The notes below the pieces were generated by a model, which worked only from the letters and a program-made list of their open reading frames with translations, did no database searches and was not told the DNA's origin. Below are positions 1-64,000 of a stretch of DNA of 64,000 nucleotides, one piece after another. Position 1 is the first letter of the stretch; every line of letters starts with the position of its first letter. This DNA comes from a virus. Its lineage: Duplodnaviria > Caudoviricetes. The stretch is from positions 1,622 through 65,621 of IMG/VR virus record IMGVR_UViG_3300042549_006840; one strand, written 5' to 3'. The translations under genes and the position numbers were made by a program.

Positions 1-1
1 T

Positions 2-610
2 TAATACTTTAGTAGTCTTACCAGATGAAATCGTAGGATAGACAGAAGCAAAGAAGTCTTCTTGAATATTAGTTGGAACGAACGCGAACTCATCTAAGTA
101 AACTAAGTTAAAAGATCCACCACGAATTGCACTTGAAGTGGTTGAGCTTGCAAGAACCTTAGACCCGTTTTCTAATTCTAGGTTACCTTTGTTCCATTCA
201 ACAATACCTTGCTGCATCCATCTAGGTAAATGTTCGTAAGCTAACTGGATACGAGATAAGATTTCACGAGCTTGTCTTTCCTTGTTAGCAAGAATAGCAA
301 CATTATAATTTTCATTGAATAAGATTTGCCACAAGATCAATGATGCAACCGTTGTTGTCTTACCCACCTGACGAGGCATCTTTGCGACGACAAAGCGTTC
401 TTGAACAGCAGTGAGAACCATATCCTCTTGGAACTCCCACATCTTGAATGGGATTAAACCTTGGTCAACGTTAATAATTTTAACGTAAGATTTAATAAAA
501 TGGATTGGGTCTTTAGCGCACTTAATATACTCTCTGACTTGCTCAGGAGTATAGTCAATCTTTACATCAGACTTCTTAAGGTTCTTATTACCAAGATAGC
601 CTTCACTCAC
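2..610 (-). CDS. gp17: Terminase large subunit, N-terminal part (runs off the window)
   Basis: Manual translation from the GTG at 610: MSEGYLGNKNLKK...AKMPRQVGKTT (Walker A)...LVYLDEFAFVP (Walker B). Not in the ORF track because it is truncated. Confidence 0.95.
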   Translation of the reverse strand, partial: MSEGYLGNKNLKKSDVKIDYTPEQVREYIKCAKDPIHFIKSYVKIINVDQGLIPFKMWEFQEDMVLTAVQERFVVAKMPRQVGKTTTVASLILWQILFNENYNVAILANKERQAREILSRIQLAYEHLPRWMQQGIVEWNKGNLELENGSKVLASSTTSSAIRGGSFNLVYLDEFAFVPTNIQEDFFASVYPTISSGKTTKVL

Positions 611-990
611 TTATTGTCCTTCAACAACTTTAGCAGATCAGCAGTAGATCCAAGATATAGATTGTTGTTTACGGTTTGTGGACCACCATTATCTACCTTC
701 TCAAGATCTTTTCTTTTCTTAGCAAGCTCGAGTAAGTCTTTATTAGCGTCGGCAACCGCTTTAACCAGCGTTGCAACGACTTCATAGCTTCTTGGATGCT
801 GACTCATACCAGCGACGTCGAGAATGCCACTGAGGGCTTCCTGACCCTTTTCAATGACAGCAATCATATTGCCTCTTGCATATTCATAATCATCTACAAT
901 GTTATCTTGAGCAGCTTTCTTATTGTCTTCGATTGGTTGAAGATCTAAGCTGTTCGCAATAACATCAAGATTTTGTGATGATGTATCCAT
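607..990 (-). CDS. gp16: Terminase small subunit
   Basis: DDYEYARGN...HPRSYEV...NNNLYLGSTADLLK motifs; lies between gp15 and gp17. Start placed at MDTSS. Confidence 0.9.
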   Translation of the reverse strand: MDTSSQNLDVIANSLDLQPIEDNKKAAQDNIVDDYEYARGNMIAVIEKGQEALSGILDVAGMSQHPRSYEVVATLVKAVADANKDLLELAKKRKDLEKVDNGGPQTVNNNLYLGSTADLLKLLKDNK

Positions 991-1801
991 AATTATCGTT
1001 TGCATTAATTTGATCCGAACTCACTGACAACGAAGCATTAGATGTTGGCGAACCATTGGCTAACATTCCAGGTGTGATAGTAATACTTTCAACAACATCC
1101 AGATTTCCAACTGCATCGTCTATATTAGTATATGTAGATGTATCGTAGAAGTTAACGTTTGCAAGTTTAATTAGTTGTCCACCGCTTGATCCACTTGCAG
1201 GTCTTGTAGGACCAAAAATGTAACCCTTCATCGTAAAACTCAAAGTCCAAACAATAGATCTTCTTTCTTCAAAATTACCTTCGTAAGTATCTTCAGAAGA
1301 AACAGCATTTAATACAATAGGAACATCAAGCTTAATTCCCAACTCTGGAATTAAGTCTACTGTGGAGTTCCAGTTAGGTGTAAAAAAAGGAAGAATCTGC
1401 TCTAAGATTCTAGTACCATCATCTGCATTCTTTACAGCAATAGAAAGAATAAAGTTTAAGTCATATGGTACAGGTGTATACTGATACTTAGCAGCATTTG
1501 TATCGTTAGGATTAGCTGCTACAATTTTTCCTATAGTATTGAGCTTTCTCGTTGGTCCGTAATTGAGATCTGTTAACTCAAAACTCATTCTTGGAAGAAC
1601 AATAGCTGGTCTATTTAAGTTTGGATCAGCATCCAACCTAGCAAGCATCTTTTCCTTGGGACCGTAAGAGATAGGAACTTTAATAGTTTGGGTAACACTA
1701 CCATCAGTGTCAACTCTATTGATATGAATATCGTTAAACAGAGTACCAAAAAGTATTACATACCTTCTAATGGTGTTATGATAAAATGTATGGCCTAGCA
1801 T
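965..1801 (-). CDS. gp15: Tail completion / sheath terminator protein
   Basis: FYHNTIRRYVILFGTLFNDI, VPISYGPKEK, LPRMSFE, EQILPFFTP motifs; T4 synteny. Confidence 0.92.
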   Translation of the reverse strand: MLGHTFYHNTIRRYVILFGTLFNDIHINRVDTDGSVTQTIKVPISYGPKEKMLARLDADPNLNRPAIVLPRMSFELTDLNYGPTRKLNTIGKIVAANPNDTNAAKYQYTPVPYDLNFILSIAVKNADDGTRILEQILPFFTPNWNSTVDLIPELGIKLDVPIVLNAVSSEDTYEGNFEERRSIVWTLSFTMKGYIFGPTRPASGSSGGQLIKLANVNFYDTSTYTNIDDAVGNLDVVESITITPGMLANGSPTSNASLSVSSDQINANDNYGYIITKS

Positions 1802-2529
1802 TAGTACCTACCTCCTTCACTGAAGGGATCAGCTTCTGTAAAGTCTAAGAAGTCATCAGATTCAGTTTGAACATCAAAGTTATCTGAAAGTACATCTTGT
1901 ACTTCTAAATTAAATTCTTCACTCACTAATGAATATCCGTCTTCCATTTTGATTTCCAAACCACTCTCTGTGAGAATGGCAAAAGCATTCATTGCATCAG
2001 AATACTTGTTTTCTAAATCATCTATTGCATCAAAACCAGTATTCATTCTCTCGTTGCTGTATTCAAACAACTCACACTTCAAATCATACATTTGCAAAGA
2101 ACCCATCTGATAAAAGACAGGTTCTTGCTCAACAAACTTAATTTGGAATACTTTATTATTGAGAGGAAGGAAAATCAAATCACCTTCTTGAGGTCTTGTA
2201 TATCCATAGTTATAGTACTGAACTTCGTTTTCAAATGTTCTTCTAGCAATAGTTAATGTAATTTGATCTCGAATCTCAACATTGAACTTAGATAGGAAGT
2301 CACCTTCACCTGCAAAACCTTCTACATTCTTAACATACATCTCAACCATGTAAGATTTATTGTACTCAGAAAGAGAGTCTTCGCCGTAGATTTTATCTTT
2401 GTTAACTAGAGTTCTAGGAATATACCAACAATCAAGACCATAAATCTTGATTGATTCTATTACCAAATCATCAATAAGCAACTGCTCTTGAGATGATTGA
2501 AAGTTATTGAAAAAGAAGTTGGTGGACAA
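1801..2529 (-). CDS. gp14: Neck protein
   Basis: EQLLIDDLVIESIKIYG, PQEGDLIFLP, YDLKCELFEYS motifs; synteny. Confidence 0.92.
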   Translation of the reverse strand: MSTNFFFNNFQSSQEQLLIDDLVIESIKIYGLDCWYIPRTLVNKDKIYGEDSLSEYNKSYMVEMYVKNVEGFAGEGDFLSKFNVEIRDQITLTIARRTFENEVQYYNYGYTRPQEGDLIFLPLNNKVFQIKFVEQEPVFYQMGSLQMYDLKCELFEYSNERMNTGFDAIDDLENKYSDAMNAFAILTESGLEIKMEDGYSLVSEEFNLEVQDVLSDNFDVQTESDDFLDFTEADPFSEGGRY

Positions 2530-2534
2530 TTACA

Positions 2535-3278
2535 TCACCCAATCATGTCTGCAACAGGCAATGAGTAGCTGCTGATCATTTCTTGTTCTAGCTTCTCGAT
2601 AGCTTTTTCAGCATCATCTAAAATCTTTTCGCCGTTGAATTGAACACCCCCAGGAAGAACCATGCCTGTAAACTTTGTTAAGTTGGATCCCCACTGATAC
2701 TTAATCTTCTGTGTGGTGTATTCTTGCAACCAACGATCACCCCAAGCATTAGTATATGTGTCGGGGTCGATCACTTCGTATGCTTCAATCATTAAGAACT
2801 GACCAACATCAATCTTGGTCCAATCCATATCTACATGAAGCTTGTTGGTATGTCTGTTGTATCTAATAGGTTGCTGACCAACTAATAGTTCTGTAATAGT
2901 TCCTAGGTGCTGCATAGCCATATAATAAGGCAGCAGGGAAACAGTAGTCAGTTGATACAAATCGTTAAGGGCAATCTGGTAGCGAATGTTAAACATATCG
3001 CTAGCTCTGAGAGATGGATCACCAATTTGGAATATACGAATTGCTCCGATAATGTTTTCGGGCAATGTAATATATTTGTCGATCTTTGTTTGATCAGTAA
3101 TTAAGTGCTTATAATAAGTCTTCTCAGTTCCATCAAAGTGGTAATCCCAGTAATATCTAATACACTCATCAATTCTGTCGTCTACTTGATCATCATCGAC
3201 GTTAATTTCAATTACTGGTTTACCAAGTTTGCGTAGGCAATATTCTTTGAAGGTTGCTCTGCTTGTAGGTACAGCCAT
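2535..3278 (-). CDS. gp13: Neck protein
   Basis: YCLRKLGKPVIEINVDDDQVDDRI and KYQWGSNLTKF..LPGGVQFNG motifs. Confidence 0.93.
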   Translation of the reverse strand: MAVPTSRATFKEYCLRKLGKPVIEINVDDDQVDDRIDECIRYYWDYHFDGTEKTYYKHLITDQTKIDKYITLPENIIGAIRIFQIGDPSLRASDMFNIRYQIALNDLYQLTTVSLLPYYMAMQHLGTITELLVGQQPIRYNRHTNKLHVDMDWTKIDVGQFLMIEAYEVIDPDTYTNAWGDRWLQEYTTQKIKYQWGSNLTKFTGMVLPGGVQFNGEKILDDAEKAIEKLEQEMISSYSLPVADMIG

Positions 3279-3321
3279 AAAAATCTCCTTATACTCAAGG
3301 TATTTAGGAGATTTTTATTTG

Positions 3322-4590
3322 TTAGATATTCTTGGTATGTGGCAGGCGTTCACCGCCTTCTTTGTTAGCTACAATCCAAGCAGTGGTAACACACACATTC
3401 AAATTCTTCAACCACTCATTGGGAAACCATGTTTCTCTTCTAAATTCTTGGAACTTGATGTCCTTGTTTCTAATGAAGTTAGCCAAGTATGAATTAGTGT
3501 AATATAAGAAACTATTTTCATTCCAGTAACTAACGTGAGTCGGATCTTGGAATGCACCACGGCCGTCTGTACTAGGTACTTCAATGAAAGCCCATCCACC
3601 ATGAGCAAGAACGCGGTGGATCTCGCTCATTGTTTTAGTCTTATCTCTAAGATGTTCAATAACGTGGCTAGCATTAATTACACCAACACTATTATCGGGC
3701 AGAGGAATACCATCGTTAAGATCACAAGTGATATCTGCACCTTCTTGGTCAATCGTCAGATAGCCAGGACGAGGGTTCAAGCCACCACCAATATCAATCA
3801 TCTTCAGACCTTTGTCTTTAGCATCTTTCTCAGCCAAAGCTTGAGCATACTGAGCAAACAATTGAATAGTCTTTTGTTGGATAGCTGCATTACGCTCTAA
3901 CCATGTATTGTCACCAGTGATTCGGTAGATGTACAACACTTCAGGAATATGGTGCATCTTTGTAGCCAAGTATGTACGGATACACAACTCGTGGTCATCA
4001 CAAATAGAAAGCTCAGGATTGTGGCCACCAATCTCCACATAAACATCTTTACGCCAAGCTCTTACATGGTCAGGTGCATACCAAATGTAACCCAAGCTGT
4101 GGCTTGATGGCTCAAAGCTGTTCATTGCAAACAGTAACTTATCTTTCCACTTAAACATTCTATGTTTCCAGCCATATGCCTCGTTGTATGGAATGAACTT
4201 GTCTTCCATGTGATTAACGGCATTGTCACTGTAGCAGAATCCAACAGACTCATCTTGGAACGCTTTGTTTAACTTCTCCAAACAAACATCCACTAACTCA
4301 TCATCATGGTCTACTTCAACGAGAATGTCACCTGTTCCAGCATGGAAAGCTTTGTTCTTCAAGTAACCGATGTTGGGGTTGGATTCACCTTCGATGATAG
4401 TTACTTTTAAGTCAGCTAGAATATCCAAAGGTAAATCAGTTTTATTGAAACCATTGTTTAAATATAAAATCCATTCCCAGTTATCATATGTTTGCTTTTT
4501 AATGCTATCATATAGCTCAAGCAAGAAGGGAATGTTCTTAACGCTGTGTTCAGGTGTAATTAAACTAAATTTGTAATTATGCATGGTCAA
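3322..4590 (-). CDS. GT2-like glycosyltransferase fused to a class I SAM methyltransferase
   Basis: N-terminal FSLITP, EVDHDD (DxD) and CDDHELCIR; C-terminal IDIGGG, ASHVIEHL, EIHRVL..GG and DPTH. Confidence 0.8.
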   Translation of the reverse strand: MTMHNYKFSLITPEHSVKNIPFLLELYDSIKKQTYDNWEWILYLNNGFNKTDLPLDILADLKVTIIEGESNPNIGYLKNKAFHAGTGDILVEVDHDDELVDVCLEKLNKAFQDESVGFCYSDNAVNHMEDKFIPYNEAYGWKHRMFKWKDKLLFAMNSFEPSSHSLGYIWYAPDHVRAWRKDVYVEIGGHNPELSICDDHELCIRTYLATKMHHIPEVLYIYRITGDNTWLERNAAIQQKTIQLFAQYAQALAEKDAKDKGLKMIDIGGGLNPRPGYLTIDQEGADITCDLNDGIPLPDNSVGVINASHVIEHLRDKTKTMSEIHRVLAHGGWAFIEVPSTDGRGAFQDPTHVSYWNENSFLYYTNSYLANFIRNKDIKFQEFRRETWFPNEWLKNLNVCVTTAWIVANKEGGERLPHTKNI

Positions 4591-5134
4591 AAAAGAATAG
4601 GTGAGTTAATCGGCAGTTATCATCATTGTTTCCGAAGTACATCGACGCTGAATGAATACATCTAGCATCCATGATGCATAGTCTATTATAAACGTTACCA
4701 ATACTATCAATCAACTCGAACTGTGAGGAGTCATAAAATCCTCTTGGAAAGCTTTCGTCGATTCTTGGATCTTCCAATCTATTTGCCCCAGTAATCTTTG
4801 ATCTATACAAAGACGTTCCACTACCTGGAGGAGCATCAGGAGTCAAGTAAATCATGGCAGCCCATTGTTGAGTGTCATAATGATAAACAAGAGGATCCTG
4901 AGCTGTGAGGAATTGGAACCTACCACACATTCCATGTTCGTTAAGTGGTTTCAGTTTCCTATTCATAATATCTTCAAACGACTCTTGGATACCAGGAAAG
5001 TTATACTGCTCTTTCGATCTCTTTCCTTTGTACCATTGAGAACTTCCCTCATACTCAATACCCATTGCGAACGCTCTCACATCGTCTGGGTTTGAGTAGA
5101 AATTATCTACAACAAACAGTCTCTTATCCATCAC
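4577..5134 (-). CDS. 2OG-Fe(II) oxygenase-like protein (DUF6445-like)
   Basis: VVDNFYSNPD start, HYD (HxD), distal H in CIHSA, and RLTHLFFFD. Confidence 0.7.
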   Translation of the reverse strand: MMDKRLFVVDNFYSNPDDVRAFAMGIEYEGSSQWYKGKRSKEQYNFPGIQESFEDIMNRKLKPLNEHGMCGRFQFLTAQDPLVYHYDTQQWAAMIYLTPDAPPGSGTSLYRSKITGANRLEDPRIDESFPRGFYDSSQFELIDSIGNVYNRLCIMDARCIHSASMYFGNNDDNCRLTHLFFFDHA

Positions 5135-7635
5135 ATGCTCACTTTCAAATTAAATTGTGGATTGCTAACCTCGGGGTTTGTCTTCTTTGCATTAGCTTGG
5201 GCAATCTGATGAAGCTCGTGCACATATGTTCCAGTGTCAGGGTAGCATTGTGATTCAATAATAAACGACAAAGCTGGGAAAGGATTCTTTCTACTTGGAT
5301 TGGTCATCTTATTAGTAACCAAGAACATTTTGTCATAATCCCGAAGATCATTATAGATTTCAGCAATGTTTGTCAAATGCTCATTTCGCATTGAGCAGAA
5401 GTCTTCTGCCAATTCAAGATACTTAAGCGCGTTTTGATGATCACCAAGGTAACGATAAGAGTTACCGACCATCATCATTGCATAGTAACCCATCTCATCC
5501 ATTCTATCTGCTCTACCGGTAGCAGCAAAGTTATGGGTTACATCTAAGAACTCCAAACAATAGAAAATACATCTACGAGCCAACTCGTTGTTGTGATTCT
5601 GTTTCAAAGGCAAGTCAACAGCTTTAAATGCATCATAATAGCTCTTACCAATGTACCAGAAGTGATACAAGTCTGTCAACATCGTACCATCTTTAATCAT
5701 CTTCTCTTCTAGTTTCAACGCGTCTGAGACATACTTTGTTGGTGATGACCAGCTTTCGCCATCATCAAATCCAACTTGTCTATAAGACATTGGAAGGTTA
5801 TATTTCCTAAAGTTCTCACCCATGCCTTCAATGTCCAACACAATCGTTTCATGTGCTGTGTCGTGATTGAATCTCCAAGGAAGCTTAGCATTCCAGATCC
5901 ATGCTCTTTGGTAAACCGTGCTACCTGATTTTGCTGGAACATGGAAGCTGTGGAGGTTCTTATCATCGAAGACACTCCAGTCAAAGTCATCATCCACCTC
6001 AAGAACCTCGTCACAATCCATCTTAAGGATCCAGTCACATCCATGATCGGTATTACGAACTTTCTGAAGCAAATGATCTCTATTCCATCCAAAGCCAATC
6101 CAGCCTTCTTCTACATTATAAACATATCCAGGAATGTTTTTATCTTTAAAGAATTCAGCAACAACTTGTGGAGTGCCGTCTGTCGATCCATTGTCTTGGA
6201 TCACATAGTAATCAATGTACTTGTAGCAAGATTCAAGCATACGACCAATAGTCTTAGCCTCATTCTTAAACATTGTCATCATTACAAACTTAGCTTTTTT
6301 ATTGCTTATCATAGGTCTATTCTCAATTCTCACAGGGTTGTCGTCATTAATAATATATTCATGTGGTGAATACGTTCTCATCGTGTACTTGCAAAAGTCA
6401 TTTGTATTATAGAAGTTAAAACGTTTTGGGTGACCGGTACCAACCCAAAGTTCACTTCTCCATCTCGTCCAGCCATTGAGAGGATCGTACAAATAATTAG
6501 GATCTAGTTTGCTAACATAAGAAGCATTAGCCCACCAATAGTTACCAGCGTAATGTCCAGTATCTTGCCAAGTAGTCTCACCTGTTGCTTGATTAACTAA
6601 ACCAGACTCATGGATCCACTCTGTACCGGAACAATCATAGTTCTTGAGATAATCCAGGTTTCTTTCCCACTCATGAATAATAAAGTATTCAAGGTAGTGT
6701 CTCCACGCATCAACATTATAACGATGGATGGATCCTTCTTGAGTAGCTCCTTTAGTGTGAAAGTACATTACCCTGTAGTCTGGATTCTCTTTGCTGAACT
6801 CCCACATTGATCTCAAAGTATCGGCTTCAAGTATTGTGTTTTCGTTATACTTGATTCTCATCTTTGGTAAAGTAGATGGGAGTTCATCACCACCATTGAT
6901 ACCAACATGCACAAAGTCACAAGCACCATACAAACCACTCACACATAAGGAGTTAATCTGTTCTTGATAAAGCCTTTTCCACTCACCAAACTGCCCCACA
7001 TGATAGAACACGGCAATCTTATTATCAGGTACTTCTTCACGCCTCTTGATGACAAGAACGATATCATCAAACCTGCCTTTGACACCTCTAAGATCTACAA
7101 TTTCAGCTTCAATGTGTCTTAACTTAGGAACCATCTCATAGAGTTCTTGAGCATATTCAATGCTTGCAATATCCTCAATGATCAAACAACCATCCGTCTT
7201 CAAAAGACCAAGGTACAAATCAATGCATTGACCTTGGCTTTTCAGGGTGTGTGGACCATCGTCAATGATAACGTCAAATCCATTAGGATGTAGATTCTTT
7301 ACATCCCGCATAGTGTATTGATCGTAAGCGTCTTTAATCAAATAGTTGACTCTAAGGGGATCAAGTTTCTCCTTAATATGATCATGCATCTTGTCTTCGT
7401 TATCAAGAAGACATAATTTAAAGTTAGGTAACAACTCATGCCAAAGGAGAGATGATCCTCCATACTGGACACCAATCTCCAAGAGAGCACCTGCTTTTGT
7501 TACATACTTTGATAAAGCATTTCCATAAACATCTACGTAAGAGTGGTTAGTATTTTTATCAGTACCACCAGGCTTATCATGTCCGTTAATATCTAACTTA
7601 TCAAGAAGCTCAATAATCTTATCAGAACAACTCAT
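5131..7635 (-). CDS. Multidomain protein: methyltransferase, glycosyltransferase-like domain, GT2 domain and TPR-like tail
   Basis: LEIGVQYGGS/IIDDGPH (methyltransferase); YFHTKG middle domain; FKNEAKTI..DNGSTDGT..MDCDE (GT2); helical C-terminus. Confidence 0.75.
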   Translation of the reverse strand: MSCSDKIIELLDKLDINGHDKPGGTDKNTNHSYVDVYGNALSKYVTKAGALLEIGVQYGGSSLLWHELLPNFKLCLLDNEDKMHDHIKEKLDPLRVNYLIKDAYDQYTMRDVKNLHPNGFDVIIDDGPHTLKSQGQCIDLYLGLLKTDGCLIIEDIASIEYAQELYEMVPKLRHIEAEIVDLRGVKGRFDDIVLVIKRREEVPDNKIAVFYHVGQFGEWKRLYQEQINSLCVSGLYGACDFVHVGINGGDELPSTLPKMRIKYNENTILEADTLRSMWEFSKENPDYRVMYFHTKGATQEGSIHRYNVDAWRHYLEYFIIHEWERNLDYLKNYDCSGTEWIHESGLVNQATGETTWQDTGHYAGNYWWANASYVSKLDPNYLYDPLNGWTRWRSELWVGTGHPKRFNFYNTNDFCKYTMRTYSPHEYIINDDNPVRIENRPMISNKKAKFVMMTMFKNEAKTIGRMLESCYKYIDYYVIQDNGSTDGTPQVVAEFFKDKNIPGYVYNVEEGWIGFGWNRDHLLQKVRNTDHGCDWILKMDCDEVLEVDDDFDWSVFDDKNLHSFHVPAKSGSTVYQRAWIWNAKLPWRFNHDTAHETIVLDIEGMGENFRKYNLPMSYRQVGFDDGESWSSPTKYVSDALKLEEKMIKDGTMLTDLYHFWYIGKSYYDAFKAVDLPLKQNHNNELARRCIFYCLEFLDVTHNFAATGRADRMDEMGYYAMMMVGNSYRYLGDHQNALKYLELAEDFCSMRNEHLTNIAEIYNDLRDYDKMFLVTNKMTNPSRKNPFPALSFIIESQCYPDTGTYVHELHQIAQANAKKTNPEVSNPQFNLKVSM

Positions 7636-8354
7636 TACAACTTTGATCTTTCTTCAATAAATTTTAAAACACTTGGATCATTTTGTTGAGCTTCGGAAGC
7701 TGCATACAAAGCTCTTTGTCTTGTATCAACATCTCCTGGTGGATCTGTCAAATAATACATCGCAATACTTTTCCTGTATACATCATCAGGACAAGTTAGA
7801 GGATCGTTAAAACCGTGCCACGAATTTTGAGTTGTGTCAAAAAGAATGGCTCTGTTAAATTTATATTCTACTGTCTTAATTTTTTCAAGAGGTATGTTGT
7901 TTGCAGGATCATGTGACCACAAATCTAAACCACCGCCCCACTCTGGATTCCAATCATGAGTAAGGTAGATAATGATGTTTAATTTTCTTTGGAGCTTTAG
8001 CTTTGGATGGATTGAGTAATCCTTGTGGATGTTAAGCTTTCCACCACGTCCATGGATGTGCCACCCTGCACCGTGAAGACCTATATCAGGATACAGTTTT
8101 TCAATGCCTGTAATTTGTCTTAACCTATCAATGAATTCTTCCGAATTGAGATAGGCCATGTACTTGTATGTCTCAGATGGAAAAAAGTACCACTTGTTTG
8201 AAGTCTTTTTGTGCTCAAGCGGATTGTTATAACAATACCACTTGGGATCATTGTAATCCATAAACTCAGAAGATAGTTTATTAGCTAGATCATCTTCTAG
8301 AAAATCATCTATGATGATATGGTCAAAAGGATTGTTATTCATTAAGTATTCCAT
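7635..8354 (-). CDS. 2OG-Fe(II) oxygenase (prolyl-hydroxylase-like fold)
   Basis: IHKD (HxD), WGGGLDLW, FNRAILFDT..SWHG and RKSIAMYY. Confidence 0.85.
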   Translation of the reverse strand: MEYLMNNNPFDHIIIDDFLEDDLANKLSSEFMDYNDPKWYCYNNPLEHKKTSNKWYFFPSETYKYMAYLNSEEFIDRLRQITGIEKLYPDIGLHGAGWHIHGRGGKLNIHKDYSIHPKLKLQRKLNIIIYLTHDWNPEWGGGLDLWSHDPANNIPLEKIKTVEYKFNRAILFDTTQNSWHGFNDPLTCPDDVYRKSIAMYYLTDPPGDVDTRQRALYAASEAQQNDPSVLKFIEERSKL

Positions 8355-8368
8355 AATATATTTTACTT

Positions 8369-8397
8369 ATCATACCACCATCTAACAAAAAGGTCAA
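8369..8397 (-). promoter_or_regulatory. Sigma70-type promoter for the modification cassette
   Basis: TTGACC-17 nt-TATGAT with an extended TG, just upstream of the ATG at 8354. Confidence 0.65.
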
Positions 8398-8417
8398 CTT
8401 ATTGACCTAGATTAAAC

Positions 8418-10454
8418 TCAAGGTTTATTTTTATTTAGATCGTCAAATTTACGGTTCAATTCTTTAATAGCTTCTACTATTAACGGAATTAACTTCTCGT
8501 AATAAATTGTAAGATATCTCTCATCCACAGGAGCGGGTACGACAATTTCAGGTAGAATCTTTTGAACTTCTTGAGCTGAAAGGCCGACTTCTCTCAATAC
8601 TTCATAACCCATAGACTTAGCAAGTTCATTGGCCTGGTAATAGAACCCATTTAGTTGGTTTATCTTATCTAATGGACTTTCGATGTTACCAAGTTTGGTT
8701 TTTAGTCTGTCATCAGAGTAATAAGCTGTAATGTTACCTGTGGCTCTAATTTCACCTTGAGCACCAGCCGCTGTATTGACACCAAGTGAATTAATTTGTG
8801 GTGTTGAACCAGAAGTTAAACCTGAACCTTGAGCTCCTTGAGCACCTGCAGCTCCTTGAACACCTTGGAAGCCTTGAGCCCCTAAAACACCTTGAACACC
8901 CTGGAACCCTTGACGACCTTGAGCACCCTGAACACCAATTACACCCTGGACACCTTGTGCACCCTGGACACCGATTACACCCTGAGCTCCAATAACACCT
9001 TGACGGCCTTGAGCACCTTGAATACCTTGGTTGCCCTGAGCACCCAATACACCTTGAACACCCTGTGCACCCTGGACTCCAGCATTACCTTGTGCTCCAA
9101 CAGCGCCCTGAACCCCTTGGAAACCCTGTGCACCCAGGACACCCTGAGCACCAGTAGCACCTTGAACACCCTGTGCACCCTGAACACCAATTACACCCTG
9201 GACACCTTGAGCACCTTGACGACCTTGAGCTCCTTGGACACCTAAGTCACCTTGACGACCTTGAGCACCCTGAACACCAATCACACCTTGGACGCCCTGA
9301 GCTCCTTGAACACCTGTAGCACCTTGTGCACCGATGGCACCTTGAACACCCTGAGCACCTTGAACACCAATGACACCTTGGACACCCTGTGCTCCTTGAA
9401 CACCCTGAGAACCAGTAGCTCCTTGAACACCTTGAGCACCTTGGACACCAATTACACCCTGGACTCCCTGAGCACCTTGAATACCTTGATTACCTTGAGC
9501 ACCCAACACACCTTGAACGCCCTGAGCACCCTGTACACCAATAGTACCCTGAACACCTTGAGCCCCCTGAACGCCCTGAGCACCTTGTACACCTTGGAAG
9601 CCTTGGACACCCTGAAAGCCTTGAACACCCTGTACTCCTTGTACACCCTGGAAGCCTTGAACACCTTGAAAACCCTGAGGTCCTGTATCACCCTTATCAC
9701 CAGTTCTAGCAAATGTGATGATTGTGTTTGTATTATCCGACCAGGAATTGCTTCCTGAAATGAATGCTACAGGAACACTAAAGTAGTGTGTGCTATGAGT
9801 ATGTAATCCTGTGATTGTAAACAGAGCATAGTGGTCCGTATTTGACACTTCTGTAATTGTGAAGTGGCCTTTGATTGCTGACGTTGAGTCATCAATTGTT
9901 TGCAAGAAGCTGTATATGTTGGCTGATGGTGTTGCTCCATCTTGCTGGTCAATATAAAGGTTTGCTGCAGCTGCTATGTTAGCATTGCTAAACCTAATGA
10001 AACCATCACCAGGTTCTGAGTTTGTTGTATCACTATCATAAGTGAATTCAAAAGCAGCACCACCAAATGCTCCTGTTTGACCTTGGTATCCCTGAACACC
10101 CTGTGAGCCTTGAGCACCTTGTGATCCCTGAGCTCCAGTAGTGCCTTGAACACCCTGAGCACCCTGCACACCAGCATTGCCCTGTGCTCCTAAAGTTCCT
10201 TGAACACCCTGGAAGCCTTGTACACCTTGGTGACCCTGTGCTCCTTGAACACCCTGATCTCCTTGGATACCTTGAACACCCTGTGCTCCTTGACGTCCTT
10301 GAGCTCCTTGAACGCCCTGAGCACCCTGGACACCTTGAGGACCCATACTAACGTTAAGAATGTCCCATGCGCCACTTACACCATTGTATTTCCAAGTTCT
10401 TGAACCTAGAGAATATGTTTGGTTATTAGCTGGTGATGATGGGAAATCCAACAT
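8418..10454 (-). CDS. Collagen-like fibre protein with C-terminal intramolecular chaperone (peptidase S74-like)
   Basis: Long G-X-Q tracts, one globular insert, and YYSDDRLKT...GLSAQEV...YEKLIPLIVEAIKEL. Confidence 0.85.
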   Translation of the reverse strand: MLDFPSSPANNQTYSLGSRTWKYNGVSGAWDILNVSMGPQGVQGAQGVQGAQGRQGAQGVQGIQGDQGVQGAQGHQGVQGFQGVQGTLGAQGNAGVQGAQGVQGTTGAQGSQGAQGSQGVQGYQGQTGAFGGAAFEFTYDSDTTNSEPGDGFIRFSNANIAAAANLYIDQQDGATPSANIYSFLQTIDDSTSAIKGHFTITEVSNTDHYALFTITGLHTHSTHYFSVPVAFISGSNSWSDNTNTIITFARTGDKGDTGPQGFQGVQGFQGVQGVQGVQGFQGVQGFQGVQGAQGVQGAQGVQGTIGVQGAQGVQGVLGAQGNQGIQGAQGVQGVIGVQGAQGVQGATGSQGVQGAQGVQGVIGVQGAQGVQGAIGAQGATGVQGAQGVQGVIGVQGAQGRQGDLGVQGAQGRQGAQGVQGVIGVQGAQGVQGATGAQGVLGAQGFQGVQGAVGAQGNAGVQGAQGVQGVLGAQGNQGIQGAQGRQGVIGAQGVIGVQGAQGVQGVIGVQGAQGRQGFQGVQGVLGAQGFQGVQGAAGAQGAQGSGLTSGSTPQINSLGVNTAAGAQGEIRATGNITAYYSDDRLKTKLGNIESPLDKINQLNGFYYQANELAKSMGYEVLREVGLSAQEVQKILPEIVVPAPVDERYLTIYYEKLIPLIVEAIKELNRKFDDLNKNKP

Positions 10455-10503
10455 TAATTTTTATCCTTGATCCTTTGAAACACTATTCAATAGCTGCTAA
10501 ATT

Positions 10504-10535
10504 AATCCTACAGAAGCAAGCCTCTGTAGGATTTT
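10504..10535. terminator. Intergenic hairpin, probable terminator
   Basis: AATCCTACAGA/TCTGTAGGATT 11-bp inverted repeat between the two fibre genes. Confidence 0.55.
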
Positions 10536-10564
10536 AGTAACATACTTCATTTTTAAAAAGAAGA

Positions 10565-13500
10565 TTAATTATCTATCTTTTTATTTATAGTGTCAATTTG
10601 ATCCTGGAGTTCTTTGATAGCTTGGATCAACAATGGGATAATTCTTTCATATCTAACTGTCAAGAATCTATCATCAATTGGAGCTGGTGCTACGACCATT
10701 GGCAGAATCTTCTCAACTTCTTGAGCTGACACACCAATCTGCAACTCACCTTGGTAGCCGTAGCTCTTAGCAAGATCGTTAGCTGTGTAGTAGAAGCCAG
10801 ACAATTGCTGGACTTTCTTAACAGCTTCTAGAATGTCACCAACTTTGGTTTTCAGTCTATCATCTGAGTAGTAAGCTGTAATGTTACCAGTAGCTCTGAT
10901 TTCACCTTGTGCGCCTGCTGCAGTGTTAACACCTAAGGAGTTAATCTGTGGTGAAGATCCCGAAGTTAAGCCAGCACCCTGGACACCTTGATTACCCTGA
11001 GCACCTGCGGCACCTTGCACACCTTGGTTACCTTGAGCACCGATTGCGCCTTGAGCACCTACGGTACCCTGTGCACCAATTGTTCCTTGGACCCCTTGAG
11101 CACCTTGAATACCTTGGTTACCTTGAGCACCCAAAACACCTTGGACACCCTGCGCACCCTGACGACCTTGGGCACCTTGTGCACCAACAACACCTTGAGC
11201 TCCTGTAGCACCCTGGACACCCTGTGCACCCTGGACACCAATTACACCCTGGACACCCTGCGCACCCTGACGACCCTGGGCACCTTGAACACCCTGAGCA
11301 CCTTGAACACCTAGATCACCCTGACGACCCTGAGCACCCTGTACACCAATGACGCCCTGGACGCCTTGAGCACCTTGGATACCTTGGTTACCTTGAGCAC
11401 CAATGACACCCTGGACACCTTGAGCGCCTTGGACGCCTTGTGCACCTTGAACGCCCTGAGCACCCTGTACACCAATCACACCTTGTGCACCTACTGTACC
11501 TTGAACACCTTGGTGGCCTTGAACACCCTGAGCACCCTGAACACCCTGAGCACCTTGAACGCCTTGAGCACCTTGAACGCCCTGTGTACCTGTAGAACCT
11601 TGAGCACCCAAAACACCCTGGACACCTTGAGCGCCTTGGACGCCTTGTGCACCTTGAACGCCCTGAGATCCCTGGACACCCTGGAAGCCTTGAACACCTT
11701 GATCACCCTTATCACCTGTTCTTGTGAACGCGATAGAGATATCGGTACCATTGGTCCAAGTGTTGCTACCTGAAACATATGCAACTGGAACACTGAAGTA
11801 ATCAGAAAGTTCTGTATGCAATCCAGTGATTGAGAACTGAGCAGTATGAGCTAAGTTAGCAATTTCCGAGATTGTAAACAGACCTTTGATTGCTGATGTC
11901 GAGTCATCGATTGTCTGTAAGAAGTTGTAAACGTTAGCAGCAACAACCTCATTATCCAAGAAATCGATATACAAATTAGCTGCAGCAGCAATATTTGCAT
12001 TGCTGAATCTTAGGAAACCGTTTCCTGGATCAGAATTTGTTGTTGTAGTAGAGTATTTGTACTCAAATGTAGCGCCAGTGAATACACCAGGAGCTCCCTG
12101 AACACCCTGGGCACCTTGGACACCTTGGTTACCCATGTAACCAGCATTACCCAACTCAACCCATTGATCAGTATTACCATCGTTAAACCATGTGTACTCT
12201 ATACCTGTATTGCTGTCGATCCACAAATCACCATATTGTGGTGATGTTGGAGCAGTCGCCTGCATTGTGATGCTTACACCACCTTGTGTACCCTGAACAC
12301 CTTGAGCACCTTGTACGCCTTGAGCTCCTTGAACACCCTGGAAGCCTTGAGTACCTTGAGCACCTTGGACACCTTGAGCTCCCTGTACACCCTGGAAGCC
12401 TTGTGCACCAACAACACCCTGGACACCCTGAGCACCCTGGACGCCTTGATAACCTTGGCTACCCTGTGCACCAATCTCACCTTGAACGCCTTGGTGACCC
12501 TGGACACCCTGAGCACCTTGGACACCTTGTGCACCTTGAACGCCTTGGAAGCCCTGAACACCTTGCGCACCCTGGACACCTTGGAAGCCTTGGACACCTT
12601 GGAAGCCTTGTACGCCTTGATGGCCTTGGTAACCCTGTGCACCAATTTCACCCTGGACGCCTTGAGCTCCCTGAATACCCTGGTGACCTTGAACACCTTG
12701 AGCACCCTGGACGCCTTGATAACCTTGGTTACCCTGAGCACCAATCTCACCCTGGACACCTTGTGCGCCTTGGACGCCTTGTGCTCCCTGAACACCTTGC
12801 GCACCCTGGACACCTTGGAAGCCTTGTGTACCCTGAGCACCTTGAACGCCCTGGAAGCCTTGAGCACCAACTTCACCCTGGACGCCCTGAGCACCCTGGA
12901 CACCTTGGTGACCTTGAACACCAACTTCACCCTGGACGCCTTGAGCTCCTTGAACACCTTGGTGGCCTTGAACACCTTGAGCACCTTGGACACCTTGATG
13001 ACCCTGAACGCCTTGATCTCCCTGAACGCCTTGGGCGCCTTGTACACCCTGTGCACCTTGAACGCCCTGTGCACCTTGAACACCTTGGTAACCTTGAGCA
13101 CCCATGTCACCTGTTCTGGCAAACGTGATAATAACATCATCGCTATTGCTGAACGGTGTAGTGCTGCTTCCGCTTACATAAGCGCAATCAACTTCAAAAT
13201 AACCTGAGAGCTCATTTACAGCAGAGATTGTGAATAAAGCAAAGGCAGAAGAATCAAACTTCTTCGAAATTCTAAAGTGACCTTTGATTGTGGAAGAAGA
13301 ATCATCAATAGTTCTTAAGAACTCTTGAATGTCAGTGGTGTTGTCATTCTCATCATCGATCCACAAACGTGTGGCTGTGTTGAGAGTGGCGGAATCAAAC
13401 TTCAGTTTACCTGTTGTAGGATCTGAGTTAGTTGTGTTGGTAAGGAATGTATAGTCAAATGATGCACCACCGAAGTTACCATCATTACCTTGAGCACCCT

Positions 13501-15595
13501 GGACGCCTTGAGCTCCCTGTACACCTTGGAAGCCTTGAGTACCCTGCGCACCCTGGACGCCTTGGTAACCTTGATTACCTTGAGCTCCGACTTCACCTTG
13601 CACGCCTTGAGCACCCTGAACACCTTGGTGGCCTTGGACACCTTGTGCACCCTGAACGCCCTGAGCGCCTTGAACGCCCTGAGCTCCTTGTACGCCTTGC
13701 GCACCTTGAACTCCTTGAGCTCCCTGAACTCCTTGAGCTCCCTGAACTCCTTGAGCTCCCTGAACTCCTTGAGCTCCTTGAACGCCTTGGTAACCTTGGC
13801 TACCTTGAGCGCCTACTTCACCCTGAACGCCTTGTGCACCCTGAACGCCCTGTGCACCTTGAATACCCTGGAAGCCTTGAACACCCTGTGCTCCTTGAAC
13901 ACCTTGATAGCCTTGGTAACCCTGGGCACCTATTTCACCTTGAACACCCTGTGCACCTTGAACGCCTTGGAAGCCTTGTGCTCCAATAGCACCTTGGAAA
14001 CCTTGGAAACCTTGTGTACCCTGGGCACCCTGAATACCTTGGTAACCTTGCGTACCTTGAGCACCCTGGACGCCTTGAGCTCCCTGGACACCTTGGAAGC
14101 CTTGATCACCTTGAGCACCTACGTCACCTTGAACACCCTGGTGACCTTGTACGCCTTGTGCACCCTGAACACCCTGGGCACCTTGAACGCCTTGATAACC
14201 CTGGACACCCTGGTGACCCTGGACACCTTGGAAACCCTGAACACCCTGGTCACCCTGGACGCCTTGAGCACCCTGGACACCTTGGTGACCTTGTACACCC
14301 TGAGCACCTTGGACACCTTGAGCACCTTGAACACCTTGGTGACCTTGAACACCCTGTGCTCCTTGTACACCCTGTGCGCCTTGAACTCCTTGAGCTCCCT
14401 GTACACCTTGGTAACCTTGGACGCCTTGTGCACCCTGGACACCTTGGAAACCTTGAACACCCTGGTCACCTTGGAAACCCTGAGCGCCTTGAACTCCTTG
14501 ATGACCCTGAACGCCTTGAGCTCCTTGGACACCCTGGAAGCCCTGGACACCCTGAGCGCCTTGGACACCCTGGAAGCCCTGGACACCCTGAGCTCCTTGA
14601 ACACCTTGATGACCTTGAACGCCTTGAGCTCCTTGGACACCCTGGAAGCCCTGAGTACCTTGAGCACCTTGAACGCCTTGATAACCTTGGTTACCCTGGT
14701 CACCCTTATCACCAGTTCTTGTGAAAGAAATTACAGTGTTAGTGCCATTGGACCAAACATTGCTACCAGAAACGAACGCAATTGGAACGCTTGTATAATC
14801 ACTTAAATCTGTGTGGGTTCCAATAATGGAAAACTGTGCGTAGTGGTTGTTGTTCGCGATTTCAGTAATCTGGAACAAACCTTTGATTGCAGAAGTTGAA
14901 TCATCAATTGTCTGCAAGAAGTTATAAGCATTTGCACCAGGAGTGGTATTGTCCATCCAATCGATATAAAGATTGGCGGCTTGAGAGATATCAGCATTAC
15001 TGAATCTTACAGTACCTGTTCCTGGATCGGAATTTGTTGTTGTGGTATCGTACGTGTAGTTGAACGCTGCACCACTGAATGTACCAGTTGCACCTTGGTA
15101 ACCTTGAACACCCTGTGCACCCTGAACGCCTTGAGCGCCTTGAACACCCTGGTTACCCTGAGCACCTATTTCACCCTGGACACCTTGTGCACCCTGCACA
15201 CCTTGGTAACCTTGTGTACCTTGAGCGCCCTGGACACCCTGAGCTCCCTGTACACCTTGATTACCTTGAGCTCCGACTTCACCCTGAACGCCTTGTGCGC
15301 CTTGGACACCCTGGAAACCCTGTTGACCTACAGCACCCTGAACGCCTTGAAAGCCTTGAGCACCAATTACACCCTGGACACCTTGGAAGCCTTGAGTGCC
15401 TTGGGCACCCTGGACGCCTTGATAACCTTGCGCGCCAATTTCACCTTGGACACCCTGAGCACCCTGGAAACCTTGCGGTCCTGTGTTGGTGTTTACAATT
15501 TCCCAACCTGTACCATTATACTTCCATGTTCTGGAGCCTAATGAATATGTTTGATTATTAGCTGGTGATGATGGGAAGTCTAAAGATGTAGCCAT
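10565..15595 (-). CDS. Large collagen-like fibre protein (1676 aa) with three globular inserts and an S74-like chaperone
   Basis: Hundreds of G-X-Q triplets, three homologous inserts ending F(T/A)RTGD(K/M)G, and YYSDDRLKT...LIQAIKEL at the C-terminus. Confidence 0.87.
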   Translation of the reverse strand: MATSLDFPSSPANNQTYSLGSRTWKYNGTGWEIVNTNTGPQGFQGAQGVQGEIGAQGYQGVQGAQGTQGFQGVQGVIGAQGFQGVQGAVGQQGFQGVQGAQGVQGEVGAQGNQGVQGAQGVQGAQGTQGYQGVQGAQGVQGEIGAQGNQGVQGAQGVQGAQGVQGYQGATGTFSGAAFNYTYDTTTTNSDPGTGTVRFSNADISQAANLYIDWMDNTTPGANAYNFLQTIDDSTSAIKGLFQITEIANNNHYAQFSIIGTHTDLSDYTSVPIAFVSGSNVWSNGTNTVISFTRTGDKGDQGNQGYQGVQGAQGTQGFQGVQGAQGVQGHQGVQGAQGVQGFQGVQGAQGVQGFQGVQGAQGVQGHQGVQGAQGFQGDQGVQGFQGVQGAQGVQGYQGVQGAQGVQGAQGVQGAQGVQGHQGVQGAQGVQGAQGVQGHQGVQGAQGVQGDQGVQGFQGVQGHQGVQGYQGVQGAQGVQGAQGVQGHQGVQGDVGAQGDQGFQGVQGAQGVQGAQGTQGYQGIQGAQGTQGFQGFQGAIGAQGFQGVQGAQGVQGEIGAQGYQGYQGVQGAQGVQGFQGIQGAQGVQGAQGVQGEVGAQGSQGYQGVQGAQGVQGAQGVQGAQGVQGAQGVQGAQGVQGAQGVQGAQGVQGAQGVQGHQGVQGAQGVQGEVGAQGNQGYQGVQGAQGTQGFQGVQGAQGVQGAQGNDGNFGGASFDYTFLTNTTNSDPTTGKLKFDSATLNTATRLWIDDENDNTTDIQEFLRTIDDSSSTIKGHFRISKKFDSSAFALFTISAVNELSGYFEVDCAYVSGSSTTPFSNSDDVIITFARTGDMGAQGYQGVQGAQGVQGAQGVQGAQGVQGDQGVQGHQGVQGAQGVQGHQGVQGAQGVQGEVGVQGHQGVQGAQGVQGEVGAQGFQGVQGAQGTQGFQGVQGAQGVQGAQGVQGAQGVQGEIGAQGNQGYQGVQGAQGVQGHQGIQGAQGVQGEIGAQGYQGHQGVQGFQGVQGFQGVQGAQGVQGFQGVQGAQGVQGAQGVQGHQGVQGEIGAQGSQGYQGVQGAQGVQGVVGAQGFQGVQGAQGVQGAQGTQGFQGVQGAQGVQGAQGVQGTQGGVSITMQATAPTSPQYGDLWIDSNTGIEYTWFNDGNTDQWVELGNAGYMGNQGVQGAQGVQGAPGVFTGATFEYKYSTTTTNSDPGNGFLRFSNANIAAAANLYIDFLDNEVVAANVYNFLQTIDDSTSAIKGLFTISEIANLAHTAQFSITGLHTELSDYFSVPVAYVSGSNTWTNGTDISIAFTRTGDKGDQGVQGFQGVQGSQGVQGAQGVQGAQGVQGVLGAQGSTGTQGVQGAQGVQGAQGVQGAQGVQGHQGVQGTVGAQGVIGVQGAQGVQGAQGVQGAQGVQGVIGAQGNQGIQGAQGVQGVIGVQGAQGRQGDLGVQGAQGVQGAQGRQGAQGVQGVIGVQGAQGVQGATGAQGVVGAQGAQGRQGAQGVQGVLGAQGNQGIQGAQGVQGTIGAQGTVGAQGAIGAQGNQGVQGAAGAQGNQGVQGAGLTSGSSPQINSLGVNTAAGAQGEIRATGNITAYYSDDRLKTKVGDILEAVKKVQQLSGFYYTANDLAKSYGYQGELQIGVSAQEVEKILPMVVAPAPIDDRFLTVRYERIIPLLIQAIKELQDQIDTINKKIDN

Positions 15596-15632
15596 TGTCG
15601 TCCTTGAAAGGGGCGTTGAATAAGTATGATTT

Positions 15633-15640
15633 TATTTATA
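15633..15640 (-). promoter_or_regulatory. T4-type late promoter TATAAATA
   Basis: Exact TATAAATA upstream of the 1676-aa gene. Other exact copies at 10582-10589 and 24283-24290; NNTAAATA variants at 3301, 18688, 39456 (+), 39535 and 46683. Confidence 0.7.
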
Positions 15641-15682
15641 CTTTACCAATTTGGAGAAGGTCAGTATAATATAAGTTTAATG

Positions 15683-16420
15683 TTAAATTCCGTATGTTGT
15701 TTTAACTGCATTGTAATTGGTGGTGATTTCCGCACCTGACAATGCTTTGTTATACAACCTCATCTGATAAAATACTGGTTGAAGAGCTGAATTCGTGTTA
15801 TTCATTTTATCTGTTGGGCCGCTACCACCATTAGTATGTCTTGCTCCAAAATAAAACTCACTTGTTACAAATTGTGTTTGAGCAGCAACGGTATCGGTTG
15901 TTCCAACTTGTGTACCATTCAAATATAAACTATGTTGAGTTCCGTCAATAACAAAAACCCATTGTCTTATAGCATTGCTTGCAGTTATGGTTTCTGCGGC
16001 TGGAACATTAGGTCTGCCATAATTTATAACTGTTGCACTGGGCATATATGCCATATAACCCCTTCCAAACGAATAAGCCTCGTTACCCCAAATTGTTGCC
16101 CAGTTAGATGTGGGATTGAACGATGCAATGATTTCAACAGTTACTGTGTTGGTACTAATATTATATGGGACACTAATATAATCGGTGCCAGTATAATCAG
16201 CATTGTTTAATTTTACACCACCGCCGTTATCAGATACGTAAGACGATGAACCTTGTAGTGTTGCATTATATCCATTACCTGAAGCATCTGTCCATGTAGT
16301 GCCAGACGAGGGAGCAGATTGTAAATTAAATACAAGTCCAGAAGTAGTACCACCCCAACCTTCTGCAACCACAGGCTTTTTCACATTATTCATACTCAGC
16401 ATCATCGAACCGATGGACAT
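15683..16420 (-). CDS. LamG/concanavalin A-like lectin domain protein
   Basis: SGTTWTDASGNGYNATL, LYLNGTQV and RLYNKALSGAEITTNYNA, typical of phage LamG domains. Confidence 0.8.
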   Translation of the reverse strand: MSIGSMMLSMNNVKKPVVAEGWGGTTSGLVFNLQSAPSSGTTWTDASGNGYNATLQGSSSYVSDNGGGVKLNNADYTGTDYISVPYNISTNTVTVEIIASFNPTSNWATIWGNEAYSFGRGYMAYMPSATVINYGRPNVPAAETITASNAIRQWVFVIDGTQHSLYLNGTQVGTTDTVAAQTQFVTSEFYFGARHTNGGSGPTDKMNNTNSALQPVFYQMRLYNKALSGAEITTNYNAVKTTYGI

Positions 16421-18339
16421 TATGTCAATCCTGTTCCATTAATGTACCAAGTATCAGTTCCCGTTTTAATCATTGTAGCCATGCCGTATGTACCAAGTGT
16501 TCTATCAGCACTTGTGTTATTTGCAGCAAGGTATAAAGTAACGCCAGAAGCTCTTGTGACTACTACATTACCAGTTCCATATGATATAACACTGATTGTT
16601 GATCCTGTTGGGAATGCAACACTTGAATTGTTTGCAATTGTCAATGTCATACTTGTAGAGTTAGCACAGTAGTAGTGTTTGCCTCTATCCGACAAAGCGA
16701 TAGTAACGTTAGTGTTAGCAAGTACTTGAGCAACATCGATGTCACCTTGAGATCCCTGAACACCTTGTGATCCTTGGACTCCTTGAGATCCTGTTGCTCC
16801 CTGAACACCTTGAGCACCTTGAATACCTGTAGCGCCTTGAATACCTTGGACACCCTGAGCTCCCTGATAACCTTGAGCACCTACAGAGCCTTGGACCCCC
16901 TGGGCTCCTTGGACACCCTGTGATCCAACAGCTCCTTGAATACCTTGAATTCCCTGGACGCCTTGATATCCTTGATAACCTTGAACGCCTTGAGCACCAG
17001 ATCCAGTCGCACCTTGGACACCTTGTTCGCCCTGGACGCCTTGATGACCTTGAACTCCCTGAACGCCTTGGAAACCTTGAGCACCTTGGACACCTTGAGC
17101 ACCAGTAGATCCACCACTACCTTGGACACCTTGAGCTCCTTGAACACCCTGAGCTCCCTGTACTCCTTGCTCACCCTGAACACCCTGAGCACCTGTTCCA
17201 GTCGCACCTTGGATACCCTGAGCACCTTGAGTACCTGTAGCACCCTGAGGACCAGTGGCTCCCTGAGCACCCGGTGATCCCATGTATCCAACATTACCTA
17301 ATTCAATCCACTGATCGCTACTACCATCATTAATATATGTGTATTCGGTTCCAGTGCCACTATCAATCCAAATATCACCATAGTTAGGTGAACCTGGAGG
17401 TGTTGCAGAAAGAGTTACACTTACGGAACCAGTAGCACCCTGAACACCTTGGTAACCTTGTGCACCCAAAACACCCTGGACACCTTGAGCTCCTTGAACA
17501 CCCAGATCTCCTTGTACTCCCTGATAACCTTGATATCCCTGTGCTCCTAACTCGCCCTGGACGCCTTGAGCTCCTTGAACACCTTGTCGACCTTGGACAC
17601 CTTGGTAACCCTGTGCACCTAGCTCACCCTGGAAGCCTTGAGCACCCTGAACACCCTGAGCACCTTGAATACCTTGATAACCTTGAGCTCCCAGAACACC
17701 TTGAACGCCTTGAGCTCCCTGAACTCCTTCTGCGCCTTGGATACCTTGAAAACCTTGAACGCCTTGTGCTCCCTGTACTCCCTGAACACCCTGGACGCCT
17801 TGTGAACCTTGAACGCCCTGAATACCCTGGGCACCCTGGACACCTTGGTTACCCTGATAACCTTGAATACCCTGCGATCCCTGGATACCTTGATGACCCT
17901 GTGCTCCTGAAAGACCCTGGACGCCTTGAGCTCCTTGAACACCTTGAGCGCCAACATCACCCTGAACACCTTGAAAGCCAGCGCCTTGCGTACCTTGATA
18001 ACCTTGAACACCCTGGGCACCCTGTACACCTTGAGCTCCAGAAGAACCTTGGGCACCTGTCGCACCCTGAACACCTTGAGCGCCTGAACCTGTTGCTCCT
18101 TGAACACCTATCGCGCCCTGAACACCCTGTGAACCTTGCGGACCAGTGTTACCTTGAGAACCCTGTGAACCTAGACCACCTTGCTGACCCTGTCTTCCTT
18201 GAGCACCCTGAACACCTTGCGCACCCTGAGCACCATCACCCCCACCACCCGAACCTGGAACAGGCAGAGTTATAGAAGATGATGTGGACGAAAGAACACC
18301 ACCAATACTCTTAACTTTAATTGTAGGTAATGTTGCCAT
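16420..18339 (-). CDS. Collagen-like fibre protein
   Basis: G-X-Q tracts, a [10 protein letters not shown] insert and a beta-rich C-terminal domain ending [11 protein letters not shown]. Confidence 0.82.
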
Positions 18340-18340
18340 T

Positions 18341-18670
18341 TTATCTGGTGATGTTTGGAGTAATTGTTATTATACCTTCAACAACCCGAGTAATGTTGTT
18401 ACTAGAATCAGTCAATTCAGCATCGTACATGTACCTACCTGGTGTAACATTGGCTGTTGCATTAGCAGACAGAGCAAGTGTCAACGTACCATTGGCACCA
18501 CCTAAAGTGACATTGAAGCTCACCGCAGTCGTAGATGTAAAGTGTCTTCTGAACTGAGCCGCGCCAGTAAAAGTTGTTAGATCGAGTGGATTGTCCCCAT
18601 CATCCGTAAGATTAATGGATGTGGAATATGTTGATCCCTGGTCAACAATAATGTTCGCTTTGATAGCCAT
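18341..18670 (-). CDS. Small conserved virion structural protein
   Basis: [10 protein letters not shown]...GRYMYD...[15 protein letters not shown], a type common in T4-like fibre regions. Confidence 0.65.
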
Positions 18671-18691
18671 AGATATCTCCTATGACTATAT

Positions 18692-20116
18692 TTAGGGTTG
18701 GTTTTTTTTCTCTAGTTCAACAATTCTTGCTTCTAAAACTTGATACTTCTTTTCAAGCTCTTTAGTAGATTCAATTAACAAAGCGACTAGCTTTTCATAT
18801 TGTACAGCCAAGTAACCATCTGGTCTCTCAGCAACAATCTGTGGCAGGATTTTTTGAACTTGTTGAGCAATAACCCCAACATCTTGTTTTCTAATGAAGA
18901 AGCCATCTTCTCCACCTTTAGAGGCAATATAGTCTTCTGTCCAATCGAACGTAATACCGTTCAAGGTAAGAACCTTCATCAACGCATTAGCGATTGGAGA
19001 TGTATTAGTTTTTAAACGCTCATCAGAAGAATAGTAAGCTGTGATGTTATCTGTAGCTCTGATCTCACCTTGTGAACCAGCAGCTGTGTTAACGCCTAAA
19101 GAATTAATTTGGGGTGATGTAGCAGAAGTCAGGCCGGAACCTTGAGCACCAACGGCACCCTGGACACCTTGCGCTCCTTGAATACCTTGTGATCCAACAC
19201 CGCCCTGAGCACCTGTTGCGCCACCAGAACCTTGTACACCCTGAGAACCTTGAATACCCTGTGCGCCTTGAACACCTTGTGAGCCTTGGGATCCAACAGC
19301 ACCTTGAACCCCTTGGTGACCTTGAACGCCTTGGAACCCTTGAGCTCCAATAGCGCCTTGACGTCCCTGTGCTCCTTGAACACCCTGAACACCGGATGAT
19401 GGTCCAACCCAGTTACCAGAACTGTTGATAACATCTTGGGCACCAACTCTAACCCAACCACCAATAGTTACGTTAGCACTAACGTTTGCTGTACCGGTTA
19501 CTGTTGCTGTTGCATCTGGCGTTGTATTATTGAAACCAACTCTATTATTGGTAGCATCAACAAACAATACTCCACTATCAAAGTTAGAGTTACCATTGAA
19601 GTTTGAAACATTACCTGAAAGAGTAACGTTAGAATGTGTGGAGTTCCCAGTTACAACAAAAGCATTTGCTAAACCTGGATTAACAATTAATGTTCCGTTT
19701 ACCGTAGCAGTATTTGATACAATTAGATTTGCAGCAGTTCCAACATTAACACCAAACGTTAAGACATTAGCATTGTTAGCATAGAAGTCCCAACGTTTTG
19801 TCGTATCACCAAGTCTAACATTATTAGCATTGGGAATTACATTTGCACTGTATGTTGATTGACCTGCGACAGATAAAGTATTGCTTAGTGTTGAAGTACC
19901 ATTAACATCTAGCGTCGTTGCAGATAATGCCCAACGTTGGTCGGCATCACCAAGAGAATAGTTGTTATTAATTGGTTTAAAGTCACCGTTCGATGTACCA
20001 CTGAACGTAACATTACCAGAAATATTAAACTCACCGCCAACAGTTAAATTACCACCAACATTGGCATTACCAACTACCTCTAAACCATTCTCAGCCTTGA
20101 ATACAGTATCTGCCAT
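18692..20116 (-). CDS. Fibre protein with short collagen segment and S74-like chaperone
   Basis: Beta-rich N-terminus, G-X-Q tract, and YYSSDERLKT...GVIAQQV...YEKLVALLIESTKEL. Confidence 0.8.
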   Translation of the reverse strand: MADTVFKAENGLEVVGNANVGGNLTVGGEFNISGNVTFSGTSNGDFKPINNNYSLGDADQRWALSATTLDVNGTSTLSNTLSVAGQSTYSANVIPNANNVRLGDTTKRWDFYANNANVLTFGVNVGTAANLIVSNTATVNGTLIVNPGLANAFVVTGNSTHSNVTLSGNVSNFNGNSNFDSGVLFVDATNNRVGFNNTTPDATATVTGTANVSANVTIGGWVRVGAQDVINSSGNWVGPSSGVQGVQGAQGRQGAIGAQGFQGVQGHQGVQGAVGSQGSQGVQGAQGIQGSQGVQGSGGATGAQGGVGSQGIQGAQGVQGAVGAQGSGLTSATSPQINSLGVNTAAGSQGEIRATDNITAYYSSDERLKTNTSPIANALMKVLTLNGITFDWTEDYIASKGGEDGFFIRKQDVGVIAQQVQKILPQIVAERPDGYLAVQYEKLVALLIESTKELEKKYQVLEARIVELEKKNQP

Positions 20117-20126
20117 GTGCTACCTA

Positions 20127-21443
20127 TTATTTTATTAAGTGAGCTACTACTGTTACGCTCGAGTTAGCAGCACTTTGTAAGAATTTTAACGAAACTATAC
20201 CAGTATTTATTGCTGTGCTGAATACACCAAGATTGGAACCGAGTGGAGATGATACTGTGCCGTACACTGTGAGGTAAGGAGTAATTGTATCATGTGCAAG
20301 AACAATCTCATTAATCTGATTATTGGTACCTGCAGCTGTTTTAATCTGAGCTGTAATTTTTGCTGAAGAATAAGTTCCAGTAGAAAACGTAAGAACATTT
20401 TGAGCTGCTGAAACATTAGCTCCCAAATTGGTATTTGATGCAACAACAATTACATAATTGTTTTGAATTGTTACATTTCCACCAAGAGATGAAACACCTA
20501 CAACATTTAAGTTGGCTTGGATGTTGGTACTATTGGAGACGTTGAGATCTACAATGTTGCTTGTTGCAATATTCGCGGCCGCAATGTTAGCAGTTGCAAT
20601 TGTAGCTAGACCAGTAAACGTACTGACATTACTAAACGTTGCATTACCAGTTACAGCAATCGTATTACTGAACGTAGCAGCCTTAGTAACACCAAGTGTT
20701 TCTGAAATACTAACTGTGTTACTAAAGAAAGTATTACCAACTACCGTAAAGGTGTTGCCTGAAACAGTTGTATTGGATACAGTCCCGTTGCCGGAGATGG
20801 AAAAGGTATTAAGAGAGCTATTAGCTTTGAATGTAATGATATTAGCTGTAACTGTTGTATTACCATTGACCGTAACAACAGCGTTTGCATTAAGAGTTGT
20901 AGCTACTAGATCTGTATTGCTTGTAATGCTTAACGTTGTACCGCTCAGTACAGTACTCACACCCGTTACAACAATGTTTGCTGCATTGATCTGTGTGTTC
21001 GATGTGATGTGGACGTTTCCACCCTTCAGGGCTGTATTAGCTGCCTGGATGGATGTGTTTGTAGTGACTACTGAAACATTAGATGTTACATTAGCCAAAC
21101 CACCATTGATATAAAGAATTGTAGAGTTAACGCTAGCATTAGCTACTTGAATATCAAGATTAGCTGTTGAATATAAAACAGCACCTGTAACTCTAGTATT
21201 AGATGTGATGTTTAAGTTAGCAGAAGTAGCAACCGATCCACCACGAAGAACATCACCAGCTGCAAAAGTGTTGGCAGATAAAATACCGTTTACAAAGCCG
21301 TTACCCGTAACACCTGCTCCAACAGTATTGGACTCAACTGTTACAGCAAACAGTGACATGGAGTCTGCTAACTGGTTTGTCCTTGCAACCCAGGAAGCAA
21401 ACGTATCCGTCGATACTACTACATTAGCTACTGCTCTTGCCAT
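20127..21443 (-). CDS. Tail/neck fibre protein
   Basis: TDTFASWVARTNQL N-terminal motif and Asn/Thr/Val-rich beta repeats. Confidence 0.65.
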   Translation of the reverse strand: MARAVANVVVSTDTFASWVARTNQLADSMSLFAVTVESNTVGAGVTGNGFVNGILSANTFAAGDVLRGGSVATSANLNITSNTRVTGAVLYSTANLDIQVANASVNSTILYINGGLANVTSNVSVVTTNTSIQAANTALKGGNVHITSNTQINAANIVVTGVSTVLSGTTLSITSNTDLVATTLNANAVVTVNGNTTVTANIITFKANSSLNTFSISGNGTVSNTTVSGNTFTVVGNTFFSNTVSISETLGVTKAATFSNTIAVTGNATFSNVSTFTGLATIATANIAAANIATSNIVDLNVSNSTNIQANLNVVGVSSLGGNVTIQNNYVIVVASNTNLGANVSAAQNVLTFSTGTYSSAKITAQIKTAAGTNNQINEIVLAHDTITPYLTVYGTVSSPLGSNLGVFSTAINTGIVSLKFLQSAANSSVTVVAHLIK

Positions 21444-21642
21444 TATTGTTCATTCCGTTAATTATTGTTCTCAACATATCTTTGATATCATCAACATCAC
21501 TACGTAGAGTATTTACCTCTTTCAAAGCATGGCGAAGCTCTCTACTCTTCTGTTCTTCAAAGATATGCTGTCTATAAGAAGCAGTATCCGTATTGATCAC
21601 TGCTTGTGTGTATGGATGTCTCTTTAACTTTGTAGTGTCCAT
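21424..21642 (-). CDS. Small conserved coiled-coil protein
   Basis: AVINTD...LRSDVDDIKDMLRTII; tightly packed in the operon. Confidence 0.65.
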   Translation of the reverse strand: MDTTKLKRHPYTQAVINTDTASYRQHIFEEQKSRELRHALKEVNTLRSDVDDIKDMLRTIINGMNNNGKSSS

Positions 21643-23906
21643 TATGCAGATACCGCAATTGCTCTATACTCTTCAACTCTTGGAACAAGATAGCTTGCAG
21701 AAGATAACAATACGATCTTAATTGCAAATACTTTGAATCCATCGTACTTAGCAAGAGATGAATTGAAATATCTCACAATGTTGTAATTTTGGTTGTTCAA
21801 GAAACCAGAGTTCTTATCTGTAATTACATCAATGTTTAAGCCAGATCCTCTTAAGCTTGAATTAGAAACTGCACTTGATACTGTTATTGTCGTTGTGTTG
21901 GAAGCAGTTACCGTATCAACAAAGAATGAATCTGGGAATGTTGGATTGTATACTTTAACAACAGATCCAGCAATAATGTCTGTATTGACTGTACTATAAC
22001 TTCCTGTAATTACATTTGTAGCTGTCGGAATACTGAATGTACCACTAGTCACCTTAGCACCAGCTTGCGCTGAAGGAATTACATACTTCAAATCAATAAA
22101 GTCGTTTGGATTAGAATCCAAACTGTTGATTGAAGATCCTGTTGGGATATCCAATGCTAACTTTGTCCAATTCTTTTGATTTAAGTTTTGACCATCTTCT
22201 TCACTCAATAGCTTAGCATAAACTTCAATATCGGTACCGGATGGTTTGAAAGCTGTCATGTAAACAATTAAGTCTTCTGCTACTTGATCAGTACCAAGAA
22301 TAACTGGCTTTGAAACATACTTAGAGTACGCAGACCCGTTTGCATATGCTTCGTTTGTTGATGTGTTATTAATAATGAATTGTTGAATACCTAAGTCCAA
22401 GTTTTCTTCCAAGACGTATGGAGAAACAAAAGGATTTTCTGAACTAAACTCTAACTTTGCATTGAAGCTCTTGGAGTTTGCAAAGAGGTTTGTTGAATTG
22501 TTGACTTCGTTTGATCTTGAAGCAATCATTGCTGGATAAGAAAGAAGTGCATTCTTGCCGAGATCAACCTCTGTCAAGTTGCCTGTGGTCTTAGCATAAG
22601 TTGTGTTTGCAAAGTTAACATAATATTTTGCCTTAGCTCCACTAGGAACCTTAACGTTAAAGTATGGAGCAAATCTTGAAATGCTAACATTTTCAATTGA
22701 GGAAACTGTAGCATTAGCTAATGAGTCGACCCCCTTGATAATCTTACTACCAGCAAAATACGCAGTTGTGTTCGCTGAAGAATCATACAACGTGAGAAAG
22801 TCACCATATGCTTTGAAGCTGTCCACCTTTGCAACAGGGGATACAAAGTAACCAGCAGTTGTATTTGTAAAAGATGGTACCACATCTAGCACCAATGTTT
22901 GGTTGCCTGAATCCACACTGACAACTTTTCTAACTTCAGTATTTCCATCAGTTCCATCAGAAATTACAATAAATGTGTTTGATGAAATGGAAGCAAAGTT
23001 TGTGTTGGTTCCCGTAATTGTGTTGCTAGATGAGTCAATTGCAATCGTACCTGTATTGAACTTTCTAATATTTACAGCAGAAGCTGTAGTCGAGAAAGTA
23101 CTCGTAACATTCATAAACGTTGTATTAGTTACAATGTTAACTTTTCTTACTTGAGAAACTGTGGAGTTGGCAACTACAACTAAGTCATTATTAGCAACAT
23201 CAGATGTAAAGGTTGTTGTTGTGCCATCAATGTTAGCACCACCTGAAGAAACTGCAACAGTACCAGTCAAGTTAGCTTGTTGTTGATAAACGTATTCACC
23301 ACCAATAAAAGTACCATTCACAGCACCTGATGTCAATTTTAAGAAATCATATGCCTCATTACTAATTGTAAAAGTATTGCTTCTTGCGCCAGTAAATTTA
23401 GCAACATTAATTTTAAACTTGTAATCCACATCGGAAAGAGGAGTTACGTCAAATCCATTTGTGATGTCGTAAGCATTTCCATCAACTTTACCAGAAGACA
23501 ACTTTGCAGCTACTCCTGTGTTAATATCAACTTCGTCTACTCGGTTTTTCCATAAAGAAAAAGACTCATCCGAATCAAACTTAATTAAGAATGCATATTG
23601 TTTGTTCGTTTGAAGAGGAACTGGGGTATCGAAAGTAAACTTAGTAGATGTATCAGCAGTTGCGCTAGTATTAATATTGTCATATTCAACACGCGCTAAA
23701 GTTTTAATATCCGCTGTATTCCAATTAGGAACATTATCCTTAACCTCACATATGTTCAATGAAACACTAGGCTTGGAAGACCCAGACTGCGTTTTGTTTG
23801 CAGTGGGCTTGTCTTTAAAGTATAGTTCTATACTCGTGACGAAAACGACTGAAGCTCCTTGAGCTGACGATGAGTCTAAAAAGAATGATTGAGCTTTATT
23901 GAACAT
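21642..23906 (-). CDS. Virion structural protein (C-terminal part of a VrlC-like baseplate protein)
   Basis: AQSFF..VFVTSIELYFKDK start; SKYVSK.V.L and FAIKIVL..VPRVEEYRAIA end. Confidence 0.65.
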   Translation of the reverse strand: MFNKAQSFFLDSSSAQGASVVFVTSIELYFKDKPTANKTQSGSSKPSVSLNICEVKDNVPNWNTADIKTLARVEYDNINTSATADTSTKFTFDTPVPLQTNKQYAFLIKFDSDESFSLWKNRVDEVDINTGVAAKLSSGKVDGNAYDITNGFDVTPLSDVDYKFKINVAKFTGARSNTFTISNEAYDFLKLTSGAVNGTFIGGEYVYQQQANLTGTVAVSSGGANIDGTTTTFTSDVANNDLVVVANSTVSQVRKVNIVTNTTFMNVTSTFSTTASAVNIRKFNTGTIAIDSSSNTITGTNTNFASISSNTFIVISDGTDGNTEVRKVVSVDSGNQTLVLDVVPSFTNTTAGYFVSPVAKVDSFKAYGDFLTLYDSSANTTAYFAGSKIIKGVDSLANATVSSIENVSISRFAPYFNVKVPSGAKAKYYVNFANTTYAKTTGNLTEVDLGKNALLSYPAMIASRSNEVNNSTNLFANSKSFNAKLEFSSENPFVSPYVLEENLDLGIQQFIINNTSTNEAYANGSAYSKYVSKPVILGTDQVAEDLIVYMTAFKPSGTDIEVYAKLLSEEDGQNLNQKNWTKLALDIPTGSSINSLDSNPNDFIDLKYVIPSAQAGAKVTSGTFSIPTATNVITGSYSTVNTDIIAGSVVKVYNPTFPDSFFVDTVTASNTTTITVSSAVSNSSLRGSGLNIDVITDKNSGFLNNQNYNIVRYFNSSLAKYDGFKVFAIKIVLLSSASYLVPRVEEYRAIAVSA

Positions 23907-23907
23907 A

Positions 23908-24276
23908 TTACACTGTTTTGTCTAATCCTAAAACTACAGCACCAAAGGATGTCGATGCATTGTAGTAATTGTCAGGCAATGTTGTTTGATTGATTGTCGT
24001 AACAACAATCTCTTTTTTTCCAGATTCAAGATTGCTAACTTTAACCGGAATACTTTCATACGAATTTGAAGATATTCCTGATGACAAATAAAAAATCACT
24101 TTTAAATTACCGTTTTCATCAGAGATTAAAGCCTCGCCTAGTTTCTTACCAAATTGTTTAACCATACTCGTTACCTTCACCCTATCAAAGTAAAAGTAAT
24201 GTGTGGTGTGAGGTCTTAAGCCATAAAACTCTAGAATTATGTCTCTCTCTTTGAATCGAAGTTTTCTTTGTCCCAT
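23908..24276 (-). CDS. Structural protein (middle part of a VrlC-like protein)
   Basis: GLRPHTTHYFYFD and LISDENGNL motifs. Confidence 0.55.
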   Translation of the reverse strand: MGQRKLRFKERDIILEFYGLRPHTTHYFYFDRVKVTSMVKQFGKKLGEALISDENGNLKVIFYLSSGISSNSYESIPVKVSNLESGKKEIVVTTINQTTLPDNYYNASTSFGAVVLGLDKTV

Positions 24277-24309
24277 AACTTTTATTTATAGATATTTCTA
24301 AAGAGTTTT

Positions 24310-27300
24310 TTAATATTGCATGTGTGAGAAATCTTCAACATACTTACCACCACCAGTGTCTCTTGTCATTGATGCTTCCTCAGCGTTAGCATCTGTTATC
24401 TGAATATATGGCTCAGATGTTGTTTGTGTCTGTGGGGGGTCGATTGTCGTGGTAACAACAATAACTTCTGCAGGTGTTGATTGTACCTCAGGTATTGAAA
24501 CTTTAGATGTAAGAACAACATCAAACACTGCCGTCTCATCACCAGCTCTGAATCCACTAAATTCAGGTACTCCGTATCTTGATTCAACCCACTCTTTATT
24601 ATTTTGATAAAACTCTGCTACAAAGTCAGCTTCATAGTATTCAACTGCACCATCTGTAATTACTCTAACCATAGCAGGTTTTGGTACGACAGGTTGTACG
24701 ACAGGAGGTTCAGGAGGCAGTACAATAATGGGGTCAACAGTATTGGGGGTAGATATAACAACAATAGGATCTGGTGGTGTATAAACATAATCATCAACAG
24801 GATAATATGTAACAGCAACAGTCTCAATTGCTGCTGGCACCGATCTAACAACTCTTGGTTCTGAAGCGCTCAATTGACTAACAATTGTATACTCTTCGTA
24901 TGGAAGCAAAAGAGTTTTATTTTGATGGATGTTATTTGCAGTAGAGGCATCAGATCTATCAAAAATACTCTCAACGTTAAAGATGGTTGTCAATGGCAAC
25001 AATTCACCATTCTGACTATCGATATAAGCAGTACTTTCAAGACTTGTTCTATCAACAACAAAGGCGTCATCAAAATTATCTACCAAGAACGCATTCTTAA
25101 ATCTATCTTTACCGGAATCGTTAGAACTAGGAATAACCAACTCTGTTATTTGCTTTTCTAGCGTATTCAATGCAACTTGCTTCTCTAGGCTGTCAATTCT
25201 TTTCTCAAGTTTGTTGATTTGAGACATTGAATAACGCTTTGGCTGAGATCTAGTATCAGCAGAAGAATTTAAGTTGTTAATAGTGTATGCTTGCTGTCTT
25301 CCATTAACAATAGAAGATTCATTACCAACTCTTTTATCCAAAATTTGGAAGGTTGTATTTGAAAGAGCAGAAGGCAGAGAAGGATATGGTGGAACAAACA
25401 ATCTGTTGACTGTAATGGAATCAGCAGGAGCTCCTGGATCCTTCAAGTTAGCAACGTCTGGTGCACCTTGGATAACAGAAATCAATGTATTTTTATTAAC
25501 AACAACCCTATCAATTCTGCTTCCGTAAAACTCAATGTCAAATGTAACTTGCGAATCGGGTACAGGGAAGTACTTTTCATCGCTATTCAATGTCTGAGTG
25601 TTAGCAGGGTTGACAGTTGCACCACCAACAGTAGTAGAGTAGGCAGCTGTATTGCTTGTAAATGGACGGAAGTCAAAAGTATCGATACCATCATAGTATC
25701 TACCATCAGATGTCAATACTTCAGGTACTTCTAAACGGTTGATGTATGTGTTGTTACTATAACCAGTGGCGTCATTTATAATGTCGTTGTATGAGTTAAT
25801 TGTAATGAAACCTTCGGATGTATTAACATCAAAAGCATCAAACTTTGCCAATAGCCATTGAGTATTGGAAATAGCTAGATCAGATCCCGGAACCAGTCTC
25901 AGTTCTGCATTTTTTACAACGTCACCGTCATTATATGAATTGACAAAGAAGTGTTTTGTTACATCTGTGCTCGAAGCTGTATTACCAAAGTATACAGCCT
26001 TCAATCTGAATGTGTCAGGAACACCTAGACTCCATGGACCAGTTGTGTTGTTACCTGCAGCGGAAACTGTTGTGTTATTTGCTGTGTATATTTTAACGTA
26101 CAAATCTCTATTCAAATCTTTATTAATTTGAACAGCTGATGGGATTCTAATATTATAGAATGCCACAACGTTAGCAGATGCTGTTAGAGTTTCACCTAAA
26201 TCAACAGTAGCAACAGCCGCATTGGCGGAAGTTGTAATTGTCCTTGCTGATCTGCTCAAATCTAAAGGATAGAAAGCAGGCAGGAACAATGCAGTATTTG
26301 TTGAGCTGTTTGCTGCAGTCAATGCTGAGTTAAGAATAATTAAAGTGTTATTAACAACATTTTCAACCCTCTTAACATCATATGATGTAGAGTTGGTGTA
26401 CACACTAATATAATCACCTGCTGCATAATCAGTCGCAAAAGCAGTTGAGGTTCCAACTAAATTTGCAGACGTTGTATTACCAGAACTGGTTCCTGTTGTA
26501 TTAGCAGTGTTAGTGTTGGAGACAGGAGCAATAATAAAGTCTGCTTTCTGACTTTCAGAAAGAGTCAACGAACCAGAATAAGGAAACGTATACGTTGTAG
26601 GAGCTGTAATCTCAATTGTGCCATTAGCATTGAGAGTTAAGTTTTCCGTCGATGTTCTGTATGTGTAGCTGATATCTGAAATAGACTTAACAGCCTTAAC
26701 ACCAGTCTTGAAAATAATATCTGGGTTGTTTGTGTCTTTCAATATGGCAACATTAACACTGGATGTGCCGTCAGCCTCAAGAACAGCATCGCAAATACCA
26801 TCATAAGTGCTGTCAAAGTAGAAACTCTTAACATCACTAAAAGACTTGCCAGCATTCATCGTGACATCAAACAGATACAATCTGTAAGTTGCATTTGGAG
26901 TACCAACAGTACCTGACTGATATACAATTGACCTCATTTTTGCAGAACCAATTAAAGTACCAGCAGGAGTAATGGCCCCAGTACCGACACTAGTCAGTAA
27001 AGTCTTTGCAGTATCATATAGGTTAACCGTTGTTCCTGACTTAAAGTCAAAGAATCCAGCAAGCTCTTTAACTACAACATAGTTACCATAATTGGCAGTA
27101 ATGGTTTGATTTGCTTTAGTAAAGACAGTGTTAGACTTTTGAACATCTTTTGATAGATTGCCACTAGTCTCAACTCTTTTACCACTAATGTAAGCAGTGC
27201 CTGGATCAACAACAACGGAAACATGCGTCGTGTTGGATACCTTTTCTTTGGTAGAACTTCTGAAAGGATCGATTACAAAATTGCCAGAGGATTCAAATGT

Positions 27301-28680
27301 TCTTGTTTCAAACTCTTTAGCTAACTGGTTGTAAACAGTGTTTCTGTTTTCTTTAGAGGCAACACCCTCACTAAATTCAACAAGTGATAAGAATTCAGAG
27401 TTTGCTGATCCAATGTCTGTGTTAACAACATACAACGTTGGTCTAATTCTTAAACGATCAGCACCAGGAGCTGTCTCATTATATGTGTTGGCGGCGTTGT
27501 CATACAATGATGAATCGGTTGTATACTTGACAATCGACTCATCAGAAGTAAATCCTACTGATATGTTGTCAGGTAATGTTGAATATTTTGATACAATAAC
27601 ACTCTGAGGAATAACACGAGAGAATGTTCCCTTTTGGTAAATTACACCTTCTGTAACACCAAAGGAATAACCGTATCCAACGGGATCGGTGAATGTGCCA
27701 GGTGCTACACGAACCTTTGCCTTGTATGATCTTGCTGCCAAATCTAGAGTGGATACTGAAGCAGATGCTGAGGCTGGTTTAATAACAACCTGTGGCAATG
27801 TTGTGTAATCTTTACCAGCATTCGACAAAACTAAGTTCTGAACTACGCCAAGTGAGTCAGTAATAATAGAACCAGTAGCTCCACTACCGATTTGAGAGAT
27901 AACATTAGCAACTGCACTAGAAGTATTGCCAGTGATGTTGTAACCTGTAGAAACGGTCCACGTGGTGGAATTGGCTGATGTATTTGCTAGCTGCTCTGAG
28001 TTGATTGGCTTAATAGAAAGAATCTTTGTATTTGCCGTAGATCCGTTTGAAATACCAACAATCTGTTGTCTAGCGCCCGATGTAGCTTGAGTAAAGATTT
28101 CACCATTTGTAAACGTACCACTGGATACCTGTACAGTGACAGCACTAATGACATGCAACGTATCTGAGTTAGCAAATCCAAGACCGCCGTTAGTAACATC
28201 AACATCAAATAGGTTGTTTTCTTTGCTAAAAATCTCTAACACATCGTCATTAGAGAATGCGCTCAGGCTGTAAGTATTTCCTGAGTTTGTATATTGCAGG
28301 AACAGAGTGTTTAAATCAGGACTCTTTGACTCAAAACCTGAAGCATAGTTAACAACAATAGCTTGAAGATTTGCTGAGTTCTTAACAAAGAAACCAACAT
28401 AATCTTGAGGATTGACTGGCTGTCCATCTTCTTGCAAATCCTTGATCTTAGCGTATGCTAGAAGAGGATTGTAAATAAAGTTAACACCGCTTACAATTGT
28501 ACCACTTTTAAAAACGTGATCTCCAAATCTTTCTACTTGCTTTTGGAGAATTGTTTGAAGTTGGTTTAATTCACGAGTTTGTAAGGCAACACCAGGCTTG
28601 AAGAGAATCTTATAAAAGTCCTTGTCTTCATTGAAATCATCCCAATAGGGAGTGGTGTTGAAATTGGTTTCTAATGACAT
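24310..28680 (-). CDS. DUF4815-like large baseplate-associated protein
   Basis: PYWDDF..KDFYKILFKPG..LQTRELNQLQTILQ, APGADRL, RTFESSGNF and RFKNAFLVDNF. Confidence 0.8.
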   Translation of the reverse strand: MSLETNFNTTPYWDDFNEDKDFYKILFKPGVALQTRELNQLQTILQKQVERFGDHVFKSGTIVSGVNFIYNPLLAYAKIKDLQEDGQPVNPQDYVGFFVKNSANLQAIVVNYASGFESKSPDLNTLFLQYTNSGNTYSLSAFSNDDVLEIFSKENNLFDVDVTNGGLGFANSDTLHVISAVTVQVSSGTFTNGEIFTQATSGARQQIVGISNGSTANTKILSIKPINSEQLANTSANSTTWTVSTGYNITGNTSSAVANVISQIGSGATGSIITDSLGVVQNLVLSNAGKDYTTLPQVVIKPASASASVSTLDLAARSYKAKVRVAPGTFTDPVGYGYSFGVTEGVIYQKGTFSRVIPQSVIVSKYSTLPDNISVGFTSDESIVKYTTDSSLYDNAANTYNETAPGADRLRIRPTLYVVNTDIGSANSEFLSLVEFSEGVASKENRNTVYNQLAKEFETRTFESSGNFVIDPFRSSTKEKVSNTTHVSVVVDPGTAYISGKRVETSGNLSKDVQKSNTVFTKANQTITANYGNYVVVKELAGFFDFKSGTTVNLYDTAKTLLTSVGTGAITPAGTLIGSAKMRSIVYQSGTVGTPNATYRLYLFDVTMNAGKSFSDVKSFYFDSTYDGICDAVLEADGTSSVNVAILKDTNNPDIIFKTGVKAVKSISDISYTYRTSTENLTLNANGTIEITAPTTYTFPYSGSLTLSESQKADFIIAPVSNTNTANTTGTSSGNTTSANLVGTSTAFATDYAAGDYISVYTNSTSYDVKRVENVVNNTLIILNSALTAANSSTNTALFLPAFYPLDLSRSARTITTSANAAVATVDLGETLTASANVVAFYNIRIPSAVQINKDLNRDLYVKIYTANNTTVSAAGNNTTGPWSLGVPDTFRLKAVYFGNTASSTDVTKHFFVNSYNDGDVVKNAELRLVPGSDLAISNTQWLLAKFDAFDVNTSEGFITINSYNDIINDATGYSNNTYINRLEVPEVLTSDGRYYDGIDTFDFRPFTSNTAAYSTTVGGATVNPANTQTLNSDEKYFPVPDSQVTFDIEFYGSRIDRVVVNKNTLISVIQGAPDVANLKDPGAPADSITVNRLFVPPYPSLPSALSNTTFQILDKRVGNESSIVNGRQQAYTINNLNSSADTRSQPKRYSMSQINKLEKRIDSLEKQVALNTLEKQITELVIPSSNDSGKDRFKNAFLVDNFDDAFVVDRTSLESTAYIDSQNGELLPLTTIFNVESIFDRSDASTANNIHQNKTLLLPYEEYTIVSQLSASEPRVVRSVPAAIETVAVTYYPVDDYVYTPPDPIVVISTPNTVDPIIVLPPEPPVVQPVVPKPAMVRVITDGAVEYYEADFVAEFYQNNKEWVESRYGVPEFSGFRAGDETAVFDVVLTSKVSIPEVQSTPAEVIVVTTTIDPPQTQTTSEPYIQITDANAEEASMTRDTGGGKYVEDFSHMQY

Positions 28681-28689
28681 CTAGTCCTC

Positions 28690-30450
28690 TTAAAACTTCA
28701 AAATTAGTTTTATAGATTCGGATTGGCTTGCACTTCTCTCAATCGGATCTACGTTTTCTATGTATAACACTTCTCCACTGCCCTGAACAATGTCTGATGG
28801 CAGACGACTATTCAGTGTAATGGATGCTCCTGAATTAACACCAATCATGGTGTTTCCAGTATTGAGTACACCTCTTAAATCAGTCAAGTAATAATAATTA
28901 GCATCGTTTGAATGGTAGTACGCATTAGCAACAGCTACATCTAGTTGGTACACCTTTTCATCTTCCACAAAACTACCAGAGCCTGCTGTGTATGTGTATC
29001 TTTCTCTGTTATCAAATGTGTTAAAGTCTTTTGCTTGATCATTGATAACATAGCTGATCGCGTTAGCAGTAGCTCCTGAAGTACCACCAGTAATAATTTT
29101 GTTAGTTACAAAAATACCTGTTACATTAGAAACTGATACTGTTGTAGTTGTACTTCCCTTTACAATACCAGTCGCATTGGAATCAGTTTGAGTAACAACT
29201 TCGTTATCAGTAAACACACCAGTAGGAGTAGCAATTGTCAAAGTTACATTTGCAAACAAAGGATCCTTTAGTAATCCAATTGTTCTATAATCATTTGAAA
29301 CTGGAATTGTACCTGATTCGTTATTGGCAAAAGTCACACTGATGCCTAGGTACTTACCACCTAGTTCAAATTCAGGATCCTTACCGTGGCCACCTTTAGG
29401 TCCCAATACAACATAAACGGAGGCTGCATTTGAAACACCACCTGTATTACCAAGAATGGTTGTAGTAGCATAAGTGTAACCAGCACCTCTTTCAATAATT
29501 TCAATTCCAGAAATTGAATTAGAAGAGTTTGTATTAACTAAAGCTCTAGCAACAGCACCAGTTCCGTCACCTTCAATTAACACCGAGGGAGTGATTTCAT
29601 ACACCGATGTAATATCCGGAGTTATACTGAATCCGCTATCAACTGTAATTTTTTTCTGAGTTCCAATAACCGTGTAATCAATAATCTTTTTTACTTGTCC
29701 TAAACCAGTTCCACCTTTAATGTAGATGTAACTGTTATCATAGAAATTATTGGATGCAACAGCATTGTTTGCAATCGTAAATATTGTTGGGTCTCCACCA
29801 ATAGTCAAATCAGAAGAAATAAACGTATTGGAAAGATATGTGTTATAGTTTGATCCAGCATAACTAACTAAAACAACATCAATTGATCCTGAAACAGCAT
29901 TGCCCGACACATTTGCGTTTGGAATTACAGGGACATATTCATCTGTAGCAAACTTAGTAAAGTTTGAGCTATCAATCGTGTACATATACTTCCAAACATA
30001 TCCATCGGAAGTACTATAAAACTCATCATCAGCACCAGTATCATTGAAGTTTGGTGATATGGTTGAAGGTGCACCATTATTATTTCCAAGCACCTTAAAC
30101 ACGTGGAAAGAGGATACGGCATTGACTACAGCATAGTAATTATTTACAGTAATATCTGTGTTACCACTGTAAGCTGTGTAAACAGTATTTGATACCCAAT
30201 CATATCGCGGAATCATTACCTTAACATCACTATTAGAAACCTTTTTTCCAAAAACCATCAATTTGTAAGGATCAATATTAACCGTGTCATTGGTGTTTGT
30301 TAAATTAGGAATGGTTTCATCACCACCAGAATAAGGTGTATGACGACCAGCAAACACGTAATAAATGCTGTTAGCAGTCTCAGAGATAGACTCTCTGAAC
30401 TGCTTAGCGTTATGCAAGTTTAGATAATTGGTAACTAGTTTTGTAGACAT
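28690..30450 (-). CDS. gp8: Baseplate wedge subunit
   Basis: IPRYDW, DGYVWKYMYTI and SGEVLYIEN..PIER.ASQSESIKLILKF. Confidence 0.85.
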   Translation of the reverse strand: MSTKLVTNYLNLHNAKQFRESISETANSIYYVFAGRHTPYSGGDETIPNLTNTNDTVNIDPYKLMVFGKKVSNSDVKVMIPRYDWVSNTVYTAYSGNTDITVNNYYAVVNAVSSFHVFKVLGNNNGAPSTISPNFNDTGADDEFYSTSDGYVWKYMYTIDSSNFTKFATDEYVPVIPNANVSGNAVSGSIDVVLVSYAGSNYNTYLSNTFISSDLTIGGDPTIFTIANNAVASNNFYDNSYIYIKGGTGLGQVKKIIDYTVIGTQKKITVDSGFSITPDITSVYEITPSVLIEGDGTGAVARALVNTNSSNSISGIEIIERGAGYTYATTTILGNTGGVSNAASVYVVLGPKGGHGKDPEFELGGKYLGISVTFANNESGTIPVSNDYRTIGLLKDPLFANVTLTIATPTGVFTDNEVVTQTDSNATGIVKGSTTTTVSVSNVTGIFVTNKIITGGTSGATANAISYVINDQAKDFNTFDNRERYTYTAGSGSFVEDEKVYQLDVAVANAYYHSNDANYYYLTDLRGVLNTGNTMIGVNSGASITLNSRLPSDIVQGSGEVLYIENVDPIERSASQSESIKLILKF

Positions 30451-30464
30451 ATATCTTATTTATG

Positions 30465-33275
30465 CTAGGAAATAACAATTTTTGAAGACGCATTAGCACT
30501 TACATCAATATCGGAAGAAAGAATTACTTTACCAAACATTCTTGTTCCAGCTACGTGAATAATCTTTTTGAGTACTTCAGAATATTTTGTGAAAGGGACT
30601 TTTGATTGAATCTCATAACTATATTCTTGGTAGTAGTCACTATCCAATATTTTTTTATCACTAGAAGCAAAACCTCTGGTAGTTGAAAAGTACCCTTCTC
30701 CAACACCTTGTTTATTAAGGTTTGTTTGTGCAGTAACGATGTAAGGAGATCCTTCCTTCTCAAGAGAAACGTTCTCACCATTAATATAACCAAAACCCGA
30801 ATCAAGTACAGTAACGCCACTTACGACAGCGTTGGCAACTTGCACGTTAGCATTAATATCAGCATTCTCACCAATAGGTAAGGAACTAGCTTGTTCTGTC
30901 ACGCTCGCAATAGTAGCCAATGCACCTGTTGTAGTACCAATGATAGTATTTGAAGGATAAAAAGTGTTTTCAAAACTTAGTCTCTTAACTAAAAGCACTG
31001 AGTTATTGGATCCTTCTTTAACTTGGCCAACTGCCGTTGTTGCTATTGTTACAGCAGTGTTTACAAGAACAACATTAGCAGTAGCGTTAGTAGTTAGGGT
31101 GCGAAGCTGATATCCGTTTGTATTTGTATTTTGGAATGAGCCAGTTGAGCTGTAAAGTTTAACTGTTCCGCTACCACCTGTGATACCAGAAGAGTAAACG
31201 AAACCCGTAGCTATGTTTGAGGTACCATTACTTTGATACACATACTCGCTAGCTTCAAAGGAACTGGTGGGTGACCCATTAGCAGCAGTACCGGAAAAGT
31301 TTGTGACATTCAACTGAACAGCAGCTGAGTTGGATGTTTGTTTAACTATTTCACCAACAGAAAATAACTTAGTCGGGCTGCTGATAGTAATGGAAAAATC
31401 TTTACGCTTGTAACCAGCAACATCGGGCTCATAAACCAAAACAAAAGGATTGATGTTGTAATCTGTTCCTGGATTAATAGATGTAAGTGAAGCTACAGTG
31501 CCAATAACTGTACTGTTATATCTCAACGCATTGAGCAACGTTGTATTAATGTCGGCACCTGGATACTTAACAAACCCATATCCAGTTGCATTAGCATTAT
31601 TAGGACTCAAATCGAGATTAATATCAAGGAATGGAATGCTACCAGTATTATTTGATGAAAGCAAATCGGGGGTTAGAAGCACTGTTTCATCATTATCCAA
31701 AGAGCCTACTTGAAAAGTAGCGTCTGTACCGGAACTTACAAAATCAATATTTGCATAGCTGTTCGAAGTAGATCCAACAACATAAGAAAATATTGAAGAT
31801 GGATAAAATGTATTTAAAACTGAATCTAAACCCATGTGAGTAGCATTGGAACCAATTAACTTTCCACTTGCTGTGATATCTGCATTGTTAGCCACTACTG
31901 CAGTAAAAGAAAGATTAGAAGTATATGTGTTTACTGTAGCAATTGTCGCGTTATTGCTTGCAAGTCTAAAAGAAGTATTAGTTGCAGCAACGTTACCACT
32001 AATAGGTCTCAGTAATAAAGATCCCCTTGTAGTATTAGCTGTTGATACCGAAAGAATTAAAGCATTAGCAGATGAAGTAGCATTGATTGCTTCTATTACT
32101 GAATTGGCTGTAAAGAGGGAAATGTTCGAGGATGTATTGTATACCAAATCAACTAAGCTAGCTTTGAATACCAAGTTTGATGCAACAATATTACCAGATA
32201 TATTATTAACTCTTACTGTACCTACAGCGTTTGATACCAATGTAACAGAAACAATTCCAGCAGTAGCATTTGCAACAGAAGAATTACCTTGAGCAAACAG
32301 AATTGTATTAGCTGCAAAATACTGAGCATTCACAGCACTTGTGAACCCAACTCTCATTACTTGCTGAGATACATTTTCAAATCTACCAAACGCTGTGATT
32401 TGAGTATTACTATTAGTCAGTGTGTTATATCTCAAAACTTTGTCTGAGATGTAAACACTTGCGGTGTTGGAGAATCCGAAACCACCATCTATAATTTTAA
32501 AATTTACTCTACCAGTAGCACTAGAGATGGATGTTACAATAGCTTTAGCATTCTTACCATTATCAGAAACTACTTTAAATTCATCACCAACAGCAAAATC
32601 TTGACCGCCATTAAGCACATCAAGAGTAGTAAGTGAACCAGTAACAGAAGGAGCATTAATGGTGTTTGTGTTGGATGTTTCCACAACCTGCTCACCATAA
32701 AGGAAGTCACCTCTTACATTAGACAAGAAAAGCACATCAATAAACTTACCATTGACCCTTTTTTTAACAACACTTTCGCAAAAAGCTTTTGCTCCTGTTG
32801 AAACACCAACAACTTCTTTATTAACAAAAGATGTATTTCTTGGAGATACTGTAACTTCCAAATATTTTGGCTTTGTCCAAGTACCGTCTGAAGACTTTAA
32901 AATGTCTTGTCCAGGAAGATATACTGCAGAGTCTTGATTGAAAAGAGCTCTCATTGCAAGCTTGACGCTCTGCTCATTTCCTTTGTTTTGATACAAGTCA
33001 AGAATATTTCTGATGAACATTCTTTCATCAGCCTGGACTGATAAAGGAAGATCCTTAAGGAACGTTTCCTTGAAGTGAACTATAAACTGATCCACAGTTT
33101 TATCAATGTCTCTATACTCTATTAAGTTTCTAGAGTAATACGCTTGCTGTCCAGTAGTTTCTAACCACTTATAATAAGACTTAACAAATTCAATAAACAG
33201 TGGTCCCTCTTCATTATAGAAGGCAGGGAACTGCGATTGAATTAATGGGGAAACTAAGTCTTCAATATTCTTCAT
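30465..33275 (-). CDS. gp7: Baseplate wedge initiator
   Basis: QFPAFY..F.EFVKSYYKWLE start and DSDYYQEYSYEI...HVAG end; lies between gp6 and gp8. Confidence 0.75.
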   Translation of the reverse strand: MKNIEDLVSPLIQSQFPAFYNEEGPLFIEFVKSYYKWLETTGQQAYYSRNLIEYRDIDKTVDQFIVHFKETFLKDLPLSVQADERMFIRNILDLYQNKGNEQSVKLAMRALFNQDSAVYLPGQDILKSSDGTWTKPKYLEVTVSPRNTSFVNKEVVGVSTGAKAFCESVVKKRVNGKFIDVLFLSNVRGDFLYGEQVVETSNTNTINAPSVTGSLTTLDVLNGGQDFAVGDEFKVVSDNGKNAKAIVTSISSATGRVNFKIIDGGFGFSNTASVYISDKVLRYNTLTNSNTQITAFGRFENVSQQVMRVGFTSAVNAQYFAANTILFAQGNSSVANATAGIVSVTLVSNAVGTVRVNNISGNIVASNLVFKASLVDLVYNTSSNISLFTANSVIEAINATSSANALILSVSTANTTRGSLLLRPISGNVAATNTSFRLASNNATIATVNTYTSNLSFTAVVANNADITASGKLIGSNATHMGLDSVLNTFYPSSIFSYVVGSTSNSYANIDFVSSGTDATFQVGSLDNDETVLLTPDLLSSNNTGSIPFLDINLDLSPNNANATGYGFVKYPGADINTTLLNALRYNSTVIGTVASLTSINPGTDYNINPFVLVYEPDVAGYKRKDFSITISSPTKLFSVGEIVKQTSNSAAVQLNVTNFSGTAANGSPTSSFEASEYVYQSNGTSNIATGFVYSSGITGGSGTVKLYSSTGSFQNTNTNGYQLRTLTTNATANVVLVNTAVTIATTAVGQVKEGSNNSVLLVKRLSFENTFYPSNTIIGTTTGALATIASVTEQASSLPIGENADINANVQVANAVVSGVTVLDSGFGYINGENVSLEKEGSPYIVTAQTNLNKQGVGEGYFSTTRGFASSDKKILDSDYYQEYSYEIQSKVPFTKYSEVLKKIIHVAGTRMFGKVILSSDIDVSANASSKIVIS

Positions 33276-35059
33276 AACTTGACAGGTGTCACCGTAACTG
33301 TTACATCTTCATCTTTGATAGCAAGGATAACGTTCTTTGTACTAGAAAAATCTTTTGCATTACTTCTTGCATATATTTTAATGCCAGTACCTTCATAATC
33401 AGAAACATTAAGGTTTTGAATAGTAACAATGCCGTTTGTATAATCAACAGCTCCAACTACCTTTTTAATCTCTACAACACCACTTGTCAATTTAGCAACA
33501 TAAACTAAACCTCTTGTATCATCAACAAGGATAGATCTGTAACCTTCATAAGTGAAAGGCGAAGATTGAATTGTGTGACCATAGTGATACTCATCTGTGT
33601 TTAATACAACACCGGTTTCTGATTGGAATGAAAATCCAAAAATAATATCATAACTTTGATCTATATTCGTTGAAGGAGTAATAACTTTAATAGCGCGGAT
33701 TTCCGTATCATTACTAACAATGCTATCATCAGCTGAATCAATATCTTTTGTCAGCTTAGTGTAGAAGATTGTCTTTTTGAACCCTTCGAGATTGGTTGTG
33801 TTGTGAGCACTAATCTTAGACAGCACAGCTGTTCTAATATCACTAGACAATTTCGTAGTTGCGTTTACATTGTACTTAATATCAGAAACAACCTTAACAT
33901 ACATGAACTGAGGATCAACAAACACCACATCGACAGTCAGAGGAGTTTTGTCTTTGATAAAGTCACTGAACGTTTTAATTCTGTTTGCAGGTGTGCCGTC
34001 AGCATTCTGAACATCAACAGAAATAAACACTTTACCAAATTGTGGAGGAACCAAATCCTCTCCACCATAAGCTGAAATACTTTGGATATCACCAAAATTA
34101 GCTTTTAGGATTGTTTCGTAATCCGTTGCTGTAACTGCTCTTCCTTGAACCTGGAAGTTTCTAGGAGCATTATATCTAATAGACTCAATTGTCTCATTGA
34201 TTGCTCCACCAGTAGCACTTGAAATAGTGCTAATGGACACGTTGGCGTGAGAATCGATATTTCCATCGTTTAAGAATGTGGATGCTCCGTTTGGTAGTTC
34301 ACCACTAGATGTTCTATACTCAACAACAATCACAGAACCATCCCTTGGCTTTCTACCAAAAACATTATCACCAAATCTAACTTCATATTGTTGGTTTTCT
34401 GCTGCTTCGACAAAATAAGCTCTTGTCAACGAAGTTAGACCAATTAAGGTTTCTGTTTTTGTGTAAGCAAGAGTAGTGGATCCACCATCTTCAATCACAG
34501 TAACAGAAACACTACCGGTATCAATAGTTGGATTGGACATAACAAATCTTTGGGATGTATTGCTGTAATTCATCGTAAAACTATCAGCAATGTATGTTCC
34601 CTCATACAACATGATGTTAGCCGTGAATACACCGTTATTGGACGTGTTAATCACTTCATTTGAGGATGTTGAGAACGTGTATGTGTTTGAGCCAACTCTA
34701 GAAGTGAAAGTTGTTCCTTTTGGAATAACAATATTCGTTGTTGGTGATGAAGGAGTAACAGTCAGACCAATTTCAGCTGTTGCAGAAACAAAAGATCTAG
34801 GGGTGTAATTCAATGACTTAGCATGAGAGATAACACTATCACGGAGCTGAGCAGTGTCGATGAACATCTCACTAGCAACCATGTTAGTGTAGAAGGAATT
34901 CAAATAAGTGTTGTATGACAGCAGGTCAACCAACGTGTTAATGTTAGACCCTTCAAAGTCTACATCTTTAAATGCTGAGTTATTCTTAAGATATGTCTTA
35001 AGATTTGTTTTGATTGTTTGGAAATCTAGTCCAACCAGATCGATGCTGGTGTTAGCCAT
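33272..35059 (-). CDS. gp6: Baseplate wedge subunit
   Basis: LDFQTIKTNLK..DFEGSN..LLSYNT, RAVTATDY and PPQFGKVFIS. Confidence 0.93.
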   Translation of the reverse strand: MANTSIDLVGLDFQTIKTNLKTYLKNNSAFKDVDFEGSNINTLVDLLSYNTYLNSFYTNMVASEMFIDTAQLRDSVISHAKSLNYTPRSFVSATAEIGLTVTPSSPTTNIVIPKGTTFTSRVGSNTYTFSTSSNEVINTSNNGVFTANIMLYEGTYIADSFTMNYSNTSQRFVMSNPTIDTGSVSVTVIEDGGSTTLAYTKTETLIGLTSLTRAYFVEAAENQQYEVRFGDNVFGRKPRDGSVIVVEYRTSSGELPNGASTFLNDGNIDSHANVSISTISSATGGAINETIESIRYNAPRNFQVQGRAVTATDYETILKANFGDIQSISAYGGEDLVPPQFGKVFISVDVQNADGTPANRIKTFSDFIKDKTPLTVDVVFVDPQFMYVKVVSDIKYNVNATTKLSSDIRTAVLSKISAHNTTNLEGFKKTIFYTKLTKDIDSADDSIVSNDTEIRAIKVITPSTNIDQSYDIIFGFSFQSETGVVLNTDEYHYGHTIQSSPFTYEGYRSILVDDTRGLVYVAKLTSGVVEIKKVVGAVDYTNGIVTIQNLNVSDYEGTGIKIYARSNAKDFSSTKNVILAIKDEDVTVTVTPVKL

Positions 35060-35488
35060 TTATCGGATCCTATTTAAAATGAGTTCTAAGGTAACAGGTT
35101 CAGCTTTATTTATTACGCTGAAAACAATATTAATGTACATCGAATTCTGATCTGGGTTGCCAGAAACATTAACATCGATCACATTTGCTCTTGGCTCGTG
35201 ATTTCCAATTGCGGTTTTAATTAAGTCTGCAACAACTTGTTCGGTTGATGGTGAGAAGTTCTCAAACAACATTTTTCTGATGTCGCTGCCAAACGTTGGA
35301 TTGAAGAATCGCTCACCCTTATCCGTCAGAAGAATGTTTCTAATTGACCTTTTAACAGAGTCTTCATTCTTATATGAAAGCAGATCTTTCTTAACTAGTT
35401 CCAAATCAAAATTAGAATAGAAGTCGGAATAGACTAGCGGCTTGGCAGTCTGAGGAGTTGTTTTTGTTTTTCTTACTACGATTGCCAT
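35060..35488 (-). CDS. gp25: Baseplate wedge subunit
   Basis: SVKRSIRNILLT..GERFFNPTFGS and HEPRA. Confidence 0.93.
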   Translation of the reverse strand: MAIVVRKTKTTPQTAKPLVYSDFYSNFDLELVKKDLLSYKNEDSVKRSIRNILLTDKGERFFNPTFGSDIRKMLFENFSPSTEQVVADLIKTAIGNHEPRANVIDVNVSGNPDQNSMYINIVFSVINKAEPVTLELILNRIR

Positions 35489-35489
35489 A

Positions 35490-36323
35490 TTAGCCGCCTA
35501 TGAATACTGTACTTGATCCAGACTCAATCTTATTGGTACCAACAGCGTTACCAGGATCCTGTGTGTCAGCTGTATCACCAACACGAGCTGCACCATTTGC
35601 GCCTTGATTGAGATTGATCGTCTTCCCGTTAATTTTTATATCCCCAGAAACATTGAGGTTGTAGTTTCCATCAACCTTAACATCCACATTACCCTTAATC
35701 TCTACTTTTGCATTACCTTGAATGTAAACAGTCTTATCCTTAAGAACAACTTCGATGTCATCTCCAACAATCTTATTAACTCTTCTACCTTCTTGGTTAA
35801 TCTCTAAGTAAGTTCCGGTTCTATGAAAAACATGGATTCTCTCCTTATTAGGAGTGTCATCAAGTTCTACAATATGACCACTTTCAGATTGATACACTCT
35901 ATTGTAGGGATATGTCGCAGAATACGCAGAAGACGGCTCAGGACCAACTGTATTTTTATTTAGTGGGTTCACTTCACGAGCAAGCAGAGTAACATCGTGC
36001 TTAGCTGGATCCCTATCCTCAATACCAGGCAACGATCCAAGAATCATTGGCATTTGACCTTCACTACCATCAGCAAAGAAACCAACAACAGTAGATCCAA
36101 CCATCAATCCCGTTGGCGACAAACCTGTCTTTTGGTAACTTGCGCTGGTTGGTTGCATAATGATGAAAGCCCACTGTAGATCAGCAGTTGGAGTTTTGAC
36201 TCTGTCACCATGGAAGTTATGAACTCGGACTTTGACACGGCCAAGCTTTTGAGGATCATCTCTATCCTCAACAACACCAAACCACCAAAAAAAGCCTTCA
36301 GTTCCAAAATTCTTTGTTGTCAT
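35490..36323 (-). CDS. gp5: Baseplate central spike (no lysozyme domain; PAAR-like C-terminus)
   Basis: WFGVVEDRDDPQKLGRVKVR OB-fold, YPYNRV..ESGHIVELDDTP, beta-helix, then AARVGD...SGSSTVFIGG. Confidence 0.9.
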   Translation of the reverse strand: MTTKNFGTEGFFWWFGVVEDRDDPQKLGRVKVRVHNFHGDRVKTPTADLQWAFIIMQPTSASYQKTGLSPTGLMVGSTVVGFFADGSEGQMPMILGSLPGIEDRDPAKHDVTLLAREVNPLNKNTVGPEPSSAYSATYPYNRVYQSESGHIVELDDTPNKERIHVFHRTGTYLEINQEGRRVNKIVGDDIEVVLKDKTVYIQGNAKVEIKGNVDVKVDGNYNLNVSGDIKINGKTINLNQGANGAARVGDTADTQDPGNAVGTNKIESGSSTVFIGG

Positions 36324-37561
36324 CCTAAACCAACCTTATTGCAATCAAATGAAATATAATGCTTAGTTTTACCAACTGTGGTTATATTATGTCTCAATCT
36401 TGTAACGATGTAGTTGCCATCTACTAGATCATCTGTTCCTTTGGCTTCTGTTGTACCAGATGCCTTAGGAAGATTAAGTTCAATTACATCTCCAGCTTTG
36501 ATAGAAGAGTCACCTGGAATATAAGCTCTAACAAAATTTGAATTGAAAAGCTTTTGGTAAGCTAACCTAGCTCCCATCATATTCTCTAAGAAGTTTTCTT
36601 TTCGGTTGGTGTCTTTAGGAATGAAGAAGTTGAAAGTTGGTTCATTTGCGAAATCTTTAATCATTGATTCAGAAATGTTAAGAGTATTCTTTTTATCTGA
36701 TCCAACCATTTGTGAAAATTTCTGAGTCATGTCAAAGGATGTATCACTTACTTTCTTGGAAAAGATATCAAACGTCTTAACTCTATTTTTAATACCACCT
36801 TCTTGTATTACATCTGTTAAGTCAGTTCTTCCAATATTTTCATATTCAATAATACTTCTAAACATTAATGCTTCTGTATTTTTATCTTTTTGACCATTAC
36901 TAAAATAATAAAACTTTTTGGAACCTATTTTTTCTTTACCATCCTCCATCATTTGCTCAATGCATTTGAAGTTGAACCCATCTTGGTTTTCAAAAAACAC
37001 AAAAGAAGATGAAAGATATTTTGGATGTACAGCTCTTTTTCTGATAATATCTATAGCTACGAAAGGTGTCACTTTAGGAAACACTATAGTCTCGTTGCCC
37101 TTACAAGGATCAATGTCAACTATTTTATCCGTTTCTAAGTATCTTGTAAAAATATTACCAACAATATCATTAATAGTTTCATTGTAGCTGTGAACAATGT
37201 TGATATTGCTTTGTGTTAACTGCTCTTTACTAACACACTTCAGAGTGTACGTGTATCCTTTACCATTCATCTGCTGTTGTACATCAGAAACAGCATAGGT
37301 GTTGAATTTATAGGTTGTTGGGTAAGAAAGCCCAGGAGTTTGAAAAGTAATCTCAAATAACTCTTCACCTATAATTGGAAAGTCGTTTATTAATCCAATC
37401 TTATCATCGAAGGTTATTTCAGCATATAACGTTGGAGAATTAAAATCTTCATATATGTCAATAGCAGAAATCTGATCGGAAGGATTGATTTCAGCCTTAG
37501 TATTTTTATTACTCAAAGTAATATCTTTGATTATAACATCTCCGACTTCGTAGTTGGTCAT
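36320..37561 (-). CDS. Baseplate hub protein (gp27-like position)
   Basis: IYEDF, FVFFENQDGFNF, PGDSSIKAGDVI and GNYIVTRLRH; lies between gp53 and gp5. Confidence 0.65.
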   Translation of the reverse strand: MTNYEVGDVIIKDITLSNKNTKAEINPSDQISAIDIYEDFNSPTLYAEITFDDKIGLINDFPIIGEELFEITFQTPGLSYPTTYKFNTYAVSDVQQQMNGKGYTYTLKCVSKEQLTQSNINIVHSYNETINDIVGNIFTRYLETDKIVDIDPCKGNETIVFPKVTPFVAIDIIRKRAVHPKYLSSSFVFFENQDGFNFKCIEQMMEDGKEKIGSKKFYYFSNGQKDKNTEALMFRSIIEYENIGRTDLTDVIQEGGIKNRVKTFDIFSKKVSDTSFDMTQKFSQMVGSDKKNTLNISESMIKDFANEPTFNFFIPKDTNRKENFLENMMGARLAYQKLFNSNFVRAYIPGDSSIKAGDVIELNLPKASGTTEAKGTDDLVDGNYIVTRLRHNITTVGKTKHYISFDCNKVGLG

Positions 37562-38370
37562 CTAAAAAGTTCTCTCATATCTTTTTCAATCTTACCAACA
37601 TACGCCTTATCAAGAATCTTGATAAAATGTTTACTTTCATTCAATTCTTCTTCATATGTGAAACTGGTTACAGGTTCCCAATAAGAAGCCTCAATATCAG
37701 ATAACGGTTGGCTGACAGTATTAGCAGCTGTGATTGTAGCACCAGTAGCTGCTCCGGTGGTGAATGAACCTGTTATTTTATCTAATACAACATGAGATGT
37801 GTTTGCAAAAGTAACAAAACCACTCGAGGCACCTTGAGTTAATCTATCACCAACGCTGAATGTACCTGAAGATATTGTCAAGTCTATCACTTTATTTGTT
37901 TCGAGTACTTGATCCAATTCTTTTCTCTCATAAGAAACAACCTCTCCATTGAACCCCAAAACTGGCTTAAAGTATTTTTTAAGGTATTGAGAAAGTGCGT
38001 TGTATGAAGATAATGATAAAACAGTATCATCGGAAGCGTAATTGTTTCTATAAAAAGCTATTTTGGCTTGGGCTGCGGATACGGAACCATATTTGGCTGT
38101 GATGTAACTATAGAACTGGTTCTGACTCAAAGGCCAGTCATAATAGGGATCCATTATGTCATTTGCGAGATATATTATCCAATCTAATTCTGGATTATCA
38201 TAATATCTTGCGGCAATTTGATCAGGTCTTTCACCTTGCTCAATAGTATATGGATAAAAAACTGCTAAGTTTTTTTGAACACTTTGATCAAATTTAACTT
38301 TAGATATTACATTGGTAACGATCGTATTGGCATATTCGGTAGATGGGAAGAAGTTGAAATATCCAGCCAT
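37558..38370 (-). CDS. gp53: Baseplate wedge subunit
   Basis: YFNFFP, GERPDQIAARYY..DWIIYLANDI.DPYYDWPL and YEEELNESK..IKIL. Confidence 0.9.
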   Translation of the reverse strand: MAGYFNFFPSTEYANTIVTNVISKVKFDQSVQKNLAVFYPYTIEQGERPDQIAARYYDNPELDWIIYLANDIMDPYYDWPLSQNQFYSYITAKYGSVSAAQAKIAFYRNNYASDDTVLSLSSYNALSQYLKKYFKPVLGFNGEVVSYERKELDQVLETNKVIDLTISSGTFSVGDRLTQGASSGFVTFANTSHVVLDKITGSFTTGAATGATITAANTVSQPLSDIEASYWEPVTSFTYEEELNESKHFIKILDKAYVGKIEKDMRELFR

Positions 38371-39458
38371 TATGCACCACCTCCAGGCATAACATTACCT
38401 AGTGAAGGAGAAAGAACTGTTGTTTGCCTTTCATCTTCGTAATCTTTTCTAGTAACAACTCTTACTTCTTTGAAGTTCAATCCAATCTCTACATCCGTTG
38501 GAGAACCATCTTTGAAAAAGGCGGGTGTTCCATTAGGAGCATAATTAACAGTCATAGATGTCAAAACGGATCTTTGAATTTTATATGGCTCCGTACCTTT
38601 GGGACCAAATGAAATGTCCACGACATCGGGAAAGGAGAATAGTGGGCCAGTTGAAGATTCAGCACTCAAGGCTGTTCCGGGTAACATACGTCTTTTAATT
38701 GTTTTAACAATCCTTTTAAGCAAGTCAGCTTCTTGTTTGTTTTTTGGAGAGAACCTAAAAGTGAAGCTATGCTCTCTCAATCCAATATCCTGAAAAATAG
38801 CAGCCAAGTGAGGATTTGGAACAATGCCAGTAGCTTTATCAATGTTAGCTCTAATGGTTTCGTTGGATATTTTAGCAACGCCAGCAGCATAAGCACCCGA
38901 ACCAACTTCTTTCAGAGCAGTAGACCCAGCTCCTTTCAAAGCACCACCCAACTGACTCATTGCCCCACCGCCAGCCTCAGCAGCACCCCTTTTGGCACCT
39001 TCAGCTAATGCCCCAGTGATAGGACCTAGTTTAGCATCATTGTAAGATACAGAGAAGTTTTCGTTTAAGTTAGATGGAATAGGAAATATTACAACAACTG
39101 TTGGTTCATCCTTAGCAATTTTCAAAGCCGCTTCTTTAACATAAGACTGGAAACTAAACTTAATAAAGTACTTACCAATGTCTTGAGGATATGTTAAAAC
39201 TTCAAACACATCTTTATTGGTTAATGATTCTTGAGACAACTGAGCAGCCAAAGCACTGGGTGAATTGGGAAACTCATTGGTCTTAAATTTAGTAATTGGC
39301 TTGTAACCCGCAGCTGAAGCAGCTCCTGCAACATCCCCAAACTGGGTTTTGTTGAAAGCTTGCTGCGTTTGTGATACAATACCACCTATTTTGTTTGCGA
39401 GTGCCGCTCCTGCCGCAAACCCAGCAACAGTGGCTGCGGCTTTAGAGAAAAACGCCAT
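38370..39458 (-). CDS. gp48: Baseplate tail-tube cap
   Basis: NPHLAAIFQDIGLREHSFTFRFSPKN and LTSMTVNYAPNG..F.DGSP...L.FKE. Confidence 0.85.
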   Translation of the reverse strand: MAFFSKAAATVAGFAAGAALANKIGGIVSQTQQAFNKTQFGDVAGAASAAGYKPITKFKTNEFPNSPSALAAQLSQESLTNKDVFEVLTYPQDIGKYFIKFSFQSYVKEAALKIAKDEPTVVVIFPIPSNLNENFSVSYNDAKLGPITGALAEGAKRGAAEAGGGAMSQLGGALKGAGSTALKEVGSGAYAAGVAKISNETIRANIDKATGIVPNPHLAAIFQDIGLREHSFTFRFSPKNKQEADLLKRIVKTIKRRMLPGTALSAESSTGPLFSFPDVVDISFGPKGTEPYKIQRSVLTSMTVNYAPNGTPAFFKDGSPTDVEIGLNFKEVRVVTRKDYEDERQTTVLSPSLGNVMPGGGA

Positions 39459-39469
39459 AAATATTTCCT

Positions 39470-39910
39470 ATGAGCTATAAAGGTTATTTTAAACCAAGGA
39501 ATCCATCCAAGTATATGGGAGACCCTACAACTATTATTTATCGTAGTAGTTGGGAGCTAAAATTGATGAGGTATCTGGATTCTCATTCTGATGTGATTAA
39601 ATGGGCTAGTGAAGAGTTCAGTATACCTTACGTTTCTCCAATTGATGGTAAAGTACATAGATACTTTCCTGACTTCCTGGTTAAGAAACGAAACTTAAAC
39701 AAGTCTATAGAAACAGTTGTTATTGAAGTTAAGCCTAAAATACAAACGACAGCACCCACAGTCCAGAAAAAAGCTAACAAAAGATATATTAGAGAAGTTT
39801 ATACATGGGGTGTTAATAGTGCTAAATGGGAAGCTGCAAAAAGGTACTGTGACCACAGAGAGTGGAAATTTGTTATAATGACTGAACACGAACTAGGAAT
39901 CAAATTTTAA
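39470..39910 (+). CDS. gp4: Head completion protein (TnsA-like nuclease fold)
   Basis: KYMGDPTTIIYRSSWE, HRYFPDF, IEVKP and NSAKWEAA. Confidence 0.92.
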   Translation: MSYKGYFKPRNPSKYMGDPTTIIYRSSWELKLMRYLDSHSDVIKWASEEFSIPYVSPIDGKVHRYFPDFLVKKRNLNKSIETVVIEVKPKIQTTAPTVQKKANKRYIREVYTWGVNSAKWEAAKRYCDHREWKFVIMTEHELGIKF

Positions 39911-40494
39911 TGGCAACAACAATATTTCAAAACGTAATTCAAAAAGCAGGTGCAGGTGCTCAGAATTCTTTAGAAGCACGTAACTGGCTTAGGCAAAAAG
40001 CAGCTGAAGTGCGTACAGTCAATCCCAAGGCTACTATTCAGCAAGGACCTTTTCTTACAAACAGAATTAGTGCAGGTAATATGTACTTGTTTGCTTATGA
40101 TCCTAAGACTAAAGAAGATTTACCCTATTATGACAGGTTTCCGCTAGTATTTCCGTTCAGAAAAGTTCAAGATGGATTCTACGGTATCAATATGCACTAC
40201 CTTCCACCTTTGCTTAGAGCAAAACTAATGGATGCTTTATATGATACCGTTAACAATGATAAGATGGATGAAACAACCCGACTCAGAATAAACTACAGGA
40301 TTCTTCAGAGTGCTGCTAAGTTTAGGTACTTTGAGCCATGTGTAAAGCACTACCTAAATAATCATGTTAAGACCCGTTTCCTTAGGGTTGACCCTACGCA
40401 ATGGGATGTTGCATTGTTTCTTCCTCTTGAAAGATTTGCTAAAGCAAACAAGTTGAAGGTTTACGCCGATTCTAAGAAAAAGATCTATCAATAA
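39910..40494 (+). CDS. gp2: DNA end protector
   Basis: YDPKTKEDLPYYDRFPLV, GINMHYLPP and CVKHYL. Confidence 0.92.
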   Translation: MATTIFQNVIQKAGAGAQNSLEARNWLRQKAAEVRTVNPKATIQQGPFLTNRISAGNMYLFAYDPKTKEDLPYYDRFPLVFPFRKVQDGFYGINMHYLPPLLRAKLMDALYDTVNNDKMDETTRLRINYRILQSAAKFRYFEPCVKHYLNNHVKTRFLRVDPTQWDVALFLPLERFAKANKLKVYADSKKKIYQ

Positions 40495-41315
40495 TGGCCG
40501 CTAAGTTTCTAGGAACAGCTCTATCAGCTGTTGGTTTGTATTCAGCACTGAAAAGCAGTTCTTCTAAAGGAGCTACTGGCCGTTATGATGGTTTCTTGTC
40601 TGAGTTCAGAAACAAGTCGTTTGCTAGGACTAATCTTTTTGAAGTTACCATTCAACCCCCAAGAATTATGAATGGTAGTAAAATGTTTGAGAGCTTGCAT
40701 TTATATGCAGAGTCAGCAAATATTCCTGGTTTAATGTTCGCTACTTCTGAAACGAGACGGTATGGTATTGGTCCAATTGAAAAAAAGCCATATGCCCCTA
40801 TCTTCAATGATATTTCTGTGTCTTTCCTTGTAGATGGCCAAGGAGACTTGTATAAGTTCTTCTATACATGGATGAATAAGATTGTATCAAGCGATCAGTT
40901 TGTTAATGGTAATACTGTTACAGCTAACGGACTTGCGCCATTCGAAGTTGAATTCAAAGACGACTATAAATGTCAGATGATGATATCAACATTTGATGAA
41001 GCTGGTAATGGAGTGTTGAGTAGCCAAATTGTTGATGCTATTCCAATCTCTATTTCTGACACAGCTTTCAGTTGGGGTGACAACGATCAAGTTATGAAGT
41101 TGCAAGTTACATTCACTTACTTCCAGCACATTCTCAACACCGATAAAGGTGAGCCTATTTCAGGTTACAAAAAACCTCTTTCTGGATTCCAGCAAATTGT
41201 CAAAGCTGGAACAGCACTTCAAGCAATATCCTCACTCAAGAAACCTCAGAGTGTTGGTGATGTTATCAACGTTATTAATAATGCCAAAGTTATCACTGGA
41301 GGATACTTCGGCTAA
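40494..41315 (+). CDS. gp54: Baseplate tail-tube initiator (gp54/gp19-like)
   Basis: ARTNLFEV, ESANIPG and AIPISI...KLQVTFTY tube-protein fold; position between gp2 and gp26. Confidence 0.7.
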   Translation: MAAKFLGTALSAVGLYSALKSSSSKGATGRYDGFLSEFRNKSFARTNLFEVTIQPPRIMNGSKMFESLHLYAESANIPGLMFATSETRRYGIGPIEKKPYAPIFNDISVSFLVDGQGDLYKFFYTWMNKIVSSDQFVNGNTVTANGLAPFEVEFKDDYKCQMMISTFDEAGNGVLSSQIVDAIPISISDTAFSWGDNDQVMKLQVTFTYFQHILNTDKGEPISGYKKPLSGFQQIVKAGTALQAISSLKKPQSVGDVINVINNAKVITGGYFG

Positions 41316-41329
41316 TTGGAGAAAATATT

Positions 41330-42037
41330 ATGGCTTTACCTAAATTATCGCACCCTACATTTGAACTTGAAATTCCAAGCACCAAACAAAAAATCAGATA
41401 CAGACCTTTTCTTGTAAAAGAAGAAAAGATCCTATTGATTGCTCAACAAAGTAATGATGCTAAGGACGTTGTATACGCTGTTAAACAGGTTTTACAGAAC
41501 TGCTCGTTAGATTCTATCGACATTGAAGAGTTAACGACGTTTGACATCGAATACTTCTTTATTAAGCTTCGCTCTAAATCAGTCAACAATATTGTTTCTC
41601 TTAAATACAGAGACTTGGAAGATGAGTTGATTTACGATTTTGAGGTAGATATTGAAAAACTTGAAATGACCTATGATCCTAATCACGAGTCTACAATTCA
41701 AGTTAATGATAATACTTTATTGTTTCTAAAATATCCAAAAATGAGTTTAGTTGGTAATCTCGAAACAGTTGAAAATGAAACTGACTTAGTGTTTGCAATT
41801 CTCAGAAACTGCTTGGACAAAATTGTTCAAGGTTCCGAAACTTATGAGATTAAAGACTCTACAAGAGAAGAGATAGATGAGTTTATTCTTTCACTTGATG
41901 TTTCATCATTCAATAAGGTCCAAAGCTTTTTCAACACAATGCCTAAATTGAAACACGAAATTGTTTACACTAACAGTCTTGGTAATGAAAGAAAGATTGT
42001 TTTACAGAATCTAAACGATTTTTTTACATTGGGCTGA
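41330..42037 (+). CDS. gp26: Baseplate hub assembly protein
   Basis: MALPKL..P.FELEIPS..YRPFLVKEEKILL, FDIEYFFIKLRSKSV and FFNTMPKL. Confidence 0.92.
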   Translation: MALPKLSHPTFELEIPSTKQKIRYRPFLVKEEKILLIAQQSNDAKDVVYAVKQVLQNCSLDSIDIEELTTFDIEYFFIKLRSKSVNNIVSLKYRDLEDELIYDFEVDIEKLEMTYDPNHESTIQVNDNTLLFLKYPKMSLVGNLETVENETDLVFAILRNCLDKIVQGSETYEIKDSTREEIDEFILSLDVSSFNKVQSFFNTMPKLKHEIVYTNSLGNERKIVLQNLNDFFTLG

Positions 42038-42201
42038 GCCACAACAACTTATCCAATTATTACACGTTAATATTTGGAATGGCTCAGCACCATAAATATT
42101 CGATACAAGAATTAGAAGAGATGTATCCTTTTGAGCGAGACATTTACGTTGATATGTTGAAGGATTACTTAGAAAAAGAAAAACAAAGGCTTGAAAACTA
42201 A
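42019..42201 (+). CDS. gp51: Baseplate hub assembly protein, in the -1 frame of gp26 (in-frame ATG only at 42079)
   Basis: Manual translation FFYIGLSHNNLSNYYTLIFGMAQHHKYSIQELEEMYPFERDIYVDML...; QHHKYS..ELE.M.P.ER.IY is the gp51 motif. Below the ORF-track size cutoff. Confidence 0.85.
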   Translation, partial: FFYIGLSHNNLSNYYTLIFGMAQHHKYSIQELEEMYPFERDIYVDMLKDYLEKEKQRLEN

Positions 42202-44031
42202 GTGGCTTTAGCTCAATTAATTAAACAAGGTGTTGTCGCATCTGTTAACAACAAAAAAGAACAGATGAAAGACTCTATGAAAGAGTCGTTGATGGGCATG
42301 CCTTTAATTGGTAGCATGCTTCAAAAGAAGGATAAACATTCTGATGGTAAGAATGTTGCTAATTTTGCTAATGAACAAGTCATTATTCTAAAAAAGACAA
42401 ATGTTGTACTAACACAAATATCAGACAACGTTTATAACATTGCTGGCCAGCTTGGTGCAGAGCTTTCTTCCCTCAATGAAGTAAAACAAATATTCAAAGA
42501 CAGAGCTAGACAAGAGGCTATTGATAAACAAAGAGCTTCAGGAATAGCAGAAGAAAGTGGTCTTGAAGCAAAACAAGCAATGCAGCTTGGCTCGGACAAT
42601 AAACCCAAGGCTGATGATAAAAAGCAATCAGGTGGTTTATTTGACTTCCTCAAAACCGGCAAGCTTCCAATTAAGGATATTATCCAAACAGTCTTAAGAG
42701 GTGGACTATCCTTTTTAAGAACAGCTGGTGGATTCTTACTAAGAGGTCTTACACTCTTTACAAATCCTATCGGTATTGCTGTCGCAATTGTTGGTACAAT
42801 AGGATATGGAATTTACAAGTACTTTACTGACGATGAGTTTAAAGACACTGTAGATAATCTTTTTGAAACAGCAAAGAAGTTTATTGCAGAAAAGTTTGGC
42901 CAAGCTGGAAATCTGTTCAGCCAGTATATTATAGATCCTGTCGTCAACTTCCTCACAGGAGTTAAAGATAAAGTGCTTGATTGGATGATATCAGTTCTCA
43001 AACCTTATGAGAATACTCCTCTCATTGGTAAAATAGTCAACCCAAGCGTAGAAGCGTTGGAGAAGATGAAATCTACTCCAACCATTACAGCAACAGATCA
43101 AAAAGAAGCAACTAGCGAAACTAGTAGACTAGCAAGTCGCTATCCTGCTGCAGCTGACAAACAAACAACAGCAACACCCGAAGAAAATGCGGCTTTGGAA
43201 GCTGATATTACAAAGTATGTCAACCTTAAAGATTCAAGTATAGATCTTGCTGGAATGGATCCAGCTGTAAAGAAAAGACTTGCGGCTGTTGCGTATGAGT
43301 ACTTCAATAACACAGGTAAGAAGATTCAAATCAACTCTGCCTTCAGAGACCCCAAAGAACAAGCTGAGTTGTTTGCAAAGTACGGGTCACCACGAGCAGC
43401 AAGACCGGGTAAGAGTAAGCATGAAGTTGGTTTAGCTGTTGATATGAATTCAGTTGATGCCAATAAAGCCATTGGTATGGGTCTGTTTGATAAGTATGGC
43501 TTCCAAAGACCTATTGCATCTGAGCCGTGGCACGTCGAAGCTAAAGAGGCTAGAAACTCAATTGCGGATAATCCTTCAAGTCCCGGTCAAGCAGTATTAG
43601 TCTCCAATGGTGGCAAGCCGACTATACCTTCTGATGGAGTTGCAGTCAACGAGAATCAATTAAAACAAGCAACGCCTGCTGGTGGTGGAGCTGAAACAGC
43701 CCAAACCGTTAGTGATTTACCTTCCGCTGAACCTGTAAAAACAGAATCTGGCCAAACAACTAATATGGCTACGGAATCTGGATCAGAATCAACAGCCAAG
43801 TCAGCAGCAGCTCCAGCTGAACCGGTTTCCGCTGAGCCATCAACAGGAACTCAAGTAGCGCAAGCTTCTATGGAAGTCGAACAAGGTTATGGGAATCAAC
43901 AGCCTGTTGTTTCTAATATTGACAATAGTAGATCTAGCATGTCTTCAACAGAACAGGGTACTAGATTCAAGATACCTTCGCCAGTCGCTAACAGAGGAAG
44001 CTTGGACAAAATGTCCTTTAGCTATGCATGA
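42202..44031 (+). CDS. Tape-measure/hub-like protein with M15 (VanY-like) peptidase domain
   Basis: Helical N-terminus with a hydrophobic segment; INSAFR..EQ, SKHEVGLAVD and EPWH zinc-peptidase motifs. Confidence 0.75.
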   Translation: MALAQLIKQGVVASVNNKKEQMKDSMKESLMGMPLIGSMLQKKDKHSDGKNVANFANEQVIILKKTNVVLTQISDNVYNIAGQLGAELSSLNEVKQIFKDRARQEAIDKQRASGIAEESGLEAKQAMQLGSDNKPKADDKKQSGGLFDFLKTGKLPIKDIIQTVLRGGLSFLRTAGGFLLRGLTLFTNPIGIAVAIVGTIGYGIYKYFTDDEFKDTVDNLFETAKKFIAEKFGQAGNLFSQYIIDPVVNFLTGVKDKVLDWMISVLKPYENTPLIGKIVNPSVEALEKMKSTPTITATDQKEATSETSRLASRYPAAADKQTTATPEENAALEADITKYVNLKDSSIDLAGMDPAVKKRLAAVAYEYFNNTGKKIQINSAFRDPKEQAELFAKYGSPRAARPGKSKHEVGLAVDMNSVDANKAIGMGLFDKYGFQRPIASEPWHVEAKEARNSIADNPSSPGQAVLVSNGGKPTIPSDGVAVNENQLKQATPAGGGAETAQTVSDLPSAEPVKTESGQTTNMATESGSESTAKSAAAPAEPVSAEPSTGTQVAQASMEVEQGYGNQQPVVSNIDNSRSSMSSTEQGTRFKIPSPVANRGSLDKMSFSYA

Positions 44032-45719
44032 TGGCTGATGAAAAAAAGAAACCCAAGCTAGCTGAGTTGCTGAATCAATCCAGCAAACAAACTGTTTCTT
44101 CTAATGATACAGTGCTTGATTTGATGAATCAAAACCACATAATTCTGACTCAGATTTCTGATAATTTTTATAATATTGCTGGTAAGCTGGGAGCTCAAGT
44201 GTCATCAATGAGGGAGGTAGAGGCTGCTATTATTGCTGAGGAGAAGCAAGCAGAGCCTGTATCCACAACAACAGAGCAACCACAAGCAGTAGCTGTAAAC
44301 AAAAACCAAGAGCAGAAACCTAAGAAAGAATCTAGTGGTTTTGGATTGATGGCTCTCGGAGCGGCTCTAATGTTTGGGAAGGATATTATCGAAGGGATGA
44401 TTAACTTCTTTAAAAACCCCTTTGAAATAATTTCCAATTTGCTGGGATCGCTTGGTGACAGTATCGTCGAGTGGTTTGAAGAAGGGGGTTTCAAAGACTT
44501 CCTTGTTGAAGCTTTTAATGAGGGTAAAAAAGAGCTGATTAAAACTTTTGAAAACCTCAAGGATATTTTTAAAATTATAATTGGCGACCCAGTTGCTAAC
44601 CTCATTGATAACATTAAACTTTCTTTTATTGGCATATCAATAGATGGATTGAAAATGTTGCCTGACTGGCTCAAAGGAGATTCAGTTAAAGAAATTGAAA
44701 AGAACCTTGAAAAAGCCAGAGGTAATATTGAAGCTGGTAAAGAAACCAGAGCTCAGGAAAACCAGGCTACCAGAGAAGATTTGAAAAAGAGGAATGCCAA
44801 ACCTGCCGCAGGTAGTGAGGAACCACCAAAACAAACATCTGAAGATTTGAAAGAAGATACTCCTCAACAAGAGCCAGTTTCAACTCCGCCTTCACCTGCT
44901 CCAGCGCCCACTCCCACAGTAACTACACTAACAGGAGCATCAGTAACAACAGAGTCTGGTGCCACACTTAAAACAGGTGCTGAAGAAACACAATCAATTC
45001 CTACTGCTTCAGATAAAACTCCCCCTTCTACAAAAGTTGCTACTGCAGTTGAAAAACCAACTGCAGGTGGCACTACAGCTCCTTCAGTTGGGCCTGACGA
45101 CAAAGAGATCATGGAGATGATTAAGAAGCATGAAGGTGTCAGAACAAAACCATATAAGGACAGTCTTGGACTTTGGACTGTTGGTGTTGGTCACCTGATT
45201 GGAGATGGAAAGACTCTTCCACCTGAATGGAACAGAGAACTATCAATGGCTGAGGTTGATGAGTTGTTTTACAAGGATTACATGAGCCACAAGAAGGCTG
45301 CAATGAAGATTCCAGGTTTCAATCTAGTCAACGCAAAGGCACAAGGGGCTTTGATTGATCTTACGTTTAACATGGGGAATACTTGGTTTAAGAAGTGGCC
45401 AAACTTCGTAAAGAATCTTTCTGAAGGCAACACGGTTGGTGCGGCCGCCAGTCTTGAAGATAGTAATTGGTATAAGCAAGTCAAAGGCCGAGCAGTCACG
45501 ATTGTTTCTTTAATTAAGCAAGGTGCTTCCAATGCAATGGGGATGGCTTCTTCCCCATCGACAGGAGTACAAACCGCGCAGGCTGGAGCAGATGTTAATG
45601 CTGCTAAGAAAAAGCAAACCACCCAAGTTGTTTATAATGTTAACAACAGCGTTGCAACAGCTGTAAAAGTGGGAGCTCCACAAGGGAGCTCCACAACTGT
45701 CGCTAGAGACGTAGGTTAG
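44028..45719 (+). CDS. Tape-measure/hub-like protein with GH24 phage lysozyme domain
   Basis: HEGVRTKPYKDSLGLWTVGVGHLI (E-D-T triad), ALIDLTFNMG and WYKQVKGRA. Confidence 0.8.
   Translation: MMADEKKKPKLAELLNQSSKQTVSSNDTVLDLMNQNHIILTQISDNFYNIAGKLGAQVSSMREVEAAIIAEEKQAEPVSTTTEQPQAVAVNKNQEQKPKKESSGFGLMALGAALMFGKDIIEGMINFFKNPFEIISNLLGSLGDSIVEWFEEGGFKDFLVEAFNEGKKELIKTFENLKDIFKIIIGDPVANLIDNIKLSFIGISIDGLKMLPDWLKGDSVKEIEKNLEKARGNIEAGKETRAQENQATREDLKKRNAKPAAGSEEPPKQTSEDLKEDTPQQEPVSTPPSPAPAPTPTVTTLTGASVTTESGATLKTGAEETQSIPTASDKTPPSTKVATAVEKPTAGGTTAPSVGPDDKEIMEMIKKHEGVRTKPYKDSLGLWTVGVGHLIGDGKTLPPEWNRELSMAEVDELFYKDYMSHKKAAMKIPGFNLVNAKAQGALIDLTFNMGNTWFKKWPNFVKNLSEGNTVGAAASLEDSNWYKQVKGRAVTIVSLIKQGASNAMGMASSPSTGVQTAQAGADVNAAKKKQTTQVVYNVNNSVATAVKVGAPQGSSTTVARDVG
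45665..45694 (-). terminator. Probable intrinsic terminator downstream of gp32
   Basis: GGAGCTCC-CTTGT-GGAGCTCC hairpin followed by CACTTTT on the minus strand. Confidence 0.5.
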
Positions 45720-46615
45720 TCTTCAGCTAGCTTCTGAAAGAAGCTCATTGACTCATCATCATCCTCTGCCAAGTCGGCAGCCATCTGACGTGGAGCAGCC
45801 TTAGCTTTAGGAGCGGCCTCGAAAGCCTCTTCCAATTCAGCAGTCTTAGCAAGTGGCTTTGGTGTAGAACCATCCAAGCCCAACACTTTGTAAAGACGAG
45901 CCTTCAAAACGTCGTAGTCCTTAAACTCTGCACGAGCCAGGAACGGCTGCAATGCATACTCAGACTTCCAGATAGATTCCAACTGGTCGTCGTCTTGCAA
46001 CAAGGGACCAGCTTCATCGAACTCTGACTTATCATAGTTCTGGTAGCCTTCGACCTTACGGATCTTCAACTTGAAGTTAGCACCTTCCCACATATCAAAT
46101 GGGTTCAATGGATTCTCATCTTCGAACTCGGGGTTCATCGCTGCGTTCAACTTATCAAAAATCTTCTTGCCATACTTGTACATGAAGACTTTGCCTTCAT
46201 TCTCAGGATTAGCAGTATCTTTCACAATGTAAACATTGCTGATGAAACCGAGCTTACGCTTTTGTTTGCGTACTGTGTCTTGGTTAGACTTCAGACCTGT
46301 GTTCCACAACTCCATGTTGTATTCAGAAACAGGATCCTTCTCACCCAACGATGTCAAAGACTTCTCAATGTACCAGCCACCAGGACCCTGGAAAGCGTGA
46401 TCAAAGATACGAACAAACGGTACATCTTCACCCTCGGGAGCAGGCAAGAAACGAATCACAGCAAAACCGTTACCAGCTTTATCTACTGTCGGTTTCCAGA
46501 ACCGTGCGTCTTCTTGTTTACCTTGGGGAGTTGCACTCAGCTTTGTAAGCTCGTCTGTGAGCTTTGTGAATGAAGTTTGTGTGCTCTTCTTAAGAGCTTG
46601 AAAGCTATTAGCCAT
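45716..46615 (-). CDS. gp32: Single-stranded DNA-binding protein
   Basis: DARFWKP..DKAGNGFAVIRFLP, HAFQGPGGWYIE, KYGKKIFDK and an acidic tail. Confidence 0.96.
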   Translation of the reverse strand: MANSFQALKKSTQTSFTKLTDELTKLSATPQGKQEDARFWKPTVDKAGNGFAVIRFLPAPEGEDVPFVRIFDHAFQGPGGWYIEKSLTSLGEKDPVSEYNMELWNTGLKSNQDTVRKQKRKLGFISNVYIVKDTANPENEGKVFMYKYGKKIFDKLNAAMNPEFEDENPLNPFDMWEGANFKLKIRKVEGYQNYDKSEFDEAGPLLQDDDQLESIWKSEYALQPFLARAEFKDYDVLKARLYKVLGLDGSTPKPLAKTAELEEAFEAAPKAKAAPRQMAADLAEDDDESMSFFQKLAED

Positions 46616-46695
46616 CGTATTTCCTTGTATTAAATGTATAAAAAGTATTAACGTATATCCACAGTATCATAGCGAATATGGTATTTATTATAACG

Positions 46696-47307
46696 TCAAA
46701 CCGTGAACTTATCAACGACCAACTTCTTAACCTTCTGTTGGTCAAAGTTGACAAACGGTTTGTATTTCTTGATCTTGCGGTAGACCTCAGGCCACACTAC
46801 AGGATCAGAAATCTTTTTGTTCCAAGACCTAGTGTAATTGATCAACAAATCAAGTACAACTAAGGTCTCTAAACGAATTGTTCCACGAAGGAATAGTTTT
46901 AGCAGCAAAGGGTGCTGACCTTCTTCTGTGGTAAAGTTATTATCAAAAACAGGATCAAGTTTATCCAAGTCACTAGACAGCATGTATGTAAAGCTGTCCC
47001 GGTACTTAATGAACTCACGATACATCTTATCACTCTGTTCATTGTTAACAAGGTCACCAATCCAATTGTTAGAACCATAAACAAAGTTGGCAACCATGTA
47101 CTCAACTTTGTCTTTGCGTTCAGCTAACTTGTAGAAGAAGTATTTGTCGTTACGACTATCAAACGTTTTCCTGGAAGCCTTTACTTTTCCATTGTGTTTG
47201 AAGTAATCGTAAGTGTTAGATGTAAAGTGGTTTTTAAGGGCAATGTACAGTTTGTAAGCGTCAAACGCTTGCGTGTCACTCGTTGTCTGATAGAGGAAGT
47301 TTTGCAC
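46696..47307 (-). CDS. gp59: Helicase loader
   Basis: AYKLYIALKNHFT..YDYFKHNGK..RNDKYFF and KKYKPF. Confidence 0.92.
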   Translation of the reverse strand: MQNFLYQTTSDTQAFDAYKLYIALKNHFTSNTYDYFKHNGKVKASRKTFDSRNDKYFFYKLAERKDKVEYMVANFVYGSNNWIGDLVNNEQSDKMYREFIKYRDSFTYMLSSDLDKLDPVFDNNFTTEEGQHPLLLKLFLRGTIRLETLVVLDLLINYTRSWNKKISDPVVWPEVYRKIKKYKPFVNFDQQKVKKLVVDKFTV

Positions 47308-47563
47308 TTTTCGGTAAATAATTTAATTCTTCAGCTTCGTTTTGAATGTTGGCTTTCATCTTAGCACTAGACTTGATGAGAGAAGCTGCTGACTCAATTT
47401 CAAGTCCTGTTACTTCACAAAAATGAAGTACAGCATCAATATACTCCATTCCTTTTCCTTTGACAAGTTTGTCAATCTCTTCTTGGAAGTCTTTTACTGA
47501 CTTAACAGGATTGTATGGAATCTCTGGAAAGTCTGTTACTGTTTGTGATGTCATTAATCCCAT
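47276..47563 (-). CDS. gp33: Late transcription co-activator
   Basis: YIDAVLHFCE..EIE and EAEELNYL; true start may be the second Met. Confidence 0.88.
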   Translation of the reverse strand: MGLMTSQTVTDFPEIPYNPVKSVKDFQEEIDKLVKGKGMEYIDAVLHFCEVTGLEIESAASLIKSSAKMKANIQNEAEELNYLPKSAKLPLSDNE

Positions 47564-48156
47564 AGTCCTTGATAGTATTTTCCGAATAGGCGGAATCCGT
47601 TTGCTTTGCGATCTGAATGTGCGTGCAGTCCGACCATGTCAATTTTAATTTTGCCGATCTGCTCACTTATACCAGCCTTTTCATCAACCGCTGAATGATC
47701 GTAGAATTGATTATCGCTGTTGTGATCAACATTCTGCTCAAAAGCCCATATCATTTCATCAAGAACCCAATCCCATCTAGCAAAGTGGTTCTCGTCTGTA
47801 TCATATTCATTCTCTTTTTTAGAGTTTATTGATCGAAGGTGTTCTGGAACATCCTCATCGTCAGTGTTGGGTGATCCATGCTTTGTTACTTTGAGCTGCT
47901 TTAGCATTGGAAGAACAATCTTTGCTAGAGTGTAATCCATGCTCCAAGTATCGTACCGATCAATCTTTACATAATTGATTTCTGGATGAACAAAGTCTAA
48001 AAACTTTTGCCAAGCTTCACAGAGTGGCTTTAGGCGGTCAGCCCACTTATCAATGATTGGTTCATTGTAATCAATATCACGCCAGAAGAACACCTTTTCT
48101 AGGAAAATGTATGGGCTGATCCAATGATTGCGGTACCCACCAATGTAAACCTTCAT
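47554..48156 (-). CDS. Conserved phage hypothetical protein
   Basis: IDRYDTWSMDYTLA, WDWVLDEMIWAF and GFRLFGKYYQGLWD; has its own promoter. Confidence 0.75.
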   Translation of the reverse strand: MKVYIGGYRNHWISPYIFLEKVFFWRDIDYNEPIIDKWADRLKPLCEAWQKFLDFVHPEINYVKIDRYDTWSMDYTLAKIVLPMLKQLKVTKHGSPNTDDEDVPEHLRSINSKKENEYDTDENHFARWDWVLDEMIWAFEQNVDHNSDNQFYDHSAVDEKAGISEQIGKIKIDMVGLHAHSDRKANGFRLFGKYYQGLWD

Positions 48157-48178
48157 AATATTCCTTATAACAAAGCGG

Positions 48179-48207
48179 ATTATATAGCTTTATTTGTTTC
48201 CAGGCAA
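48179..48207 (-). promoter_or_regulatory. Sigma70-type early promoter
   Basis: TTGCCT-17 nt-TATAAT. Confidence 0.7.
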
Positions 48208-48282
48208 CAGCTAAAATCTAAATATCTACTCAATCTATATCATGGAAAGGTGAAATACAACATTAAACTCAAAAGGTAAGCG

Positions 48283-49269
48283 ATGACGAACATCAAGAAA
48301 ATAACCTTGACGATTCTTTTAGCAGCAATGGTGGGTGGAGCAAATTCACAAACAGCCACTACATATGATTCTAAAACACTTGTAGACACCAATAGTGCAT
48401 CTACAAGTACCAGTACAGTTAACAGCAATAACACTAACAACAACAATAACTTAAACGTCAATAACACAGTAGTTGATAGTAAATCTGTTAATACGAACAA
48501 CAACATTAACACATCTACATCTACATCCACTAATACCAACATTCAGCTTGGTACAATGACTAACAACAATAATAACAACAATGTTAGCACATCAACTTCA
48601 GTTAGTGATAGTAAAAATGTAAACATAAACGATTCTAAATCAGTAAGTGATAATAAGAATCTTAACATTAATGATTCTAAGTCAGTCAGTGACAACAAGA
48701 ATCTAAACATTAATAATTCTACAGCTACAAGTACGAGTGTTAATGATAACAAGAATGTAAACATTAGTACGTCTGTTTCAGATTCTAAACAGTTTATTGA
48801 TTCTACAAATGTAAACACAAACATTAACAGGTCTGAAATCACTCAGAAAGTTATTCAACCACCTCCAACTGCTGTTGCTCCCACAATGATGTCTGGTGGT
48901 AACAGCGATCTGTGTACTACTGGTGTATCCGGTGCAGTACAGACTCAGATCTTCGGCGTATCCGGTGGCGGTACAACAAGAGACTTGAATTGCGAGAGAT
49001 TGAAACTATCTAAAACCCTTTATGATATGGGTATGAAGGTTGCCGCTGTTGCTGTGATGTGTCAAGATAGACGCGTCTTTGAAGCAATGTTATCTGCAGG
49101 AACTCCTTGCCCATTTGATGGCAAGATTGGCGAACAAGCCAAAGCCTCTTGGGAAGCAAGCCCAAACAAAGTTCCAGAACTAGAAGATCACAAGAAGGAC
49201 AAACAAAATGCTGCAAAGAATATTGGCTTTGGTGCTATTGGCGCTTACCTTTTACACCGCATCTTCTAA
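48283..49269 (+). CDS. Secreted/membrane protein with Asn/Ser/Thr-rich repeats and Cys-containing domain
   Basis: Signal peptide, NINDSKSVSDNKN repeats and PPPTAVAP..C..CERLKLS..MCQD..GTPCP. Confidence 0.7.
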   Translation: MTNIKKITLTILLAAMVGGANSQTATTYDSKTLVDTNSASTSTSTVNSNNTNNNNNLNVNNTVVDSKSVNTNNNINTSTSTSTNTNIQLGTMTNNNNNNNVSTSTSVSDSKNVNINDSKSVSDNKNLNINDSKSVSDNKNLNINNSTATSTSVNDNKNVNISTSVSDSKQFIDSTNVNTNINRSEITQKVIQPPPTAVAPTMMSGGNSDLCTTGVSGAVQTQIFGVSGGGTTRDLNCERLKLSKTLYDMGMKVAAVAVMCQDRRVFEAMLSAGTPCPFDGKIGEQAKASWEASPNKVPELEDHKKDKQNAAKNIGFGAIGAYLLHRIF

Positions 49270-51256
49270 AGCAGACATTGTAAGCGTACCAATCCTCAAC
49301 GGTCAGTTTACAGTAAATGTAATGACTGGTGCGGATGCGTACCAGTTACAGCAGATTAAAAACAACCCTGCTGCTACAAGGTATAGCATTAGTGATGATT
49401 CTAATGTTAATGTACCTTTGCAGTTTACGTTTCCTTACTTTGGCCAGAACTTTACCAATTCATGGATGTATTCCAATGGAGCAGTTAGTTTTAAACATGG
49501 TAATGCGAACGGGGGATTTTGTTGTTCTGGTATTGACTTAACAACAAACAGAGACACAAGCTTCAACTACTCTCTTCTACCACTACAAACTGACTTAATT
49601 GGACAGACAAATAATAACTTCTATACTTTAGGTACTAGCACGAGCATGACCTATGGTTGGTACGGTATTAATCAGTATGGTAGTGGCAACAAGAGTAGCT
49701 TTGAAGTAAAAATTGACAATACGGGTCTAGTTGATTTTAGATTTGATCAAGCATTGATAACCAGTAATGCTGTGACAATTGGTATGACAGGAGATCTTAC
49801 AAAAGGTGAGTACTACCAATACTTTCATGGTAGTGGTATCAACAGAAGTAGTTTTGGTTTCACAGGAACATTTGGAACAGGCCAAGATCCTTGTATAGGT
49901 GACCCGCTGGCAAACTCTTCTTGTCCTGGCTATGCTGCCGCATACCTAACACAGCAATGTAACATCTCAGCTTTGTATGATGTTACTTGTCCAGGTTACG
50001 CAACCGCCTACTTTAATCAGCAGTGCAGTATTTCAGCATTGTATGATACAGCATGTCCTGGATATGCCACTGCTTATTTTAATCAACAATGTACTGCCAA
50101 CCAACTTTACAATTCTAGTTGCCCTGGTTATGCGTCAGCTTACCTAACACAACAATGTAATATTACTCAGCTATACAGTACTTCGTGCCCAGGTTATCAA
50201 ACCGCATATGCTCGGAAAGTTGCATTAGAAACCCAAACAAAGTTAGCTTCGGCAGAAACATCAAGAACAGAAGCTCCTAAGGCTGATGCACCTCCACCAG
50301 GTTCACCTCCCCCACCCCCTCCAGGTGCTCCTGTTCAAGATACTACTAGTGCAAAAGCTGAAGTCAAACTAGATTTGGGTGGTGCAACAATTTCACCAAC
50401 TGGAGAGATCAAACCTGCTGACGGTATTCCTGATGCTGCAAGACCCCCTCCACCTCCTGAAATGGCTTCTGGTCCAGGACCTGGTCCTGGTGGCCCCTCT
50501 GGTCCAGGAAACCCTTCGTTACCTCCTCCACCCGGAACACCAGCTGGGTTTACTGAAAGACAAGAGTCACAACAAGAAAGAAGATCAGGTCCTCCTGTTA
50601 ACGCTTTAGCGATTGCAAGAAACGCTGTTGCAGCAACAGAAGCTTTGGCTCGTTCTGTAGCAAGCGAATCTGCAAAGATGTCTTTTAGTGAGAACGCCAA
50701 CCCATCTGATGGCATTGGTTTAAATTTAGATGGTACAGGAATTAGATTGAGTGTATCCGGATTGGGTTTTAGTGTTCAATCATCGAGCTACCAACAAGAA
50801 GTCACAAACAGCAATACTGCATTTAATAGTTTTAAAAGTGAAGTTGGAAGTATGACAACAGCTTCTGTACAGGAACAAAGACCACAATTAAAGCAAGAAA
50901 ACACAAACACTGCACAATCAATGGAAGTGCCTTTAATTCCTCAGCAAAACAGTACGACTCATTTTGAAAACAAAGTGAATAGCATTACAGCTTTGCAAGA
51001 ACAAAGAATTGATAATAATGAGACAGTGAAAAACAAGGGTGATGTATCGGAACTAGCGGGTGGTGTTGACTTAACGAAGTTAACAGCGCTTCCAACAGGG
51101 TATGCATCCTATCTTTCTTTCACTATTAAAGACTCTCCTTTTTATGATATAAAAGAAGTCTATAAAAATCAAGTTAATGTTGACAATGCTCGAGCTTTAA
51201 GACAAATGAGCTCTGATAGACTACATCAACAATTAATTAATTTGCAGTACAAATGA
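49208..51256 (+). CDS. Secreted protein with five C-x9-CPGY repeats and a Pro-rich linker
   Basis: Signal peptide, nidogen-like beta domain (VPLQFTFPYFGQNFT..SNG.VSF) and tandem QQC...CPGYA units. Confidence 0.7.
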   Translation: MLQRILALVLLALTFYTASSKADIVSVPILNGQFTVNVMTGADAYQLQQIKNNPAATRYSISDDSNVNVPLQFTFPYFGQNFTNSWMYSNGAVSFKHGNANGGFCCSGIDLTTNRDTSFNYSLLPLQTDLIGQTNNNFYTLGTSTSMTYGWYGINQYGSGNKSSFEVKIDNTGLVDFRFDQALITSNAVTIGMTGDLTKGEYYQYFHGSGINRSSFGFTGTFGTGQDPCIGDPLANSSCPGYAAAYLTQQCNISALYDVTCPGYATAYFNQQCSISALYDTACPGYATAYFNQQCTANQLYNSSCPGYASAYLTQQCNITQLYSTSCPGYQTAYARKVALETQTKLASAETSRTEAPKADAPPPGSPPPPPPGAPVQDTTSAKAEVKLDLGGATISPTGEIKPADGIPDAARPPPPPEMASGPGPGPGGPSGPGNPSLPPPPGTPAGFTERQESQQERRSGPPVNALAIARNAVAATEALARSVASESAKMSFSENANPSDGIGLNLDGTGIRLSVSGLGFSVQSSSYQQEVTNSNTAFNSFKSEVGSMTTASVQEQRPQLKQENTNTAQSMEVPLIPQQNSTTHFENKVNSITALQEQRIDNNETVKNKGDVSELAGGVDLTKLTALPTGYASYLSFTIKDSPFYDIKEVYKNQVNVDNARALRQMSSDRLHQQLINLQYK

Positions 51257-51264
51257 GGAAGTAA

Positions 51265-51354
51265 ATGAACGGGGAGCGCATTTACAATTTAATTTGCGGT
51301 GCTATAATTATTTTAGCTGTAATTATAGTAATGAGTTATTTTATACAAAGTTAA
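51265..51354 (+). CDS. Small single-TM protein
   Basis: MNGERIYNLICGAIIILAVIIVMSYFIQS with a GAGG RBS. Confidence 0.5.
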   Translation: MNGERIYNLICGAIIILAVIIVMSYFIQS

Positions 51355-51379
51355 TAAAAATATTAAACAAGGAAGTAAA

Positions 51380-52000
51380 ATGGGAGAAGAAATTAAAGAC
51401 GTCAATGCTAAGATTGACGAAGCGCAAGCTGCTGTAAAACAATATGCGAGCAAGGACACTGTAATCAGTATCGGTGGATACGAGTTCACACCTGCAAAGC
51501 TAATGATTGCTTTCACAATTGTATCTTCTGTGCTCGGTGGTCTTTACGGCACATTTGAAGTGTACAAAGACTACATTGGAATGAAGAAGAAGATTGCTTC
51601 TTACGAAGCTCCGGACTTATCAGGGTTCGATAAACGCTTGGCTGTTATTGAAGAAAACAGTGGCAAGACTAGTGATTACACTCGTGACATTAAAAATGAC
51701 TTGAAGAATGATATTCGCCGTAATGAAAGTGTTACGGAACAAGTAGAACGTAGCGTTAAAACAGCCCAACGTGAAACTGAAGCCGAGATGCGACAAGCTC
51801 GTAAAGATGTGCGTGAGGACTTGGATAAGGCTCGTGGAGAAGTAAATGCTATCCGCAAGGAAATGGCTGATGCTCGTAGAGAAATTGCAAGAGAGGTGGA
51901 AGTATTAAAGCGTGATACTTCAAAAGAAGTGGAAGTATTGAAACGGGAAGTGGATAGCAAGATTCAGAAGGCTATCGATAACCCATTAGCGAACAAGTAA
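51380..52000 (+). CDS. Membrane-anchored coiled-coil protein
   Basis: One TM helix followed by a long coiled coil ending DNPLANK. Confidence 0.7.
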   Translation: MGEEIKDVNAKIDEAQAAVKQYASKDTVISIGGYEFTPAKLMIAFTIVSSVLGGLYGTFEVYKDYIGMKKKIASYEAPDLSGFDKRLAVIEENSGKTSDYTRDIKNDLKNDIRRNESVTEQVERSVKTAQRETEAEMRQARKDVREDLDKARGEVNAIRKEMADARREIAREVEVLKRDTSKEVEVLKREVDSKIQKAIDNPLANK

Positions 52001-52137
52001 TGTTCGGTACTGCTCTCGCCATCTATATGTACGTCAAGCAACCTGAGTGCATTAGATGGACTTGGAGCGGAGATGTCTATAATAGAAAAGTGATTTGCTT
52101 GGAGTGGCGTAAAAAAGAACCAGAAAAGAAAAAGTAA
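52000..52137 (+). CDS. Small hypothetical protein
   Basis: MFGTALAIYMYVKQPECIRWTWSGDVYNRKVICLEWRKKEPEKKK; TAATG coupling at both ends. Confidence 0.65.
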   Translation: MFGTALAIYMYVKQPECIRWTWSGDVYNRKVICLEWRKKEPEKKK

Positions 52138-52613
52138 TGATCGATCCAGTATCAATTGGTATTGCTTTTGCTGTTGCTCAAAAATCTGTTGGCTACATTA
52201 AACAGGCTATTGCCCTTGGTAAGGATGTCAATAGTCTATACGGTCAATTTGCAAGGTTTTTTGAAAATAGTGATGTCGTTCATTCTACAAGCTCGAAGAT
52301 ATCGTCAGGTGAATTAACTGACGGACAAATAAGATCCCTATCTATTCAAATAGCAATGCAGAGTAAAGCATTGAGAGATGCTGAAAAAGATCTTAAAGAG
52401 ATGCTGATATATACAGGCAATAGTGACGTTTGGGACGAGATGATGCGAGAGCGGGTCAGGATGTATAAAGAGCGTGCAGCGGCAGAAAAAAAGCGAAAAG
52501 AAACAATTGCTAAAGCCCATGCTGATATGGTCGACCGAGTATTAATGGGTATAAGTGCATTGGCGATAGGTGTACCTATTATGCTTGCTAGTTTCACAAT
52601 AATTGTTAGATAA
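52137..52613 (+). CDS. Hypothetical membrane protein
   Basis: MIDPVS start, coiled coil and C-terminal TM helix. Confidence 0.65.
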   Translation: MIDPVSIGIAFAVAQKSVGYIKQAIALGKDVNSLYGQFARFFENSDVVHSTSSKISSGELTDGQIRSLSIQIAMQSKALRDAEKDLKEMLIYTGNSDVWDEMMRERVRMYKERAAAEKKRKETIAKAHADMVDRVLMGISALAIGVPIMLASFTIIVR

Positions 52614-52625
52614 CAAGGAGTAGTT

Positions 52626-53174
52626 ATGACAGAAGAGAAAAAGCCTCTTAGTAGAAGCGAAAGAGAAGCACAAATTAAAGACAAAGCAGGATGGCTTATT
52701 ACCGTACTGGCTGCTTTGTTGGCCATTAATACTTACATTGCTTCTGGCAATAGTTCTAAGGTTTTGAATAATACAATTAAAGCTAATGACACGTGGGCAT
52801 TCTACCAAGCAAAGTCTATTAAGCAGACACTGGCTGAAATGGCTAGAGATGATGCTGTTGAGAGAAAGCAGTTTGATAAAGCAGATAAATTAACTGCTAA
52901 AATTAATCGTTACGAATCAGAACCAGCTACAGGTGAAGGTAAGAAAGAATTGTTTGCTAAAGCCAAAGCATTAGAAGCTGAGCGTGACCAAGTTCGTAAA
53001 TCTGGTCCTTGGATGACATTTGCAGGATCGGGTTTTCAGATTGCCATTGTACTATTATCTGCTAGTATTTTAGCTGTTGCACCTGCTTTGTTTACAGCAA
53101 GTGTTATAGTTGGTGCGTTGTCTGCGTTGTTGATGAGCCAAGGAATTTGGCTCTGGTTGCCGTTAAGTATATAA
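52626..53174 (+). CDS. DUF4337-like membrane protein
   Basis: ANDTWAFYQAKSIKQ and QIAIVLLSASIL motifs. Confidence 0.75.
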   Translation: MTEEKKPLSRSEREAQIKDKAGWLITVLAALLAINTYIASGNSSKVLNNTIKANDTWAFYQAKSIKQTLAEMARDDAVERKQFDKADKLTAKINRYESEPATGEGKKELFAKAKALEAERDQVRKSGPWMTFAGSGFQIAIVLLSASILAVAPALFTASVIVGALSALLMSQGIWLWLPLSI

Positions 53175-53870
53175 AGCAATAAATTCTGCTTCAGGTATTC
53201 TGACTTTACCGTCCTTACTACCAAGCAGAATTACAATACGGCGACCAACGTTGGTATCCAACATCATCACAATGCAACCGCCAGCCGCATTTGTTGTTCC
53301 AGTCTTGCTAATAATAAAGTTATGACGCTTTCCAACAATTGGATTTGTGTTGTTAAAGTGCAGGGTCTTTTTACCAACCTTTATGCTTAAAACAGGTGTC
53401 TGGCTAGCCTTGACTATCTCTGGATAGTTACTCGCCTCAAACACAAGACTGAGCAGATCTAGAGCTGTACTAATGTTCATCGGACTTAGTCCAGTAGGTT
53501 CGACAAACTTAGTCCTGAGCATTCCAAGACTATGTGCCTTCTCGTTCATGTATTTGACGCATTTAAACTTACCGCCAGGGAAGTTATCACAAAGAGCTTT
53601 AGCTGCATCGTTATCGGACTTAACCAAAGCAAGTTGAATCAATTGCTCACGAGTGTACTTACCAATCTTCTCTTGCATGTTCGGCTCGTTGTCAAGAACA
53701 GCAATAACTGTCATCAACTTTGTGATACTTGCAATCGACCTAACTTCTGTAATGTTAGACCCTTCAATTAGATTGCCTTGATCATCAGTCTCCAACCAAC
53801 TATGTGCTGTGATGTTCATTGCAAAGGCATTGCTACACAGAAGGCATAAAGTCAGAATTATCTTTTTCAT
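53163..53870 (-). CDS. D-Ala-D-Ala carboxypeptidase/endopeptidase (peptidase S11)
   Basis: Signal peptide, SITK (SxxK), SDN (SxN) and KTG motifs. Confidence 0.9.
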   Translation of the reverse strand: MKKIILTLCLLCSNAFAMNITAHSWLETDDQGNLIEGSNITEVRSIASITKLMTVIAVLDNEPNMQEKIGKYTREQLIQLALVKSDNDAAKALCDNFPGGKFKCVKYMNEKAHSLGMLRTKFVEPTGLSPMNISTALDLLSLVFEASNYPEIVKASQTPVLSIKVGKKTLHFNNTNPIVGKRHNFIISKTGTTNAAGGCIVMMLDTNVGRRIVILLGSKDGKVRIPEAEFIALYT

Positions 53871-54178
53871 TTAAACACCAACAATGAGAGAAGGATCGAA
53901 TGAACGACAAAGCCAAAACCAATTGTTACGATGTTAATCATGTCTTTGAGGATTGCTGCTCGAACAAAGAACAAAGCTAAACCACCGTAAACAAACAATA
54001 CCATATCAATAGGAGGAAGCTTGTCATTGAAGCCTGTCATTACTGATAAGATTGTAGGAATGGTACAGGCGTGAATAAGGATCAAACCAATCCAAGATAA
54101 TGTCTCAGCAGTCGTGACTGTTAAACGTGTTTTGCAGAATGTAATAAACTGATGAATGTATTTGTCAAACTGTTCCAT
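53867..54178 (-). CDS. Small three-TM membrane protein (PQ-loop/SemiSWEET-like pattern)
   Basis: Three hydrophobic helices, with a Pro after TM1 (TIPTIL). Confidence 0.55.
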   Translation of the reverse strand: MEQFDKYIHQFITFCKTRLTVTTAETLSWIGLILIHACTIPTILSVMTGFNDKLPPIDMVLFVYGGLALFFVRAAILKDMINIVTIGFGFVVHSILLSLLVFK

Positions 54179-54180
54179 GA

Positions 54181-54714
54181 TTATTCCTTATAAAAAATGT
54201 GACGGCCAATCTTTGCTACTTTCTCTTTCTTCCAACCTGGATTAACATAGTCGGCATGATAGAACATCGCCTCCTTTAGTCCATCCAATCTGAAGTCTTC
54301 TAGTAGAACCTTTTTTGCTGCTGCAACAGATTCAGTGTAGTTAGGGCCATGGACTGGTTTCATCTTCCCAGCATTCTCGCAGTACCAGCTGAACTGGCAT
54401 ACGACCTTTTCCATGAATACGTTCTTTTGGTAAACTACCTTGCAAACGTCTGAGGGGAATTTGCCTGACTCAGCACGGTTGAGTGTTACCTGAGCTACAG
54501 CAACTTTACCTTCAAAAGGTTCTGAGCCTGCTTCGTAGTAAATGTTCTTAGAGAGACAATCTAACTGGCGCTCTCTCTCAGACGATGTCATTGAAGACAC
54601 ATTTACCTTGGTGTGTTTAAAATACTCAATCTTGTTGATGCTTACTTGTGTAATGATTGAGAGGACAAAAAATGCTCCCACTACAAACATAATGGGCTTC
54701 AAAAGTTTTTCCAT
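54181..54714 (-). CDS. Cell wall hydrolase, SleB family
   Basis: CLSKNIYYEAGSEP.EGKVAVAQVTLNR, CQFSW, FYHADYVNPGW and IGRHIFY. Confidence 0.92.
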   Translation of the reverse strand: MEKLLKPIMFVVGAFFVLSIITQVSINKIEYFKHTKVNVSSMTSSERERQLDCLSKNIYYEAGSEPFEGKVAVAQVTLNRAESGKFPSDVCKVVYQKNVFMEKVVCQFSWYCENAGKMKPVHGPNYTESVAAAKKVLLEDFRLDGLKEAMFYHADYVNPGWKKEKVAKIGRHIFYKE

Positions 54715-54730
54715 GATATCTCCTTATTGA

Positions 54731-55045
54731 GATGGGTTATTCTGTTACGAGGAAACCCATCGAAACCCTAGTCAGCGTTTAGGCTGCCAATGCGAAACGT
54801 TCATCGTTTGCAGTTACTTTGATTTGCTTTTAACGTCTACTCCTGACGAGTTGTCCACTTCTGTACTTGTAGCCCTGTCGAAACCATGTCAGGCCCATCA
54901 AAAGTATACTGGTTTAGATTATATGGATGTCCGTGATCCCTTAGTCATCTTCATTATCGCACGGCGCAGACCATTATACTTTTGGTGGACCTGGCGGAAA
55001 TCGAATCCGCGTCCAGAACTCTTTTCTAGTTACTTCGTACAACTA
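54731..55045 (-). ncRNA. ssrA: Circularly permuted (two-piece) tmRNA, tag ANDERFALAA
   Basis: The T-arm and CAGGTCCACCA end (ending at 54983) precede the 5' GGGCCTGAC...TTCGAC (starting at 54896); G3:U70 pair present; tag frame 54811-54779. Outer ends are approximate. Confidence 0.9.
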
Positions 55046-55053
55046 TAACATGG

Positions 55054-55386
55054 CTAAACATCTAGCCATGGCTTATATTTATTGATTCGTGGGCTAGAAG
55101 CGATTAAAACCAGCCAAGAACGCTTTCCAACCACGGTATCGACATAGTCCATCGGAACTGCGTGCACTCCTCTCTTATCGAAGTATTCACGGATGAAGTC
55201 CTTATGTTCTTCTACCCAACGATCAAACTTATACGACTTCTGATAGAATCGGAAGTGCTTAGTCTCAATAGTGTGCCAAAGCAGATTCAATGTACTAAGG
55301 ATACTGCCTTGCCAAAGAACAATATCCCCTGGGTACGACTCATCAGGCGTCAAGTTCTTCTTGATAATCTTCTTGGTACTCATCAT
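55054..55386 (-). CDS. Hypothetical protein
   Basis: ORF with start placed at MMSTKK. Confidence 0.5.
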   Translation of the reverse strand: MMSTKKIIKKNLTPDESYPGDIVLWQGSILSTLNLLWHTIETKHFRFYQKSYKFDRWVEEHKDFIREYFDKRGVHAVPMDYVDTVVGKRSWLVLIASSPRINKYKPWLDV

Positions 55387-55768
55387 AGTCCCCTTTTGTT
55401 TGGATTTCAATATCACCAAAAGTGATTAAGCCATCATTATACCCGACTTCAAAAGGACTGTCAAATGTGACCAAGTTGATGTATTCACTGGCACTGGTGT
55501 GTTTGTCAACCATTGCAACAGGGACGCAAGAGATGCAACCAGCATCAACGCCATACTCAAAACCAAACCCGTCACGATAACAACCGTCCCCATAAGCAGT
55601 ACTAAACACAGCAAAAGGAAGTTTGGTGACACTATCGATAAAAATGTTACCACGATCAGGAAGGCGATAACCGAAAAAATCAGTTTCTTCAAGAAGTCGG
55701 TCATACTTTTCGTCTCGGATAATGTAACATGGGTCAGCAATAAAATAGGTTCCAGCAGGTAAGCGCAT
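55343..55768 (-). CDS. Conserved phage hypothetical protein
   Basis: MRLPAGTYFIADPCY..TAYGDGCY..VDAGCI with an AGGAG RBS. Confidence 0.7.
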   Translation of the reverse strand: MRLPAGTYFIADPCYIIRDEKYDRLLEETDFFGYRLPDRGNIFIDSVTKLPFAVFSTAYGDGCYRDGFGFEYGVDAGCISCVPVAMVDKHTSASEYINLVTFDSPFEVGYNDGLITFGDIEIQTKGDYDEYQEDYQEELDA

Positions 55769-55778
55769 ATCGTTCTCC

Positions 55779-56729
55779 TTAAGCGGCTTCAGCAAATTCA
55801 ATAGCAGTCTCAAGAGCTTTGATCTTGAGGTTCTTGTTTGCACCAAACCAAGCTGATTGCAAACGTGTATCAGCAGTCTTACCAATCTTGTGATCAGTCA
55901 AGTACGTAACAGCATTGAATGCTTGCCACCAAGATCCCTCAGCATAGTTTGCACCAGGTTGTGTGTTAATAACTTCCAAAGCACGAGTAGCACTTTTTGA
56001 TAACTCTTTGCGTTGAGGACCCTTCTCTTTGTTGTAAACCAGGACTGGAAACACTTCTTTGAAGTACTCAGCCAGTTTGTCCTGTGTATACCGCTTTGAG
56101 CCAAGGAAACTAGCCATTTCTTTGTACTTGGCGAGCTTCTCAGTAGCTATTCCTAGTTGCTCTTTTACCTGGGAAGGATCAAAGACAGTTCTATGGTTCT
56201 TTTTGACGACACGTTCGGAGTGCTCCTTTAGTGCTAACGTCAAAGTATTGTTACAAACAACACGGATCGGTGTAAAGCGAACATCGATACACTGACCAAA
56301 CTTATGAGGATTTGTAAACAGAAGATATGAATCGACTTGGTCGCCTTTGAACAACTCAAACGAATCTTTTACTTTAGCGAGAGCCCAAACGATTTGACCA
56401 TCGCGGAGTGAACCAGCAGTGTTCATCTCCATATCACCAGCATCGCAGTATTCTGAAAAGAATTGGAATGCTTCGTGATTCTGTACTGGGTTCCAATCAC
56501 TGGAAACCACATCGAGTACTTTGTTATCGGTAGAACGAACAAGAGCAGAGACGCCCACGTTAACACTCTTACCATCAATTTTAGAGAATGCAGGAATCTT
56601 GTCTACTGTCCAGTCAAGATCTGCGGCTTTCAGCATCTGCTCGGGAGATAAGTCTGCAGGGACTTTCTTACCCAAACTGTGCCAGGGAGTTTCGCCAGTG
56701 TAAGCCATTGTTTCAATCATATGTGCCAT
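55779..56729 (-). CDS. DUF932 family protein
   Basis: MAH.IETMAY.GETPWH.LG, PVQN.EAF, TPIRVVCNNTL and WQAFNAVT. Confidence 0.88.
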   Translation of the reverse strand: MAHMIETMAYTGETPWHSLGKKVPADLSPEQMLKAADLDWTVDKIPAFSKIDGKSVNVGVSALVRSTDNKVLDVVSSDWNPVQNHEAFQFFSEYCDAGDMEMNTAGSLRDGQIVWALAKVKDSFELFKGDQVDSYLLFTNPHKFGQCIDVRFTPIRVVCNNTLTLALKEHSERVVKKNHRTVFDPSQVKEQLGIATEKLAKYKEMASFLGSKRYTQDKLAEYFKEVFPVLVYNKEKGPQRKELSKSATRALEVINTQPGANYAEGSWWQAFNAVTYLTDHKIGKTADTRLQSAWFGANKNLKIKALETAIEFAEAA

Positions 56730-56761
56730 AATGTATGTCCTTAATTAGTTGCGGTAGGTCT

Positions 56762-56790
56762 ATTATAACGTGTTTCCGAGAAACAGTCAA
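56762..56790 (-). promoter_or_regulatory. Sigma70-type early promoter
   Basis: TTGACT-17 nt-TATAAT. Confidence 0.8.
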
Positions 56791-56806
56791 CAGTTATTTT
56801 GGTAGG

Positions 56807-57076
56807 TCAAACACCTAAACCCATCCCTGCGAGGATGAAGTTCTGAGCCTTTGTAAGGATGAATTCCTTACTAGCAGTAGGCTTATTCATTTGGTCAATA
56901 ATAGCCAGTTTCATGGGTTGCTTGCCGCCCCCAGCCATAATGACTCCCTCTGCAAAGATCTTGAAGTCTTCTTTGTTCATAGTGCTGAATGCATTGTACA
57001 GCTCTTTGAGAGCGTCATTGCCCAACGTATCGTTTTGCAGACGTGGCTTGGAGGAGGTTTGAGTCTTCAATTGCAT
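56807..57076 (-). CDS. Hypothetical early protein
   Basis: ORF from MQLKTQ to NFILAGMGLGV. Confidence 0.6.
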   Translation of the reverse strand: MQLKTQTSSKPRLQNDTLGNDALKELYNAFSTMNKEDFKIFAEGVIMAGGGKQPMKLAIIDQMNKPTASKEFILTKAQNFILAGMGLGV

Positions 57077-57077
57077 T

Positions 57078-57266
57078 TCAAGACTCACTCTCTTCACTGA
57101 GGATGAATTGAACTACTTCGTATGCATCGTCACCGAATTCGTTGAGTACCAAATCCATGATGCGGTCATTGGAAACACCAGATGTAATCAGATCGTAAGT
57201 CATTGAGCTGATCTCGTGCTCGATGTTCTGATCCATCATAAGGTAGTGTTGCTTTGTTCTAAACAT
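57078..57266 (-). CDS. Hypothetical early protein
   Basis: 62-aa acidic ORF directly after a promoter. Confidence 0.55.
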   Translation of the reverse strand: MFRTKQHYLMMDQNIEHEISSMTYDLITSGVSNDRIMDLVLNEFGDDAYEVVQFILSEESES

Positions 57267-57293
57267 ATTGATCCCTTTTGTTTGTGGTAAACG

Positions 57294-57322
57294 ATTATAC
57301 CATGAGACCGAAAAAAAGGCAA
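57294..57322 (-). promoter_or_regulatory. Sigma70-type early promoter
   Basis: TTGCCT-17 nt-TATAAT. Confidence 0.75.
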
Positions 57323-57325
57323 CTT

Positions 57326-57970
57326 TTAGTTTTTTACACTTGTTAAATTTAAAACAGTTTCACCGTTATCACCAAAAAGAGTGGAGCAGGGGAAGTAGCT
57401 AACAACCAAAGAAGACCTCAACAAATCAGAGGTATTTTTTTGAACAAAGTGGTAGCATGTTGATGGAAATATAAGAAGGTCTAATTCTTCCGGAATAACA
57501 ATATACATTGCAGAATTAAAAACATTTCTTTCTGTGTAATTTAATATAATTTCTCTACTAATAGGTGAATGAGAAAAGGATTGATCAAAAACAATGCCAC
57601 CTGAGTTTGGAGGCACTTTTAAATACAATACACAACTGAATAAACTGTTGTCATGTTTGTGTGTTTGGGCATAGTCACCAGGATAATGGTAATTAACAAA
57701 AGATCCAACAATAGAAAATTTTATCTCTGGATCAATTTTTAAAATATCATATGCATATTGATAAAATTTTTCATCTATCTGTGATTTTAAAGAAGACATC
57801 TGATTATGTTCCAAAAGATTACTACCGTTGGATCTATAACCGTTAGATGCTCCATACCTTCTTTTTTCTAAATTATTTACAAAGTCAATTTCTTTTTGTT
57901 CAATGAAATCTATTTTAGTTTTCATTAAAGGATAAGAAAACAACGGAATCATGTAATTTTCATTATGCAT
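57326..57970 (-). CDS. Putative 2OG-Fe(II) oxygenase (TIGR02466-like)
   Basis: PLFSYP, HKH, SCVLYL, LLIFPS..YH.V and R.S; AT-rich. Confidence 0.78.
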   Translation of the reverse strand: MHNENYMIPLFSYPLMKTKIDFIEQKEIDFVNNLEKRRYGASNGYRSNGSNLLEHNQMSSLKSQIDEKFYQYAYDILKIDPEIKFSIVGSFVNYHYPGDYAQTHKHDNSLFSCVLYLKVPPNSGGIVFDQSFSHSPISREIILNYTERNVFNSAMYIVIPEELDLLIFPSTCYHFVQKNTSDLLRSSLVVSYFPCSTLFGDNGETVLNLTSVKN

Positions 57971-57971
57971 G

Positions 57972-58160
57972 TCAGACCTCAGAAAAGCCTTCAGAATCAA
58001 ATATAAAGTATTCGTGAAGCTGGTTTAGTATTTCATTTTCAACATTTTCAGCAATCACTTCACGAGAAGGATTGTCATCATGTTTGTACGAACGGTTCAA
58101 TCCAAATTGGATTCCACGCTCAATACAGTCGGTGAGGATAGGGTAAAACTTAGGTTTCAT
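57972..58160 (-). CDS. Hypothetical protein
   Basis: CIERGIQFGLNRSYKH.DNP ORF. Confidence 0.6.
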   Translation of the reverse strand: MKPKFYPILTDCIERGIQFGLNRSYKHDDNPSREVIAENVENEILNQLHEYFIFDSEGFSEV

Positions 58161-58170
58161 ATTTTCTTTC

Positions 58171-58260
58171 TGGTGGAACGACTGAGACTCGAACTCAGAT
58201 ACCTGCTTTCACAAGTCGACGGCTTAGCAAGCCGCTCCAATACCGTTATGGGACCGTTCC
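58171..58260 (-). tRNA. trnS: tRNA-Ser(GCT)
   Basis: Cloverleaf, loop TTGCTAA, long variable arm, encoded CCA. Confidence 0.9.
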
Positions 58261-58267
58261 ATTATAC

Positions 58268-58462
58268 TCAGCTTTTGTTTTCAAACAACATTTGCGGACC
58301 TTGGTCTAAACATTCTTCTGTTGATAGAACATCTTGGTATTCATTTTTGAATACTGCTTCATCAAACTTTTGAAGGTCTCTACCAAAAATGGCATCCCAT
58401 CTGTTATTGTACTCTTCTTGAGTTACACTGTATGGACGTGGCTTACTTCCTTTACCTGACAT
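58268..58462 (-). CDS. Small hypothetical protein
   Basis: MSGKGSKPRPYSV...NRWDAIFG, a recurrent small phage ORF type; AGGA RBS. Confidence 0.65.
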   Translation of the reverse strand: MSGKGSKPRPYSVTQEEYNNRWDAIFGRDLQKFDEAVFKNEYQDVLSTEECLDQGPQMLFENKS

Positions 58463-58482
58463 AACAATTCCTTTAATAATAT

Positions 58483-58574
58483 TGGCGGAAAGCAGAGGAG
58501 TTGAACCCCATCCCATTTCTGAGAACCTGGTTTTCAAGGCCAGTCGCAGGACCAACCCCGCTGCATTACTTTCC
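58483..58574 (-). tRNA. trnS: tRNA-Ser(TGA)
   Basis: Loop CTTGAAA, long variable arm, GCCA end. Confidence 0.88.
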
Positions 58575-58581
58575 ATATGTA

Positions 58582-58656
58582 TGGTGCCGAAGAAAGGATT
58601 TGAACCCTCAACCTTCGCTTTACAAGAGCGCTGCACTACCATTGTGCTACTTCGGC
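58582..58656 (-). tRNA. trnT: tRNA-Thr(TGT)
   Basis: Loop CTTGTAA, ACCA end. Confidence 0.9.
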
Positions 58657-58663
58657 TAAATTA

Positions 58664-58738
58664 TGGCATCCCCCAAGAGACTCGAACTCTTTCTACACGG
58701 TTTTGGAGACCGGCGTGCTGCCATTACACTAGGGAGAA
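58664..58738 (-). tRNA. trnW: tRNA-Trp(CCA)
   Basis: Loop CTCCAAA, GCCA end. Confidence 0.87.
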
Positions 58739-58744
58739 ACAAAT

Positions 58745-58821
58745 TGGACCGTCTGGAGGAACTCGAATCCCCAACCACTTATTTCGTAGACAAGCGCTCT
58801 AATCCATTGAGCTACAGACGG
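58745..58821 (-). tRNA. trnR: tRNA-Arg(ACG)
   Basis: Loop CTACGAA, acceptor CCGTCTG/CAGACGG. Confidence 0.9.
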
Positions 58822-58827
58822 ATATAT

Positions 58828-58902
58828 TGGTACCTGGTGACAGTTTCGAACTGCCGACCCGCTGCGTGTAAAGCAGCCGCTCTACCACTGAGCTAACCAG
58901 GC
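58828..58902 (-). tRNA. trnV: tRNA-Val(TAC)
   Basis: Loop TTTACAC, ACCA end. Confidence 0.92.
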
Positions 58903-58903
58903 A

Positions 58904-58978
58904 TGGTGGATGAAGGTGGATTCGAACCACCGACCTGCGCCGTATGAAGACGTTGCACTACCGCTGTGCTATTCATCC
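58904..58978 (-). tRNA. tRNA with CAT anticodon (elongator Met or Ile2)
   Basis: Loop TTCATAC, acceptor GGATGAA/TTCATCC. Confidence 0.85.
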
Positions 58979-58979
58979 A

Positions 58980-59053
58980 TGGAGCGGGTAGCGAGAATCG
59001 AACTCGCAAATAAACCTTGGCAAGGTTTCAGGTTACCTTTACATCATACCCGC
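58980..59053 (-). tRNA. trnG: tRNA-Gly(GCC)
   Basis: Loop TTGCCAA, GCG/CGC acceptor, U73. Confidence 0.9.
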
Positions 59054-59713
59054 TTCATTAATATCCAAATAAAAATTAATGATAACAGCTATTCTAAAAT
59101 CATTACTGGTATTAACCGTATCCCCAACCTCGTGCTTTAAATATGAAGGGAATATAATCATATGATCGTCCTTTGGTATGTATTCACAAGATGGACTAAA
59201 AGCTGAAAGACTCAAGCAATCGTTAGAAATAACATTTTCATAAAAAGTTTCATAAAAATTATTTAAATACTGCCCAAAAATCAAAGGATTTTGAAAAATA
59301 AGTTTTTTATTATTTTTTCCTACGCTAAGATAATGAACTGCAGAAAAGAAAGCGCGGCCATCACCAGTATGGTGATGGCTAACCATATTCCCCTCATCTC
59401 CTTTAAAAACTGTCAAATTTACAATTTTAAATGAATATTGGACTTTCTTTTTAAAATTAAAATTCAATAAAAAATCATCAAATAATGTTTTGTAAACAGG
59501 TAGTAGAGAAGATAAATCTATTTTTATGAAATCGGAATTATTCCAGTCTTTGTAATAGTGATGTAGAACAGAGTCTTCACTCCATGAGTTTCTTAGAGGT
59601 TTTATTTTATAATTTTGAATAGCCGTTTTCACAATATTTGATTTATCATAATGGTTCGGATCAATTGTTAATGAATATAAAGTAGTCGGAAACAGATTTG
59701 TTTTTTGAAACAT
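59039..59713 (-). CDS. Putative 2OG-Fe(II) oxygenase (TIGR02466-like)
   Basis: LFPT, HHH, SAVHYL, IIFPSYLKHEV and RIAVIINF; very AT-rich; stop codon lies inside tRNA-Gly. Confidence 0.78.
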   Translation of the reverse strand: MFQKTNLFPTTLYSLTIDPNHYDKSNIVKTAIQNYKIKPLRNSWSEDSVLHHYYKDWNNSDFIKIDLSSLLPVYKTLFDDFLLNFNFKKKVQYSFKIVNLTVFKGDEGNMVSHHHTGDGRAFFSAVHYLSVGKNNKKLIFQNPLIFGQYLNNFYETFYENVISNDCLSLSAFSPSCEYIPKDDHMIIFPSYLKHEVGDTVNTSNDFRIAVIINFYLDINEAGMM

Positions 59714-59732
59714 AAAATACCTTAAAAATAAA

Positions 59733-59817
59733 TGGTGCCCCCCAAGAGACTCGAACTCTCACACCTTTCGATACTGGAATCTAAATCCAGCGCGGCTACC
59801 GATTACGCCAAAGGGGC
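59733..59817 (-). tRNA. trnL: tRNA-Leu(TAG)
   Basis: Loop TTTAGAT, long variable arm. Confidence 0.9.
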
Positions 59818-59825
59818 AAATATTT

Positions 59826-59901
59826 TGGGCAGAAGTATGGGAATCGAACCCATATTAACGGAATCACAATCCGTGGTGTTAACCTTTACACTAACAACTG
59901 C
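59826..59901 (-). tRNA. trnH: tRNA-His(GTG)
   Basis: Loop TTGTGAT, G-1:C73; two U:U mismatches in the acceptor stem. Confidence 0.85.
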
Positions 59902-60080
59902 ATAGAATCATAGGATGGCACACCAGGGAATCGAACCCCATTGCTAGCTTGTTCCAAACGACCGGTGCGACCGGCGGTGTGACATCCAATGACACCATAT
60001 AAAAACACACTGACGCAATCTAACGGTTATTGTCGTTTAAGTACTCTTGTCCGAAGTACGGTACTCAATGTGCTTTTATA

Positions 60081-60156
60081 TGGTACGAGTAGGGGGATTC
60101 GAACCCACGACCAATAGATTAAAAGTCTACTGCTCTACCAACTGAGCTATACTCGC
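60081..60156 (-). tRNA. trnK: tRNA-Lys(TTT)
   Basis: Loop CTTTTAA, canonical D and T arms. Confidence 0.93.
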
Positions 60157-60267
60157 ATTATGTTGTCGACGCAATGCCTTGTTAGACTTGCGATGAATTC
60201 CTGCTTTACGGAACAGTGCTAGACGAACGAAGCAGTTACGTTCGCGCACGATTTTCTTTCGTTTCAT
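60127..60267 (-). CDS. Small highly basic protein (46 aa) whose stop codon lies inside tRNA-Lys
   Basis: MKRKKIVRERNCFVRLALFRKAGIHRKSNKALRRQHNASIAQLVEQ with an AAGGT RBS. Confidence 0.65.
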   Translation of the reverse strand: MKRKKIVRERNCFVRLALFRKAGIHRKSNKALRRQHNASIAQLVEQ

Positions 60268-60287
60268 ACAATACCTTTAAAATTGAA

Positions 60288-60361
60288 TGGCAGAGGGTAC
60301 TGGGATCGAACCAGTGATAACAGAGTCAAAGTCTGGTGTGTTACCGCTACACTAACCCCCA
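60288..60361 (-). tRNA. trnQ: tRNA-Gln(TTG)
   Basis: Loop CTTTGAC, GCCA end. Confidence 0.9.
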
Positions 60362-60368
60362 ACAAAAA

Positions 60369-60442
60369 TGGTCTCGGTAGGAAGAATCGAACTTCCGTCT
60401 CATGGTCCCAAACCACGAATTCTGCCATTAAACTACACCGAG
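60369..60442 (-). tRNA. trnP: tRNA-Pro(TGG)
   Basis: Loop TTTGGGA, C1:G72, A73. Confidence 0.9.
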
Positions 60443-60490
60443 AGTGGACTGACAACTTATCACATTGTACTCCGTCAGTCAAGGAGATTT

Positions 60491-60575
60491 TGGTGGAGAT
60501 GACAGGGATCGAACCTGTTGTGACATAAGTCGGAAGATTTACAGTCTCCTGCCATACCATTACGGCGGCATCTCC
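60491..60575 (-). tRNA. trnY: tRNA-Tyr(GTA)
   Basis: Loop CTGTAAA, long variable arm. Confidence 0.9.
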
Positions 60576-60579
60576 AAAA

Positions 60580-60654
60580 TGGAAGAGCGACGGGGAATCG
60601 AACCCCGCTTCTTAGGATGAAAACCTAATGTCCTAACCGATAGACGACCGCTCC
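60580..60654 (-). tRNA. trnE: tRNA-Glu(TTC)
   Basis: Loop TTTTCAT, D arm GTCTATCGGTTAGGAC. Confidence 0.9.
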
Positions 60655-60950
60655 ATATTTTTGTTGTGACGCCTGGTCGCAATCTCCAGGTGAGTCTCCG
60701 CAACCGAAAAGGATCGGTCCGTACACACTATAGCCAATGAATTCATCACAACAAAAATTAGGATCAGGCCACTTACCCTCGTAAGCCCCTGAATGAGTTG
60801 TTACCCTGTCCACCGGTTTAACTGTAACGGTTCGGATCCGTCTTGTGATTTCTCAAGTCGCTCTCAATCGAGCCTTGCGGGTGATCATCAACCGAGCTCT
60901 TAAGGTGTTGCAATTCCCTAACTCTATAACGCTGAGTTAACGCGAGGTTC

Positions 60951-61027
60951 TGGAGTAGGTGACAGGGATCGAACCTGCATGATACGGATTTGCAATCCGG
61001 TGCCTAACCATTCAGCTACACACCTAC
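60951..61027 (-). tRNA. trnC: tRNA-Cys(GCA)
   Basis: Loop TTGCAAA, U73. Confidence 0.9.
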
Positions 61028-61034
61028 ACAAAAC

Positions 61035-61110
61035 TGGCTCCTCGACCTGGGCTCGAACCAGGGACAACTTGATTAACAGTCAAGTGCTCTACCAACTGAG
61101 CTATCAAGGA
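61035..61110 (-). tRNA. trnN: tRNA-Asn(GTT)
   Basis: Loop CTGTTAA, GCCA end. Confidence 0.93.
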
Positions 61111-61115
61111 ATAAT

Positions 61116-61190
61116 TGGTTGCGGAGGCTGGAATCGCACCAGCGATCTTCAGGTTATGAGCCTGACGGATTACTACTTTCCTACTCCGCG
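61116..61190 (-). tRNA. trnM: Initiator tRNA-fMet(CAT)
   Basis: CGCGG start, C1:A72 mismatch, loop CTCATAA. Confidence 0.88.
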
Positions 61191-61197
61191 ATAAACT

Positions 61198-61273
61198 TGG
61201 CGGACTTGACGAGTTTTGATCTCGCTGCCTCTGGCGTGACAAGCCAGTGCTCTCCCGATTGAGCTACAAGTCC
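61198..61273 (-). tRNA. trnD: tRNA-Asp(GTC)
   Basis: Loop TTGTCAC, G73; atypical T-loop ATCAAAA. Confidence 0.88.
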
Positions 61274-61674
61274 AAAATCCCTGCATGTACTTTGTTGTGG
61301 CAATTACTACACAAACACACACATTTTTCTAATTCATTAAGTAGGCGTTCCCATTTAAAATGAACTGAAGCGCCTATTGTAAACTCCTTTTGAGAAGAGT
61401 CAACATGGTGGAACTCTAGACAACAATTTTCTTCTTCACCACATACAACGCAACTCAAAGTCGATTTGTAATCTTCCAATAGTTGTTTATGCCTGATACG
61501 TCGCTCATTGTTGCGAGCATTATATTTTTCTGCATACTTTGTAGAGTAGTTGCTTCTATGCTTCTCACGAGCACAAATCTTACAAAAAGGTTGGAAACCA
61601 TCCTTCTTAGATTTGTCTTTACGAAACTCATTAGAGTCTTTTTCTGCTTTACAGCAAGAACATATTTTCTTCAT
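61264..61674 (-). CDS. HNH endonuclease with N-terminal Cys zinc-binding motif
   Basis: CSCC..CKIC, then CVVCG..LEFHH...LCSNCHNKVH. Confidence 0.88.
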   Translation of the reverse strand: MKKICSCCKAEKDSNEFRKDKSKKDGFQPFCKICAREKHRSNYSTKYAEKYNARNNERRIRHKQLLEDYKSTLSCVVCGEEENCCLEFHHVDSSQKEFTIGASVHFKWERLLNELEKCVCLCSNCHNKVHAGILDL

Positions 61675-61742
61675 AAATCCTCCTAAATGTATTTAGGGTT
61701 CGCAACTTTTCAGAAATTGAACCCTACATTTAGGATAATATT

Positions 61743-61817
61743 TGGTGGAGACCGTCGGTATCGAACCGATCTAGACATTTTCCTTGCAAGGGAAAACCGT
61801 AGCCCTCTACTGCCCCC
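61743..61817 (-). tRNA. trnA: tRNA-Ala(TGC) with reduced D-loop
   Basis: Loop CTTGCAA, G3:U70, A73, D arm GTAG-AGGG-CTAC. Confidence 0.8.
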
Positions 61818-62151
61818 TAATATTATAGTAAAGTGCTATCTGCCGATTTGTCAAAATGTAGCTAACACAGACAAGCGAATAGCGGTTATATTAGGACCTG
61901 TTCCTCGCACAGTTAGGCCCGCATAGTGTACACGTCTGCACACGATACCCTGATAACACTTTACTATAATACCATTAGAAAACACACTGGCAAATCCCTT
62001 CCTGAGTTATGCATTTGCTCTGCGCACTCTTGTTATCACGTATTCCTTGGACTTGAGATCTAACTCTGGAATGCAAACCCTGTTAAATGAGTTACCTCAT
62101 TCGGCCTGACTGACATCCATCCGCAACGGTACTGGGCAGTGTGTTTACTAA

Positions 62152-62225
62152 TGGTATCCGGTAGAGGTAACGATCCTCTGTCTATGGCTTATCAAGCCAT
62201 TGCTCTTCCTTTGAGCTAACCGGAC
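62152..62225 (-). tRNA. trnI: tRNA-Ile(GAT)
   Basis: Loop TTGATAA, ACCA end; atypical T-loop ATCGTTA. Confidence 0.87.
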
Positions 62226-62288
62226 ACATAATGAAACCTAAATTTTAAAAGAACTCTTCTTATAGGAGTCTCGATCGACCCACTACGT

Positions 62289-62316
62289 ATTATACCCAGA
62301 TCTCATTTTGAGTCAA
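62289..62316 (-). promoter_or_regulatory. Sigma70-type promoter directly upstream of the tRNA array
   Basis: TTGACT-16 nt-TATAAT. Confidence 0.65.
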
Positions 62317-62352
62317 CAGGTTTGTCAACTTTATTTTTAGATCAACGCTAAT

Positions 62353-62384
62353 AAAAAACCCCAGGCTCTTTCGAGGCTGGGGTC
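62353..62384 (-). terminator. Intrinsic terminator (attenuator hairpin)
   Basis: GACCCCAGCCTC-GAAA-GAGCCTGGGG followed by TTTTTT. Confidence 0.88.
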
Positions 62385-62411
62385 TTGTATTAGAGCTGGA
62401 CTTTGTGCTCT

Positions 62412-62516
62412 TTACACGACCCCTACAGTATCCCAGCTATTTTCACACGCAAAGATACCATAGCCTGTTGAGGGCTGGTGCTTCGGCATTGAAATGGCTG
62501 ACAGTGTAAATTGCAC
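62412..62516 (-). CDS. Putative leader peptide (34 aa)
   Basis: GGAG RBS, GTG start, MQFTLSAISMPKHQPSTGYGIFACENSWDTVGVV; lies between a promoter and the terminator. Confidence 0.7.
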   Translation of the reverse strand: MQFTLSAISMPKHQPSTGYGIFACENSWDTVGVV

Positions 62517-62547
62517 AAAATTCTCCGTTGTTGTTTGTATATAGTCT

Positions 62548-62576
62548 ATTATCTTCTAAAAGCCCAAAAAGGTCAA
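62548..62576 (-). promoter_or_regulatory. Sigma70-type promoter for the leader
   Basis: TTGACC-17 nt-GATAAT. Confidence 0.6.
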
Positions 62577-62869
62577 CAGTATAAATCTACTTTTGTACCC
62601 AATTGGATGTTTTTATTTTCTTGTAGCTCAAAAGTCCTACGCTGAAACAAGTACAACTCCATATCTTTATACTGATTGTAAATTCTCTGATTCCTAGCTA
62701 TTCTTTGTTCTTCGTTGTATCTGTTCAGCTTGTAAGCTTCAACAACCTTCTCTTCTTCTTTTATTTTCTGTCTGCGATCGGTAAGCTGTTGCGCACGAAC
62801 TTGATCTAACTGTTGCTCATACAATCTAGAAGCGTATCCAGTGTTATTGGATACTTTTTCTATTTGCAT
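62573..62869 (-). CDS. Hypothetical coiled-coil protein
   Basis: MQIEKVS...LGTKVDLYC. Confidence 0.6.
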   Translation of the reverse strand: MQIEKVSNNTGYASRLYEQQLDQVRAQQLTDRRQKIKEEEKVVEAYKLNRYNEEQRIARNQRIYNQYKDMELYLFQRRTFELQENKNIQLGTKVDLYC

Positions 62870-63126
62870 TTTACTTTGTCGATTAAGTCGCATGCGGCTT
62901 TAGCGTAACGAATATCATAAATGCAGTCCAGTAACTCCAGCTCTTGCATAATTAATTCGGTAGTCTTTGCTTGGAACAGTTCTTGAGCATACAGTAGGTC
63001 ATCTACTGACGCAGTATCGTACCATTCCAGCAAAGTTTGATGGTCAACCTTCAACAAAAAGTCCAAATTTCTTTGGTCCCTTTCGTTCATTCTGTAAGAT
63101 TGCACTTTTTTTGAATTGTTTTTCAT
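62860..63126 (-). CDS. Hypothetical protein
   Basis: MNERDQRNLDFLL..DDLLYAQEL; true start may be 63090. Confidence 0.6.
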   Translation of the reverse strand: MKNNSKKVQSYRMNERDQRNLDFLLKVDHQTLLEWYDTASVDDLLYAQELFQAKTTELIMQELELLDCIYDIRYAKAACDLIDKVKCK

Positions 63127-63304
63127 TTTTTGAGCGACATTTCAATAAAATCATTCATCCTGAAAGGAAATATTGATAATTTCAATTCAGGATTACTCTT
63201 TTTTAAATCTTTTGCGCGAGATTCGGCCATTTGCGTGTTATGGAAAAATCCATAAACGATCATTGTTGACTTATCGTACACAAAATAGAACATTTAACCT
63301 CTAC

Positions 63305-63607
63305 TTACTTGCAAAAACGCTTGGCGTTGTAGAAGTATGTAGTAGCTCCAGCATCACTCATGCCGAGTTCGGTCTTGATATCAGCAATTACGGCCTTACG
63401 GTTACCGCTATGACGCTGGAAAATAGCCATAGCCGCTTCTTGCTTCGTACCAGCACGCTTCACACGCTCTTTAGGCTCAGTAGATTTAGCTACTTTTGCA
63501 GGTTTCTTAGGCATAGCAGCGAATTTAGCACTGATCTCAGCAGCGGGAATAGAGTTAACATTGAATACAGAAGAGATAGTATCAATAGTTTCTTGAGAAA
63601 TGGTCAT
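63305..63607 (-). CDS. Hypothetical early protein, possibly DNA-binding
   Basis: Lys/Ala-rich linker, then TKQEAAMAIF..LGMSDAGATTYFYNAKR. Confidence 0.65.
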   Translation of the reverse strand: MTISQETIDTISSVFNVNSIPAAEISAKFAAMPKKPAKVAKSTEPKERVKRAGTKQEAAMAIFQRHSGNRKAVIADIKTELGMSDAGATTYFYNAKRFCK

Positions 63608-63636
63608 AATAAAGTCCTTAGTTAGTTGGAATATCA

Positions 63637-63665
63637 ATTATACAATGGTTTGGCCAAAAAGTCAA
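63637..63665 (-). promoter_or_regulatory. Sigma70-type early promoter
   Basis: TTGACT-17 nt-TATAAT. Confidence 0.8.
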
Positions 63666-63668
63666 CAG

Positions 63669-63902
63669 TTATTTTAACAGTTTTTCTAGCCGGGCAACGA
63701 TTTCGGCGCGTGTACACGCAACAATTCCTTGTTGGAACGTGGTGTAAGCACAACCAGAATCGGTAATTTTAGCTTGGTCTATGCAAAGTTGGATAATTTG
63801 CTGGGCAAATTTCTCAATTGCGGCAGAATCCCAGGAATCTGGAGTACCATCACAGTACATTCCTGTGTTGTAAGCGATCTTATCTATTAGTTCATTCATC
63901 AT
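63669..63902 (-). CDS. Hypothetical protein
   Basis: MNELIDKIA..IEKFAQQIIQLC, a small phage ORF type. Confidence 0.6.
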   Translation of the reverse strand: MMNELIDKIAYNTGMYCDGTPDSWDSAAIEKFAQQIIQLCIDQAKITDSGCAYTTFQQGIVACTRAEIVARLEKLLK

Positions 63903-64000
63903 TTTATCCAGTAAAATTAGGCATGCTCATTCTCCAAGGTTAAAATTGTAGCAGGGTACATAATCTTACCATCATACTCCAACTGACTCTGCTCGAAGTC

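What the first reader, a model, noticed from the sequence alone, without database searches (positions are those of the whole stretch)
62353..62576. Candidate pan-amino-acid leader-peptide attenuator controlling the phage tRNA array
Seen in sequence (minus strand): a promoter, a GGAG RBS, a 34-codon ORF (62516-62412), an intrinsic terminator (62384-62353), then the tRNA array. The peptide contains 19 of the 20 amino acids (only Arg is absent) and uses 29 different codons. Its last codons (GGGGTC-G-TGTA) can pair with TACA-A-GACCCC, which includes the 5' arm of the terminator, and an inner AGAGC/GCTCT helix extends the structure. This antiterminator is mutually exclusive with the terminator. Established: in his/trp-type attenuators a ribosome reaching the stop codon masks the antiterminator, while upstream stalling allows readthrough, but those leaders are enriched in one or a few amino acids. 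Inference: this leader samples almost the whole tRNA pool, so loss of nearly any tRNA (anticodon-nuclease defence or starvation) would switch on the phage's replacement tRNAs. Caveat: a second promoter at 62289-62316 lies downstream of the terminator and could give basal expression.
Basis: partly seen in the sequence, partly recalled or inferred. Interest (0 to 1): 0.92.

Follow-up and report, generated by a model that had tools for sequence, protein, structure and literature searches.

The report
All-amino-acid leader switch before phage tRNAs
A tiny gene that uses almost every amino acid sits, together with an on/off RNA hairpin switch, in front of a virus's tRNA genes, and dozens of related uncultured viruses keep the same design, which suggests the virus gauges the cell's whole tRNA supply before making its own tRNAs.

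Summary
Comparison supports the interpretation. Related elements sit at the head of tRNA arrays in many uncultured T4-like phages. All 67 analysable family loci keep an open frame of at least 31 codons that ends 24-34 nt before the terminator arm. All keep a hairpin pairing the ORF's end with that arm. In 49 unique sequences the pairing covaries (C-G versus U-A). 41 of the 49 have a same-strand tRNA downstream; the other 8 contigs end within 839 nt. 40 of 54 unique leader peptides (30-52 aa) contain all 20 amino acids, against 0.43 expected. Yet the peptide sequence drifts almost neutrally (median pN/pS 0.87), and Cys and His change position. Of ten other lineages checked for a second promoter, seven show none on the element's strand, so array transcription there must cross the switch. 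Rfam, Pfam, PHROGs and six literature searches returned nothing like it. The best reading is a ribosome-mediated attenuator that samples the whole aminoacyl-tRNA pool. Function is untested, and in this window the second promoter bypasses it.

The parts
62548..62576 (-). Promoter P1, TTGACC-17-GATAAT. Its -35 hexamer overlaps the stop codon of the upstream 106-aa ORF.
   Evidence: 10 of 12. Both hexamers are conserved in close relatives while the spacer varies.
62523..62526 (-). GGAG Shine-Dalgarno, 6 nt before the GTG start. In the finished transcript it pairs with CUCU at 62395-62392.
   Evidence: Invariant in 8 of 8 aligned relatives.
62412..62516 (-). Leader ORF: GTG start, 34 codons plus TAA. 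It encodes 19 amino-acid kinds with 29 distinct codons.
   Evidence: The ORF is intact in 9 of 9 close relatives that cover it.
62504..62521 (-). Segment 1, covering the start codon and codons 2-5. It pairs with segment 2 and the bases after the stop (UUUUGUGC/GCACAAAG and UUUACAC/GUGUAAA) in the full-length fold.
62433..62503 (-). Variable central part of the ORF. It holds 20 of the 22 variable alignment columns; the changes are mostly non-synonymous.
62413..62423 (-). Segment 2, the 5' arm of the antiterminator (GGGGTCGTGTA). It covers the last three sense codons and the first two bases of the stop codon.
62379..62423 (-). The whole antiterminator hairpin, -20.2 kcal/mol, including the inner AGAGC/GCTCT helix.
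62353..62384 (-). Intrinsic terminator: GACCCCAGCCTC, loop GAAA, GAGCCTGGGG, then a T tract. Its 5' arm is shared with the antiterminator.
   Evidence: A covariance model built from other family members hits 62351-62437 and nothing else in the window.
62289..62316 (-). Promoter P2, TTGACT-16-TATAAT, lying between the terminator and the first tRNA.
   Evidence: 11 of 12. Conserved in close relatives.
62152..62225 (-). tRNA-Ile(GAT), the first gene of the array that runs down to 58171.

Best explanation
This is a ribosome-mediated (leader-peptide) transcription attenuator at the head of a phage tRNA array. Its leader ORF is built to need nearly every amino acid. Transcription starts at P1 and a ribosome translates the 34-codon leader. 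If the ribosome runs through and sits on the stop codon, it covers the GGGGUCGUGUA arm. The downstream GACCCC then joins the terminator hairpin and the transcript ends at the T tract. If the ribosome is slowed at any codon because a charged tRNA is scarce, the arm stays free and pairs with UACAAGACCCC. The terminator cannot form and RNA polymerase reads on into the tRNA genes. Because each leader contains nearly all 20 amino acids, shortage of almost any tRNA would raise phage tRNA synthesis. Such shortage could come from host anticodon nucleases or from host shut-off. Shown here: the parts, their conservation, covariation of the alternative hairpin, the position of the stop codon, the all-20 composition, and the strict link to tRNA arrays. 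Inferred: that translation decides between the two hairpins, and that tRNA supply is the signal.
For: Architecture in the window. The antiterminator (-20.2 kcal/mol) and the terminator (-19.4) are mutually exclusive. The nascent transcript, before the 3' arm is made, folds into the antiterminator.

Divergent lineages: 13 sequences were analysed (the window group, L146, L186, L220, L221, L225, L223, L232, L234, L235, L181). All have a 30-43-codon ORF whose stop lies 21-33 nt before the terminator arm, and an antiterminator that stabilises the nascent fold by 5.1-18.2 kcal/mol. For 11 of the 13, only 0-4 of 200 shuffles reach the observed value. Among other terminator-like sites, 2 of 44 reach 12.8 kcal/mol.

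Large family: 67 of 67 loci with at least 200 nt upstream (of 72 found) have an open frame of at least 31 codons ending 24-34 nt before the arm, and antiterminator stabilisation of 9.3-21.0 kcal/mol.

Covariation: in 49 unique sequences the terminator's CCCC is paired upstream in 47-49. The positions just 5' of it switch between C-G (33) and U-A (10-14).

Link to tRNAs: 41 of 49 unique elements have a same-strand tRNA 60-1682 nt downstream, mostly arrays. The other 8 contigs have only 63-839 nt downstream.

Composition: 40 of 54 unique peptides hold all 20 amino acids, against 0.43 expected. Column shuffles give 4.1 +/- 1.9, with 0 of 2000 reaching 40. Draws from the family's own composition give 1.4, again 0 of 2000. 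Cys is present in 98% of peptides (26% expected) and is spread over 25 alignment columns.

Near-neutral drift of the peptide: median pN/pS is 0.87, and the three codon positions are equally variable.

Promoters: no promoter-like site was found on the element's strand between terminator and first tRNA in L220, L232, L235, L181, L257, L250 or L272.

Ribosome modelling: masking 30 nt around the stop codon removes the antiterminator in 9 of 13 sequences, while masks at codons 5-20 keep it.

Array content: four relatives carry arrays covering all 20 amino-acid kinds.
Against: There is no functional data. The RNA-library material available was contigs only, which cannot show RNA ends.

In this window, P2 (11 of 12) lies after the terminator, so the array does not depend on read-through. 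P2-like sites also occur in L146, L186, L223, L225 and L234; I read these by eye.

In the window lineage, masking the stop region does not free the terminator arm in the fold. GCUGGG (62437-62432) can then pair with CCCAGC.

The full-length minimum-energy fold always contains the terminator, so the model rests on co-transcriptional kinetics.

Shine-Dalgarno sequences are weak or absent in many members. Some ORFs start at about the predicted transcript start, which is inference.

Leader codons are not enriched for codons readable by the phage's own tRNAs: 67-80% against a background of 61-83%.

L181 is a weak member, with 16 amino-acid kinds and 20 of 200 shuffles reaching its value.

The family sequences are related, so the counts are not independent events. 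Start codons were assigned by a rule.

Part of the conserved peptide motif (W ... DRTPE) coincides with a conserved RNA helix.
Confidence: 0.68

Rival explanations
1. It is a translation-coupled attenuator, but the signal is not the tRNA pool. Candidates are the tightness of transcription-translation coupling, ribosome availability after host shut-off, or a nascent-peptide arrest (TnaC- or SecM-like) that responds to some factor. On this reading the all-20 composition is a by-product.
For: It rests on the same architecture evidence as the main reading. There is a positionally fixed Trp: present in 96% of peptides and in only 3 alignment columns. The motif W ... N-D-R-T/A-P-E is widely conserved. 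Its resemblance to arrest peptides is recalled from memory, not tested. Leader codons show no match to phage tRNAs.
Against: A by-product cannot explain 40 of 54 peptides holding all 20 amino acids when column-preserving shuffles give 4.1. It also cannot explain rare residues kept at about one copy in shifting positions. The W and T-P codons pair with each other in a conserved RNA helix, which can explain the motif without any peptide function. Overall pN/pS is 0.87.
Confidence: 0.14
2. It is an ordinary small early gene encoding a 30-50-aa protein, followed by an ordinary terminator. The second hairpin serves mRNA stability or processing, and the position next to tRNAs reflects shared early-region layout.
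For: The ORF is kept in all members. In one subgroup pN/pS is 0.35-0.40. In the window a separate promoter P2 serves the tRNAs. T4-like early regions are rich in small ORFs (recalled).
Against: Family-wide pN/pS is 0.87 with no third-position excess. The all-20 composition with positional turnover is not expected of a folded micro-protein. The hairpin competes with the terminator for the same bases and covaries. In seven of ten other lineages checked, the tRNAs follow with no promoter-like site on the element's strand, in four of them within 2-58 nt of the T tract. No Pfam or PHROG family matches.
Confidence: 0.07
3. It is a stand-alone structured small RNA gene with its own promoter and terminator, and the ORF is fortuitous. 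This was my leading idea after the first folds.
For: The transcript is strongly structured (z = -5.25) with its 5' and 3' ends paired, sequestering the SD and start codon. Among close relatives the ends are invariant while the middle changes mostly non-synonymously. The neighbouring protein is only 61% identical in L005.
Against: A non-coding RNA has no reason to keep one frame open in 67 of 67 loci. It has no reason to encode all 20 amino acids in that frame, or to keep the stop codon at the antiterminator arm. There is no Rfam match. The terminated leader may still accumulate as a stable RNA, which is compatible with the main reading.
Confidence: 0.04

Closest known systems
Leader-peptide transcription attenuators of amino-acid operons (trp, his, leu, thr, ilv, phe type)
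   Same: Both have a promoter-proximal short ORF, an intrinsic terminator, an antiterminator that shares bases with it, and an upstream segment that can sequester the antiterminator arm. The stop codon is placed so that a terminating ribosome blocks the antiterminator. The general model is established knowledge. The opening of the abstract of PMC1183508, seen in the listing, states that regulatory codons are cognate to the operon's amino acid.
   Different: There is no run of one or a few regulatory codons. Instead each leader holds about one to a few codons for all 20 amino acids. The regulated genes are tRNAs, not biosynthetic enzymes. The element is viral. Several members appear to be leaderless mRNAs (inference).
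Ribosome-mediated attenuators that sense general translation stress, such as antibiotic-responsive leaders (B. subtilis bmrB-bmrCD, mef/mel)
   Same: In both, a short leader ORF without amino-acid-specific codon runs lets a slowed ribosome allow read-through of a terminator. I saw only the titles and abstract openings of PMC4191407 and PMC4335068 in the listing.
   Different: Those respond to drug-stalled ribosomes and control efflux or resistance genes. To my knowledge no all-20 composition has been described for them (recalled, not checked). There is no sequence relation.
T-box riboswitches
   Same: Both would monitor tRNA status and decide between terminator and antiterminator.
   Different: T-boxes bind one specific uncharged tRNA directly and have no ORF. 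Rfam searches of the window's 10 kb and of ten family loci gave only tRNA and tmRNA at significant or gathering level.
Attenuator-derived small RNA and peptide with functions in trans (Sinorhizobium rnTrpL / peTrpL)
   Same: In both, a terminated leader transcript could persist as a structured RNA. The window's terminated leader is very stable and hides its own SD. I saw only the abstract openings of PMC7968998 and PMC7298713.
   Different: No trans target is known or was sought here.

Membership tests
Ribosome-mediated (leader-peptide) transcription attenuator | A short ORF with start signals close to the promoter, upstream of the regulated genes | tested here: met
   In the window, P1, GGAG and GTG precede 34 codons. 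In relatives the ORFs are 30-52 codons long. Start signals are weak in many members.
Ribosome-mediated (leader-peptide) transcription attenuator | An intrinsic terminator between the leader ORF and the regulated genes | tested here: met
   The terminator helix is present in all 20 aligned members.
Ribosome-mediated (leader-peptide) transcription attenuator | An alternative antiterminator hairpin, mutually exclusive with the terminator and conserved by covariation | tested here: met
   C-G versus U-A at two positions and mixed pair types at five more, in 49 unique sequences.
Ribosome-mediated (leader-peptide) transcription attenuator | The stop codon or sensing codons are placed so that ribosome position selects the hairpin | tested here: met
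   The stop lies in or just after the 5' arm, 21-34 nt before the terminator arm, in all members. Masking models agree in 9 of 13 sequences, but not cleanly in the window lineage.
Ribosome-mediated (leader-peptide) transcription attenuator | Enrichment of codons for the one amino acid whose pathway is regulated | tested here: not met
   No such run exists. Instead all 20 kinds occur in 40 of 54 peptides. This is the feature that makes it a variant.
Ribosome-mediated (leader-peptide) transcription attenuator | Termination shown to depend on translation of the leader | not testable with these tools
   Only RNA-library contigs were available.
The phage tRNA-array leader family defined here (loci L241-L312) | Sequence-and-structure match of the switch region to a model built from other members | tested here: met
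   Model R1 was built from 49 members without the window group. It hits window 62351-62437 at 27.7 bits, E = 0.0025 over 135.9 kb, and nothing else in the window. It also hits the elements of L181, L186, L146 and L005. The match rests largely on the terminator.
T-box riboswitch | Match to the Rfam T-box model | tested here: not met
   Searches list no T-box match.

The most novel reading that the evidence does not exclude
This is a new class of attenuator in which the leader peptide is selected for containing every one of the 20 amino acids, not for any particular sequence. A single short ORF thereby reports the state of the entire aminoacyl-tRNA pool. It gates transcription of a complete viral tRNA set. 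That would give phages a demand-driven answer to tRNA-cleaving host defences or host shut-off. The design is widespread in uncultured freshwater T4-like phages.
Probability: 0.65. Interest if true: 0.92.

Novelty: new variant of a known kind. Interest (0 to 1): 0.88.

Why it matters
Why phages carry large tRNA sets, and how those sets are regulated, are open questions. Recent work links phage tRNAs to escape from tRNA-cleaving defences (PMC10264068, passages seen; PMC11464382, abstract opening seen). A sensor that reads all 20 aminoacyl-tRNA species through one 30-50-codon ORF would be a new regulatory logic: selection acts on composition, not on sequence. It makes a sharp, cheap prediction. 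In a purified transcription-translation system, leaving out any single amino acid should switch the terminator off. It would also offer a compact, general reporter of translation capacity for synthetic biology. Finally, it gives a recognisable signature (an all-20 small ORF, a switch, then a tRNA array) for annotating phage genomes.

Tried and rejected
Small-RNA reading. After I favoured a structured non-coding RNA. I dropped this once distant relatives showed a conserved frame and the all-20 composition.

Known RNA and protein families. Rfam on window 54000-64000 gave only tRNA and tmRNA, plus weak sub-threshold hits on the terminator. Rfam on ten family loci gave only tRNA and tmRNA. Pfam and PHROGs on 8 leader peptides gave 0 families, apart from one E = 0.2 PHROG hit.

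Cultured relatives. blastn of the window region found only tRNA-Ile matches in two Xanthomonas phages, whose context is unrelated. tblastn of a 438-aa window protein found nothing. blastn of two family leaders against 50,697 phage records found nothing. Model R1 in five T4-like phages (Cr30, phiM12, DLP_6, HTVC008M, Melnitz) gave a best E of 0.31.

Anchors that failed. The 2OG-Fe(II) oxygenase found no relatives. The loose pattern gave more than 118 matches, almost all chance. Loci L004, L126 and L131 were chance matches.

RNA evidence. Four RNA-library runs were laid on 58000-64000, but they are contigs only. One contig of X1 spans 62199-62536, across the terminator and P2. One contig of X4 spans 62399-62590. 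One of X5 spans 62394-62525. One of X3 spans 62123-62339. None can show RNA ends, strand or level, and DNA may be present in such libraries. Uncovered stretches mean nothing.

Covariation among close relatives. RNAalifold found 0 double-sided changes, because the ends are invariant.

Codon match to phage tRNAs. There was no enrichment.

MAFFT alignments A4, A6 and A7 put the 5' arm out of register. I therefore did not use the count of structure pairs, and counted pairs from each sequence's own fold.

The search for homologous proteins found only 10 clusters, and the only name given was 'hypothetical protein'.

Literature. Six full-text searches and a term search inside PMC10264068 turned up no description of an attenuator or all-amino-acid leader before phage tRNA genes. 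Older T4 tRNA-region papers are probably outside the library and were not seen. I consulted no supplementary files.

Full report
**What the window is.** The window is most of a 65.6-kb IMG/VR virus record judged 39% complete. It encodes T4-type baseplate proteins (gp6, gp8) and a gp59-like helicase loader. Its nearest cultured relatives are distant: the gp6-like protein is 40% identical to that of Caulobacter phage Cr30. On the minus strand it carries 19 tRNA genes and a permuted tmRNA.

**Observation.**
- P1 is TTGACC-17-GATAAT at 62576-62548. P2 is TTGACT-16-TATAAT at 62316-62289.
- GGAG lies 6 nt before a GTG ORF of 34 codons, 62516-62412.
- A GC-rich hairpin with a T tract lies at 62384-62353.
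- tRNA-Ile is at 62225-62152.
- The peptide has 19 amino-acid kinds and 29 codons.
- The proposed antiterminator (62423-62379) folds at -20.2 kcal/mol. The terminator folds at -19.4, and the two share GACCCC.

**Close relatives.** A neighbouring-protein search and exact-pattern scans gave nine near relatives of the element: L002, L005, L124, L125, L127, L128, L129, L130 and L132.
- In an eight-sequence alignment, columns 1-26 and 98-180 are almost invariant. These cover the SD, the start codon, the first codons, the last codons, the antiterminator and the terminator. 20 of the 22 variable columns lie in the middle.
- In L005 the adjacent protein is only 61% identical.
- The ORF is intact in 9 of 9 sequences that cover it, but the changes are mostly non-synonymous.
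- The finished transcript folds strongly (z = -5.25), with the SD and start region paired to the stop region.
- At this stage a structured small RNA looked as likely as an attenuator. The invariant ends gave no covariation.

**Distant relatives.** Using the conserved DUF932 protein near the array as an anchor gave 80 loci. Scanning the heads of their tRNA arrays revealed diverged versions in L146, L186, L155 and L181. Searches from those gave more, in records G001 and G002 and beside a conserved upstream protein. I analysed 13 sequences from about ten lineages.
- All have an ORF of 30-43 codons whose stop lies 21-33 nt before the terminator's 5' arm.
- In the nascent transcript all have a hairpin that pairs the ORF's end with that arm, worth 5.1-18.2 kcal/mol. 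The hairpins alone fold at -12.6 to -22.8 kcal/mol.
- Dinucleotide shuffles of the upstream 75 nt reach the observed value 0-4 times in 200 for 11 of 13 sequences. The exceptions are L146 (13 of 200) and L181 (20 of 200).
- Of 44 other terminator-like sites in 18 loci, 2 reach 12.8 kcal/mol.
- In an end-anchored register the helix shows several standard pair types at positions 2 and 6-10.

**The large family.** A degenerate pattern for the terminator shared by two subgroups found 72 IMG/VR loci. I dropped 5 that had fewer than 200 nt upstream.
- All remaining 67 have an open frame of at least 31 codons ending 24-34 nt before the arm, and antiterminator stabilisation of 9.3-21.0 kcal/mol.
- They collapse to 49 unique sequences.
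- In each sequence's own nascent fold, the terminator's CCCC is paired to an upstream GGGG in 47-49 of 49. The next positions alternate between C-G (33) and U-A (10-14). Five further positions mix G-C, A-U and U-A.
- 41 of the 49 have a same-strand tRNA 60-1682 nt downstream, usually an array of 5-24 tRNAs within 3 kb. The other 8 contigs have only 63-839 nt downstream.
- A covariance model built from these 49 finds the window's element as its only hit in the window (27.7 bits, E = 0.0025). It also finds the elements of L181, L186, L146 and L005.

**Composition.**
- Among the first 13 peptides, 12 have 18-20 amino-acid kinds in 30-43 residues. Expectation is about 15-17, both from phage-protein frequencies and from random codons with each ORF's own base composition.
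- I then took 54 unique peptides: 49 family members plus the window, L005, L146, L186 and L181. The start was set as the longest ATG ORF of at most 55 codons, trimmed to the consensus Met. Of these, 40 contain all 20 amino acids and 47 contain at least 19. Expectations are 0.43 and 3.9.
- Shuffling residues within alignment columns gives 4.1 +/- 1.9 all-20 peptides (maximum 11; 0 of 2000 shuffles reach 40). Drawing from the family's own composition gives 1.4 (0 of 2000).
- Rare residues are kept at about one copy. Cys is in 98% of peptides (26% expected), Trp in 96%, His in 94%. Cys, His, Tyr, Phe and Met wander over 18-25 alignment columns.
- The peptide sequence itself is nearly unconstrained. 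The three codon positions are equally variable (0.56, 0.53, 0.57) and the median pN/pS is 0.87 over 884 pairs. Subgroup B is lower, at 0.35-0.40.
- The one widely conserved motif (W ... DRTPE) coincides with a conserved RNA helix between the Trp codon and the Thr-Pro codons.
- Selection therefore seems to act on having every amino acid, not on the protein.

**Promoters.**
- In the window group P2 follows the terminator. By eye, P2-like sites also follow it in L146, L186, L223, L225 and L234.
- The scanner finds no promoter-like site on the element's strand between terminator and first tRNA in L220, L232, L235, L181, L257, L250 or L272. It finds one weak 9-of-12 site in L249, and nothing at all in L263.
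- In L220, L221, L232 and L181 the tRNA begins only about 2-33 nt after the T tract.
- In those phages, recognisable sigma-70-type transcription of the array must pass the switch.

**Modelling of ribosome position.** A 30-nt mask on the stop codon removes the antiterminator in 9 of 13 sequences. Masks at codons 5-20 leave it in place. In L146 it forms only when the first approximately 10 codons are masked, as in the classical trp scheme. In the window lineage the picture is less clean. With the stop region masked, GCUGGG (62437-62432) can still pair with the arm.

**Mechanism proposed.** A ribosome that reaches the stop codon in step with RNA polymerase occludes the 5' arm, so the terminator forms. 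A ribosome delayed at any codon leaves the arm free, the antiterminator forms, and polymerase reads into the tRNA genes. In the window lineage the start region can also pair with the arm when the leader is not being translated, which favours termination. Because the leader needs all, or nearly all, aminoacyl-tRNA species, the switch reports the whole pool. More tRNA would relieve tRNA loss but not amino-acid starvation. I therefore infer that the relevant signal is tRNA depletion or cleavage. This step is inference only.

**What is known.** Rfam, Pfam and PHROGs hold nothing for it. The wide protein search found only 10 unnamed or 'hypothetical' clusters. No cultured phage carrying it was found. 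Six literature searches gave no description of it. It works like a leader-peptide attenuator and meets that class's structural criteria. It differs in the defining codon-enrichment feature and in its target genes. I therefore file it as a new variant of a known kind.

**Limits.** All evidence is comparative and thermodynamic. The sequences are related, so the counts overstate independent events. Start codons are assigned by rule. The RNA data cannot show transcript ends. In this particular window P2 makes the attenuator at most a modulator of array expression.

Noticed in passing
window 54688-55092 (-); also L005 6250-6660 and L181 6347-6715: The phage carries a permuted (two-piece) tmRNA of betaproteobacterial type (134.8 and 125.9 bits; tag peptide ANDERFALAA). 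Relatives carry one too. This hints at a betaproteobacterial host.
   Followed up: partly
window 61264-61674 (-), compared with L002 1531-1605 and L005 1244-1318: A 136-aa Cys/His-rich ORF with no Pfam match sits between tRNA-Ile and tRNA-Asp, where the relatives L002 and L005 have tRNA-Ala. ARAGORN calls no tRNA-Ala in the window. It looks like an insertion, perhaps a homing-endonuclease-like gene, that replaced or displaced a tRNA.
   Followed up: no
window about 61830-62151 (-); L002 1198-1530; L005 911-1243: About 330 nt of non-coding sequence after tRNA-Ile is conserved in the close relatives. An RNA-library contig covers part of it (X1, 61893-62190). It may be another stable RNA of the tRNA region.
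   Followed up: no
window 58487-58574 (-): There is a sub-threshold tRNA-Sec-like Rfam hit (33.4 bits against a gathering score of 47) in a gap of the array. It may be a long-arm tRNA that ARAGORN did not call.
   Followed up: no
window 59039-59713 (-) and 57326-58000 (-): Two paralogous 2OG-Fe(II) oxygenase-like genes (PF13759) lie inside and just after the tRNA array.
   Followed up: no
window 62232-62250 (-); L155 about 2750-2775; L146 about 14207-14235; L234 about 3222-3240: A short A/T-rich motif (of the type CTCTTT-AAAA-TTT) recurs just before the first tRNA in all lineages. It appears whether or not a second promoter is present, and may be a processing or leader signal.
   Followed up: no
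window 55779-56729 (-): The DUF932 protein near the array has at least 520 relatives in IMG/VR at 66-98% identity among the 80 best. It is a useful marker for this phage group.
   Followed up: partly
L250 4429-4465, L272 3520-3561, L249 6124-6165, L232/L234/L235 leader starts: In several family members the leader's ATG lies about 4-10 nt after the -10 hexamer. These leaders may therefore be leaderless mRNAs.
   Followed up: partly
alignment A8, columns 103-107 with 145-149: A conserved helix pairs the leader's Trp codon region (UUGGU) with the Thr-Pro codons (ACCAG). This RNA constraint explains the apparently conserved W ... DRTPE peptide motif.
   Followed up: partly
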